DNA of 63,591 nucleotides, filler included, from Folioceros fuciformis (taxonomy: Eukaryota), in assembly GCA_049999805.1 (NCBI GenBank). It is 7 parts of 7 records of this genome, joined end to end, with 100 filler letters (N's around TTAATTAATTAA, not from the genome) between each part and the next. Parts side by side here need not be neighbours in the genome. Positions count along the whole stretch, not along the records: positions 44,522 to 50,947 come from JBNGIO010004939.1; 6 more parts are not named here. One strand, written 5' to 3'. The notes beneath the pieces were generated by a model that ran no database searches, had not been told where the DNA came from, and worked only from the letters and a program-made list of their open reading frames with translations. How positions within the stretch are numbered: position 1 is the stretch's first letter; every line of letters begins with the position of its first letter. Shown here one piece after another: positions 1 to 63,591 of this stretch. The position numbers and the translations under genes were made by a program.

Positions 1-488
1 ATGGGGGCAGCCGCAACCCCTGCCTCTAGCTCTAGCTAGGGCATGGCATCCATGGCCGTTCATGCCAGCCAAGCAATAAGCCAGCCTATCGTCAGACCCT
101 GACATACCAGATACCTGTTCCTATGTTCAAACCCTTGTTTTATTATTTTATTATTTAATATTATTATTATATTATTTAATCATTTAATATTATATATCTT
201 TAATTAATATTAAACTAATCACCAGACCTAGACTCAAACTTTCCCAACCCTATGGCCTGGTACCGAACCTAAACGTTCCCAGGTCTGGGACCAAACCTAT
301 ACCCACTCTTATAACCAAACCAACTATTTCCTAGTCAATTAACCTAATTAGCACAAAGAAAAATAGGAAAAATGACTAGAAAATAAAGGAAAACTAGGAA
401 AAATAAGTTGAAAAAGAAAAGCAAACCATACCACTATTAACCCTTTTCAACGAAAACAAACTACTACCCCAAACTTTGGAGGTTCACA
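1..488 (-). mobile_element. LTR terminus of a family starting TGTGAACCTCC (partial)
   Basis: Reverse complement matches 9610-9666 and 44208-44421; all three copies start at the same TG and have different flanks. Confidence 0.7.
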
Positions 489-1800
489 CCATCCTTACTC
501 ACCTGCCTGCAAGGGGAGGTTAAATGTGGCCAGTTAGGGGCCGAGCGCTTCGGGCTCTGGACAGCAGCGAGAGAAATGGGGAGATCAAATAGCATGCTGC
601 TAGCAGAGGCAAGCCGGAGGCTGATGTCCCTAGATGGGGAGTTCTATGCCCTCTCCGGGAGCGCACCCGTGTATAGGGAAGGGGTTGATCTCAGAGAGAA
701 GAGTGTTGAGAGGCACTAACGATTTTGGTAGTCTTGAGAGGTTGGTCAATTTTGGTGAGGGCACCTAGTAGTGTCAAAGGGACACAACCTCTCTTAGGTC
801 GGGGCTAGGATTAGGGTGGAGTTAGGTTAGGTTAGCATTAGGTTAGGTTATAGTTAGAGTTAGGATTAGGTCGGAGTTAGGTTTAGGGTTTTGACAAGTG
901 GAGGGTTCTGTCTGAGGCGTGCTAACCTGGTTAGTCAGTTATAGGGGTTCCTGGGCAAGGGAGTATAAGAGGCAAGCTTGTCATTGAGGGGAGGTTTTTT
1001 TGGTGTGAGCTCCCTTGACCTTGTGTGCAGGTTGTTGGGTTAGAGGGTTAATCCAATGTGCAAATGCACCTTGGCCTTGATTCCCTATGCCACGAAGGGA
1101 ACGTGGTGGCTCCCAAAGTTGCTGGCTAGATCCGCAAGGGCTGACCTTTCTTGCATGCTGGTTGGGTGGTTGGGGTACCTTGACGTCCCTAAGGGGTTTC
1201 CAAGGCGACAAATTGCAGGGCTGTGAGCCAAGGAGGCTATCAAGCCTGGGTCTGCACACCCCTACCTCAAGGACAGCAAGTGAGGAGCTGTTGTGTTCCA
1301 AAATCTAGGAGTGAAACGTGAGAGTGAAGGAATGAAGGGTTGAAGATTTGAAGTGCTGGAGTGGAGCGTGGGAGTGCTGGAGTGTGGAGATGGTGTGCTG
1401 GGGTGAGGAGCTTAGGTGTTGAAGCCCTCATTCAGTTGCTGAGGTGGCCGACATTCTGAGAGTGGAGGCCGAGGCTAGGGTTGGGGCCTCCTCTTAACTA
1501 TTGAGGTGGCTGATACTTGGAGCAGGAAGTGGGGGGCTGAAGATGACACTAGAGTTCTTATTCAGCTAGTGCTATGGTTGGTGTTGAAGACAAGGCTAAG
1601 GATTCTGATTTTTTTTGCCGTAGCGTGGTTAGGGCTAGGAGCCGGTTGATAGATAGGATTAGATTAGGGCATTGTGGGGAAATCATAGGTAACCTTGACA
1701 CTAGTTCACTCCCTTGCGAGCGAATCATAGGACTGCAACGATAATAAGGGGAAGTGTGGCCCTTTTAGTGGTTCTTAGGTGTAAGATCCACTCCACATTT

Positions 1801-1818
1801 TGGCATCGTTGCCAGGGA
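1801..1818 (+). promoter_or_regulatory. Primer-binding site, tRNA-Asp type
   Basis: TGGCATCGTTGCCAGGGA begins 3 nt after the LTR's CA and resembles the Athila-type PBS TGGCGCCGTTGCCGGGGA. Confidence 0.75.
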
Positions 1819-2064
1819 GTGACATCGATGTCAGGGTTAAGAGGGGACTAACCTGGATAGGGAGTTGGATAAGGGGATGTTGGAGGGGCTGGTGGATGCC
1901 CCGCATAGGAGCTGAAGACTTCAACTCCAATTGTGAAGAGGGAGCTCAAGCTCAAGCAAGGAGGCAGCAACAAGCATTGGAGCGTGGGCAAAGAGCAGTG
2001 GAAAGGGAGCTGAGGAGGGCACACACCACCGAGGAGGAAGAGAGGGGCAAGCAACTAGCTGATC

Positions 2065-3865
2065 TTGGGGGGATCAATCTCATTGGAGCAAGATCCCCAA
2101 CTTTCAGCTGTTGGAGGGGAGCCTAATCCAGGGCAACCTAACCCAAGTCTGCTCCTTGGTCTTCACCCTAGACTTGTGCAGGTAATTAGGAGTGCAGGGG
2201 CGGAAGGATCCAGCAACATCAGCCCAATTCCAGTTGCTAAATTTGCAACTGGAGTGGTGAGTGCAAGCACCATGGCAGCTCCAGCTGTTGCAATGTCCAC
2301 CAAGCAGTCGTACCCCTTGTATGGGGAGAAGAAGGGGTATGAGGATTCGGATGAGTTTGTGGAGAGGTTTGAACATTTGACCCTTGCTAACCAGGAATCA
2401 GCGGATGCACAGCGTATCCAATTGTTTTATGGTGAGGTGCGTGGAGGGCCTGCCAAGTGGTACAGGAGGGAGAACCTCAAGGCCGGCACCTTTCCAGCAA
2501 CTTTGGACTCGCTGAAGAGGGCCTTTTGTGAGTGGTTCAGGGGAATAGACGTAGAGGGCTACGTGTTGTCCAAGCTGGAGGCCTTGAGAAGGAGGAGGAA
2601 GGAGACCTTATAGGCCTATGTGGAGAGGTTCCACAGCGTGCGAGATCACTGTAAGCCTCATTCAAACTTGCAGGCCATTCGGTGGTTCGCTGGAGGCCTA
2701 GGGTCTAGGATGGGGGGCCATGTGACATTGTTCACAGAAAAGGATGTGGATAGGGCTATCAAGGCAGTCCTCAACTACGAGGAGTCTCATCCTTGGGGCA
2801 AGGGGAAATCCAAGGAGAAGGAGAGAGTGAGGGAGAAGGATAGAAGAAGAACAGGCCTAGGAAGGGGAAGAAGAAGAGGGAGTCATCCTCCTCGGATGAA
2901 GATCCCTTCGAGGAGAGCGATTTTCAAAAGAATCTGCAGTGGGGACCTCCTCATCTTCAGCGGAGGACAGCCAGGAGGAGGAGTCCTCGTAGGATGAGGT
3001 GGCCAAGAGAAGAAGGAAGAAGAACGAGCAAGAGGTGGTTAGGAGGAAGAAGGAGGCAAAGAAGGCCAAGGATCTGGCCAAGGCCAAGCAAGAGGTGGCT
3101 AGTGCCAAGAGGGAGGTGGAGTAGGTCAAGAAAGAGGCTGAGGCTAAAACCAAGAAGGTGGAGCAACAAGAGTCCAAGATAGAGGAGATGATGAGCAAAT
3201 TTGAGAAGTTTCATCTCCATGCTGTCAAGGAACATGAGAGGAGGAGGGCTGCAACTAGTGGCCATGCTAATTTTTTTTGCTCCATGTATGGTGAGCAAGG
3301 GCACACCAAGACCCATTGTCAAGGGGCCAAGGTGCACATGCTGACCTATGAGGGGGAGGAAGAGGACTGGCCAGTGGAGGACTCCTACCAAATTCAGGAG
3401 TTTTCCCAAGGGCAGCAATACCCCAAGACAGCCCACCCTTCAATTCTGCAAAATCCCATGGGCATGGGTGGTCGTAGCAACCAGGTGGGGAGGGTTGCTA
3501 ATCAAACAGCGGGGGTTGTCCAATGCTACAATTGTCGTGGCTTTGGACATTATGCCAATAGCTGTCCATCAGCAACCAGGCAAGCCAATGGGGATTATGA
3601 TAGGCTGTGCCAAGACTGCAAACAACAAGGTCATGTGGCGGGTAGCGTGCTTTGCCTGAACCCTAGGAAGAGCGTGCGGATTGCCCAGCCAGCTGTGACA
3701 GGGGTACAGCAAGCAGCAGCTAAAGGCGCTGCAACAGCCATGCATGTGGAGGATGCCCTCATGGCTGTTTGGGAGGAGGTTGAGGCTAAGGTGCTTAAGG
3801 GATTGGAAGGCCTGGACACCACAAAGGGGGGTTACTATGGGGAGGCTGCAGCTATGCACCCGTAG
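2065..3865 (+). pseudogene. gag: Gypsy gag (frameshifted, premature stops) with K/E-rich region and zinc knuckles
   Basis: Capsid-like segments FVERFEHL, AKWY, FCEWFRG. Knuckles CYNCRGFGHYANSC (intact), CSMYGEQGHTKTHC and CQDCKQQGHVAGSVLC (degenerate). Confidence 0.8.
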
Positions 3866-4224
3866 TGGAAGGAAGAGAGGAAAGCAATGGAGTGCCAAGA
3901 AGAGAAGGAAGGAAGCTGAATCCACTACAAGATCGGAGGAGGAAGGAAAGAGCACTCCAAATGTGGAAGGGTCAGGCCATGAGGATGGAGACAAGGGGGG
4001 ACGAACCTTCAAGAGGGAAAATCAGGGACTGAAAAGGAAGCAGCTCCAGCAAAGGAGGGGAACCTGGAATTTCCACCAGATGTACGGGGAGAGGTCATGG
4101 ACATGATCCAGGAAGAGCTGGATAAGGCAGCAAAGTGGCAGGACCCGTGGTTGCCAGTGAGCCACCTAGGGAGGTGGCGGCAGTCACTAAAAGCACAGTT
4201 GGGACAGTCTAGAAGCCATCTGAC

Positions 4225-7200
4225 TTGGTTGGGGCCATCATGGATCAGCAATTTGCCGTCACCTTTGGCCAGCTCTTGAAGGACAACCCCAAATACCGGC
4301 AACAAGTCCGGAAGGCCTTGCAGGAAGCCCAACCCAAGAAGAAGAAGAGGCTGCCTAGACCAAGGCTAAGAGTGTCGGCCCCTATCAACATGGTATCCAT
4401 GGTGGATCAAGGGCCGGCTGAGTTGCAGGTGGAGATTGTTGGCTGCATGATTAAGAAGGTTCCCCTAGACATAGGTTCAAAGGTGAATATCATGACGGAG
4501 GACATCGCCAAGAAGCTTGGGTTGGAGGTGGAGCATACAACCAAAGTCTTAAGGCTGGCTGATATGTCCAGGACGCAGCCGGTAGGGGAGCTGAGAGGGG
4601 TGACCACAATCATAGGGACCATTCCCTACCTCCTGGATTTTGTGGTTATTCAGCACAAGGCACCGGGCTATGACATTTTTGCTGGGCAGAACTTGGTTGT
4701 ATGGCTCAAGGTGCAGGCTGTCATGGGGAAGGAAGGGAGTGGCCTTTAAACCACTAGAATGGGATCCCAAGACAAAGGAGGGCAGGATTTGCTTGAGTTG
4801 GAGCCGGGACACCTATTTTGGTGAGACCCCCACGGAGACGGAGGGGTATACGTCCGTGGGGGACACATCTGATTTGGAGGAGGGGGAAGGGGAAGACAAG
4901 TTCCCCTTTGCTCACATCTCATGGTTAGATGAGGCGGGGGACTACCAGAGGGACATTCCTTATTCCCTAAACCGGGTGGAGTGTTTCGGACTCACCCTGG
5001 ACTGCACCATGGTAGGGGCTGAAGGAGCAACCGTGGATGAGCAGGTTGGTGAGGTCGCTGAAGGGAAGGGCCAGAAAGGGGTTTCACATGCCAAGGAGAG
5101 TGTGAAGGGAGGGGAGATGATGGAAGGGGGCTGTGACCCAAGGTCTGATGGGCCTGGTGGTGATGATCCGGAGGTCACAAGGTTCACCTCCGAGGACCTA
5201 TTCAGAGAATGGGGAATGAGGGAGGAAGATCCCCAGGAGCCGGAAGAGGGGTATGGAGTCAACTCAGCACCGGTGGAACGTGAATGGGTGCAAGCTGATG
5301 AAATCAAGGATGTGGAGGTATTGCCAGGCAAGGTGCTGAAGTTTCCAAAACGGCTAGATGCCACATTAGAGGAGGGCATGAAGCAACTCTTGGCTAAGTT
5401 CATCGATGTGTTTTCTTTTGAGGTGAGGAACATGAAGGGAATTCCCAAAGAATGGGGTGAGCACAAGATTGACTTGGAACCAGGAGTTGTCCCTGTCCGA
5501 ATTCCACAATACAAGCTGAATCCAAAGTACTCTATGAAGGTAAAGGAGCAGCTAGAGCTGTACTTGAAGGCAAATGTGATTTTTCCCATTGTGACCTCAT
5601 AGTGGGTGGCTCCAATTGTGGTGGTGCCCAAGAAACAGCTTGGTAAGATTCGGGTGTGCTAAGATTGGAGGAGGTTGAACAAGGCTACCAAGAAGGACCA
5701 TTTTCCCTTGCCATTCATTGACAACATTTTGGATTTGGTGGCTGGTCGAATGATGTACTCTTTTTTGGATGGCTACTCCGGTTACAATCAGCTGTCCCTA
5801 AGGGAGAGTGATTGGCCATTGACAACCTTCACAATTGATTGGGGAACATATGCCTACAAGAGGAGTGCATTGGGCTGACAGGGGCACCAGGGTCCTTTAT
5901 GCGCAACATGTACAAGATCTTCAAGGATTTCCTCCACAAGTTCCTAGAGGTGTTCATACATGACTTCTACGTGTCTGGGGGAGTGGAGCAACATCTAGAG
6001 CACCTAAGGCTATGCTTGGCCAGGTGCCGTGAGATGGAGCTTTGTTTGCATTTGGAGAAGTGCTATTTTGGCATGGCTGAAGGGATCTTGCTGGGTCATA
6101 GAATTTCAGCACGAGGCATTGAAGTGGACTCGGATAAGGTGAAGGTGATTGCTGCTTTGAGGGCCCCAACCACACTTAAGGAGCTGCGTGGTTTTCTTGG
6201 AATGGTGGGTTACTACTGCCGTTTTGTGCCCAACTTTGCTAGATGGGCTGCTCCTTTGATAGGCCTTTTGAGGAAGGAGCAACCTTGGGAATGGACTGTG
6301 GAGAGGGAGGCTGCATTTCAGGACTTGAGGACCACCCTTGAGACAGCACCAACCCTCAAGGGGCCTGATTGGGATAGGAAATTTCATGTGTACGTGGATG
6401 TGTCTGCATTTGCCATTGGGACAGTCCTAAGTCAGCGGGATGAGAAGGGGAGGGACTACCCAATCTACTATGCTGGATGCCAACTCACAGAGGCTAAGCG
6501 CAAGTACACCACCACCGAGAGGGAGGCACTTGGCATGGTTTACTCATGTCGTAAATTTCGTCATTGCCTCCTCTCCTATGAGTTTGTCTTCCATGTTGAT
6601 CATTTTGCTCTCAAGCACCTGGTCAACAAGGCAGATTTATTGGGCCGAATAGCCTGCTGGATTTTGCTCCTACAGGAGTTCACATTTACCGTGGAAACAA
6701 GAGAAGGACGCAAACATGTGAATGCTGATTTTCTGTCAAGGCTAACGATAGAGAAAGTGGTTCAGGACCAGGAAGATGATTTTCCAGATGAGGCATTTTC
6801 AGCAGAGCTGGTTGGGAAAGAAAGGGCCAAACCAAATGCTAAGCTACTAGAAGATGGAGGAGCGGCGCTGAATGAGAAGGGGAGAAGGGGGTTCCGAAAG
6901 CCTTCCTACCAAGAGGTATCTGATTTTTTAGGCATGGGGGAATTTCCAGCTGATCTCTCGCGGCAGCAGCTAGGGCTGTTCCTTTATTTCACAAGGCTAG
7001 TCGTTAAGCACAAGGGCAAGCTGTATTGCACATGAGCTGATGGAGTGGAGCGTTTGTGGGTCAACCATGACCAGGTGGAGCAGGTTATCAGCTCCTTGCA
7101 TGAGGGAGAGGCTGGAGGCCATTATGCAGCCCATGTAACCTGTAGAAAAATTTTGGCAGCAGGGTATTGGTGGCCAACAATGCATGATGCTGGGGAATTC

Positions 7201-8154
7201 AGTAAGAGGTGTGATGTGTTCCAAAGGGTGGCAAAGCCTACCAGGACAACACAATGGCCATTGGTCCCCATCCTAGCCCTAGCACCATTTGAGAAGTGGG
7301 GGATTGATTTCGTAGGACCAATTTAGCCCAAGTCCAAGGGGAGGCAGAACCAATACATCTTGGTAGCAACCAACTACTGCATATGCATGGTGGAGGCTCA
7401 AGCTTTGCCCGTGGACACAGCAAATGTGGTGGCCAGATTTTTGTTTGAGCAAATCATCACAAGGTATGGATGTCCGTTAGAGCTGGTAAGTGACAGGTGC
7501 ACTCACTTCATCAATCAAGTGGTCAAGCACATGACTGAATATTTCAATATTCGTCATAGGAAGACCACTCCCTACAACCCCAAGGCTAATGGGCTCACGG
7601 AGAAGGCTAATGGGTTGTTATGCAAGATTCTCAGCAAGCTAACCGTCACATATGCTCATGACTGGGATAGGAAGCTTCATTCAGCCTTGTGGGCATATAG
7701 GACTGCGGAGAAGGTCACCACCCAACAGACCCCTTATTATCTCACCTATGGACACTCCTCGGTCATGCCAATTAAATTCGAGGTACCTACCTTGAGAATG
7801 CAGGAGAGCAACCGATTGCTAGTGGAGGAGAGCCAACTGGAGAGGCTGACCAGCTTTGTGCAGCATGATGAGGACAGAGAATGGGCCTTGGCTGCTTTCC
7901 TTGATGTCCAGGAGAGGAGGAAGAAATGGCATGACCAGAAGTTGCGTATACAGGAGTATGTCGTTCCTGGAGATTTGGCCTTATTATACGACAATAGGTA
8001 CATGCACTTTCCAGGGAAGCTGCACTTGAGGTGGATAGGGCTTTACAGAGTGCTAGAGGTGTATGAGAATGGATCCATCCAACTGCAGCACCTTAATGGC
8101 CTTAACTTGCCAACCAGAGTCAATGGCTGGCGGGTGAAGAAATATTACCATTAG
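4225..8154 (+). pseudogene. pol: Gypsy pol (protease, RT, RNase H, integrase), disrupted
   Basis: PR LDIGSKVNIM; RT KDHFPLPFID and FLDGYSGYNQ; RH DVSAFAIG...EREAL; INT H..H..C zone, WGIDFVGP, YNPKANG, GPY/F-like WIGLYRV. Confidence 0.92.
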
Positions 8155-8689
8155 TTGGCGGGGACGCCAACAAATGAGAAGGGGAGTATGCGGAGACCAC
8201 ATGGTAGGTAGATCTCTTAGAAAAATGATAGTAGCCATTTTTTTTGGATTTTGGATGAACCTTTTAGCAAAGTAGATAGGGATTTGAGCTAGATAGGATG
8301 GTTAGGTCCCTGGGTGGTTATGGTAAAAGGGTAACGGGTTCTGGGGATAAGGTGTCCAAATGGGACCCCTAGAACTTGTCATGGGAAGCGAGTCGGGGCC
8401 TTGGGAGGGTGCTGGTGGAAGCGGGGGTTGGGTATAGAGGTGATTGGACCCAGATCCGAGGATGGGGCCCAGGGTCCTGGGAGCGGGCTAAGGATTCTAA
8501 TTTTTTTTGCTGTAGCGTAGTCAAGGCTAGGAGCCGGCTGATAGATAGGATCAAATTAGGGCATTGTGCAGAAATCGTAGGTAAGCTTGACACTAGTTCA
8601 CTCCCTTGGGAGCGAATCATACGACTGCAATGATAATAAGGGGAAGTGTGGCCCTTTTAGTGGCTCTTGGGTGTAAGAACCACTCCACA

Positions 8690-9089
8690 GATATCAATGC
8701 AATGGTTCTTGCTGTCAAAGTGAAAATGTATACCAAGGGAGAAGGATAGCTGGCCGAAATCAATCATCTCGAATATGGCTAACAGGACTTTCTTGATCCT
8801 TTCTACTAGGGTAGTAGAAGTACAAAAAAGGAAATTGTCATCTCATAGACAGTGAGGATAATGAAATCATCTCCATCGTACAGTATGTAAAAACTAGTAT
8901 TTGCTGCTAAGCATGTAAAGCCCCAATCAATCAGTAATGCATGGAAAGTTTCATTCCATGCCGTGGAGGACTGTTTCAAGCCATAAAGTGTTTTTAGAGG
9001 CTTATAGACTTTGTCTAGATCCACCACATAACCCTCAGGTTGAGACATGAAGATTTCTTCTTCTAGGGCTCCATTCAGGAAGGCGGTTT
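8690..9089 (-). mobile_element. Copia RT fragment
   Basis: KTAFLNGALEEEIFMSQPEG...LYGLKQS...FEMIDFG; cut on both sides by LTR ends. Confidence 0.85.
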
Positions 9090-9609
9090 TGTGGCGGCAA
9101 AACCCCGGGCACTGTTTGCCAACGGGTTCGACCTTTAGTGGCCACACTTATCCCATTGTCATTAGGACATTGGGTTTCGTTCCCACAAAGGAGTGATGGG
9201 GTTCCTCGCTACTATGGATGGAGGGTTGGACTCAATCAACTCAATGACGGATTCAAGGGCTCTCCTCCAACTCCGATTAGTGGGACAGCCCTCACTATCG
9301 AGCAGTCAATTCCACCTCCCTTGGTGCCCACAAAATTCACCCTAGCCACTACAACGACACTAACCTCTCAAGTATGCGACTTCCCTCACTCAATTCACTT
9401 CACTCACTTACTCACTCACTCACTCACTCCAACACCATCAACAACACCGCTACCTTCTACACTTCCCTCTTGACTCCCCCACTTGGAAAGAGTCACTAGA
9501 CTAACCCCAAAGAAGAGCATGCCACAACCCACAATCCTACAAGACACCATGCAAGCATTGTCCACACTCACTCCAGTCGTGCAAGGAAACAAGAATGATG
9601 GATCATGGG
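9090..9609 (-). mobile_element. LTR 3' portion, same family as 17282-18439
   Basis: Reverse complement of ...GTGCCCGGGGTTTTGCCGCCACA; homologous to 18064-18439. Confidence 0.8.
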
Positions 9610-10158
9610 TGTGAACCTCCAAAGTTTGGGGTAGTAGTTTGTTTTGGTTGAAAAAGGGTTAATAGTNNNNNNNNNNNNNNNNNNNNNNNNNNNNNNNNNN
9701 NNNNNNNNNNTTAATTAATTAANNNNNNNNNNNNNNNNNNNNNNNNNNNNNNNNNNNNNNNNNNNNCCCGTACTTTCGGATGCTGGACAGAGCTCCCCTT
9801 TCTCTAGGGTTTTTATACCCTGCCTGCTTTCTCCCCTTATGCGCGTCTGGCTACCTCCAGTCGTCCCTCCGGTAACGGTTGCCCTGCCGGCTACCGTTGC
9901 CCCATCACCTCGGGCCCTTACTTTTGCCTACCTTAATGTTCTCAATGACCCGAGGGCCAAGGAGGCACTCGCTGCTTCCCCTTCCTTGTCCCGATCCCCC
10001 GTCCTCCCCAAACCCCGAAGCCCAAGGTGGACTTTAGGGGTAAACACCCCGGTCTTACTCGCTTACTAAGCCGATTTGCCTATCCCTTCACAAAAGAATC
10101 ACAACCTGCTCATTCCGTCGCTCAAAATGGCGGTTCCGAAAGTTTTTTTTCGTTCACA
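9610..10158 (+). mobile_element. LTR termini TGTGAAC...GTTCACA separated by a linker gap
   Basis: Left end matches the 1-488 family; right end is its 7-bp inverted repeat. Flanks ATGGG and GGGGG do not form a TSD, so these may be two different copies. Confidence 0.5.
9667..9766. other. Assembly gap with artificial TTAATTAATTAA linker (also 13724-13823, 17182-17281, 44422-44521, 50948-51047, 60064-60163)
   Basis: N44-TTAATTAATTAA-N44 puts stops in all six frames. Plain N gaps lie at 17964-18063, 35890-35899 and 36960-37059. Confidence 0.97.
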
Positions 10159-12348
10159 GGGGGGTATACCTAACTTACCATGAGTTGATACTAACATAAG
10201 GCTAGTCACAAAATTTTGGTTTGACGGTGGTAAGCTCATTAGCAGCTGTGCAGCCGCATCGGTCTCTGACATGGTTGAGCCAAGGGAGGCGAGCCGCCCT
10301 TGCAGCTATCTGAACTTTGAGGTGTGGACAGAAATCGCGTTAGTCTCCTTCATCCTCGAGGGGTTGAATCCCTGCCGTACACTATACAAAGTTAGAACGT
10401 TGTTCACATTGTAGGTGTTAGACAACTGGTCCCAGATGGCACATGCATCTGAGAGAAATTCAACACTAGGCACAAGAGTTGAATCCAGGCCGCTGATCAG
10501 GAGTGCTATAACTATCCCATTCAGGTACTTTATTTTTCAATATCTGCAAGAGAAAGCGATGGAACTGCTGCGTGATTGGGCTTTGGAAGAGTGCCGTCGA
10601 CAATCTTCCAAACGCCACGACCAATAAGGATCGACTTCATATGAATGCACCATATAGGGTATTGTTGGTCATTGAATCGATCTTTCTCTTTAATGTGGTA
10701 TGTGAAGATTGGTCCTACTCCCACAGGGGAGGAGGTACTACTAGCCATGGAGGCGGTAGCATCAAGCGAAAGCGAGTTGAACTGTTATATAAGCAGATTC
10801 ATGAGTTGTGGTCATAGGACATCAGGTTGAATCCTCATCGCGGGCTGTTGATGTGGCAGGCGAACGAAAGAACAAAGGTCCCTTGTCCACAAGTGTTGAC
10901 AGAAAATCCTCTTCCCTTTTTTTTTTTTGTGTTTTTGTGTTTCACAAGTCCTGGAAAAAAACTGTCAAAGAGAGAGAAAAAAAAGAATGTTAGACCTGTT
11001 GGAGAGTAATGGGGTAGCACCCATTCGAAATGGGCGTGCCGTTCTGCGAAAGGGGACACCCTGTTACGCCCCCCCCCTCCCCCTGTGCGAACCGTTATCC
11101 AAATAACGGTTCACGTACAGGCGGACCGGGGAGGCAGCGAGGCAAGGGCACCTCATTGCCCCTTGCGCCTCGCACCACCTCTTGCTCGCAGGAGGTTGGG
11201 GGGCGCTTCAGTGGGCGCGGTGCCCTCCAAGGGCATGCCGATTCACAGTGAGGCTGCCCGATTGCGCCAACTTGGTGAATTCTGCAGGGATCTCAAATCT
11301 CTGTTCTCCTGCAATGAGTTCAAGAGCAATTGGGCACAATCTTGGCAGAGGAAGAGCGCCCTGTGGGCGCGACCAGACTTGGCCTGAAATCATTGTGAAC
11401 GGGGCATCGGCGCCTCCGGTCAGTGTGCCCAAAGATCCTCCTTCTTCTGCTTCTGTATAACATTGTATATAATTCAATCGTGTCCTCCATGTCTTGTTGT
11501 AGGGGCTTGTAGAGGCCAATGCACTATTCTCCATTAGAACTCCGTGATCCAGACATGGGTCGGTTCAATGCTGGAATGGGTTACTAGACTCTAGATTTAT
11601 TTTTATTTTTTTTTCTGGATTTTCCAATTGCACATCCATTTTCTATAGTTTAAAGTTCCTAAATTAGGCTAGTTCGTATAACTACCTAAGAGGAAGAATC
11701 TAAATAAGCAAACTTTCTTTTCTATTAGATTTGCTTTCTTGTTCTTAGTGCATCTTAGAGGTTTTATAAAAGGTTTTTTTTTTTTTTAAACCAAGATACA
11801 TACCTAGAGCTCTTGCAGCCCATCGTGCACTCCAAAAACTCTTCTTTCTAAATGTAGAATATTCACAACCACTAAGACTCATATCTTGAATTCTTAAAAA
11901 CCCTTAATGACCTTCTAAGGTGATTTTTCTTCCATATTTTCTAGTGATTTCTAAGAAGTAGTCTACGACCATTGGAGCCCATCATACTCTTCAGAAACAC
12001 TACAAATCTCATATGATATGCTATCTACTTTGCTCTTTATCAACAGAAGCAAAGAAGAGATAGCAAGCAAGTCTATGGTGGATCATTGCTTTGATACCAT
12101 GTAAAAATCCCAGCAATAGGATTGTGCTTCTGTTGCATCTAGTCTAGCGTAATCCAGATGCTATGCTCACAAAGATATTTCGTGTTTTTAATCTGTCTAA
12201 AGGTGTATACAAAATGTGTCTTAAATAGTGTTTGTGGGTGTCTCATCCGAAGGGGTGCACCTGTTCGTGATTACTAGATACTATTAATTATAGTCTACGA
12301 TGACTAGCTTGTCGATGGGGTTATAGGTAGATTATCCGTTTTGTAACA
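10159..12348 (-). mobile_element. Copia 5' part (LTR ~12100-12348, PBS-Met 12088-12099, leader ORF, degenerate gag)
   Basis: GCTTTGATACCA is the reverse complement of a Met PBS next to TG; gag reads IKEKDRFND...WKIVDGT (10530-10748). Confidence 0.8.
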
Positions 12349-12444
12349 AGGGCCATGGGCAAGGACTTTTCGAAGTGGGTTGGGGCCATGGGCAAGACCT
12401 TTTTAAGGTTTATGAAGGGTTTATGAAGGAGTACGCCAAATGTA

Positions 12445-12840
12445 GGGGTGGCCTGTTGCTATGATTGTTCCTGGTTGGCCTGCTTAGGGTTTAGGGTTCC
12501 CTTGACAGACGGGATATATTTTCATCCTTATGATTGTTCTTGGTTGGGCTTCTGCTATGATTGTTCCTCCAATCTCCCTTGACATATGGTTGGCCTGCTG
12601 CTATGATTGTTCCTCCAATCTCCCTTGATAGATGGTTGGCCTGCTGCTATGATTGTTTCTAGTTGGCCTACTACTATGATTGTTTTTGGTTGGCCTACTG
12701 CTATGATTGTTCCTGGTTGGCCTGCTTAGGGTTTAGGGTTTAGGGTTCCCTTGACAGACGAGATATATTTTCATCCCTATGATTGTTCTTGGTTGGCATT
12801 CTGCTATGATTGTTCCTCCAATCTCCCTTGACTATATTTT
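12445..12840. repeat. Complex tandem repeat (GGTTGGCCTGCTGCTATGATTGTTCCT units) with TTTAGGG motifs
   Basis: About 8-10 copies of CTATGATTGTT. A higher-order block (~12455-12580 vs ~12695-12830) contains TTAGGGTTTAGGG. Confidence 0.8.
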
Positions 12841-12844
12841 CATC

Positions 12845-13723
12845 CCCTTTGCTTCTAACGGCCAACCGCCTTCCTATGTAATGGATTCATTCTATCAATA
12901 GAAGGTGTGTTCGCGTGAAAGTGCTGTCGCTCATGGTATCAGAGCCTCAACAGGCAATCTGGGCCATGTTGTGAATCTAGCATACCTATCATCGCTGACG
13001 ACCTCTTGCATCTATAAGTGCTGCTGCGCAATTATGTCACACGACGCATTTAGCTGGACTCGAAGTCACGGATCACGAAGAACTCCAAGAACTTACGATC
13101 TTTATTGGCTCACACGGGCTGAAGAGTTCAACCATACCCAGAGCCGGCAGCAGCAGCACAGGCGCTTTCTGAATACAGAGCGCGTTGTCCTTCTGGTCAT
13201 GCAAGGGAAAGCTCTCTAGATCAGTAGGCAATCCAAGATCTCGAGGTCAAGGTGGATCAGTTGCTAGAATTGACATACCTGACTAGGTCCGAGGCAATTC
13301 ATGAAGGCAGGCATCACGGAGCCCTCTGACTCCAACTCGAGGACTTAGTTGATGCTGTGGACGCCGTAAGAAACACCTTCTGCAAATCTTTGGAACAAAT
13401 TATCATTCTATTATCACAGCTATCGAAGCCGTCAGAATCCCACACACGAGCCTGTTCGGAATCAGATCACAAGCCAGAGTCGGAGACGCGTGCACCTACC
13501 TCAGCCGATCCTGACATAAGTCTGAGATTGTAGACGCGCATGAGCGCGCCCCCGACTCCATTGCCTCTTCCACCTACACCTCCCAAGCATACTATTAGAA
13601 TACCAGGGAGAAGAGGAATGGCGACGGTCAATAACAACTACACAACCTTCGATTTTAAAGAAAAGGACAGGTTCTCAGGGAAAGACTTCGAAATTTGGGC
13701 TGCAAGGCTCAAATCTATATTAG
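12845..13723 (+). mobile_element. Copia 5' end (LTR end 12933, PBS-Met 12934-12945, leader ORF, gag start 13618)
   Basis: CA-TGGTATCAGAGC junction; MATVNNNYTTFDFKEKDRFSGKDFEIW. Confidence 0.85.
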
Positions 13724-13823
13724 NNNNNNNNNNNNNNNNNNNNNNNNNNNNNNNNNNNNNNNNNNNNTTAATTAATTAANNNNNNNNNNNNNNNNNNNNN
13801 NNNNNNNNNNNNNNNNNNNNNNN

Positions 13824-15730
13824 ATTGGGCTGAGGCCCTTATGACTTCCACTTACCTACGCAACAGGTTACGTACTAACGCTGTTAATGGACAGACCCCA
13901 TATGAGGTGTTCACAAGAAGGAAGCCATCTCTTAAACATTTAAGGACTTTTGGTTGCCTTGCCTACGCCTTTATCCCTAAAGAGAAGCGGAAGAAGCTTT
14001 CAGACAAAGCTATAAAGCTACTCATGCTGGGCTATACATAGGGCATAAAAGCATACAAACTGTATGATGTTCCCACTAACAAAGTTCTTTATGCTCGGAG
14101 TGTTACCTTTAATGAGGCACGCCCTTGGGTTTCAGTGGGAGCACAACAGAATCCTCCAACTACAGATGACGATGAGGATGACATCTCCGTCACTCATTTT
14201 GATCTTTCCAACCATGGCACTCAGTCCCTAGCTCCAGCCCTTGAGAATATTGCTCTTGCTGGTGGGGAATATGCAGTACAGGCACAGGCAGCTCCAGATT
14301 GGCGTTTGAGGACGAGCAAGAGTTGCACAACTCACCAGTTTAGTCTCCTGTAGATAATCGTTGGGCCTAGGAAATTTCAGAGGCAGTGAGGGCTGAGCTT
14401 CATCTTTAGAATACTGGTACTTAGCCTGAACGGGATGCTTAGCTCCGTTCTCGGTGCAGCAAATCTGCCCAGGGCGTCACGAGGTTGAGCTCGGCGCTTG
14501 GGAGCAGCATCGAACTCTGACGAGGACGGAGACATGGTGAAAGCGCAGCAATCTTGCGCTCTAGGACCTCAGAGAGTAAGAGACTCAGGAAGTATGCCAG
14601 CGTTAAGAGGAGGGCGCACCTCATTTGTGCCGTCTTCACACTGGAACAAGGCATCTTGCTCAGATATGACTAGAAGCTGGGGCGTAACCAATTACAAGAG
14701 TAGCGGGCTATGGCGCTAGAAGAATCAATACACCAGCTGAACTCCAGTTCCACGGGCCGCCTGCAGCAGACTCGGAGGACTGTACAATTCAGAAATGGGA
14801 GTAACAGAATAGATGTGTTGGATTCATGATTAGGGTTGTATTAATTGGGTTTAGTTAAAGCTATAGTACATGACCGTTCATTAGGGTTACGTCGCTTGAG
14901 AAACGTTATGTCTTTTCACATTTAGTTTAAGTTGTCTTTTTATGCATAAGCATTTTAACCCCTTTCTTGATATACAATGTAATTACTTAATGATGTGATT
15001 TATTTCTACATAATCTGTATAATATTGTTAGTCTTTGGTTGCTAACCTCGTCTTCCATGCACGCACCAAGCATATAGAAATTCAACATCATTATATTAGG
15101 GATGCTGTTGAGAGAGGTATCGTCAAGGTTCAGTATATACCTACCGACGATAACACAGTAGATGTCCTAACCAAGTCCTTGTTTAAGTTCAAACACTGTT
15201 TTCACAGAGAAGGGCTTGGTTTGGTGGATTGTAGTAGATACATGACACTAGACAAATCATTTATATGGTAGGACCTTTTACTACACAAATATTCCATCAC
15301 TTAGGTTGATGATACGAAGCAGTTGGCATGCTTCTCTTCTCGTCACTAGAGTGGTGTTCTACTTTGTGAGATCCTGTAGACTACAGGCTCTACAAGAGTG
15401 AGGACTACCGACTTTAGGTGATAGCCGTTTTGAAGATGTTTAAAGCTTGGCGTCAACAACAGTGACCTCCGTTTGTACTTAGGAGCTCTCTTCTAACAAC
15501 AACTAGCACGTGTCTGAGAGGGAGAGTTGGAATATAAGGCAGGCCACGTGGTTCTGTATTACGTTGGTTAGCCTAACTAGACCTAGTTATAAGTGTAGTT
15601 AGTTAACTGGCAGGTTAGTCAAAGGTCACACCCCTTCGTAAACTGCTACTTAAGGCCTATCTTTGTATCCACATATTCAATTGCTAATAGATCATTTTCG
15701 ATGCATTTGCTTCCGCGTTAGCAATTCTAA
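13824..15730 (+). mobile_element. Copia fragment (integrase C-terminus, RNase H end, PPT, 3' LTR from ~15525) with internal deletion and nested insertion
   Basis: TPYEVF...HLRTFGC at 13841; FHARTKHIEIQHHYIR at 15035; PPT GAGAGGGAG at ~15516-15524. The LTR right end is uncertain. Confidence 0.8.
14350..15010 (+). mobile_element. 3' end of a nested LTR element (GC-rich 3' region plus LTR 14816-15010)
   Basis: TGTTGGA...TTCTACA AT-rich 195-bp LTR-like unit; host RNase H codons resume immediately after it. Confidence 0.6.
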
Positions 15731-17281
15731 CTATTGGTGGCAAATAGATCATACAAATGCCTACGAAGGCAAGTATGTCGCAGTATACTTATTGCGTGGT
15801 GCTGAGCCCAAAGTCTTGGAAAGAAGATGGAAGAGGTGTAGACCAAAGCGACCTTCAAATGTTCAAAAGCTCTACATTAAGAAAACTTTTATCGTGTACC
15901 ACAGATTCCACCTGTCACACTAAGATTTGTATGCTATGGACAAAATGATCATATGTGAGAAATTGGCCTTGCTACAATCGTATAAGACGGAGTAGAGGCA
16001 GAGTTAAATGACTATGAGATTAATATGGACGAAGGTGCAGATTTTCATTACAATGATGTATGAATGGATAAAGATGAAGAGCATTTCCCATTGCAGGTGC
16101 ATGATTCATATAGGCTTCAAAGAAGAAACACTTACGTGAGTGCCCTAAACACCCACAGCAGACAGGGCTTGCAATAATCGTCATTCTTCATTAACTATAA
16201 CGCATGCAGATCACTTTGTTTATGAGCAATGGAGCATTGATGCTCGCACATCTCGTGCAAAGGACAGGCCTATCAAGAGAAGGGTGCAATTTCTTTTGCA
16301 CCGAACTTGTTGTTGTGTAGTGAATGAGGGGGCTTGTGATACAATGTTTTATTGACATTTGCTCAAATTTCCAAATCTTGATTGTCAAGTACCTCTAGTT
16401 GCTAAAGACAATTCATAATATGGAGCAAAATGGAATACCCTAGACGTTGTGTGTGAGATCCATGCATTCAGAAAGTCACAAGTACATAAGTTGATTGACT
16501 CTTAAAGATTGGAGGGCGTGGATATGTTGGCACCCCTTACAGTAGGCCATTTTCTAAAGACCATTATTCATTGTGTTTTGGTGCAATCTTTAGGAAGAAC
16601 CCCATCATGCCCAACCACTTATGTAAAGGGAAAGAACATGACCTCACAAATGCGTTGTTGGCAACAAGCAACATGTGTGCTATGAAGCAACATGTGTGCT
16701 ATTTTCGCAATAATTTGTTGATGCACACAATTATAGGACCATGCCAACACAATTATAGGACCATGCCAATGAGGCTTGGCCATCTTAGGTGCCAATGCAT
16801 AATGAAACTTGACCATGATTTTAGGCCTCTAATGTAAACAAATGGTCAAAGACGTTATCTTAGTGCCCATGAAGGTGACCCTTCCATGTATATTGGCAGA
16901 AAAAGACTATTCTAGCATATTCCAACCTTTTATGTACTTTGACTTGAAATAATATATATAAATTTAATTTATTAAATTTATCATATGATAATAATTTTTA
17001 TAATTAAATTAAGTACTTAAAAAATAATGAATTAAAATTTAATAATTATATAAAAAGTTAAATATAATTAATTAGAGGATATAATAACAATGCAGTTGGA
17101 AGAAAAAGATTGGTTTTATGGATTGATCATTATTGAATATTGATCTTTATAGAGATTTACTATTTTCTAGTTCGACGATGANNNNNNNNNNNNNNNNNNN
17201 NNNNNNNNNNNNNNNNNNNNNNNNNTTAATTAATTAANNNNNNNNNNNNNNNNNNNNNNNNNNNNNNNNNNNNNNNNNNNN

Positions 17282-18439
17282 AAGAGGCGGCGTCCGCAGA
17301 TCTTTGAAGATCAGACATCCTCCGAAGTCTCAGGATAGTCTAAGAGGTGGTAGATCCTTGTGGTGGTAGGGCCAACTCATTGGTGGCAGGATGTGCTAGA
17401 AATCTAAATAAGTGGTTGGTGACAGTCGGCTAGGCTAGTGGTCCTATTAAACTAATATTTGTCAAGTTAGAGAGAGGTGAAGTCAGAGAGAGAGGCTCCT
17501 ATAAGATCAGGTGAGCCTATAGGAGGGAGGGGGTAGTCATTCACTTTGGGAGTCAATCTATCACTTCGTGAGCTCTTGGAGGTACTCTCTTCATGAGCTC
17601 TTGTGGTCTGTCCCTGCTTGGTTTAGGACCTGCAGTGTGTTTGCCGGCTGTGCAACGTCTGGTAGGATCGCAAGCCGCGTGTTGTCGGTTGTACAGTGTC
17701 TGGTAGGATCACAGGGTGTAATGACTAGGGTGAAGGGGCTTGCCCTTAGCTCTTGATTGTAAAGGATGTGTCTTCCTCTCGACCTGTCCACTCTTGTTCC
17801 CTGTTTGGACAAGTGCTGTAGGCCGGTCATGTTTCATGGCGTCTGGTAAGGTTGTGGGGAGGAGATATCCGAGAGGGGAGTGTGTTCCCTTCTTTCTTTT
17901 CTTTGGGGTTAGTCTAGTGCCTCTTGCCGGGTAGGAGGAGTCAGTAGGGAAGTGTAGAAGGTANNNNNNNNNNNNNNNNNNNNNNNNNNNNNNNNNNNNN
18001 NNNNNNNNNNNNNNNNNNNNNNNNNNNNNNNNNNNNNNNNNNNNNNNNNNNNNNNNNNNNNNNAGGGAAGTGTAGAAGGTAGTGGTGTCGTTGTTGGTTG
18101 CTGGTGTTGGTGTTGGAGCGAGAGAGTGAGTGAGTGAGTGAGGGAAGTCGCAGATCTAAGAGGTCAGGGTCGTTGTAGTGACTGGAGTGAGTTTGTGGCC
18201 ACCAAGAGAGGTGCAGCTGACCGCTGGACAGCAAGGCCTGTCCTACGCCTGATCGGAGCTGGAAGGGAGCCCTCGAATCCATCATTGAGTTGATTGAGTC
18301 CGACCCTCCATCCACAGCAGCAAGGAACCTCATCGCTCCTTCGTGGGAACGGAACCCAATGTCTCAACGATAGTGGGATAAGTGTGGCCACTAACGGTGG
18401 AACCCGTTGGCAATTAGTGCCCGGGGTTTTGCCTCCACA
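17282..18439 (+). mobile_element. Long Gypsy-type LTR (partial)
   Basis: Ends GTTTTGCCTCCACA; homologous to 9090-9609 and 50677-50947. Confidence 0.75.
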
Positions 18440-19464
18440 GCAAGCTACAAAAGTCTAGCCCCAGGCTGAGCACGCATCACAAAGCCTTGCAACGACGTCC
18501 TAGTTCAATTGATGCACCGTCCAGGTTGAGAAAACGATCAATTTTGTCTGTAAGTGCATCCAGTTGAGATTGTATCGTGAATATGCTGCAAAGTATCTGC
18601 GTCGTCCGATTCCAAGTGAGATCCTCGCTCCTGGTAATGTCTTGCTGCAGGAGTTCTCCGAGATTGTAAAAGTGGGTAGATGGAGGATCGTGTTCAGCAT
18701 GGAAATTTGAGTCCTGAAAATGAACTCTGCTCCTTCCTTGGCTTCGTTGATGCAAACAACGGGAGGAAACCGAGCTACTTCTTTGCAGGATAGGAGGAGA
18801 AGGAGAAAGGTGACCTATCCAATTTTCTGTCAAAATCTTCAATTGATATAGCACCTTTCTCCTTGCAAGCAAACTATCGAAGTCTTGTGTGACAACTGCA
18901 GGTGTAGACGTCTGAAGGAAGACCGCCTTCACCCTCAACCCTACAGTCCAGCTCTGTAAAGGATCTTGACATCCGGGGCCTAGCCTCATCTAGATAGGGA
19001 ATTGATTCCCCAACATACGGTACATAATACTGATTTCTAGACTTCGAGGCATTTCAGGATGACCGGAAAAATGATACTGCTTAGAATCATTTAGAAAATA
19101 GAAACAGCAAGTTCTAACATGCTTTGTGCAGGCTAAGAGAAAACTGGTTGTCAACCAGCCTACTTTTCATGTAACATGAAAAAGGAATGGGCTAACAACC
19201 CATTCTTCTTTACTTAGCTTCTACATTTGCAAAAAGAAAAATTAGAATGTTGCAGTGGAAGATCTCAAAGCAATCACCAGTGCTCTAATACCATGTAAAT
19301 ATCTAAGGATAGACTAGACACTTTTGCTCATAATAGCAATTCAATTAATAACTGAAAAGAATAAAGTTTAAATAGCCAAAAGTATGGATAACCCTAATCA
19401 GGGTTATACCCAAGTATAAATGTATGTGTAACCTAAGCAGGTTAAACTAATGATTACTTCAACA
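18440..19464 (-). mobile_element. Copia 5' end (LTR 19294-19464, PBS-Met 19282-19293, leader ORF 18477-18989)
   Basis: GCTCTAATACCA followed by TGTAAA...TTCAACA; nested in the element to its right. Confidence 0.7.
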
Positions 19465-22400
19465 CTTAGAGTAGCTGAACTCCTTCAGACCTAAGGCATT
19501 CATGTGATGGAAATGTTTGGCGTTTGTTTTGCGTCACTATCGTCCTCCCCTTAGGGGGTTTGACCAGTTCCCATGTAGGAGTCATATTCAGAGTCTATTG
19601 CTGCCTTCCATAAGTCCTTTTCAGGGGATGAGAAGACTTGTTTGAGAGTAGTTGGTTCTTCTGGGTCAATAGTTGCTTGATATACGGCTTTGGAAGTAGC
19701 GAGGTATCCCAAAAGAGGCTCCTTCCAACTTGCGGGACGAGGGATGGTTGGTTTGGTTGTGAGATTGTACCATTGTGCAGGTTGCTCATATTCTACGTCT
19801 TCAAGAAGGGTTGATTCCTAATGAGGGTCCTCAACTAAATACTCGGGGTCACGCTCAGGTTCGTCCGGATCATTAGAAATATCCTCAAAATGTTGAAGTT
19901 CCTCAGTATCTAACAAAAGTGAGTAAGGACGTAAGACGGGGGCTAACTCCTCCTCCTCCTATCCATCGGAAGGGACACGAAGAGCAGGAACAAGGAAGTC
20001 CATAATGTAGTCACTAGTATCAAAAGAAGAACATTTAGGCTCCGCATCAACAGATGAAGGACGGGGAGGCGGAAGACCTCCCACTGAAGGAGAAAATAGG
20101 GAATGTTCATGAAAAGTGACACTGCAAGCATCAAGGAGCTTTTTGGTGGAAGGATCAAATAATTTATAGCCCTTGATCTTCCGTGTAACCAATAAAAGTA
20201 TATCTGGCCGATTTCGGATCTAACTTCTTACGCAATGCTTTAGGGATAAAAACATATGTTGGAGATCCAAAAATGTGGAGATGATCAATAGAGGGCTTTT
20301 TGCCTATAAAGGCTTCGTAAGGTGTCATACCTTTGACTGCAGAAGTGGGTAGTCGATTCATGAGATATGTGGCTGTGAGGAGTGCCTTAGCCCAATATAC
20401 TTTGCGTAAATTCGCTTATGTTAACAAGCAGCCAGCGATCTCTTAAAGGCGCACATTCTTATTTTCAGCTACGCCATTTTGTTGAGGACTGTATACAACA
20501 GTGAGTTGTTGAGCTATACCTTGAGCTCGGCAAAAATCCTCAAACTGTTTAGAAGTAAACTCGCCACCATTGTTGAAACGTAAGGTCTTGAGTTCCTTCT
20601 CTGTCAATCTCTCCACCCATGCCATATAGTCCTTGAAGAAATGATAAGTATCACCTTTGTGATTAAGGTTATAGGTGAGTGTAAAGCGGGAGTAGTCTTC
20701 GATGAAGGTCAAAAAATATCTGCTACCACTGAAGAAAGGTGTAGAGATAGGGCCACAAATGTTTGTGTGAACAAGCTCTAGGGGGGGATGTCGCCCTCTA
20801 TGGAGAGATGTTCTGAAAAGGGGCTTGATGTCTCTTGGTAATGACACAAGTCTCACACCATGGAAGGTGTTGAATTTGAGAAAGGCAGGGTGTACGGTAT
20901 AGATTTCTTGCCTTAGACATTTGTACTCATTTTTGGCTATTAGGATGACCGAGACGACAATGCCACAACATGGTATGACTGGGTGGTGCAGAATTGGGGG
21001 ACGCCATGTTGATGGAATGTGTAAGACCGACCTGAGTAGAAAGTTTGTATAGTCCATCTTCTAGTGTGCATACACAGATGGCATGTGAATTATTGGAGGT
21101 ATATGAAATGAGGCAGCTATTTGCATAAAGTGTTACTTGCATGGTATGTGCATGACATAAACTAGCGACAGAGACTAGATTTTTACACATGGTTGGCACA
21201 TGAAGGACATGACGTAAATGAAGAGTCTCACCTGTGGAACATTTGAGGACAACTGAACCTGCACCGGCTATTAGGAGGTTGTGATCATCACCCAAGAGGG
21301 TAGTTTGATGTCCTATAGTTGGGGAATAGGACTCAAAAGAGTCTTCGTCATGACAGATGTGTGAGGTAGCTCCACTATCAAGGTACCAGAATTAACTAGT
21401 AGGCTGGGAGGATGCCTGACATACTGCAAGGGTAGAAGAAAATGGTTTCTTCACAGCAACATGTGCGCTAGGTGAGGCCTCTTTCTTAGGCTCACTGTTT
21501 TTCCTCATTCTGCAGTCCTTCTCCATGTGGTTTGGGATGCTGCACCAATTGCAAATAATTCTTGTCTTCTTATTACCTCTTGCAAGTGTGGAAGAAGACG
21601 AGGAAGCTCCGCTAGAGAAGCTGAGGAGGAAGTGGCAGGCCTAGTGAAAAGAGGTCCTTTGGCGCGGCCTCGACCGCGACCTCTTCCTCTACCTCTTCTT
21701 GTGTACATCACTTGCTGCCGGCTAGTTCGTGAGTCCTAACAGCGACTGCACTCCTCTTGTATCAAAGCTCTAATCAACTCATTTATACTTATGTCCAAGG
21801 TATCATGCTTGTCCATATTTTTCTAGGTTGTTCTCAATCCATCATTTTGAGTTGTCACAAATGATCTATAGGAGGATGGAAGAGAAGATAATAATGCAAC
21901 AAAGCATGTTAACTCCGAGAGCTTGGAGTTGGAAGCAGCTTCAAGTTGGGACCTTTCTATTTAAAAAATAGTAATATGGTGTTCGATGGTGTCAGACTCC
22001 CTCATCTTAAGGTTGTGGAAGTTACGAGTAGCAATCATCAGACTCATAACATCCTTGGAGGAATATAATTGTGCGAGGTGGTCCCACATATCTTTGGAGG
22101 ATCTTGCCTCGCTGATTTTCCGTACCATATGGAGAGAGAGACCACCGATAATCATATTTTGGGCTCTCTCATCCTTCGCATCCCAAGTGCGTTTTTTGTC
22201 AGCACCCCAAACTGGGCGCTCTAAGGCTCCACTGACAATATCCCATAGGTCATGGTTATGCAATACTCCCCTCATTTGCAGGCCCCAAACGTCGTAGTCC
22301 ATGCCATTGAATCTGTCCTTTTCTTTGAAGCTGTTTCCATAATTATTGACAACCATTGATTTGGTCTCAATAGGGTCCTTGTTGATGTTGACTTCTTTGA

Positions 22401-23678
22401 CAAGTCGCTCTCCCTCATCTTCCTGACTAGCCATGGTAGGTGATGTTTAAAGGCCACGACTATGTCGTGTGTGTGCTAAAGATCGTAGGATTGCTTAGGA
22501 AGATTGATTATGTGAAAAGAGAAATTAATTGATGCGCGGGCGGTGCACCCGTTGTACAAGTGCACGGGCACCGAACCGGTGTGTCCCGTGACTGCGGCGT
22601 TCTATTGTTGGGGTTGTGACCGTTGAGGTCACGACGCTTGCTATCTAACTTAACTAAATAACATTTAATTAACTATGCTATTTATGACTATTATAACTAT
22701 ACTATCTTTATGTGCTGTCTTGGAGGAGATTTCACTAGATGATGCTCCAATCATATCAAAAACAAAATCTACAGGTAAAAATGTGAATTTCTGCTGGGAA
22801 CTTTTAGACATTTTAGTATTTAATTCTTCAATGCATTCAGCTGAATGATTGACGGCACACACCAAAGACGGCAACTGTCCACTAATGACATTATGTCTAA
22901 GTTCTGAATCTGTTTTGATAGATTTAAGGAGGAGCTACAAAGAATCTATGCTACTTATTACAATAGGACCAATACGTAGATTAGGAATGTGTTTGAGTGC
23001 TAGAACTAGAGATTTTACTTGTGATAAACTAAAACAAGTAAGTAAATCTCTCTCAGCCACCTTAATCAACTCTCTTTGATTCTCTAATTTTATAAGGATA
23101 GCACCAATAAAATTGCCAATAAATTTAGAATCTAGAGGAGACCAATATTAATCAGAACTCTTTTCTTCACAAAAAAAAAGAATCTCTTTCAATTAGATCT
23201 ATAAATTTGTTGGAATTATTGAAATTGGTTGCGTTCTCCATTGATGCAACCTTCAATCTCTTCCTACTTCTTTGCCCCATCAGAAGGATTCAAGAAGATG
23301 ATGCACAATTTGTGCATCATAAAAATATGATGTTGAGCATAATTGTAAAGTCTCGTCCAAGCCAAAATTCCATGCTGCAAAATTAGTAATGCACAAAAAA
23401 ATTCATGCCTAAAGAGGAGGCAAGCAAGGTGCTCAAGCATTTAGAGCCAAAGCTGTGATACCATGATAAGAATCACACACAAATGCACTTGCAAAAGAGT
23501 TTTGTAGAGTTTCATTACTTAATAGAAAGTACAAGAGTGTTGTCGTGGCACCAGACTTATTTTATAATAATAATATATAGTAACCTAGAAGTATGCTGGC
23601 TATATATGTAATTTTGGCCATTAGGAAATAGCTATTAATTAGCTTACCCCATATAAAGCTATTTAGTTGACATTATCA
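19465..23678 (-). mobile_element. Copia element (5' LTR 23464-23678, PBS 23452-23463, gag-PR-INT), degenerate and truncated
   Basis: LTR TGATAA...TTATCA; gag FKEKDRFNG, RG repeat, WYLDSG protease, WHCRLGH, LELVHTNICGP, PQQNGVAE. Confidence 0.88.
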
Positions 23679-23679
23679 A

Positions 23680-25335
23680 GATAGGTTATTAGGCCATTTC
23701 TAGAACCAGGGCTGCCAACCTGACAGGTGGCTCATGGACTACATCATGCAGCCTGCTGCTACAGCGGCCAAAGGATCAGGCGAGGTGGTGACCGCACCAC
23801 ACCAAGGAGGGAGGTGCTAGCTCATGATGGTGACCAAGACCTCAAGACTAGCGATGGCAACTACAACAACCAGTTGTCAAAGTCCGTGGAAAGGGAATGT
23901 TGCTGTACTTCTGATTGGAATGCAAGGTTTTGGTGTGCATGTGGCTCAGAATGATGGCAATGTGTTTGGGTGCTGCGGCAAGTTACGGATTTACCAACTC
24001 CAGGCAGCCTGTGGAGGGCAGCCCTTTTGATTCGTATTTGCATCGAAGTGCGCCACAGCACACACGTGAGCGCTGCTGGCATGTCTACTTCAACAACTGC
24101 TTTCAATTGTTGGAGCTCACGTGTGAGCGAATCCCTCAGCCAGAATTTTTGAGTCCTTGCATGTGAGTGAGGTCTCTGTCGAATTTGCTTAGTGTATGGA
24201 GGTCATGTATCCAAGGGCGAGTGAGCTGGTGGAGGTGCCCGTGCAACTCTAGCAAGGCAGCATCCCCCACACGTCCTGATTGTGCTGCAGAAGCAGCTGG
24301 ATTTCATCTGCAGCAAGCTGCCCAAGTCTTCCAGCATTCATAGCGATCGCTCCACAAGTTGATTGCCGCCAATCTTCATACCAGAGTGTTTGCCTTGTTG
24401 AGACAAATCTATTGGTACCATTTTTGTCTACTTTCAAGTGCAATCCAAGGACTGAATGCCTTAGAGAGGTTGGGCACTTAGGGTTCAGTTGGGGAAATTG
24501 GCTATTTGCAGCCATCACTTCCCTTATTGCAGCATAGGTGCTAGGATAGTGATATTCCGGGTCCCTTTTTCTTACTAAGGAGAAGGATCAGAGTTGCAGC
24601 GTTGGTGTGTTCAGGAATTTTGCGTTTCACATTAATTTTGTGGCTGGGGTTTTTTTCTTTCTTGGAGGCTGCCTTGCAGCACTTGCTCACCTTGCTGGTG
24701 GCTGATCTCTGGAGTGTTGTCTACATGGGCAATGCCCTCTGACAAGGAGGGAGGTAGTCCACGCTATCGACTGAGGACAAGGGACGTGCCAGCCAGGGTC
24801 TTTGCAAGGAGGAGGCGGCCAGCACAACGGCAACGGCTGTCTCTAGGAGGAGACCCAACGGGAGTAGATCCTGGTGCTGAGCAACTACAACTTGCTGCAG
24901 GCACAAGTTGGTCCCCTTTTGCTAACCGGGCCCCCGATCCTGTTGCCCCAGATTTTGGTGACTTGAGGTGAGATAGTGGAGGCCAGGGTGATGACCATTC
25001 ATTGGTGATTTCAACAGAACAAGGAGGACAGCCTAAAGCTGACCTCTCAGAGGGATCTCATACCATGGAGTCAGGACCATCAAGTAGGCACGAAAAATTC
25101 TCAGGCAGGCCTGGGACTATGTCGTTGAGAGATTTCCGCCTACGTGCGAGTGAGGAAATCAGCCGGGTGAAGTTCAAGCATGCTGCATTGTACAATCACC
25201 TGTACATGTTCGAACAGTTGTCTGCCTACGTGGCTGATGAGGCATTGGATTTGTACGAGGCTCACCAAGCAAATTTGACTGCCACGGTGCAGACCTTGAA
25301 CCCTTTGCACTAGGGGGCGCTGCAGCTAGCCTACA
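23680..25335 (+). mobile_element. Probable Gypsy LTR remnant plus gag N-terminus
   Basis: LTR-like end TTTCACA at ~24631; ORF 25002-25313 reads EKFSGRPG...FEQLSAYVADEALDLY, which is gag-like. Confidence 0.5.
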
Positions 25336-26355
25336 AAGGGGGAAGGGTCAAAGATACGGGTTTGGAGTGCGTTTTTCGGCCCACGACTATGATTAGGTCC
25401 AGCAAATGCTCCACACAATCCTCATATTGTAGAAACTTGCCGTCGCTTATCAGACGAACGATATGGCACACAAAAGCGAGAGTTCATCATTTAAACTTCA
25501 CATCCGGTCTGAGCGTTTAGTGTATGAAAAGCATCGGTGCAAGGCCGGTAGGCCCGTGATTTGGGTTTTCCTACACTCTAGTGTATTTTGGTATAGTTTA
25601 GTGTATTTTCCTGTATTTTAGTATATTTTTGTGTATATATATATATTTTTGTGTATATAGTTCTCCTATGCATTTCGTTGTATTTTGGTATTTAGTACTC
25701 CGGTGTATTTCGGTCGATATCATGAAAGAAATAAATAGATTTTGTAGCCGACCATTCTCGAAATCCTTGTTCCGACAAACCCGGCTTCCTGGAAAGCCGG
25801 GTTTGCACGTACTTGAAGAATCTTTGATAATTGCCAGGAATTTTTCTCATAATGTCATATGCCCATGACGTCTCACAAGGCTTTAGCGATAGCTGGGTTT
25901 GAGCCCCATGAAGACATGGCCGCGCGGGTGGCACTCCTCGCAATTCTCAAGGATGTGCCTATCATTCATTCAGTGCATCTTGTGCCAAAGGATGAAACTA
26001 ACTCAGATTTGCAAGTTTGCGATGAGTTCAGAGCCCATATCCAACCGTTACTTATGTGTTACAAGAAACACAATCTAACAATTTTAATGTATTGGTTCTT
26101 CTAGGTTCAAGGGCCCAGCCACCACTATTACTAAAAATTGAGAACCTACAAACACACCACTTGTTACCACAAAACATGACGTATGATATGATAACTTAGT
26201 AATGCCTCCAAGTCTAAAAATAAGAAAAAGGTATGTTAGAGGAATGCCTCTTTCCCTACACGATGTAGATGAAGCAATGACCTTGAATCTCATCTATTCA
26301 CTCCACTAGGCTTCAAGTAGCTCGCCATTGCAAACCATCTCCTCAAGGTGCGTAT

Positions 26356-26761
26356 TGAAAGATACTTACAACAAGAGTTTGGCAATCTACACCCCAACTA
26401 GCTATTGTAGTTGACTCTATCAGACAAGCTTGCTTCTCAAGCCCTCCACAACTCTCTCCACAATAGATCACAACTAATGAGAAGCCCTCCACAACTCTCT
26501 CCACAATAGATCACAACTAAGCTCCTTTACACGCTATAAGACAATCATTATCTGTCTCTCTATGTTTGTGTCTCTCAAGACCTTAGCCCTAGCCTTTTGT
26601 ACTTTATAGTTAAGCCATGGCTAAAGCTAGGAATCATATACACTAGTTATCTCCAAAATCCTAGTGGTTATTACAACTCCATCCTTGTGAGGAGCTTTGG
26701 CTTAGGACACAACTTGTTTCCAAAGCATACACACGTCTTCATACTCTAGATTTAGCCTTCA
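26356..26761. mobile_element. Possible solo LTR containing a 39-bp direct repeat
   Basis: TGAAAG...CCTTCA ends; exact repeat at 26439-26477 and 26482-26520; no TSD found. Confidence 0.4.
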
Positions 26762-27007
26762 TCTTTTCTATTTTTACCTTTCATTTTGTTTCACTGGTAC
26801 CCATATTAGAGACTTATTGAAGTATAAAATGTCTTGAGAAATTACAAAAAAAGGAAAAGCAGCTCCCGAGTAAAATATATTTCCCGAGGTTGCCTTGCGC
26901 CCTAAAGAGCAAAGCGGCCGTTTTATTACTCTACGTAGTCGCAGTCTTATCATTGTGTTTGCGTTGGTCTCGTAATCGACTGTAGGCGCACCTGCGGCTT
27001 GTTTGTG

Positions 27008-30000
27008 ATGGCGAGAGCTCTTGGTCGTGTGCTTTCTTCTTTGTCCCCTGTTTCGAAGGGACAGTGTGAGATTGCGTCTCCACCGTTGGAAGCATGTTTT
27101 CTTCCCACAGAAAGTTATCTGGCCTCAGGTGGCAAGTATTGCGCAAAGATGTGTGTGCGCGAAGCCAGTGTAGGCCACACCATGTCTCGTCGGGGGCTTT
27201 CTCTTCTGGGGCTATCTGCGATGTCTTTTCATAAGACTGTCAAAACGCATAAGGGCTCAAGGTCTATATTCTGCCAAGCTGCGGCTGCCGATGCAGAGGG
27301 GAGTGATTCTAGAGGTCTCACAGGGTAAAGAATTCTACCACCTTTTTTTTTGGCTGCTCTGTCCCTTCATCTCTGAGGTGTGCTTGCCTTGTGTAGGTTC
27401 GAAAAGCTCAAATTTGACCTTTGTGCCCGGTATCCAGCACTGGTGACAACCACCCTGTTCTTCATGTGGTATGTAACAAGCGTGCACAGGTTTTTGGCTA
27501 TAGGCCATCGATCTGGAGTTACTGCAAATACGGCTCAGTAGCTAGTGAAGTGTCTGACATGGTTAGTTGGCACTCTCGGGGCGATGACTGCTTACCATCG
27601 TCGAGATCGGGCTTATGTGTGTGTGTAGCAGTGTAGCAAGTAAGTATTCGTTCTTCTTGTTGTGATGCCTGTGCAGGTACGTTCTTAATGTTATTTTCAA
27701 CATCATGAACAAAAAGCTTTACAACTACTTTCCTTATCCTTAGTGAGCGACTCCCGCTTTATGCATTTTCAAATGAAATTGGCGAGTTTGGTATTGCTTG
27801 CACTGAGCTCATACTGACATTCTTCGGTACAGTTTTGTTTCAGTAATACATTTGGTGGTCGGTGTTTCCTATTGTACGGTCTGCTGGGCGTTAGGGATGC
27901 CTAAACGTGCTGTAAGTGTCTAGATTGTCTGAACATGCAGCTTTTCTATCTTCTAGCTAATCTATGTAAAAAGATTAACGTTGCTGTGGTGTTTGTAATG
28001 ATGTGGTGCAGCCTGTGGACAAAGAGCTGTGGTTATTGCTCATGCCGGTATCGTTTTGCCATGCATTGGGTCATGTGATGACAAATGTTTCTTTTGCTGC
28101 AGTTGCAGTATCTTTCACTCATACAGTTAAAGGCAAGGGTGATCCCAGGCTATCGTGCAATTTAAGCTTGTCTGCGCTTTATCTCTAACGAGCTCTTGTA
28201 GACCTAACAAAAACTGTGATGCCCTCTATTTTACTTCCGCAGCTCTAGAGCCTTTTTTCAATGCTGCTGCTTCACAATTTGTTTTGGGTCAACAAATACC
28301 ACTGTCTCTTTGGCTATCATTGGCACCTGTTGTCCTAGGTGAGCATCCCTTTCAAGGTGAAAGTCACTAACTACATTGCATTTGACGCCAATTGGTTCTA
28401 GGTAACCCTCTTGGATGGTTAATGGAGCCTTTAATCCGTTCTCTTTGTTATATAGCTTTGTGGCGAATGTGTATGACTTGTACCCTCTGCTGACACAGGT
28501 GTCTCAATGGCTTCCATGACTGAGTACTCCTTCAATTGGAAGGGTTTCATTAGTGCCATGGCCTCAAACGTTTCTTTCACATATCGTAATATTTACAGTA
28601 AAAAAGCTATGGTAAAATTGAAAGATGTCAGCTTCAGGTTATTCTGTTTTTAATGTGCGCTTTCTGGTCATGGATTAATACTGCACGCTCTGCAGACAGG
28701 GATGGACAGCACCAATGTCTATGCATACATCTCAATATTGGCCATGCTGTTTTGCATTCCACCTGCGGTTGTGGTAAGAACTAACTAGTGAGGAATACTT
28801 GTGGTCCTGTCTTGCCTCTCCTCTTTCTTTTTGTTCGCTTTATTATAATGTTGAAGCTGGGTCATCTTTGTGTTGGTGGATTGTAAGAAAGTCAAAAGGG
28901 GAGTAGAGTTATTTGTTCTCCATTGACGGGTTGAGTGCGAATGCAAGCACTGAAGGTCCCTCTTGGGTGTGGCAGATTGAGGGCCCAAAGTTACTGCAGT
29001 CTGGCTTTGCTGACGCAATTATGAAAGTTGGTGTAGGGAAGTTTCTGTCCGATCTTTTTTGGGTTGGCATGTTCTACCATTTGTACAATCAGGTAACGCA
29101 GCTCGTAAATTTTGATATTGTGCTTGCATTTCTACTCCATCAGTGAAAAGCCAAGTTAGTTGTGTTGTGATGGCAGCTTGCGAATAACACGTTGGAGAGA
29201 GTAGCACCTCTGACACATGCTGTCGGCAATGTTCTCAAACGTGTCTTTGTGATAGCGTTCTCTATCATCGTGTTTGGTATACATGCAACCGAATATCCCA
29301 ATTTCTCTCCTTTCATGGTGCTTTAGCTATTCGATGTGGAGATTTTCTTTCGTTTGTACATTTTGGTGGAATCCTTATTCTGATGAAGAACATCGTAAAA
29401 GCTGTCAGTGTTAGCAGGGCACACATAAGATGGTTTTATCATAGCGGTGTGGACTTCTGTTTGATGGTTGAAGAGCAGGATGTGCTTTGAACTCAAATAA
29501 CTGTGCTGCTGTGTACCTGGCTTGTGTCTTTACCTGGTAATCACTTATCTTAAATCTATTCTTCCCTTATTTTCCTTGCACAGGTAACAAGATTTCGATG
29601 CAAACTGGCGTTGGCACTATCATTGCCATCCTTGGTGTTGCAACCTATTCATTCATCAAGGCTGGGATGGAAGCCTCAAAGCTGTATGTTTGCTGTTCTA
29701 TTTCAGTTTTGCAAACAGTGTCACGTGGAAACGTATTACAGCATGAGTATGAACTTGCAGAAACTAATTGTTGTGGATCGGAAGCGCGCTGGAAGCTATT
29801 TGAGCAGGGTTGCAATGAAACACCCGCATCCCTTGGCATGTTCGCCGTAGTTCGAGGTGAGATATGGGTCCAACAAGTATGTGACCACATTAGACACACT
29901 AGACACACTCACATCGCAGATTGGCTGTTACCTCCAACTTGGTGTTTCTTGAATGAGAGTGAGTTCGCACGTTTTGTTTCCCGCTCTTCCCTGCGTGCAC

Positions 30001-30167
30001 AGTGTACGGACTTTCGCTGGTGGCTCAGGCTCCGTCGTCGTGCCACGTCCCTTTGGTTACGGCAGGGCGTGCCCCGACCCTGGAGTTGGCTGCGGGCATA
30101 GGTGGCCGTGCGGGCACGTATCGAGCTCTCCTTGTACAGGAGAAAACGGGAAGAAATGTGCTCCTAG
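27008..30167 (+). CDS. TPT: Plastid triose-phosphate/phosphate translocator, 12 exons (~428 aa): 27008-27324, 27397-27468, 27677-27742, 27833-27911, 28012-28132, 28243-28338, 28499-28611, 28696-28773, 28976-29092, 29177-29276, 29584-29683, 30140-30167 (last exon tentative)
   Basis: Spliced translation gives a transit-peptide-like N-terminus, then [75 protein letters not shown]. Intron phases are consistent and total length (1287 nt) is divisible by 3. Confidence 0.93.
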
Positions 30168-30689
30168 TTGTGTTTAGGTCGTCCGAGGAATGTCCCTTTG
30201 CGATTTTAAACCCGCTACATTTCAAAGGAATTATCCACATGGTTTTTAAGCAGCAAATGCTAATGGGGTAAGATTTCCGCGGCTGAAAAGCAATGACTGT
30301 CACAGTGTATTGGCTGAAATGTATCACCACTTAGAGGAATGTGTCTGAATTCTGGTTTTTTTTTCCTGCACATGGATTTGATTACAGTTGACCACTTGAT
30401 TTAGGCCTCGTAAGTCGGTAGCTGCAGATGGAAGACAGCTAGTCTCCACACCACTTCACGTTAGCTGGCATAATCAAGATTTGTGGTCCTTAGCGGTCCT
30501 TTATGACAGCCCAAGGCTGAATCTAATGGTGAAAAAGTGATTTTGGTACAAGCTCTTGTACTCCCAATGAAGATGGCCTCAAGTTTCTCTCTTGTAGCAA
30601 TATTGCTGAAAAATTGCGGATAAGAAGTAGGCCTGGCTGGTGAACACTTCGTGGTACACATAAACAAAATTCTAAATAAGTTCCCTTAT

Positions 30690-31275
30690 TTTGAAAACAT
30701 GTGTGATTTATTGTGATGAAAGAATGATGGGAGGGGCCCATCTAGGAGGGTTTAAATCAAAAAGGGACCCGGAGGTCGAGGTGAAGAGGAGCAACTGAGC
30801 TCCCTACCTGAAGTCACCGATTGCACCCACTATGTCGTATGCAGGGAGAATAAACAGCTTGCAAACCACGGGGTAGAGGAAACTGCATCACCTGCTGTCA
30901 CTGCCTTGTGAAGGATCACCGTTGTGAGCGCTCGTTGAAGGGCGATAGAAACCAACTGTTGAAAATATGTTGTGAAGTACGAGAGGGACAGCCCTGCACT
31001 ATGCCTGCGCACATGGTAAGCTTTGGCACAGGACTTGACGAATTTGTCAAAGTCCTCCACCATTGCCCCATACGTTTCTAGTGCAAGTGGGATAAAGAGG
31101 TGGCCCGCTTGCATCCTGCTATATTTGCGGACCTTGAGAGCCGCTGCACGGGCAGTAGCCTAGCCCAAATGGTTGGTGATGACCTGAGCAGAGGTAGTGT
31201 CACGTGCGGGGTTAGTAACCACTACATTTGCCACCACAACCTGGTCACCACAGACAAGGTACATGTCCGCCCTGA
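30690..31275 (-). mobile_element. Non-LTR retrotransposon 3' fragment with restriction-like endonuclease (CRE/R2-type)
   Basis: RADM...NVVVTNP...KVRKY...FIPLALETYG...QQLVSIALQRA with one internal TAG; AATAAA lies downstream at ~30707-30712. Confidence 0.7.
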
Positions 31276-31289
31276 TTAAACGACTTATA

Positions 31290-34200
31290 CGAAGAGTATA
31301 CCCCCGCTCCCTCCAGGCCAAGGACAAGTGGGAGAAGGCGATGTAGTCGCAGATGGATTCGCTCCATAAGAACCAAACTTGGGAGTTGGTTCGGTTGTGT
31401 AAACGTTCTGGATAGAACAGAGACAGCCAGAGCAGAACAAAAATTGATTGAATTAATTAACAAGGGTCTCATATGTCTTTTATATCTAAACCTAATCACG
31501 AACGGTCAAATGTCCAATGATCACATACGGTCTATAAACAATAACCTAAGTGCGTGTGGGTTAACCAATGTACATATGCGTATATATTCTAACACTCCCT
31601 CTTACGCTTCACGAGCCTAAAAAAAACCATGCATTCACATGGTCGGGAACTTGGTACGCGCCATCTACTGAACTCGAGAGCAACGTGGCAAAGCCCTTAA
31701 GATGGCGGTCGTCCTTCCCTTCTCCACCCTGATTGCCATCATCCAACTCACCTGCTTCACAATCATCCAGCTCTTGCTGTGCACCGCCATGTCAACAGCA
31801 AGCGAGATGAGCAGCCTGCAAGCCGAATCTGCGACGAAGGCCAAAGGGGAAGAGGTCTGCTCTTCAGGGGACATTGCCACCACCAACTAGGAAGAGCCCT
31901 AGATTGCACAAGGGCGTCCCTTCCGATGACTGGGACGAGAGTCACACTGTTGCGCAGTCCATAAAGCTTCGAGGGTACGTAGTCAGTATGGAGGGCCGAC
32001 TGCGCTGGGGAAAAATAACTGAGGAGGCTGTAGAGCCGCCTCCGACTCAAGACGAACTTGGAGAGGAGATGAGCTTGGTTGGTCAGCTTCAGGCAGTGGC
32101 AGCGCTGTTGAATCAGATCAAAGAGTCCTCCAAGGTTGTGGCTGAGTGTAGGGCGATTAAATTCACGTGAGGCTTCATCCGCCCTACCTGGCCTTTGATT
32201 CCTGTTCTCCCTCACATTCTAATAGTCTGTTAAAACATGTGCCTGTGGATCTATGTAGGAAGTAAGGGCCTGGCAGTGTTGGAGGCTGGTGACAACTACG
32301 TCAAGCTATAGGACCATCAATCACCAATCAGAAAGCATAGGCTCCCACCCCCACACACCCACCAGATACATACTGTGCACTCTATTTTGCGTCCTTGAGC
32401 ATGTAACCTGTCAGGTCGCAAAGTCCAAGTCCCTCCATATACTAATAATGTCTCGATTTGAGTAGGGCCTTGGTCAACACATTTGCTGTGTTCTCGTCTA
32501 TGTGGACATAATCGACTTTCACAACAGCACGCTCCACCACATCTTTGATATAATGGTGTTGTATCTCTATGTATTTAGTTCGGGCATGAAACCTAGAGTT
32601 TGCAACAAGAGCCAGGGCAAACATATTATCGCACAAAAGAGGAGTTGGCCTCATGTGCTGCTGGCCCAAGTCTGCAACGAAAGTCCTTTCCCACTTTGCC
32701 TCTTTTGAGGCATCAGTCAAGCTTTTGTATTTTGCTTCTGTGGACGAGAGGGCAATAAAGGCTTGCTTTTTACAACTCCAATTGATGGCCGCATTTGCAA
32801 GAAGGAAACAATATGTCGAAAGGCTTTTCCTGCTATCACAGTCAGATGCCCAATCGGCATCAGTGAATTCCTTTAAGGTAAGATGTTCTTGTCCACTGCT
32901 TTTATAGCATAGTCCATAACATTGGGTGCCCTTAAGGTAACGGAACACTCTTTTGGCAGCTACCCAATGCACGCGACCAGGGTTTTCTAGGAATTGGGAG
33001 AGTGTGCTCACAGAGGATTGAATATCTGGACAAGTCCAATTACCTACAAAGATCAGGCTTCCTATTGCATGTCTATAGGGCACATATGCCATTTCCCTTT
33101 TCTCTACCTCAGATTGTGGACATTGCAGGCTTGTGAGTTTAACTCCCATGGCTGAGGGTGTAGTTGTTGGTCGTGCTTGGTCTAGCTTGAACTTAGTCAA
33201 GATATCCTGGATGTATTGGTACTGGTGTATCATTAGAAGCCCCTCAGATCTCACACGAAGTAGCTGGATACCTAGGCAAAATTTCAGTTCTCATATATCC
33301 TTCATTTCGTATTTGTTGCTCAACATGGATTTCACTTCTTCTAATAGTTGTGTGTTGCTGGCAGCTAGGATCACGTCATCGACGTAGAGGGCGAGCACGA
33401 CATATTCCTTGCCTCTTGTGAGCCTATAAACATTGTTGTCGGCTGCACTCTGTTTGAATGATCTGATAAGGAGGTAAACGTGGATGTTCAAGTACCAGAC
33501 TCGGCCACTTTGCTTTAGACCATAGATGGTCTTCAACAGTTTGCACACCTTCTTGGGATGATTTTTATCTTCATAGCCCTTAGGCTGTGTCATATAGAGG
33601 TCCTTGTCTAGTGCTCCATAGAGGTATGCCGTGCACACGTCCATTTGATACAATTCCAGGTTATATTCTACAGATAAAGCTAGAATCATTCTGATTGATT
33701 GTGATCTCACAACAGGAGAGAAGGTTTCTTGGTAGTCTAGTCCCTTGACCTGTGTGAAACCCTTGGCAACAAGTCTTGCCTTGTATCTAGCTATCTCACC
33801 TTTGTCATTCAACTTGAATTTGAATACCCACTTACAAGATGTGGGTTTCCTGTCAGGCGGCAAGTCCACCAATTTCTAGGTATGGTTTTTGACGAGGCTG
33901 TTGAACTCGTCATCAATTGCAAATTTCCATTTGTCTTTTTCAAGGCTTGAAAAAGCCTCTTTTAGCGATTTAGGTTCCAAGTCAATTGTGGTTGATGCAG
34001 CATGTATAGCTTCAGCATAAGATGTGCGGAAATCGATGGACTGGTATCTAGGCTCCTTCCATTCTTCAGGAGGTGGCTTGTGCCTGCTGGAACGTCTTGG
34101 AGGAGGGTCATCCGACGGGAGGGGTTCTTCCTCAATTTTTGGTCCAGCATCCAGCACATCAAGAGCATCAGGTAAACCTCCTGTATCATCAGCCTGTGCT

Positions 34201-37200
34201 GCATCTTCCTGGAAATTCAGATCATGAAAGTTGTCCTCATTGCCAGGAACCGTTTACAACATCGTCTACATAGCCTTGTGCCTGGTTAGTAGGATCCTGT
34301 TCATATGGATGTGGATGGACAGGATCAAGGTTTGCTGGAGCCGATATCACTTGTGCTGGGTTAGGGTCTACGTCGTCTAGGAAGTCAAATTCAGATGTTT
34401 CTTCTTCCAAATTTTCTCCCTCAGCAGCTGAATTGGCTCCCTTAGAATCCAAATGGGAATGAAAACCTGGAGTAGCAGGGCGTGTAGGCTCAATGAAGGT
34501 GACAGGCCTGGCCAGAACAGCTAGCTGTCTGTGAGGTAGGATTGTATAATTTGTACGCCTTGGAGGTTTCACTATATCCAACAAAGATGTGGGCTTGAGC
34601 CCTAGGGTCTAACTTCTGCCTCTTCTCTTCAGGTATAAGTGCAAAAGCAAGGGATCCAAAGACCCGTAAGTGCAGCAAGCTTGGTTTTCTGTTCCACATG
34701 GCTTCAAAAGGTGTCTTCAAAGGGGCGGAGCTGGTAAACAATCTGTTGAGTACATATGTAGCAGCAACAATAGCCTTGGCCCAAAATTGTTGAGGTAATC
34801 CAGCCCAGAGAAGCATGCTACGTGTCATGGATAGGAGGATTTGGTTCTTGTGTTCGGCTACACCATTCTGCTGTGGCGTGTATGGAACAGTCAACTGCCT
34901 CTATACACCATGTTCATGTAAGAATGCATCAAAGGCTGTATTCAAGAATTCTGTGCCATTTTCAGTCCTTAAATACTTGACTGAATTTCTTGTCTAGTGC
35001 TGTACAGTTACAAACCAGTCCTGGAATGTGGCGAAGGAATCACTCTTGAGTTGTAAAGGGTACGTCCAGGTATACCGTGAGTAATCATCTGTGATACTTA
35101 GGTAGTACAAAGCACCGCCTAGTGAAGGTACTTGGATTTTCCTTGAGATATCTGCGTGCAAAAGTTCTAGGACAGCCTTTGCTCTGTATGACGCCAAGTG
35201 TGGAAATGGATGCTGCTTCTGCTTGGCTATGATGCAAGCCTCACAAAAAGGGAGGTCCTTAAAACATCGAGGTAAAGGTTCCTTATGACATTCCTATAGA
35301 GATATATCTACCAACTTGTGGTGGTTCACATGACAGAGGCGAGCATGCCACAAGACTGCTAATTTTTGTGTATCTATGGATGCTAAACCCACTACTTGCT
35401 TATGTGTGAAAATGTCCGGCCTGTACAGATCATTTTCCAGAATGCCTTTTTAGACGTACAAGGATGAGTCAGTATTTCTGTAAAATAGGCATATGTCATC
35501 TGCAGCCTTCATGTGGTAGGTCCTCTGCTGCATTAGTTTGCTCAGGGACAGGAGGTTCTTTGCCATTGATGGCACATACAGCTCATCCTGTAGGGTCAGA
35601 ATTGATCCATCATGAAGACTGAACTTGCAGATACCTTGTCCTTGTATTTGCAAACTGGTCTTGTTTTGTTTGTCACCCAAAAGCACTTTTGATGTGGACT
35701 GGTGTGAATCAAGAGTGAAGAACTGTTTTTTGTCCTTGCATATGTGTGAGGTTGCGCCGGAATCCAAGTACCAGCTCCCTTCCTTTTGCACAGAACGGGC
35801 AAGACATACAATAAGGATCTTCACCGATGGTTTGGTGTCACTTGATTGTCTGTCTTTAATGGTGACATTCGCAGCGCTCTTAGTAGCACNNNNNNNNNNA
35901 GGTTCACCAGATTTCTTCTTCTTACACTCTCGGGCCCAATGACCAGAAATTTCGGACCAGTTACAATTCCCTGGTCTCTTGGAGGATGACGAACCATTGT
36001 CAGGTTTGCCACTTGCTGGAGGTCGTGTTGCCTTGGACTTGTTTTTGTTAGGTCAAAAGCCTGTAGCTAACACCTTTTCTGCTTTGTTCTTAGGTGCACT
36101 AGTAGAATTCAAACGAGACTGCTCCTCTTGGTACAAAGCACCAATCACATCTTCACATGTGATTGTGCTTGCAGAACCTCTAGCAACTCCACTAGGTTTG
36201 ACAGGTCCATTCTGTGTTGTGACGAAAGCTTGATAAGATGGGGGCAAGCTAGAAAGTAACCTTGCCACAGCCTGAGACTAAGGTATCGTTTTGCCAGTCA
36301 GCGAGGTAATCTGTGCTCGTAGTTGACGAAATCGGCTTGTATGTGCCGAGATCTTGTCTCCCTCCCTCATCTTCAATGTGTACAACTCTGTCTGTATGGC
36401 ACAAAGACTCATCATATTTTGACTTTTGTATGTCTTCTCCAACTGATCCCACATGTCAGCAGCGTCTGTGAGATGTTTGACATCCGGCACAAGGTCCACG
36501 TCCAGGCCATTGATTAGGAGAGCAACAACAATGCTGTTGTGCAGGTCCCACTTGGCAATGTCGTCAATTGTCGGCTTGTTTGCTCCAGTGGTAGAAGGGT
36601 TTGGTTTTGTGTAAGTTTTGTCCACAATGTTCCAGACAACTCGCGCCAGCAGGATGACCTTGATGCAAACACGCCAAACAGAATATCGGTTCCCATTGAA
36701 ATGGTCTTTCTCCTTTAGCTCAAAGGTAAAGGTTGGACCAGACATTTTTATGGGTTTGGGATTCGGCTTTGTCTTGGGTCTTATGTTAAACTGACCAAAT
36801 TGTTGAGCTAGTGCATCGATTTGTGCAGTGGACATGCAGATCTAATTGAACACCTGAAAACTACGGCTTCAAGATGATTTAGGTACACCTAAACGTCCTG
36901 TAACATTCATGTTAGCTCATGCATCACGTTTTGATATCAAACTGACCAAGAGTGCAGGGNNNNNNNNNNNNNNNNNNNNNNNNNNNNNNNNNNNNNNNNN
37001 NNNNNNNNNNNNNNNNNNNNNNNNNNNNNNNNNNNNNNNNNNNNNNNNNNNNNNNNNNNGCACGCGGCGGAAAGGACAGAGACTTATCCTAGCCTTCTCT
37101 TGCTAACCTCCTCATCAAAGTGTTATTGGTTTACTTTAACACTTGGCCAAATGTTATGCAGGTTAGTTTAGAGAAAGGAAGGTAATGACGTTTCATTCCT

Positions 37201-39431
37201 TGACCTAGCTGCCATGTCCCGGTCTGCTGAACAGGTGCAACTCTTCTAAAGAACCTATCAACGTGCAAGGGACACAATGCTGTGAAAAGGGCACCAATCT
37301 GGTTGCAGCGCTTCAGATCCTGATGGCCTCTTGTGCTGGTGCAAGGCGCTCCCGCCTTTGTTGTGCAGCGGAAATTTCAGGTTTGCAAGCCATCAGCCGA
37401 GGACAGAATTGGTAGGCTGAATTCTCCCTCGTCTTGGGTTTGCACAATGCTCCCTCATGTTGCAATGTGCAGATCAGACAATTGTTGTGTGATAGAAGCC
37501 ACAAGATTCTTGATTATTTGTAGCTTCGCTTCGAAAATCCAAGGGATTTGATCAGCTGTTCGTGGTTCTGTCTTCAGATCGTCAACTCTGATCTTCAGCA
37601 CTTCTTGGTTTGACAGCAAACGTGACAGAGTCCTCTCCACACGAGCCACGGTGGCCAAGGTCCTGTCAGCAGTACCTTGGCTAGTTTGTGGAATTGAATT
37701 TCTGTCTATTTGCTGATCACGTCGTGTTGCTGTGGTTCTAGGTTGGAAGAGAGACTCGACAAGGGGCAATTCACGTGCTTCATAGCGTAGATTGTGATTC
37801 TGTCCCCTTTGTTGACAACGTGCTTTATATAACCTATCCGTAATTGGATTTCTATGTGCACTTTGAACTCTTAATCTCCCACTAGAATGGGTTTCTGTAA
37901 AACTTCTAAGGCAAATTTCTGGGTAGTTCTGCTCGTATAGGTCTAGCACGGTATTTGGTGGTACAAAGGAATTGGAGACATGTCATCCATGACGATGTCT
38001 CCTTTTTGTGTCTAGATTACGTGCATTCCTAGCAGACGCTCCCTGCCCCTAGGCATTCTGCATGGAAGTTGCTGAGATGCAGAGCATGGGCTCTGATACC
38101 ATGTAAACGTTCGGGATAGAACGAAGACGGCGAGAGCAGAACAAAAATTGATTGAATTAATTAACAACAAGGGTCTCATATGTCTTTTATATTTAAACCT
38201 AATCACGAACGGTCAAATGTCCAATGATCACATACGATCTATAAACAATAACCTAAGCGAGTGTAGGTTAACCAATATGTACGTATGCGTATGTATTCTA
38301 ACAGGTTGCCTAAGGACAAGAAGGCATTGCCATGCAAATGGGTGTATAAGATGAAGGACATACCCCATTATGGCAAACCCAAGCACAAGGCACGATTGAT
38401 TGCTAAGGATTTAAGCAAAAGCAAGGTATTGACTTTGATGAGATTTTCTCACCGGTTGTCAAAATGACCACATTGCGATGTGTTCTTGGTTTGGTTGCAA
38501 GGCACGACATAGAACTCGTCCAGATGGATGTGAAGTCGGCATTTCTATATGGTGATCTCCAGGAAGAGGTATACATGTAGCAACTAGAGGGTTTCATTGA
38601 GAAAGACAAAGAGAATCTGGTGTGCAGGTTAAAGAAGAGCCTTCATGGTTTGAAGCAGGCACCCAAGGAGTGGTATTTCAAGTTCCACTCATTTATGCTT
38701 TTTCAAGGCTACAAACGTAGCGATGAGGATCATTGCCTCTATACGAAGCAAGCTAAGGATGGAAGCTTGCTCATTTTGGTCCTCTATGTGGATGATATGC
38801 TAATAGTGATGAGATTTTAGCGTTAAAGTCAAAGTTGAATGCTCGCTTTAACATGAAAGACTTGTGAGAAGCAAGTCATATTCTTGGCATGCGTATTTGT
38901 CAAGACTGACAGAAGCGTTTGCTTTACCTGTCTCAGACTAAATACATTTACAAGGTGCTTCAACGTTTCAATATGGAAAAGGGGAAGGTATTGAGTACTC
39001 CATTGCCTTCATATGTGAAACTTTCAAGCAAGGATTGCCCAAGGTCTGCGAAGGACAAAGCTGAAATGGAGAAGGTTCCATACTCATTAGCTGTAGGGAG
39101 TTTGATGTATACAATGATTGCTACACGTCATGACATTGCCTTTGCAGTGGGAGTGGTTAGCAGGTTTATGTCAAACCCTGACAAGAAGCATTAGGAGGCA
39201 GTGAAAGGAGTTATGAGGTACTTGAATGGTACAAAAGCTTTGTGCTTATGTTTTGGTAGTGAAGATGCATCTGTAGTGGGATATACAGATGCTGATTATG
39301 GAGGGGATATGGACAAAAGGAGGTTCACATCAAGTTATGTCTTCATGTGCACTGGAGGGGCAGTCTCATGGTGATCTTGTTTGCAATCGTACATAACGCT
39401 ATCTACCATAGAGGCCGAGTATGTTGCAGCG
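31290..39431 (+). mobile_element. Older Copia RT-RNase H fragment split by the 31398-38303 insertion
   Basis: KNQTWELVRL (to 31397) continues as PKDKKALPCKWVYK (from 38309). Also [21 protein letters not shown]; many stops. Confidence 0.9.
31398..38303 (-). mobile_element. Full-length Copia element with both LTRs and 5-bp TSD (coding region degenerate)
   Basis: LTRs 31398-31594 and 38102-38303 (TG..CA, ~12 substitutions and 2 indels by eye); TSD GGTTG; PBS-Met 38090-38101; PPT 31595-31603; gag-PR-INT-RT-RH at 36835-32442. Confidence 0.96.
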
Positions 39432-42400
39432 ATTGGGTTGCTACAGGAGCTACATGGTGAAGGAGGAGAGGAGGAGGCAAGGAGGAGAGGAGAAAGAGAG
39501 GTCACACTCTCACAATGAGTCTCAAAAAGGAAGGGAGCTCAAAGGGGATATTTATACCCTCTAGAAGAGCTCCCTAGGAAGCTTCACAAGAAGCACACGG
39601 AAAGCTCCACAAGAAGCTTCCTTCATATTAGCTTAAGCTAATCTAAACTAATTGTACTTAACTAGATACTAATTTTAGACTAAACACATTAGTCTACGCA
39701 CATTGGGTTTATTAACCCTACACTTATCCCACTATCGTTAGTATAGAATGGGTTTCGATCCCACCAAAGAGTGGCTGGTGTTCCCAATCTGTAGTGTATG
39801 AGATGACTTCTCCTAACTCCACAACTTCACAGCTTTTACATCCAACTGCTAACCCTCTACTCATGACCTTGCAACCCCTAGTCAAGACTCGGCTAGCTGC
39901 AGATAGATCAGGATTGTCACCCCTGACCTGACTACACAACCTCCCACTTCACACTTCTCATGTCTCACATCCCTCTTCCATCTTAACTACTCTGACCTTG
40001 CTATCTCCGATTAGAGGTACTACTCAACTTTCGATAGACCTGCCTACTGCAGACAAGTCAAGACTGTCACTCCTACCCTGCCAACGGTTCAGGTCGCCAC
40101 TGCCGACCTATGGACAAATCTTCACACTCTTGGCTACTGTAGCTGGTACTGCCTACAGCCCCCTCACTCCAAGTATTGGAAACCACAAGTTAGAACCTGC
40201 AGGAGGAAGCTACAACAAGGTTGCAACCCTCCCCCGTCAGATCCTGCTAGCACCACATCAGAAACACACATACCAATTAGGGCAATTTGAGGAACCTCAG
40301 CCTCAGGCTCCTTGCCAGGCCTTGAGCCCTCTCGGTGCCTTGCAACTCTAAACACTACAATGACCTTCATATCTACTCCTCTACTTGTTCTCCCCTCCAC
40401 GGGTCAGAACTCTCATACGCTACCCCACAGATTGATGGAACTTGACCTTACCTCCTACCAAACACCAAGTCTCCTTGGCCGGCCACACACTAGCAAGACT
40501 AGCATGCGGGAACAGTAGGGACAGCAACCATGGACACTTGCACCATCAACCAACAAACCCCAACCTCATCCACATCTACAGCTGCAACTCAGCAACATCT
40601 GACCGGAAAGGGAGACGAGGTCTCAACCACATCAATTAGTTGAAACAAGACACATCTGGAGCTCAAGAAGCAAGAGCTGAAGACTAAAGGGCGGCAAGTG
40701 ACAAAATGAGTTCATGGAACTCTCCTAGCCTTATAGGAGCTCCCCTCTCTTCACGCTCTCTCTCTCCTTAGGTCAATACTATAAAAAAATAATTAAATTA
40801 ATGAACCTCTTGGCTCATTGACCTAGGCCTGCCTAGAAAGTGACTTGGTGTCAGAAGCCTTAATGGGCCTACCATTTAGCCCAATCACCACAAGTCAACG
40901 TAAACTAAGTCTAACTAGTGGGGTCTGTCCCCACTCCTGACAGTCCTCCGCCAGCTGTGTCCTTGAGAGGGAACCCTATGATCTTTTGCTGGCTGCAATT
41001 ATCCTCGTCCTCCTGTGCTATCACCACATCAGCTGGTCTCTTCCTTGTTGTTGACTGAGGTGCAGATGTTGGGTTGCTCTCCAAAAACATAGGAGGAGGA
41101 GACTCCTCCTATCCTGTAGGCAACACAAGTGATAGATCCACGTTAGCTTCTGTCCTGGGGTCAAGTGTCCCCAAAATCTCTTGTCTGTTGGATGTGCGTT
41201 CCACATCTATCGAGTTGCCTGTTGCAATCAAATCTTCCTCTTCCTCCTCTATCCTGCAAGGCACAAAAATTCTATCTTCTCCTTCTTGGGGGCCTTCCTT
41301 GGCACTGGAGGGGTGGAAGTGGAGTCCACCTGTCCCTCTGTCTCACCCATGCCCTTCCTTGTCTTCATGTTTCATTGGTTGAGCTCCAAGTCCAGCCACT
41401 GTTGACCACACTTCTGTCCGGCCAAGAGCAAATCACCTCAACGTTGGTGACTCCTACAGCAGGAGCCCACAGCACCCTAAACCCCTCACAGCACTGCTTG
41501 CAGCTCCTTCATGATCTCATAAACCACCCTTCATCACCCCCCCCTTACAATTGCTGGATCACCTGCACCTAAGAAAGAAAAGAAAAAAAGAAGGGGGGGG
41601 GGGGGGGGGGGGAGAGAAAGAACAGGAGGCCAAGAGCCACACCCCCTCCTTTACACTCAGCCACAGCCCATGGAGATTGAGGCACTTGCCTCACTCCCTG
41701 CCCCTTGCCTGTGAGTGAAAGAAAGGAAAAAACACACAAAACGACCAGGATCTATACCCCTTTACCCTTCCTCACAGCCTAATCCATCAGCTCTTGTAGG
41801 CAGCCCTTTAGAGGGAGCGTGGCTGGCTCCACACGCTGCCCTCCACACTAAACTCAGCAAATCAAGGGGGTGCAAAAACCCCCACTGAAACCCGCTCCCC
41901 TTATCAGCAAATTAGAAAGAAAGGTGGAGTCTTGGCAGGCAGCTCTTCACTCCCTTTGCTCACAGCCCTCCTCCACGCTTCTTCAGCCAGCCTTGCATGC
42001 AGCCTAGGCCTCCTCCAGCTCACAGATCCCTAGGATCTTGCCCCTAGATTACTCCTTGATCACGAAAAGGAAAAAAAAAACCAGAAGAGGAGTAGCGGCC
42101 GCGTTTCCTCTCCCCCTTGGCAGCTTCACTGCCTCTCCATTGTCCAAGCTTGTTGCCTCTCCACTGTCCAAGCTCCCTGCCTCTTGCATCTCATAGATCC
42201 CTGCTGCCCGTTTGTTTGCTCACAAACGGCTACTTGCTCTAAGCTCCCAAGCACCTAAGGACTTAGAGTGGCCACATGTTGCATGGAACTTGGAGTGCTT
42301 GCAGCCTGGTGACTTGGAGCTCTCGCATGCCACTTGGGAACCTAGAGTGCCGGCATGCAATATGGGACCTAGGATTCTTGCATGCAGCCCGGTTTAGCAG

Positions 42401-42804
42401 GTTCTTGCTCGGACCTCTTACCAAACCAGTTCCGTCCCCCTGACAGATCCATAAGACTCCTATCCCTCGGACAGATTCTTCTCCTTACCATGCGTGAACA
42501 CCCTACTCACATATATAGCTGCTGAAAAAAAATAGAAAATAAAACCAAAACCAACTAGGAAGGAACCAACCTTCCCTATACTAGCGACATTTGTACAAAT
42601 TGTACCAAAATTGGAACATTGGCCTGAAATTCTATGTTCCACATAGGTTGAGTAGGGGCTGGTAGGTAGGATCATGCTATAATAGCTCAGTTTGGTTGCC
42701 TTGGCACGAGATCACTCCTTTGGGAACGAATCTCATGACTGCAACGACAAGAGGGTTAATGTGGACCTCTTTGTGACACATTGGGGGTAGAAGGTCACTC
42801 CACA
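39432..42804. mobile_element. Nest of Gypsy-type LTR fragments
   Basis: Minus-strand starts TGTCAGG at 40942 and 42445. The plus-strand LTR end ...GACTGCAACGA...CACTCCACA at 42804 resembles the ends at 1797 and 8689. Confidence 0.6.
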
Positions 42805-44207
42805 CGATGTCCAACTTAAGTTGGACGCCCATTCGCGAAACAGTGCCCCCGTATCAGGCACCTGTTCACAATGGGGTGGACACTAACGGGTTGCCACCCG
42901 TTCATTGTAACGGCATGCCCGTTCAACAGAAAGGTGTGACCCCTTATTTGCCTAAAGGGGGTTCTAATTTATTTTCAGCTTGCTCTCCTTATCAATGTTT
43001 TTCTGATATTCTCCAGCAGAAAAAGGCATTGATGCTAGTGGACCTCCTCCATAACCTCAACGGATTTTGGCAATGAGACGTGTTCCTCCCACTTACAACA
43101 CCAACCTGGGGACGTCATTAGCATTTCCTTTTGTGGCAATTAAGGAGGAAGCTAAATCACCTCCACCAATTGAGCGATTGGAAGCTGCCTACAAGGAGTA
43201 CAAGTTTCAAGAAGCTCAAGGTCAAGCATCCACTTCAGCACAAACTTCCCAACACTACCAAACACTTTGGCATTAATTTAGCGACATCAACACCAGCCTA
43301 GTCAATGTTGTTGAAACTATTTGCAAAATTGAGTTAACTTTTGGTAGCCAAGGGGTTTAAAGAGAACTATCTAGCTGAGAAGGATTACCCAGCTGACTAG
43401 AAGGAGTAAGCTGAGCTATATTCACTTTCCTTGTAAGGTTCTGACAATATCTTCTGCTCTTAATATATTTGTGTTATTCTAAGTTGTGTGTCATAACACA
43501 TTGCTCGCTTAACCTTGTTATTAAAGACAAAGATATAATAATTACATACATTTATTAACAAAAATGTCAAGAACCAACACTCCTTTACCAACCACCTCTT
43601 CTTCTATGGCACGTGTAATAAATGTTATGAATGTCTCTATGGACATTAAAGAAAAGGATCGGTTCAATGGCACCAAGTGTGAGAATTGGTTCAGAAGGAT
43701 GAAGATGGATTTAAATACTTGTGATCTTCTTCCTCTTGTTGAGGGGAATCTCCTTCAACCCACTGGTCTTCAACTAGCTATCAATGCCTGGCTGAAGCTA
43801 GATCATCAAGATATGTACATGTTGGTGTTTGGTCTTAACAAAAATATTCTTCATCATACCAACGGCGCCACAATCGCTGTTGAAGCTTGGAAGCAGATTA
43901 ATGACATTTATCAATCAACAAATGTCATGACCTTGGTCACTGTCCATAAAGACTTCTATACTCTTCGGATGCAACCAAGAGATAGTATTGCTCATCATGT
44001 GAGCTGGTTTTGGTACCTCCGGGCACAACTGGCTGCACTTGGAACTACTATGTTTGAGTTTGATCTTGCTGTCCAACTTTTAGAGTGCTTCCCGGCTAGT
44101 TATCAATTGTTGGTCTCTTCTCAAAACCAGATCGTCTGGACGTCTCAACAAACCGTGGCCACAAGTGGGTGGTCAATCCACCTTAATAGTGTTCGAGCAT
44201 GTGTGTG
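42805..44207 (+). mobile_element. Copia leader and gag fragment
   Basis: ORF from 43564 reads IKEKDRFNG...FYTLRM...LLECFPASY; interrupted at 44208. Confidence 0.8.
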
Positions 44208-44421
44208 TGTGAACCTCCAAAGTTTGGGGTAGTAGTTTGTTTTGGTTGAAAAAGGGTTAACAGTGGTATGGTTTGGTTTTCTTTTTCAACTTATTTTTCC
44301 TAATTTTTCTTTATTTTCTGGTCATTTTTCCTATTTTTCTTTGTGCCAATTGGGTTAATTGATCAGGAAATAGTGGGTTTGGTTATAAGAGTGGGTATAG
44401 GTTTGGTCCCAGAGCTGGGAA
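44208..44421 (+). mobile_element. LTR start of the TGTGAACCTCC family
   Basis: Matches the reverse complement of ~275-488; runs into a gap. Confidence 0.8.
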
Positions 44422-44741
44422 NNNNNNNNNNNNNNNNNNNNNNNNNNNNNNNNNNNNNNNNNNNNTTAATTAATTAANNNNNNNNNNNNNNNNNNNNNNN
44501 NNNNNNNNNNNNNNNNNNNNNAAGCTATTTTGAATTCTATCTTAAACATAAGAAGTACTGTTTTGGAGTACACAACTAAGGCTGATAATCTGCAGGCAAG
44601 ACAGGAGAGACTTGAGAATCTGAGGAACTCAGATCTAAGAACAATGGTACAGCAAGAAAAGGAAATAGATAGCCTCAGGGAGCAGCTTGCTCGCCTAACG
44701 GCTACACCACTTTAAATTAGGAACTCTCACTTACAGGCATC

Positions 44742-47700
44742 ATGGGGTCAAAGGATGATTCTGGTTCTGACAGATTGCAAGAGAAAGATAGGCTGACCTT
44801 ACATAATTTTGATGCCTGGAGTTTCAGGATACGGTGTATCTTAAATGAGAAGCTCTTGATGGATGTCGTTGATGGGACTGCCCCTAGAAAAGTTGATGGA
44901 CAGCCCTCTGGTCCCCCTACACCTGGTGGCACGATACCTAGATACACACAGAAGGATGAGTTAGAGTGGAAACACAAAGACAGGAAGGCAAGAAATATTC
45001 TTGTGGCTTCTGTGTCTCAAGAGATGATACCACATATAAAAATGACGCAGACTTCAAACGAGGTCTGGTCCTTGCTATCAGACACCTATGATACAAAGGA
45101 TATGGTAGCAGAGGCTGCAGCTACACTGCAGTATCAGATACTTCGCATGAAAGAGAGTGACTCAGTGGAGAGCCATGTCTCAAAGTTTAGGGCTGCGAGA
45201 GCCAGACTAGCATCTTGCGGAGTAATCATCTCGGAATCAAGAGCAGCAGTTCAGCTGTTATTATCACTTCCACCAAGCTATGAATTCTTTAGCTCAAGCC
45301 TTCAAACATCGGCGACGGTCACACCTGCCACGGCCACAACTCCAGCTACATCAAATCTTACAGTACAAAAGGTGGTTGGAGCACTGTTGCAGTTCGAAGC
45401 AAACAGGAAACAAATGAAGAGTAACCCCTCTTCTTCTCATACCTCTCATAAACAGAGTGATACAGCTCTGTTCTCTGGAAGGGGTAGAGGGCGTGGACGT
45501 GGCAGGGGGCGAGGAAGAGGAGGTTTAGGCAGGGGTCGTGGTCACCCCATGACTCCCTCCTCATCTCCTAGTCAGCCATCCTCTAATTTCACCTCAAAGC
45601 CTGGAAACTGCAACTATTGTGGTAAGCCAGGACATTGGGTGAAGGATTGCAGAAAGAAAGCTAGAGATGACAGTGTAAAGGGGAGATCATCAGAAGCTCA
45701 TACCGCTAGAGCTTCAACACCAGGATTGTTGGTGGCATGCCTCACGTCTTCAAAAGAAGGCTGTCAGAAGTGGTTCCTAGATAGTGGAGCCTCAAACCAT
45801 ATGTGTTCAAAGAGGAAGTCTTTCATCACATACGAGAAATCCCCTACATGTCACCAAACAGCAGTTGTGTTAGGAGATAACTCAACAATACCAATCAAGG
45901 GAGCTGGAACAATTCAGATTACTTTACAGGATGGCAGCTATTTACTCCTCGTGAATGCTCTTCACGTTCCAACTCTTGCAAAGAATTTGGTTAGTACAAT
46001 GGCCCTAGGAAAGATGAACCAGTATAGAATCACCTTTGAGGGTCTTGAGTGCCATATATCTCGTCTATCAGATCCTACAGTGGTTATTGCCAGGGGAACT
46101 CCTCTGTTTGATCTATATTTGTTAGACTTTCTCTCCGATGTTCCTCCTTCTACAGCTAATGTTGCTGTTCAGAATATCAAGGACGGACATTCCAGTAGTG
46201 CCTTTAAGTGGCACTGCCGTTTGGGTCACCCCAACATACAAGCTATGAGAAGAATGCTTCGGGAAAAACTGGTAACTGGATTCAGTGAACATGAACTCTC
46301 TGATCTTGAGTTGTGTGTTGCCTGCGTATATGGAAAGCAATTCAAGTCACATTTTGGTAGTGGTAAACCACGAAAGGCAACACATATTCTCGACCTTGTA
46401 CATACCGACATATGTGGCCCAATGTCGGTACCCTCCTGGGGAGGCGCTAAATATTTTGTTGTGTTCGAGGACGATAAGTCACACTTCACAGTGACAGAGC
46501 TTTTACGCCACAAGAGTGAAGTATTCTCCAGCTTCAAGCGGTACCTTGCATACGCAGAAAGGCAGATTGGACATCAGCTGAAGTGTATCAGAAGTGACAA
46601 TGGCAAGGAGTACTTATCCCTAGCCTTCCAGGAATATTGTCAGGAGAGGGGGATAACTAGACAACTCACCATTCCGTATCACTCTGATATGAATGGACGT
46701 GCGGAGCGTCGTCACAGGACCATCCAGGATGCTGCTCGCTCTCTTCTGTATCAAGGAAGACTGTCAGTTAAATTCTGGGCGGAAGCAGTGCAAGTTGCGA
46801 CATACCTACAAAATCGTTCTGTTGTTTCATCTCTTCGCAGCTGTACACCCTTTGAAGTGTGGACTGGGTGTAAACCAGATCTGGCACATCTCCGAGTGTT
46901 TGGGAGTACCGCCTATGCTCATGTGCCTGATCAGCTTCGCCACAAGTTTGACTATAAGTCGAAACGTCACATCTTCATTGGCTATACAACGGGTATACAT
47001 GGTTATAAGTTGTTCGACCCTGTTACTCGAAAGGTTTCACATGCCAGGACAGTTGTTTTCGATGAGCGTTCTGTTCTTAAACCGCCAGCTCATTCCTTTG
47101 ATGATTTCACAGATCCTGATGTTGTAGAAGTTGATAACCAACCTGTTGAGCCAGAGGATGATGTTAGTGCTTTTGAATCTGCCACGTTTCCTGACTCAGA
47201 TCCTTCCTTTACAACTCTTGACCCTTTACCTGTGGTGCCTCCCCCACAAGCCCTTGGTGATCCCCCTGACTAGTCTGATGATACACATCTAGATGATCCA
47301 CCTGCTGATCTCGATGATGTCTTGCTTCCTGTACTTGTACAGTCAGACGATGATGAACCTCCAGCCCCAGTTATTCCACAGCCTGTTATTCAACATCCTG
47401 AGCGGTTCGAAGATGATCCAGTCGAATATGTGATGCCCATTCCCCAGCCTGCCCCTCTTCGGCGGTCTACTCGAGTGCACAGAACACGTGAGAATTGGAA
47501 GGAGGCACCTTACAGCAGTGAAGACTTTTGGAAAGTCCCTCGACCTCCTGGTTCAGCTACTGATGGAGTGGTGGTTGATTTCGTTAACCTTGCTTTCGAA
47601 CCTGGTTGTGAACCACAAAGTTATCAAGAGGCTGTTAGTGGGCCAGAGGCCAAGCTTTGGAAAGCAGCAATCCAGTCTGAATATGACTCATTGATCCACA

Positions 47701-49512
47701 ATCAAACCTGGAAGATAGTTCCTCCGCCTCAGGGGAGGAAAATTGTCACCTCGAAGTGGGTGTTCAAGTTGAAATATAAGGCGGATGGCTCTATCTCCAG
47801 ATACAAGGCCAGGTTAGTAGCTCGTGGGTTCTCTCAAGTCCCTGGCTTAGACTACCATGATACTTTTAGCCCTGTAGTTAAGTCTCAGTCTCTTCGTGTC
47901 CTCTTCTCCATGTCTGCGTTTTTTGGCCTTTTCATCCACCAGATGGATGTTAAGACCGCCTTTCTGTCAATAGGATCGACTCCAGTCTACGTGCAAGTGT
48001 AGGAGAGGAGAGGAGAGAAGAGAGGGTGGTATTGGTGATCACAACCATGAAAACAATACACATCACCACTGTCTTACTATGGAGGTCCGAGGTCTCCATT
48101 TAAGTAGTACATTTAGGGCTACACAACTTCCAGGTTCAATATGGGATAATCTACACTATCCTAAGTTCACTAATAACTAGAACTAGTCTAGTATGAACCC
48201 AACTGGGATAACTAACACCACATGAGTTTAGCTCATATAGAGCTCGATAACTCAACACTTTCTCCATGGGAAATTAGAGGAAGATATCTTTATGCAACAG
48301 CCTGAGGGGTACGAGGTAGAAGGGAAAGAGGACTGGGTCTGTCAGTTACTCAAAACTATCTACAGCTTGAAGCAGAGTCCCCGTGATTGGTATGAAGTCA
48401 TAGATGAGTTCCTGCTAGGACTTGGTTTTCTTAAAAGCTCAGCAGATTCGAATGTTTATCTCCTGCAAGACAAAACAGGTTTTGTTATACTAGCTTTGTA
48501 CGTAGATGATTGCATACTCCTAGGCACTGATCTTGAGGGGATTACCAGAGTTAAAGGTCTGCTGTCTGGTCGCTTTGAAATGGTAGATGTCGGGGAGTTG
48601 TCCTACTGCCTCGGCACTCAGCTGTCTCGTGACTCTGCAAGTGGCACATTGGTAATACATCAGCAGAAGTATATTCTGGATATGCTATTCAAGTATAAGC
48701 TCGAGGAAGCTAAGGTAGCAATTACACCTCTTGAAACTGGTTGCAAGTTGTCCAGCTCACAGTCTCCAGCGACTGATGCTGATAAGCAGGAGATGGAGGC
48801 AGTTCCCTATGCCCAAGCAGTAGGTTCACTCATATACTGCTCAAACAATAGTAGGCCTGATGTAGCTCTCCCAGTAAGCATGGTCTCTCAGCACCTCAAG
48901 AATCCAGGAAAGGTACACTGGTCAGCTGTTAAGCGGATTCTTCGATATTTGAAGGGCACGAGTGATCATGGTATACATTATTCCAAACAAGCCTTTGAAG
49001 GAGAGGAGCTTATGCTGATAGGATACTGCGATGCTGACTGGGCAGCAGATCCTGATACGAGGAAGTCCGTTTCAGCATATGCTTTTCTTCTAGCTGGTGG
49101 AGCAGTTACATGGTCCTCAAAGAAACAAACGACTATGTCACTCTCGTCAACAGAGGCAGAATACTCTGCCTTGACACAGGCGTCTAAAGAGGCAATTTGG
49201 CTGAGAAGATTGTTATCAGATCTTGGACAACCACAGCGAGAACCAACAACTATATATTGCGACAATCAATCAGCGTTAGCTTTGGCACAAAATCCAGTAT
49301 TTCATGCCAGAACTAAGCATGTTGAAGTCCATCATCACTTCATTCGACATGCTGTTGAGACAAAACAAGTCAAGCTTGAGTATGTGCCGACTGATGCTAA
49401 TGCTGCGGATTTGCTTACGAAAGCCTTACCTAGGATGAAGCACTATCAGTTTAAGGAGTCCTTGGTTGTCCTAGGACCCCTCCACATAACTAACGTGTCC
49501 CACAGCAAGTAA
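44742..49512 (+). pseudogene. Copia gag-pol polyprotein with one in-frame TAG (47271) and a solo-LTR insertion
   Basis: CNYCGKPGHWVKDC, WFLDSGAS, WHCRLGH, RSDNGKEY, QMDVKTAF, LYVDD, GYCDADWA. Confidence 0.92.
47965..48257. mobile_element. Solo LTR (293 bp) with 5-bp TSD CTTTC
   Basis: TGTCAA...TCAACA flanked by CTTTC on both sides; removing it restores KTAFLHGKLEEDIFMQQPEG. Confidence 0.92.
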
Positions 49513-50676
49513 GAGAGTCTGTCTGAGGAGTCAGCTGTTAGGCATGCTGGAATTCATCTGACACTAACTTCCTACCTATGAGATGGTCACCAGGGATGTT
49601 TAGACCTCTTCAGAGTCATCAGAGGAAGAGGGGGATAGGGCTCTTGACTTCCCCTCCCTGTTCATTCCCTGGAACCCTACAAAGTTAGGATCAAAGTCAG
49701 GGTCATTGTCGTCAGATGTGTCTTCATTCTCATCCATCCAGTCAATGCCTGCCTCTTCAGCCATCCTTTCCTTGGGCACTGAACAGTTTTTAGAGTGAGT
49801 ACCTACAGCAGGTCAAACCACAATAATTGTGTGCAGTAGATCAAACTTGTGCTGTGGACTCACTGTAGTATGATATGAAGTTGCCGTCTTGTCCGCCCCA
49901 GCGCCACCAACTCTGTCAATACATGGTCATCTTTGTAGTAGGGCAGATGTAGACCTCAGGCGTCAAAGGGTTGTTAGCTCCATCCCCATCTGTCACTACC
50001 TGTCGCATCTTGTGTAGGTGTCCAACCGGCACGGTGAAGACTCTGGGCTAATATTTTTCCGGAATCACAACAGCGTTCAGTCCCTCGGACAGAGAGAAGC
50101 GTCATCAGGGCACTTGCAAAGCTTGCGACGGAGAACAGCCATACCAGGGGACTCCTTCGCCTTTGGAGGAAGAGGCGTCGCGTTTAAGGCATCTAGCACC
50201 TTCTGCAGCTCGTCCAGGACTGGCTGCACCTCAGGCGCCGCCTCTGAGAGATCAATAGGCTCAGCCCTGGAACCCGACATGGTGTGGTGTTGAGCTGCTC
50301 AGAACAGGTGACAGTCTCTGCTGTAGAGGCCGAGCTTCTGAGTGGTACGAGACAGACTGGTGAAACGCGTTTATCGCGGGCACGTTCACACCCTAAACAG
50401 CTTTTAGCAGATGATTTGCTTAATTAGTTTGCTATTTAGACTGTATATACAATGAGAGGGGGTGTTAGAAATAATAGGTAATTATTAGTACATTGTTATA
50501 TACGTAGAACTTACATTAGGGCACCCAACGGGTAACCCTAGAGGTAGTTATTAGTTGTAACCGTTTTTATGGGTCTCGGACACTTTTGTGCTGAGTTCGC
50601 CTGACATATAAGATATTCGTTGCTAGTGTGTCTTGAGCGTGTGTGATCTGCATGGGAACGATTCACAAACGCAACA

Positions 50677-50947
50677 AAGTCAGAGAGAGAGAGATAGGCT
50701 CCTATAAGATCAGGTGAGCCTGTAGGAGGAGGGAGTCATTCACTTTGGGAGTCAGTCTATCTCTTCGTGAGCTCTTGGAGGTCCTCTCTTCATGAGCTCT
50801 TATGGTCTGTCCCTGCTTGGTTTAGGACTTGCAGAGTGTTGCCAGCTGTGCAACGTCTGGTAGGATCGCAAGCCGTGTGTTGCCGGCTGTACAGTGTCTG
50901 GTAGGATCGCGGGCAGCGTGTTGCCGGTTGTATAGTGTCTGGTAGGA
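50677..50947 (+). mobile_element. Gypsy-type LTR fragment (insertion target of the Copia to its left)
   Basis: Homologous to ~17480-17710, with an internal ~35-40-bp tandem duplication. Confidence 0.8.
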
Positions 50948-51047
50948 NNNNNNNNNNNNNNNNNNNNNNNNNNNNNNNNNNNNNNNNNNNNTTAATTAAT
51001 TAANNNNNNNNNNNNNNNNNNNNNNNNNNNNNNNNNNNNNNNNNNNN

Positions 51048-54000
51048 CCTCTTTAATGGGCACAAAGACAGCTGCCAATCTCTGGCAGCAGCTCTTGGAA
51101 GTGTATGATGCAGTAGACTTAATGCTGAAAACACATACACTCAAAATGTTTATAGGGTTACGAATGTCCGAAACTGATAATGTGGCTGAGCATGTCCTTA
51201 CCTACAGGAGTTGGCAAACAAAATTTCTTGCACTTGGTTTTGAACTGGATGATGATATAATGGCGGTTATTTTACTCTCTCAATTGCCTGAAAGCTGGAC
51301 CAATGTCGTCCAATCCCTGCAAGGTATTCCCACAATCACAGTCAATCGGGTTATATCTGCTATGTTGACAGAGGAGACACGAAGGAAGATGTCATCCCTA
51401 TCTACTGCAGGAGACAAAGCATTGTTTATAAACAAATCAGGCCGAGGGAGAGGAAGGGGACGCCCCTTTGTACGTGGTCGAGGTAGAGGCTGCGGTGCCT
51501 CGTTCAAACCACCGAATTTTTCTGCTGGAAGAGGAAAGCCACCATGTGGCTACTGTGGCCTCAACAACCACACGTGGGAGGTCTGCAGAAAACGGTTGGC
51601 CAATGCATCTGGAGGTGGCCACTCATCAGGCCACTTGGCTGTAACGATGAATAAGTATTCAAAAGCTTTTACAGCAAGTGTAAAGGAGCATGCACTTACC
51701 GAGAAGGATGTGTGTTCCACAGCTCTTGTGGTCACTTGCCTCGCTACTCAAGCTGAGCATGTATGGTACATAGACTCGGGAGCTTCTCAGCACATGACTC
51801 CCCATGAAGCTTACTTCTCCAGCATGGAGCCTACTCAAGGTGAGAGATTTGTGTGCTTGGGAGACAGCACTACTCACCAAATTCAAGGCCAAGGTACTAT
51901 CAAATTACACCTTGAGCCAGATCAGCATCTTGAAATTCCTGATGTCCTCTATGTACCGGGCTTGACCAAGAACCTTCTATCAGTTCGAAAAATTGATCAG
52001 TCCGGGTGCTTCATCTGTTTTGGTGGAAGTAAGTGTGTTGTAGAAACTGCTCAAGGCACTCTTATGGCAACTGGCGGCCTCAGATCTGATGATCTTTATC
52101 ATTTGGACGTAAAGCAATCTCATGCTTATGCAGCTGCCAGCACCAAGTCTATGGTTCAGCCCTCTTTGACCTATTTGTGGCATCTGCGATTAGGCCACAT
52201 CAATTTTCAGAAGTTAGTCACAATGCATCGAGATAACTTGGTCAAAGGACTGAAGTTAGACAACTTATCTGATTTTGGAGTATGCCATGCTTGTGTCCTT
52301 GGAAAACATCAGCGCTCTCCTTTCCCAACTGAGCCAGCTGAGAGGGCCACCAAGCTACTGGCTTTGGTGCATAGTGATGTCTGTGGACCCTTCCCAGCAT
52401 CACTCGGGGGCATGCATTATTTTCTATCTTTCATTGATGACTTCTCACGTTTTTGTGTGGTGTACCTTATCAAGCTGAAGTCCCAAACTCTGGCCTGTTT
52501 CAAGGAGTTTAAGCTGTGGTCAGAAAATCAAACTGATCACAGGCTGAAGATACTTCGCTCCGATAATGGAGGCGAGTATGCATCGGGAGCTTTTCAAGCA
52601 TTCTGCACGGACTATGGCGTTGGCAGACAGTTTACTAATGCACGCACTCCTCAGCAGAACGGTGTTCCAGAGAACAAGAACAAGGCTCTAGAAACATCGG
52701 TAACAAGTATGCTTACCTATGCTGATCTTCCGAAATGCTATTGGGCTGAAGCTGTGGCATATGCCACTTATATCCAAAACCGCATATCTCATGCTGCAGT
52801 TGAGGGTAAAACTCCCTATGAGTTATGGACAGGCAAGAAACCAAATATTTCTCATCTTCGTGTATTTGGTTCTCCTGTTTATGTGCACATTCACAAAGAC
52901 CTTCGTAAGAAATTTGATAAGAAGTCCTCATCATGCATCTTTCTTGGTTTCACTGAAGGAATTAAGGGCTACAAGGTCATTGATAGAAGGACCAAGAAGG
53001 TAACTCACTCTCGTGATATGATCTTCGTTGAGGGCATTGAGTCTACTAATTTAGTGGGAGCTTCATCTTCGGACCTCGCCACAGACTCAGATGAGGAGGC
53101 TGATGAGCAGCCTGTTGTTGGCTTTACACTACCTTCAGCAGCTCAACCTGTCACACACCCAACAGCACCACTTCATCCTCCCATCTTTCAGCAAACTCCT
53201 TCCACACCAGCCCCTACAGTCCCTATCAGACCTGCTGCAAGTGGTGCTAGTGAACCTATTGTGTTCGGAGATTTTGACATGGAAGGTGTCGTCTCACCTG
53301 GCCCTCTATTTGATTCCCCTTCTTCCAGCCAGCAGCATATTTCATCTCCTGGCATTGTCAAGCGAAAGAAGGCAGCTTCCGTACCACCGAGGGAAAGGCC
53401 AGTCAGGACCACGGCGGGGAAAATCGACCTCTATACACCAGTTGACTTCAGGTATCCGTATCCACATTCTAAGGATCATCCTAAGTCTAACTTAGCCTAC
53501 TGCCTATCTACTACAGTAGAGCACTATGAACCTTTGACGTATGAGGATGCGATCACCTGCTCTGATGCACTTCATTGGAAGGCTGCAATAGCATCAGAGT
53601 TAGCTTCATTGAAGGAGAACGATACATGGTCCCTGACTCAGCTTCCAGTTGGTAGGAAGGCTGTCGGCTCCAAATGGGTATTTAAGATTAAGCTGAAATC
53701 CGACGGCTCAGTGGACAGATATAAAGGAAGAGTTGTTGCCAAAGGGTACTCACAAGTCCCTGGAGTTGATTATTCAGATACTTTCAGTCCAGTTGTTAAG
53801 ATGAGTACTTTGCGCATCTTCCTAGCTTTGGCAGCTATCCATGATTATGAGCTTGAACAGCTCGATGTCAAAACTGCTTTCTTATATGGTAATCTGAATG
53901 AAGAAATATATATGCTGCCACCAGCTGGCCTAATCACAGCAAAGGACAAAGGTCAGAATGTGTGTAAGCTTCGCAAAACAATATATGGCCTCAAACAAAG

Positions 54001-55845
54001 CCCACGGGCTTGGTACTCACGCATACACAACTTTCTAATTGCACATGGTTATTTACCTATCCATGCTGACTCTAATGTGTATGTGAAGAGAGGGAAGAAC
54101 AAAGAGTTTCTGGCACTGGCCATTTATGTAGATGACTTAATTCTTATGTCTAACAGTCTGGAGATGATCAATGAGCTCAAAGATCTACTTAGCGGCGAAT
54201 TCAAAATGACAGATGTTGGAGCTTTAGCATTCTGCCTTGGTATGCAAATCCTACGAAACTGAAAACTCAGACGCATTTTCATGCATCAAGCTAAATATAT
54301 TCAGAGTATTCTAGCACGGTTTCAAATGCATAACTGTAAGCCTATGTCCACCCCTGTGGAACAGAATGTTAAGTATTCTGCACAACAAGGTGAAGTATCT
54401 GCAGAAGACATGGCATTCATGTCTGAATTTTCATACTCATCCCAAAGTGGCAGCTTAATGTATTTAATGCTAGGAACCAGACCTGACTTAGCATATGCTG
54501 TTGGGATGCTGTCCCAGTTCCTTGCAAATCCAGCAAAAGCACATTGGTTAGCTATGAGGAGAGTATTTCGGTATGTAAAAGCAACTGAAGATTGGGGACT
54601 CCTTTTTAGTGGAGAAGAAAAGGGAGCACTTACACTCATAGCATTCAGTGATGCAGACTGGGCTGGTGACCAGGATAGTAGAAGAAGTATTTCCAGTTAC
54701 GTAACCTTGCTAGCTGGCTGTGCCATTTCCTGGAGCAGTAAACGTCAGCCTACTGTAGCACTTTCCTCTACGGAGGCTGAGTACAAATCACTAACTGAAG
54801 CATGTAAGGAACTTATCTGGGCAGTGGGAGCACTGTCAGAACTTGGTGATGCACAGCAGCTCCCGGTGACACTTTGGTGCGATAATCAGAGTGCAATAGC
54901 ACTCTCGGAGAATCCACGCTATCATGCAAGAACAAAGCACTTGGAGGTTCAACACCATTTTATCAGAGAACAAGTCGCAAGTGGACTCGTCCAGGTTAGC
55001 TACTGCCCGACAGGCAACATGACCGCAGACATCCTCACAAAAGCTCTAGGCAAGTTGAAGCACGGCGAGCATTCCTATGGCATGGGCTTGCGGGCAGTAT
55101 CTGGTAAGTCAATCTGGAGTGTGGGAGCAGCAGCCACGGGCGCCTCTAGCTCGCGCACATCAGGCGCAGGAGCTCCAAGCTCAGAGACAGCTGCAGGGGC
55201 GGGCATCTCCAGCCCGACTTTTGAAGGCGCAGGCGCATCCAGCTCGCGCCCGACCTTGGCAGCTGGTACAGGCGCACCCAGCTCGCGCGCGACAGCAGCA
55301 GTTGCAGGCGCCAGTGGCGCAAGAGCAGCTGGAGCTGGCTTACCCAGCTCCCATATATCAGCCGGCGCGGATTCTGATGCCGCGCCAGCGGGATTCAGCG
55401 CGGGCAACCCCACTTGGCACACATGGAGAGCACGGCGACGGCGACGGCGATGGCGGCGGCAGCGACGGCACGGCAACGGCGGCGCGCTGGCATCCCTAGG
55501 AGGTAGCTCGGCCATCTCCAGCTGAAGCAGTTCACGGGCAGCAGCTGGAGGTGACCACACCTGGCGCGGCGATGAAGACGAAGACTGGCGTTTCATACGC
55601 CGGGCGTTTCTTACTCCGGGCAAAGTTTTTTTTTTTGCTTGGATTAGGTTTCATAGAAAGTTTTAAAGTTAATTAAGACCTAACTCCTGAGTGGGAGTGA
55701 AACTATAGTAAATAGTTATATATTCAGTAATTAGGTTAATTAGGAACCTTAGTAGTAAACCCTAATACGACAGTTATTATGGTTGTAACTACATTGTGCG
55801 GTGACGCTGACTTAGCGTTCAATCGCCTAAGGAAATCTATCGATC
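51048..55845 (+). mobile_element. Near-intact Copia element
   Basis: ORFs 51056-54262 and 54281-55525 are in the same frame; PPT GAGTGGGAG 55689-55697; LTR starts at 55698 and its right end is unresolved. Confidence 0.92.
51056..55525 (+). pseudogene. Copia gag-pol with a single in-frame TGA (54260) and an Ala/Gly/Ser-rich C-terminal read-through
   Basis: CGYCGLNNHTWEVC, WYIDSGAS, RSDNGGEY, QLDVKTAF, IYVDD, FSDADWA. Confidence 0.9.
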
Positions 55846-56620
55846 CTAAATATCTTTCCACTTCGGAGTAGTACTCAACTTCTTCTTCAAGTATTCAAAG
55901 GCTGCCTGACACTCACCATCCCATCTCCAAGCTTTTGCTGTCTTCAAGAGGTCAGTTATGGGTGTTGCTATCTTAGCAAACATATGTACAAAACTTCTTG
56001 TACACAAAAGCCAAACCCATAAAACTTCGCACCTTCTGCATGTTTTGAAGCGGCTGCCAATCTTGAATGGCCTTAACTTTATCAAGATCTATCCTAATGC
56101 CCTCGGCAGAGACAATGAAACCTAAGAATGGAATCTTTGTCTCGACAAAATCACACTTTTTGATTGCCAAGAACAAAGAATTCTCTCTTAGTCTTTGTAA
56201 CACTTTCCTCAAGTGTTCAACATGTTCCTCCAAGGTATGACTATAGATCAAAATGTCATCCAAATAGATTACAATACACTTGTCCACAAGATCTATAAAT
56301 ATAGTATTCATAAGAGTCTGAAATGTGGCAGGTGTGTTAGAAAGTCCAAATGGCATGACAAAAAACTCAAAAGATCCATACCTTGTTCTACATGCTATTT
56401 TGGACTCATGCCCCTCAGCAATCCTGATCTGATAGTACCTTGCCATGAGGTCTAACTTGGTGAAATACTTGGCACCCTTCAACTTGTCAAACATGTTATC
56501 CATTCTCGGCAAAGGATATGCATTCTTGATTGTGATATGGTTCAAAGCTCTATAATCTAGACACAATCTGAGTCCTCCATTCTTTTTATGCGTGAATAAC
56601 ACAGGCGCACCAAAGGGAGA
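55846..56620 (-). mobile_element. Gypsy RT fragment
   Basis: SPFGAPVLF, LCLDYRALN, YPLPR, MPFGL, YLDDIL. Confidence 0.9.
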
Positions 56621-57509
56621 CTTAGAAACTTTGGACTTCAAGGAAGTGCTGCAACTCCGTTTCCAACACGCTAATGCTGCGAGTTTGGCGCGAAGGATGC
56701 TCGACAATGTCAAGCATATTAGACCTTTGAGGGAGTATGTGAGTGAATTTAGCTCTGTTGTCTTACAATGTCCTAAGATGCATGAGTAGAACAAACTCCA
56801 CAAGTTCACTATTGACCTTAAGAGGTGGGCTCAGAACAGGGTTGCGTTGACTAATCCTCAGATGCTACAAGAGGTTATGGCAGCAGCAGATGCCACACCG
56901 GACATGTTTGTTCAAGAGCCTCCAATCTCGAGGGGGAGATATCCTAGATCTCAAGGTAGATCTAGAGGCAGAGGACAAGCCACCGTCATTGGGAACAGTG
57001 CAACTATTGAGACTGCTGGTAGAGGCCGGGGTAGAGACGATAATAGGAGTCATGGAAGACGATGTGCAGTGCCTACCTCTGGTGTATGTTATAGTTGTGG
57101 AGAGCAAGGACATTTTGCTAGAAATTGTCCACATGTAGGAGCTCCCAACTTGAATTTAGTTGCTGCAAATCTACCTGTTGCAAAAGCCAGGATCCAAGAG
57201 CTCCCTAAAGAATCTAGGTGACGCCAGGGGCCACATGTTGTAAGAACATGTGGTGAGTCATCGAGTGTCAAGGATGACACTATCCCCAGGGAGGGTGGAG
57301 ACCTAATGTATATATGTGGCAAGATGATTGACTTTGATGTAGGGCTGTTGTTAGATTCTGCAACCACCCATAATTTTGTAACTCCACGTAAGGCAAGAGA
57401 GCTTGGCCTTGAATGGACTGAGACTTCCACACCATATAAAATCAAGCAAGCTAAAGGGACTCTGCAATTTCTGGGTGAATTGCATAGAGTAAAGCTGCAA
57501 GTTGAAGTT
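56621..57509 (+). mobile_element. Gypsy gag-protease fragment
   Basis: FKEVLQLRF, REYVSEF, CYSCGEQGHFARNC, LLDSATTHNFV. Confidence 0.85.
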
Positions 57510-60063
57510 TGTAGTGCTTTGCGAAAGCGTTTGATCAAAGATAGTGCTTTACTAATTTATAAAATTGATTACAAGAGGTAGGCTTTTATAGCCTGTGTTT
57601 GAAGAGTTGTACCTCTTCGGTACTAGATACCAAAGGGTATGACCACGCTGGGTTTAGCTAAGTTTATTATAACCAATGCGGTCTATACTTCTAACTCTCC
57701 CTCTCAGACTAGTTGGGTTATCTAAATCAAAGAACTAATAATCATTTTCCGCTGGAGTATTGTGTAAGTACTACGATCTTCAACTAAACTCAACTCACCG
57801 ATCGTCACCGGCCGCAAGTAAGATTGAAGCAAGCGGTCTACAATAGCTGTCAACTTCAAGTAACTGAACGTTCTGTGATAAGATACGCTTCACCAAATGT
57901 GTGACTCGTCTAGCTTCAAAAAGATCTAGGCTTTAACATACCAGCTACATATCTTCCTTGATGGAGATAGATAGCACCAGTGGTATCTCTATGTACATGC
58001 ATACCAAGAATATATTTAACTTTGCCGAGATCCTTCATCTCGAATTCTTTACTAAGGTCAGCTTTAATCTTGTTTTCTAGTTCAATATTGTTGCCAGAAA
58101 TAACTAAGTCATCAACATATAGAGCAACCAGTACAAGGGAGCTATCCTTGCAGAGTACATAGATATTGGTGTCTGCTTCACTTTGGATAAAACCTATCTT
58201 CTTGAGGTAAGAGTCCATTCTCTCATATCATAAACGTGGGCTTTGCTTTAGTCCGTAAATCGAACGAATAAGTTTACACACCTTATTTGGATATTGCTTA
58301 TCTTCATAGTCTTCTGGTTGATCCATACAGATCTCTTCTTGCAGATGACCATAAAGGAAAGCAGTACAAACATCAAGCTGATAAATTTCTAGATTAAGCT
58401 CGGCACATAAAGCCAAGAGCATTCTCACGGAAGCAGCCTTGACTACAGGTGAATCAACCTTATCGCCTTGATAGTCCACTCCCTCTTTTTGACTAACCCT
58501 TAGCCACTAGTCTCGCCTTATATCGAATACGAGGTTTAACATCCTGGAATTTAGTTTTGAGAACCCACTTGCATTTGATAGTAGTTCTGCCTTTCGGCAA
58601 GTTTACTAGAGTCCAAGTATTATTTCTGATAAGAGAATTATATTCATCATCAATAGCAAACTTCCACTTAGCTGCATCAGGTCGCGAATATGCCTCTTGT
58701 AGAGTGAGGGATCTCCCTCTGAAGGGGCAACACTAAAGGCGTTGAAGTGACCTACAGCAATGGTGGTGTAGCCAGCTTGATTGAACTATAAATCAAAGGG
58801 GATCTCATTCCAGAGGTGTCTTGGTTGACGATGACGCAAAAGATATCTTCGCTCAGGGGCTGGATCAAGTATTACAGGAGAAGGTGGAGCAGGAACAGTC
58901 TTTGGGTCTTGTGGATTAAGAGCACTAAAGTCTTCTCTGTTTTCATAAGGATCAACAATGGCCTGTTCATCTTCCCCCTCTTGAGCAGGAACAATAGGGA
59001 TAGGTGCTGCTTGAGGTGAAGAGGCCAAGGATGGAGCAGTGGGTGCAGGACCAAAGTCTGGGAAAATAGAGGGTTGAGTTAAAAACTCAGGTATAAGGTC
59101 ACCTGGGTCGGAAGAAGCAATGTCGTCTGAATGAGCCGAAGTAGAATCCATGGACTCAGAACGAGCAGATGCTAACCGAGCCTCATCAAAGTGACAGTGC
59201 GAGCATATACAATAGCATGGGTATCCAAGTCAACCAGTTTATAAGCCTTATGGTCCTCGCCATAGCCAACAAATACCAGCTTGCGAGCACGAGCAGAAAG
59301 CTTGTCGCGAAGCTGAGAAGGAATATTAGCATAGGCGGGGGAGCCGAAAATCCGAAGATGAGTAATAAGAGGCTGATATCCATACCAAGATTCAAAGGGT
59401 GTCTGGTCAGGAACGGACTTGGAAAGTACCTTGTTGCGGAGATACGCTGCAGTATTAATTGCTTCGGCCCAGAAGGGTTTGGGGAGCTGAGTGCAGGCTA
59501 GCATAGCGTGGGCCATGGCGAGCAGATCGCCGTTGGCCTTTCCAGCAACCCCATTTTGCCGAGAAGTGTAGGGAACCGTAAATTGACGGGATATCCCCCT
59601 CTCAAGACAGAAATCCTTAAATTGCCGGTTATTTAATTCCCCTGCATTGTCAGATCTAATACACCGAAGCTTGCAACCGGTTTGCAGCTTGGCCATAGTG
59701 ACAAAAGGAGCAAAGGAGCAAAGGAGCTGAAGGAGTCACTCTTCAACTTGAGCGGAATAGCAAAGGTATAGCAACTATAGTCGTCAACAATAGTCATAAA
59801 ATGCAGTGCGCCGCCAAGTGAAAGGACCGGAAGTGGACCATAAAGATCAACATGGACCAACTCCAAGGGCTGAGTAGCCCGACGGGCAAGTAGAGTAGGA
59901 TAGGGGAAGCTTCGTTGTTTAGCATATGTACAAGGTTCACATAACAGAAGAGTCTGTGAAAAGTGTGATAGCTTATCCCAAAATAAATCTTGCCTAAACA
60001 TCTCTAAAAGCCTATGATGATTAATATGTCCAAGCCGAGAATGCCATAATAGGGAGTCACCTT
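57510..60063 (-). mobile_element. Copia element (INT-RT, RNase H deleted, PPT 57697-57705, 3' LTR 57510-57696)
   Basis: LELVHVDLYGP, RSDNAGE, QLDVCTAF, LYVDD; RT breaks at ~57920 directly into the 3' region. Confidence 0.88.
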
Positions 60064-60163
60064 NNNNNNNNNNNNNNNNNNNNNNNNNNNNNNNNNNNNN
60101 NNNNNNNTTAATTAATTAANNNNNNNNNNNNNNNNNNNNNNNNNNNNNNNNNNNNNNNNNNNN

Positions 60164-63100
60164 GCTTCTGTGCTTGACAAAGCAACTGTCGGTTGTTTCT
60201 TGCTTTGCTAGCTGATCATACTACTTTCCAGATTGAATGCATATCCACTAGTTGATCTTCTGTCATACGCACAACCAGCCCAATCAGCATCTGTATATCC
60301 TGTCAGTTCAAGATGCTTCCTATGCTCATAGAGCAATCCAAACTCAGTAGTTCCTTTCACATATCTCATGATTCTTCTAACTGCATCCAAGTGCGGTTTC
60401 CTTGGGTTTTGCATGAATTGACTAATCAGTCCCACTGCATAACTTAAGTCAGGACATGTGATAGTCAAGTAGATCAAACTTCCGACCATCTGTCGATACA
60501 TAGTCACATTTTCCAGCTCAGCTCCTACATCCATTTGCAGCTTGACGTTTTGCTCCAATGGTGTATCCATCGCTTTGCAATCTGCCATGCCATACTTCTG
60601 CAACATATCCTTAGCATATTGTTTTTGAAATAGCTAGATTCCTTGAGGTGTAGACACAACCTCAATTCCTAAGAAGTATCTGAGTTCACCAAGATCCTTC
60701 ACCTTGAACTCTTTTTGCAGATTTGCCTTGACATATGCAATACCATCTGCATCATCTCCTGTGATGATCAGGTCGTCAACATAAACGACAAGACACACTT
60801 GTCCTACCTTGGTCTGTTTTACAAACAGACTGTGATCTGTGTCTCCAATCACAAACCCTCGCCCCTTCAAAAAGCTTGTGATACGAGCATTCCATGCTCT
60901 ACGTGCCTATTTGAGTCCATACAATGCCTTCTTCAGTTTGTAGACGTATGTTGGAAACTTAGGATGAACATAGCCTTCAGGCTGTTCCACGTACACTTCC
61001 TCCTGTAACTCACCATTCAAGAAGGCATTCTTGATATCCATTTGCCATAACTTCCATCCTTTAGTTGCTGCTAATGCTATGACTGTCCTTACAGTTGTCA
61101 TCTTAGCTACTGGACTAAAGGTTTCCTCATAATCAAGACCATACTGTTGTGCATATCCCTTTGCAACCAACCTGGCCTTGTAACGCTCCAGCGTTCCATC
61201 TGACTTGAACTTCAACTTGTACACCCACTTAGAACCAATAGGAACCTTGCCATCAGGCAATTAAACCAAATCCCACGTTCCATTCTCAACTAATGTTGAG
61301 TATTCTTCATCCATGGCTTGACACCACTTATCATCTGTCACTGCCTCAGCAAACTTGGTTGGCTTCTTACAAGCTGACCCTTGTCATATACGCATAATGT
61401 TGCACATTGTAGCTTGTATAGGTGTACCTGTCAATGGGTTTCCTAACCCTCTCAGATCTCCTTGGTCTTGGTTCAGTTTGAACCTGCCTTGCATATCGTT
61501 GCTCCTTAGCACCTGGCGTTTCCACATACGGAATGCCAAACTTACTGTCAATGCTCTCACTACTTGAGGATTTATATCCCTCATTTTCAATTTTGCTGCT
61601 TTCTACTCTCCCCCTCACTGACATATCCGGGTCAGTGGTCTTTGGTTTACCATTCTGCAGTCTTCCAAACCATGGATTCACCATTGGTCACATCCTTACT
61701 CTTTGCTGGAGTACTCTTAACAGTACTCTCCCCTGTGGGTTCGTCATAGGGTAGTGCAACTGAGTTGCCATATCAGGAGGCTAACTCATCAAATACCACA
61801 TCCTTGCTTATCAGGATCTCATGTGTGGATGGCACATAACACTTATATGCCTTCCTATTTCGTGCATACCCCAGAAAAAACACTCTTCATTGCTTTAGGA
61901 TCTAGCTTCCTACACTTCTCATCAGGTACATGCATATATGCAATGCACCCAAATACTTTCGAGTGCCTAATATCCGGCTTATAGCCATACAGTCTCTCAA
62001 TTGGTGTAGCATCATGAATTCCTGCCGTAGGAGTTCGATTCAGTACATACACTGCTGTCATCACTGCTTTTGCCCAATAATCATTAGGTAAGCACTTCTC
62101 ATTCAGCATTGCCCTTCCTGTTTCCATGACTACCCTGTTCTTGCTCTCTGCAACACCATTCTGCTGTGGTGTGTATCTGCAAGTCAGCTGTCTTCGTATA
62201 CCATGATCTGCAAGATACCTGTCAAACTCATTTGAGACATATTCTCCCCCTCCATCTGATCTTAGACAAGAGATGGAGCAGCTGAATTCATTTTCAGCAT
62301 GCTTTTTGAAGTCCTTGAAAGACTCGAACACTTCATCCTTATGCTTCAGTATGTAGGGCCACGTATACCTGCTGAAATCATCAATGAAGGAGACATAGTA
62401 GTGGGCTCCTCCAAACGATGCATTATGTGAAGGACCCCATACATCAGAGTGTATCAATTGCAAAGGTCTCGAGCTGTTCTGCACATGTCGCACAAATGGA
62501 AACCTTGACTGTTTTCCAAATTGACATGTAGAACACACATGACCAAGATCAGCATACTTGAACTTGGGCAATCCTTCCACCATGCTTTTCTGTTGCATAG
62601 ATTTCAGCTTCTCTATGTTTACATGCCCAATTCTCTTATGCCATATTTCAACATCACGTATGGCACCTGCATCATTTGTAAACATTGCTGCATTTAGCTC
62701 TGGAATGGATGCATCCAGAGTGAACATCCGTCCATTCTTACTACCTTTAGCAATCAGTTTGCGCCCTCTATCATATTCTTCAATAAAGCATCCATCTTTA
62801 TTGAATCGAACCTGCAGATTTTGTTCAGCCATCTGTCCAACAGACAACAGGTTCTTCGTAATGGTTGGAACATGCAACACATCTTGCAGACTCTTCTACT
62901 GACCAGTCGGCATCCTAAGAGGAACAATTCCTCTGTGCTTTATGTCATGTTGTGTGTCATCTCCTGTACACATGTGACCATGGGGACCTGCATCCATCTT
63001 GTTAAACCACTCGCCATGCGGAGTCATGTGGCTTGATGCTCCTGGATCAATGTACCATCTCTCATCATTCTGCCCATCCTGTTCAGAGAGATGTTGCATG

Positions 63101-63591
63101 GCAAACAACCTATCCTGGTCATTTCCAGCATTACTAGAGGAGGCATAGTTCCCATGCTGCCTTCCTTTTCCTCTCATGTCTGCTTGCTGCTTATAGCAGT
63201 CCTTAGCAATATGACCAACCTTATCAGAATAGTAACACTCCTTGTCTCTATTGGAATGGTCATGAGATTGAAAAGAACCATCTCTTCCTCTTATGGCTCT
63301 ACCTGCGCCTCTAAAACTTCCAGATTCTCTCTGGCCTTGCGCATTTCCTCCACGCCAATTGTCTTGCTAATTCTGCGTGTTCCGAGCATCACCCCGTCCT
63401 CGAAATGAACCACGACCTCTGTGGCCTCTCCCACGCTGGTTAGAAAACAAAATAGTGTCTCTCCCTTGAGATATACCTAAACCTGTGTTCAGACCAAGCT
63501 TAACTTCCTCATGCAGCAACAAAGCAACCAATTCATCCCAACTGGGGAACTCAACTCTCACAGAGATTGATGTGTCAAAGGACTTGTACTC
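60164..63591 (-). mobile_element. Copia gag-pol (degenerate), extending beyond the window
   Basis: WYIDPGAS, WHKRIGH, HSDVWGP, RSDGGGEY, QMDIKNAF, VYVDD, GYTDADWA. Confidence 0.92.

Follow-up and report, generated by a model that had tools for sequence, protein, structure and literature searches.

The window, the whole 63,591-nt stretch of Folioceros fuciformis DNA analysed here, contains a Copia element on its minus strand, in the part from record JBNGIO010004938.1 (window 17282-44421), which we call the focal element. It measures 6.9 kb from LTR to LTR, with 12 mismatches and 2 indels between the 5' and 3' LTRs. The LTR pair has TG..CA ends and, together with a 5-bp target duplication and a tRNA-iMet primer binding site (PBS), gives it a Ty1/copia identity; the order gag-protease-integrase-RT-RNase H with RVT_2 (Pfam) is found in the window elements at 44742 and 51056 and, in pieces, in the focal element. 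Its features are the following:

38304-38308 and 31393-31397: target-site duplication GGTTG, on both outer LTR flanks
38102..38303, minus strand: 5' LTR, 202 nt, paired with the 3' LTR
38090..38101, minus strand: tRNA-iMet PBS, complementary to the host's own tRNA-Met genes
37377..38056, minus strand: ORF0 in its family-level extent, about 226 codons, with an MPR start 45 nt past the PBS
37458..37982, minus strand: open ORF0 remnant, 175 stop-free codons, including the peptide of the earlier note
37464..37649, minus strand: coiled-coil part at the C terminus of ORF0, whose last stretch (37493-37464) is a leucine-rich pattern like an export signal
37365..37373, minus strand: D-arm box, 9 nt, directly 3' of the ORF0 stop
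36960..37059, no strand: 100-N assembly gap within the ORF0-gag spacer, hiding about 19 nt by alignment with locus L002
36745..36835, minus strand: Gag N-terminal extension, with a weak AUG1 (36835), an export-signal pattern (36811-36782) and a strong AUG2 (36745)
36281..36835, minus strand: first open piece of gag (PF14223, DUF4219), with the KEKDHF motif at 36715
32442..35889, minus strand: pol in pieces (integrase, RT, RNase H)
31398..31606, minus strand: polypurine tract and 3' LTR, the latter at 31398-31594

The earlier note had described a 164-aa sense ORF between PBS and gag at 37455-37949. A stop-free frame does lie there, between the PBS (38101-38090) and the gag AUG (36835), but it has no AUG of its own and is the open middle of a longer, broken ORF running from 38056 to 37377. 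The damage in this copy consists of one frameshift within the first codons and stops at 37985 and 37457, and relatives in which the frame is intact or longer were found at three loci (L007, L049 and L172). A DNA search returned 9 matches; in relatives, the family ORF runs from the MPR start to just 5' of the box TTCCGCTGC. The concern that the 100-N gap divides the ORF from its gag falls away: since both LTR flanks bear GGTTG, ORF0 and gag share one insertion with one LTR pair, the gap hides few nucleotides, and at L002, L007 and L008 both are present without an intervening gap.

About 1 kb separates the focal element from the end of an expressed host gene upstream in the window (26947-30440, plus strand). 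This gene has 10 or more GT-AG introns, 72-307 nt long, and we take it to resemble a plastid phosphate translocator. Its splicing and the host's tRNA-iMet genes point to a land plant; rbcL had no match in the assembly. RNA run X1 covers this spliced gene and not ORF0 or gag, and carries no weight either way on their expression. A repeat at 30703-31320, at whose edge the element is inserted, matches a 3283-nt contig of the same run at about 90%; its ORF at 30830-31114 gave no Pfam match. Elsewhere, the window holds a Gypsy-type element (1594-8689, plus strand) with 204-nt LTRs that are 91% alike and a broken gag-pol. The contig joints (9667-9766, 13724-13823 and five others) read 44 N, TTAATTAATTAA, 44 N, and the features flanking them are not neighbours.

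Leader ORFs across the genome and their selection

We collected leaders genome-wide through a Gag search (150 of 1934 candidates scored) and a PF14223 search (150 of 2253). Among 170 loci examined, 107 had a PBS within reach; of these we discarded 4 as duplicates and 4 because their PBS was internal and false; near-identical copies were kept and the Gag search favours the focal subclade. Because the copies are kin, the counts are not independent. The leaders with a KEKDRF-type Gag (n=87, median 1090 nt) were compared with 12 other Copia leaders of three Gag types. A sense frame of at least 130 codons occurs in 62 of the 87 as opposed to 1 of the 12, and an antisense frame of that length in 5/87 and 2/12. 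The sense frame exceeds the antisense one in 84 KEKDRF-type leaders and in three of the others, and an MPR start 25-220 nt past the PBS was found in 61/87 and 0/12. At clade loci with a readable leader and gag-pol open over at least 1250 aa from its true start, an open AUG-initiated ORF0 of 155-235 aa is present in all ten, a count that leaves out two loci whose gag contains a stop and one whose leader is N. The earlier claim of an ORF before gag in every Copia with a visible leader is true only within the KEKDRF clade. Outside it, one Copia family (L148, L228, L232, L237, L238 and L240) has GC-rich, repetitive leaders of 600-730 nt, in which we found no consistent sense ORF.

In the RT phylogeny (74 rows, midpoint-rooted, without an AU test), 35/35 KEKDRF-type rows fall in one branch of 40 with support 99/91. 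The rest of that branch comprises the database proteins P0013 and P0019 and three elements of the window that had no leader or Gag start assigned, one of them being the focal pol; the focal RT is sister to L052, inside the clade. Six other Copia RTs of this genome and 28 database rows lie outside. The best identities among the database RT matches listed are 35-55%, and a motif scan recognised a KEKDRF Gag only in P0019 among the 120 RT matches listed. Within the clade, the distance from the ORF0 stop to the gag AUG is 0-26 nt in basal families and 220-630 nt in the focal subclade.

We measured selection by pairwise Nei-Gojobori dN/dS on natural copies; the values are rough because dS is high and partly near saturation. 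In the focal family, ORF0 gives 0.25-0.43 (5 pairs; upper bounds 0.37-0.67), and the window copy 0.27 (0.15-0.40) against L007, while the two alternative frames give 0.64-1.34. Other ORF0 groups lie at 0.15-0.36, with the exceptions of L058/L034 (0.60), the window copy at 22665 (0.71) and one close pair (0.59). Taken over 12/12 pairs, ORF0 ranges over 0.14-0.60, gag over 0.03-0.29 (10 computable) and the spacer frames over 0.42-1.88. In most pairs dN of ORF0 exceeds that of gag roughly 2- to 10-fold, and the fastest-changing part is the disordered middle. The check set beforehand, on open frame and dN/dS, thus returned a conserved frame with ORF0-frame values mostly of 0.15-0.45, and we have little doubt that ORF0 codes for a protein. 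Conserved position, selection and confinement to a clade show ORF0 to be a genuine accessory gene, belonging to a single clade of Copia. As a separate observation, L040 and L016 differ in dS between ORF0 (0.57) and gag (0.135), which suggests a leader swap by recombination.

Six further candidate ORFs of the window were followed in the same way:

44524..44715, plus strand: 3' end of ORF0 of another family, its 5' part lost at the contig start; dN/dS 0.15-0.36
22600..23290, minus strand: ORF0 of a third family, broken here (PBS at 23463); L089 and L090/L143 have 180 aa open
13033..13533, plus strand: ORF0 of a fourth family, broken by 4 stops in 13033-13530 (PBS at 12934)
43055..43340, plus strand: ORF0 of a fifth family, broken here (no PBS visible in the window); L117 has up to 220 open codons
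11211..11564, minus strand: leader ORF, PBS at 12099; dN/dS 0.47, 0.69 and 0.96
18480..18989, minus strand: mosaic open frame whose halves match different loci; an ORF0 remnant is possible in the 3' half only

The first of these stops 29 nt upstream of its gag AUG (44742), and its near-identical copy L151 has an ORF0 of 173 aa with an MPR start. The third family yields 0.27-0.34 among relatives, the window copy alone being high. Relatives of the fourth have 136-138 codons open, with one stop ahead of the gag frame, and give 0.20-0.24 in their two divergent pairs; the fifth gives 0.15-0.25 in the ORF frame (the offset-2 frame). Of the seven ORFs put forward earlier, five families (37455, 44530, 22665, 13034 and 43067) prove to be under purifying selection, although the copies at 13034, 22665 and 43067 are themselves broken. 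The other two fare less well: 11208 spans 0.47-0.96, and the mosaic 18477-18989 did not pass for selection, with dN/dS above 1 in its 5' half and 0.48 in its 3' half (interval up to 1.01).

The ORF0 protein and the Gag extension

Of 53 ORF0s collected, 18 were removed as duplicate, truncated or frameshifted, and the remaining 35 intact ones are 100-236 aa long (median 185 aa). The 53 fall into 20 BLAST clusters. The earlier note saw no clear homology among the ORFs, which is true for the seven of the window; the ORF0s of the focal subclade, on the other hand, are mutually homologous. Searched against a set of 59, a focal-cluster profile matches several neighbours (E 2e-7 to 2e-3, where coiled-coil bias is possible) and none of the basal-group ORF0s.

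AlphaFold models of L172 (pLDDT 71, pTM 0.35) and L151 (pLDDT 72, pTM 0.33), from unrelated groups, have a common layout: a basic flexible tail, short helices, a disordered linker and one long C-terminal helix of 72 or 63 residues, respectively, mostly at pLDDT >90. The first 30 residues of ORF0 have a median net charge of +5 and are 17% Arg. A trimer model of L172 residues 110-205 scored 0.70 against 0.00 for the best control, and the runs have at least 77% of contacts in common at pLDDT of at least 77. The score mark was reached by 21/30 solved homo-pairs and 0/23 single chains in a microbial calibration with two copies; coiled coils pass such models readily, and the trimer was the sole stoichiometry tried. 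The 60-70-residue C-terminal helix is thus predicted to oligomerise as a coiled coil. Together with the sense frame linked to Gag type, the purifying selection and the single RT clade, this supports the earlier proposal that a Copia lineage carries an accessory ORF0 which evolves fast and forms a coiled coil.

Searches for homologs with alignment A1 gave 0/2359 candidates. Exhaustive HMMER with A3 produced a single match among 1.84 billion, the unnamed P0001 (one 1170-nt contig), which possibly comes from the same or a close host, being much like L172. No Pfam match passed the cut-off in 12/12 ORF0s, the best hits of an Atlas search (0.75 and 0.80) lie under the useful level, and Foldseek against PDB and viral structures gave no ORF0 match at E<=0.001. 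A Gag-profile search of longer proteins listed at least 11 matches at 22-29%, which is weak evidence. An Env-like protein was considered and rejected, as 1/35 ORF0s reaches hydropathy 1.6 over 19 residues and the position is 5', not 3'.

We also looked for nuclear export signals, whose consensus was taken as hydrophobic residues in x3-x2-x1 spacing. The pattern occurs in the last 75 aa of 23/35 ORF0s (9.2 expected from shuffles), leaving 12 without, and in the last 35 aa of 8/16 cluster representatives (1.8 expected), clustering 20-31 residues from the C-terminal end across unrelated groups. It overlaps heptads, and its enrichment over earlier helical triples is weak (13/35 vs 20/100, p=0.07); in the trimer model, 3/4 of its hydrophobic residues are buried.

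The pattern is clearer in Gag: 37 of 67 distinct N-terminal extensions of at least 22 aa have it, against 7.1 expected, and most of these belong to the focal subclade; it is present in 2/55 database Copia starts, many of which are mis-called. Since the sequences are kin, the Gag extension represents a single event or very few. In 33/35 such Gags the pattern is followed by another AUG in frame, and a purine at -3 is found at AUG1 in 0/33 and at AUG2 in 28/33. This pair of start codons fits two putative Gag forms made by leaky scanning: a long one with the N-terminal export signal and a short one without, a use that we infer. At the gag starts of L046, L170-L171, L177, L180, L205 and L207, the export-signal extension gives way to a run of acidic residues and, after it, an aromatic motif.

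The D-arm box and the routes to gag

The box TTCCGCTGC is exactly complementary to nt 12-21 in the D arm of the host tRNA-iMet (nt 12-20 for the 9 nt marked in the focal element). The pairing was first seen in 17 leaders, mostly chosen with the box known; among unselected leaders the box is present in 43/87 of the clade and 0/12 other Copia, and basal families are without it. It lies mostly within 12 nt of the stop of intact ORF0s and 600-760 nt from the PBS. In the available text of PMC5371799, a second site of yeast Ty1 and Ty3 pairs with the D arm of the primer tRNA. By these contacts, ORF0 seems to be flanked by two halves of an extended primer site; unlike in Ty1/Ty3, the box here is 600-760 nt past the PBS, with ORF0 in between. 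At L057, L200 and L204 the box comes early (200-265 nt) and is followed by a shorter coiled-coil ORF with an MPSRR start (100 aa in L057, 127 aa in L204).

As ORF0 occupies the 5' end, gag-pol needs another route. Long-spacer leaders have 6-28 AUGs upstream of gag, too many for scanning to reach it; pure leaky scanning through the leader was rejected, AUGs being reduced merely to 66-74% of expectation. A YAG ends 3-12 nt 5' of the gag AUG in 33/48 elements (background 36%), and some of these YAGs are the stop of ORF0 itself. The excess suggests a candidate splice acceptor, and the long-spacer subclade would probably use a spliced or subgenomic RNA entering just 5' of gag. We found no conserved splice donor in the leaders; the PBS sequence is donor-like, and conservation is uninformative there. 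In short-spacer families, gag is probably reached by reinitiation. A telo-box promoter in the spacer was rejected, as the telo-box occurs only in a minority of elements. A motif like GCCATAG stands 15-40 nt 5' of the gag AUG in 21/48 elements (L040, L042, L043, L049 and others).

Proposed function and rival explanations

Our tentative reading, to which we give slightly less than an even chance, is that ORF0 is an accessory RNA-binding oligomer helping the export or hand-over of genomic RNA. Among the long cistrons of the full-length RNA ORF0 would come first, and its small protein product has a predicted layout of Arg-rich N-terminal tail, two or three short helices, disordered linker and 60-70-residue helix. 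Its basic end would bind the element's own genomic RNA, on which the protein would multimerise, and by analogy with Rev-type proteins and CERV it would move that RNA from the nucleus and on to Gag. Of the Rev-like features, the oligomerisation domain is found in the model only, and the N-terminal composition fits a putative Arg-rich segment for RNA binding and nuclear import; RNA binding and export are functions that we infer from composition alone. A point against the export role is that an export factor made from its own cargo RNA needs an initial leak. Retroviral Rev, for its part, is made from spliced RNA. We found no similarity of ORF0 to CERV or to retroviral Rev, Rex or Rec.

As far as the available text of PMC10309623 goes, the LTR element Cer1 of C. 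elegans has in CERV an oligomeric accessory protein that bears candidate nuclear import and export signals, and Cer1 Gag also has a predicted export signal, comparable with the Gag extension here. CERV differs in being 517 aa long, spliced and partly derived from the 3' ORF of a Gypsy-type element (PMC10309623). A fuller scheme, which we consider unlikely, combines a Rev-like adaptor ORF0 from genomic RNA, a spliced gag-pol RNA and a CRM1-shuttling Gag from a leaky AUG beside the bulk Gag. If it were true, the gag-pol RNA would drop the PBS and ORF0, so that mRNA and genome would be separate pools.

Somewhat less probable again, ORF0 might be a particle-associated structural protein, that is, a cytoplasmic coiled-coil oligomer binding nucleic acid and capsid as caulimovirus P3 and badnavirus P2 do. 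According to the parts of PMC4974523 and PMC10885806 available, these viruses encode small, poorly conserved coiled-coil proteins that bind nucleic acid, before the capsid gene, and ORF0 has the same ingredients (basic start, coiled coil, small size). ORF0 has no sequence or fold match to them at E<=0.001, although the viral family is itself divergent. The comparison is with viruses, the CaMV protein is tetrameric and the coil is N-terminal in caulimovirus ORF3 (PMC4974523, as available) but C-terminal in ORF0; moreover, the export-signal pattern on Gag would be left unexplained.

It is a shade less likely still that ORF0 is an anti-silencing or host-evasion factor binding host proteins or nucleic acids in the nucleus. 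Rapid amino-acid change under moderate constraint and the loss of similarity between subclades (20 BLAST clusters for 53 ORFs) would fit an arms race, and badnavirus P2 has been assayed for suppressor activity, according to the design given in PMC10885806. However, the fastest change lies in the disordered middle, which needs no arms race, and the protein layout is retained across groups.

We regard as rather improbable that ORF0 is a detached N-terminal Gag domain, fused to Gag via stop read-through or splicing. The basal ORF0 stop lies 0-26 nt 5' of the gag AUG and is in frame in L143, L153 and L250, the commonest YAG offset (6 nt, 15/48) is in frame with gag, and Cer1 Gag bears an N-terminal coiled coil in the available text of PMC10309623. 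Nevertheless, the frame relation is variable (L138, L146 and L151 are out of frame), and the spacer of the focal subclade, 220-630 nt, contains stops and AUGs. Finally, composition or RNA structure might account for the frame, or it might be a regulatory uORF with an irrelevant peptide. Such an origin would fit the lack of a named database homolog, the many broken copies and the two window examples of seven that fail, but is very improbable and largely refuted by a dN/dS well below 1 in the ORF0 frame only, a third-position excess, dS of 0.4-1.9, which leaves little constraint on the RNA, and start and stop positions that are kept.

With the exception of SIRE, Copia elements of plants are generally regarded as consisting simply of gag-pol. 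Upstream ORFs have been described in Gypsy and rarely in Copia. In the available part of the REXdb survey (PMC6317226), 5' extra ORFs are reported for the Gypsy lineages Tekay (33%), TatII (23%) and Ogre (21%) and are absent from 14/16 Copia rows; Bianca (5%) and Ikeros (4%) apparently have entries in the 5' forward column, although two numbers are printed per row and the column is uncertain. The survey's cut-off for an extra ORF was 250 codons (PMC6317226), which 0/35 of our ORF0s reach, so that it could not have seen them. Gypsy ORF0 (Tekay = Retrosat2/RIRE3/RIRE8) is described in the accessible text of PMC3485330 as a sense frame between 5' LTR and gag, faster than pol and without known function. 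The ORFs of Ogre, Tekay and TatII resemble ours in their sense position before gag and in evolving faster than pol, but belong to another superfamily, and Ogre/Tekay have the Gypsy domain order as opposed to the Copia order here; our ORF0s are 100-236 aa and 12/12 lack a Pfam match. With the Ty1/copia lineages of REXdb, the elements have in common the tRNA-Met PBS, the 5-bp duplication and the single gag-pol frame, while SIRE/Sirevirus has its extra ORF 3' of pol in about 10 kb, as opposed to a 5' ORF in 6.9 kb in the focal element (PMC6317226, as available). Among openly accessible papers, our literature search found no account of a Copia clade with such an ORF0.

The available text of a 2025 review states that RNA export of LTR retrotransposons has not been directly studied in plants (PMC12786077). 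ORF0 and the Gag export-signal extension offer small, concrete handles on this process, and the layout raises the question of how gag-pol is translated behind a 200-codon ORF. A diverse Copia clade, with about 20 ORF0 clusters in one genome, has kept a 5' accessory gene under selection even as the sequence of that gene changed beyond recognition.

Follow-up and report, generated by a model that had tools for sequence, protein, structure and literature searches.

Evidence for a spliced antisense accessory gene in a Ty1/copia lineage of Folioceros fuciformis

One Ty1/copia lineage in the genome of Folioceros fuciformis almost certainly carries a real and once-functional spliced gene on the strand opposite to gag-pol. 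The copy found in the window (the whole stretch of 63,591 nucleotides analyzed here, made of parts of seven records joined by filler) is a pseudogene. An earlier note on this DNA had proposed, from that copy, an antisense gene with two introns and an acidic tail; its exon model is half wrong, but the gene itself is real.

The element that hosts the gene (region 44742-50673) is a Ty1/copia, with the order gag-protease-integrase-RT-RNase H and Pfam matches to Retrotran_gag_2, Pol_BBD, gag_pre-integrs, rve, and RVT_2. Its gag-pol runs from 44742 to 49512 on the plus strand, RNase H ending at 49512, and is followed on the same strand by the polypurine tract (PPT; 50451-50462) and a 211-bp 3' LTR with TG...CA ends (50463-50673), which confirms the interval in which the antisense gene had been placed. 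Copias carrying the gene are compact (ca. 6.5 kb). The window copy is dead, with a stop at 47271-47273 and an insertion that breaks the RT. The latter (292 bp, 47966-48257) is similar to a solo LTR, with TG...CA ends and a 5-bp target duplication (CTTTC), and a ca. 92% relative of it sits within another locus, L080. The 5' LTR of the window element was lost in one of the N44-TTAATTAATTAA-N44 spacers (9667-9766, 13724-13823, 17182-17281, 44422-44521, 50948-51047, and 60064-60163), which are not biology; the LTR pair and the primer site TGGTATCAGAGC, presumably a tRNA-Met PBS, are present in its sister L074 and in L075. In L074 and L078 the PPT precedes the upstream LTR, i.e., these are head-to-tail tandem elements with a common LTR or an assembly collapse, and the repeat in L078 is 100% identical across 634 bp. 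A repeat of ca. 230 to 270 bp with 41-bp subrepeats flanks the 3' LTR of the window element (50688-50954) and recurs 33 kb upstream (17485-17715). Elsewhere in the window, at 12446-12835, there are tandem repeats of 27/46 bp with telomere-like TTAGGGTTTAGGGTT seeds. TTTAGGG repeats, together with the TGGTATCAGAGC primer site of the Copias, indicate a green plant.

A DNA search of the 87-Mb assembly recovered three sisters at 97 to 99% identity and eight relatives at ca. 70%. Using the protein of a naturally open relative as a query against its own genome, we found 69 further matches with 28 to 97% identity (matches, not copy numbers), and 50 of these loci were fetched. Wherever a locus holds the element's own RNase H, the gene is antisense to it and a few hundred bases downstream. 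Divergence among the copies is concentrated at third codon positions, with mismatch values of 0.33/0.27/0.57 in the core of the protein (last 62 codons before the intron donor, 17 copies) and 0.36/0.29/0.57 in the last exon (exon B; first 13 codons, 10 copies). The dN/dS ratio was 0.06 to 0.42 in 16 of 22 pairs, the other six being saturated at synonymous sites. The antisense frame accumulates only 5 stops and is open in 13 of 17 copies, against 28 to 86 stops and 0 to 2 open copies in each of the other five frames. Judged from the sequences alone, these values show purifying selection acting on the antisense protein, and the existence of an intron-containing antisense accessory gene with an acidic tail is supported, since dN/dS, frame stops, and splice signals all indicate that selection keeps it across the lineage. 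It could be argued that the reading frame is a product of chance or the shadow of a gene on the sense strand, given that no homolog was found outside the F. fuciformis genome and that no transcript was seen. However, the splice signals lie on the antisense strand, and the 28 to 86 stops in all the other frames (17 copies), the three sense ones included, exclude a shadow, so that we consider this explanation next to impossible.

The beginning of the gene was correctly located, with an ATG at 50280 and the string MSGSRAEPIDLS... both found on the minus strand. From there, exon A (49864-50280, minus strand) extends to a phase-1 donor; in the window it is broken by a deletion and two stops. A single conserved intron of 85 nt (GTGAGT...TTCAG, 49779-49863, minus strand, phase 1) separates it from exon B (49600-49778, minus strand), which codes for (S)xERMAEEAG..W, an acidic tail with 31% D/E and LSPSSS, and finishes with a stop at 49602-49600. 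The acidic tail described before is therefore present, ending at 49600. Five of the 50 loci stop short of the donor or have an interruption ahead of it and were dropped. In the remaining 45, the donor at 49863 is conserved as a GT located one base after the last Tyr/Phe codon (43 loci), and the longer form GT[AGC]AG appears in 38. For the acceptor we used only the 35 loci in which protein similarity was by itself enough to place the last exon, and 26 of them have AG at the junction (CAG in 20); the other nine, mostly AA, are read as probable decay. Intron lengths range from 82 to 110 nt and their remainders after division by three are mixed (2 in 19 loci, 1 in 14, and 0 in two), so that all three phases occur and the stretch can be neither coding nor a fixed frameshift. 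Being antisense to the genomic RNA, such an intron survives reverse transcription.

All this argues for one intron and not the two of 61 nt that had been proposed at 50144-50084 (GTATGG...GAG) and 49863-49803 (GTGAGT...CTGTAG), although both strings are indeed there. For the second, the donor stands, whereas the conserved acceptor is the CAG ending at 49779, which makes the intron 85 nt long. The AG of 49803 is found at the matching alignment column in only 3 of 22 nonredundant introns; in the window copy it is in the same frame as 49779 and could be a minor alternative acceptor. The first does not hold, as this segment encodes a Cys-His motif and diverges with a third-position bias (0.23/0.21/0.52; 13 codons, 6 copies), i.e., it is conserved coding sequence. 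The two-intron model, with its product of ca. 200 aa, can still count on a GT at 50144, an AG at 49803, and a 61-nt second intron that keeps the frame, and several relatives also have a GT at the position of the first segment, but they keep it because it is part of a Gly codon. Removing the first segment does not give a frame, its supposed acceptor lies at a deletion junction, and we found no conserved in-frame acceptor that could rescue a splice from the 50144 donor. Together with the rarity of the second AG, this makes the model very improbable, and the equal length of the two proposed introns is a coincidence. Aligning other copies, the check suggested with the original proposal, did yield open relatives with a conserved donor, but with one intron only and another acceptor.

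The defects of the window copy explain part of the confusion. The first segment encodes G-x-x-x-L-R-R-K-L-C-x-C-x6-C, and 14 copies chosen for examination have C-x-C-x6/7-C-x-x-H. In the window, this Cys-x-Cys-x6/7-Cys(-x-x-His) motif (50089-50118, minus strand, within the proposed first intron) is cut by a deletion whose junction is at 50087-50095 (minus strand). Its size is 200 to 205 nt when compared to each of the five relatives aligned (205 nt for two of them with an open frame), and it is common to all the window sisters that cover the spot. It takes out the His, a long coiled-coil-like helix, and a linker, and shifts the frame. The earlier note was right that the first junction is out of frame, but the jump derives from this deletion common to the subfamily. 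The two stops noted in the middle part are also real (50050-50048 and 49918-49916); the first one is private to the window copy and the second is common to the three sisters of ca. 98 to 99% identity that cover it.

In the longest naturally open relatives, the protein has 199 to 261 aa before the intron and 27 to 74 aa after it, above the ca. 200 aa expected from the window copy. From the N terminus it consists of a short motif, a variable linker, the Cys3His knot, a long helix, a core of ca. 80 aa, and the acidic tail (24 to 31% D/E). The N-terminal motif, P-I-x-L-S followed by acidic/Ser residues (EPIDLSE in the window, 50245-50280, minus strand), was found in 24 of the 41 loci with enough upstream DNA and looks like a candidate SUMO-interacting motif (SIM). 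The conserved core (49865-50086, minus strand, ca. 75 to 80 aa) ends in GNFISYY and belongs to no known family. It is mildly basic (7 to 11 K/R versus 5 to 8 D/E in 62 aa), which would be weak support for nucleic acid binding. No transmembrane segment is predicted, the maximum Kyte-Doolittle value of any 19-mer being ≤1.17 in seven copies. Two AlphaFold models have low confidence (mean pLDDT of 62 and 47), and in the first one the only confident part is a helix at residues 30 to 70, with a pLDDT of 84 to 97 over residues 41 to 70. Foldseek retrieved nothing at an E value of ≤0.001 with this model. Pfam gave only subthreshold coiled-coil matches (36 and 40 members scanned), the ESM Atlas no homolog (best scores, 0.82 and 0.77), and a set of 5.8 billion proteins no homolog among 4,328 and 8,000 candidates, although this search is word seeded and the set is probably thin for eukaryotic transposon proteins. 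Among 1.84 billion representatives there were two matches, a cadherin-repeat protein and a protein with 425-aa repeats, both of which we discarded as sums of weak repeats (best domain, 10.5 bits). A capture of the host Ies6/YL1_C was also discarded; the PDB match had an E value of 0.06 to 0.08, and hhalign against the host's own Ies6 gave a probability of 0.3%. The host Ies6-like gene used as a control, with a YL1_C domain in what is apparently a single open frame, is at L063:1132-1656 (plus strand). Thus, the antisense protein seems unlike any found in the databases searched (Pfam, PDB, two large protein sets, and the ESM Atlas).

The history of the gene can be read against that of its host elements. 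In a tree of RNase H, 28 of 32 rows, the window element among them, form one clade (90/90). The four rows outside are two other Copias of the window and the hits of two carrier loci (L044 and L049), which we read as nested or neighboring elements, as checked for L049 only. RNase H and core identities show a modest correlation (Mantel rho of 0.28, a value as high being reached in 14 of 2,000 permutations). In two unrelated Copias, RNase H runs straight into the end of the element, with no antisense gene. Taken together, these comparisons show that the gene has been inherited together with pol within one Copia lineage. Among 20 loci picked by a different gene of the element (the 5' ORF described below), the three that reach their own RNase H all contain remnants of the antisense gene, of which a profile detected two and visual inspection the third. 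The stretch between the Cys motif and the donor is uninterrupted in only 8 of 45 loci, and 3 of these 45 satisfied the checks on start, acceptor, and final exon as well. In four groups (the window group, L060-62, L052/53/57, and L043/45), sisters with a lesion in common were found at different insertion sites, with flanks that differ right at the LTR end, which shows, as far as can be read from the copies, that elements with a broken gene spread repeatedly. The product must then act in trans or be one that copies can do without for short periods, and the spread of broken copies fits a dispensable gene as well as a trans-acting one.

The lineage has a second extra gene. Between the PBS and gag there is a sense ORF of ca. 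172 aa, of which the window retains the last 63 codons (44524-44715, plus strand), the rest being in the gap; other copies are found at L074:7017-7532 (minus strand) and L078:6084-6591 (plus strand). It has 55 matches in the genome and a conserved helical C-terminal part, reaches no Pfam family above the cutoff, and its profile found no homolog among 4,707 candidates. Behind it, before the gag ATG (44730-44744), there is an acceptor-like AG followed by GCATCATG, also present in L074, L075, and L078, and a similar AG followed by GCA(A/G)GATG precedes the 5' ORF itself. It may be, by the look of these motifs, that splicing removes the 5' ORF from the RNA used to make gag-pol. Upstream of the gag of another Copia in the window (36718-36086) there is an ORF of 175 aa (37455-37982, minus strand) with no match to the former, possibly a different 5' extra ORF. 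In a neighboring Copia, RNase H is followed by an extension (54900-55650) rich in GC and in Ala/Gly/Ser, where each strand has an open frame, of 420 aa (54263-55525) and, in antisense, of 191 aa.

The antisense intron contains a conserved inverted repeat, (C)CAC-N7-GTG(G) (49818-49833, minus strand). Over 15 columns around it, the mean majority fraction is 0.87, compared to 0.41 and 0.49 in the intron on either side. A tight version of the pattern has 25 matches in the genome versus 3 for a reversed control, and 18 of the 25 are introns of the antisense gene; the other seven looked unrelated. Either an RNA hairpin or a palindromic DNA site, perhaps one bound by a dimer, could underlie it. Of 88 cells, 92% preserve pairing in the stem, including one compensatory change and two G-U wobbles; the covariation looks thin, and this level of pairing was reached by 5 of 500 shuffles. 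Minimum-energy folds include the hairpin for 18 of 22 antisense sequences and 10 of 22 sense ones. These two results favor a Rev/Rex-like system, in which the protein would bind this hairpin, either on the sense genomic RNA or on the pre-mRNA of its own gene, and control export, splicing, or packaging, the intron partly serving to house a cis element free of coding constraint. The element also seems to need control of splicing, considering the acceptor-like motif before gag in three of three elements. However, the stem has just 3 to 4 bp and a single covarying change, comparable both-side counts were obtained with slid controls, the loop is conserved in sequence as well (which is what a DNA site would show), and Rfam gave no matches (0). 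We see the Rev/Rex-like system as possible but rather unlikely.

Regarding expression, a CAGTCT initiator-like motif upstream of the ATG (50354-50359, minus strand) is a candidate internal antisense start. It was found in all seven upstream regions compared, inside the element and downstream of the PPT, and hints at an internal promoter that could replace LTR-driven transcription. When one RNA run was mapped to a relative (L081), coverage was limited to three short pieces of pol, without joints, which is uninformative on expression. Our view is that one Ty1/copia lineage has long had an accessory protein gene with a single spliceosomal intron, placed between RNase H and the PPT on the antisense strand. 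Its transcription would begin at the 3' end, from a promoter in the LTR or just inside it, and the transcript would be spliced at 49863/49779. The product would be a soluble protein of ca. 250 to 335 aa in which a SIM-like N terminus, a Cys3His zinc knot, and a coiled coil precede a novel core and an acidic tail. It would act in the nucleus, and in trans, as a regulator specific to its family, either an activator or an antisilencing factor, and it might recognize the CCAC-N7-GTGG element that its intron has retained. This soluble nuclear regulator is our best guess and a tentative one, held at somewhat less than even confidence, and against it is the fact that no homolog or confident fold ties the protein to any activity.

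The long confident helix and the acidic tail would also suit a structural or integration helper that joins Gag or integrase for nuclear import or target choice, a role that has been discussed for aORF-3R proteins (PMC7264820) and that would leave the intron motif without a link to the protein. Nothing in our analysis gives positive evidence for it, and because broken-gene copies kept spreading, the help would have to be supplied in trans or be optional; we find it quite unlikely. The same spread could instead reflect a brake on copy number, with the element held back by its antisense RNA or protein and the copies that lose it spreading faster. Several recent multicopy subfamilies do share lesions in the gene, with pol still open in some copies, and spliced antisense RNAs of Arabidopsis Copia have been proposed as regulatory (bioRxiv 10.1101/2024.04.02.587720). 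But long-term purifying selection on the amino acids would be hard to keep if cheaters shed the brake, and in old elements any gene is found broken in most copies, so that a brake appears improbable. Returning to a regulator that acts in trans, the most complete picture would be a four-gene Copia similar to a complex retrovirus (orphan 5' ORF, gag-pol, and the spliced antisense gene), whose zinc-knot/coiled-coil protein, an antisilencing or Rev-like factor working in trans, recognizes the CCAC-N7-GTGG of its own intron, with deletion copies such as that of the window spreading on the product of the few unbroken ones. As a whole, we regard this picture as unlikely.

Extra ORFs antisense to gag-pol and located between pol and the 3' LTR are known as aORF-3R or eORF-3'R, and their function is unknown (PMC7264820, PMC11963269, PMC4093653). 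The F. fuciformis gene occupies this same interval in the same antisense orientation, and it is present, or left as a remnant, in most copies and conserved like the other proteins of the element. It shares the antisense position and the family-wide presence with gene23 of Grande, RIRE2, Retand (TRP28), and the bean ORF2 families. However, those for which these sources state a superfamily are Ty3/gypsy (Retand and 15 bean ORF2 families), whereas ours belongs to a compact Copia and is short and spliced. Searches in Pfam did not find the TRP28 (PF04195), plant mobile, or SMC domains of the Retand/Ogre antisense ORFs. GENE23 of Grande is described as nuclear and with its own promoter. For most plant Copia lineages, the REXdb table gives no eORF-3'R, and 1% for SIRE (PMC6317226), the cells for Bianca and Ikeros being ambiguous. 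Its 250-codon cutoff would miss most copies of the gene described here, and the near absence of such genes might come from short spliced genes falling below it. In the same interval, the env-like ORF of SIRE (eORF-3'F) is in sense orientation (PMC6317226), and env-like ORFs often have transmembrane segments (PMC7264820); the F. fuciformis gene, in contrast, is antisense and its hydropathy maximum is that of a soluble protein (19-mer value of ≤1.17). Behind the pol of Boty/BcGypsy1 of Botrytis there is an antisense extra gene, brtn (PMC8365987), in the same arrangement as ours but in a fungal host, and neither DUF3716 nor a Zn2Cys6 motif gave a Pfam match among 36 and 40 members. In Arabidopsis, multiexonic antisense transcripts arise from the 3' end of related Ty1/copia families (bioRxiv 10.1101/2024.04.02.587720); they are spliced and reported as noncoding, whereas the F. 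fuciformis unit codes for a protein that is under purifying selection. We found no protein-coding spliced antisense gene of a plant Copia in the literature searched (mostly open access). The antisense layout is known from plant Gypsy and fungal elements.

As a working analogy only, the antisense protein may be compared with VANC of the VANDAL DNA transposons, which dimerizes via a coiled coil. VANC acts in trans and in a sequence-specific manner on motifs inside the element. Both proteins are encoded by the element and have a coiled coil (predicted in our case), but VANC comes from a DNA transposon and we found no sequence similarity between the two. A review of 2020 called for a search for antisense spliced transcripts (PMC7264820). 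The case described here makes the function of antisense extra ORFs testable, because one small genome offers a new family of small proteins with well-defined motifs, a candidate for their target element, and natural mutants that have lost the gene, and it suggests that Copia elements may be as gene rich as complex retroviruses.
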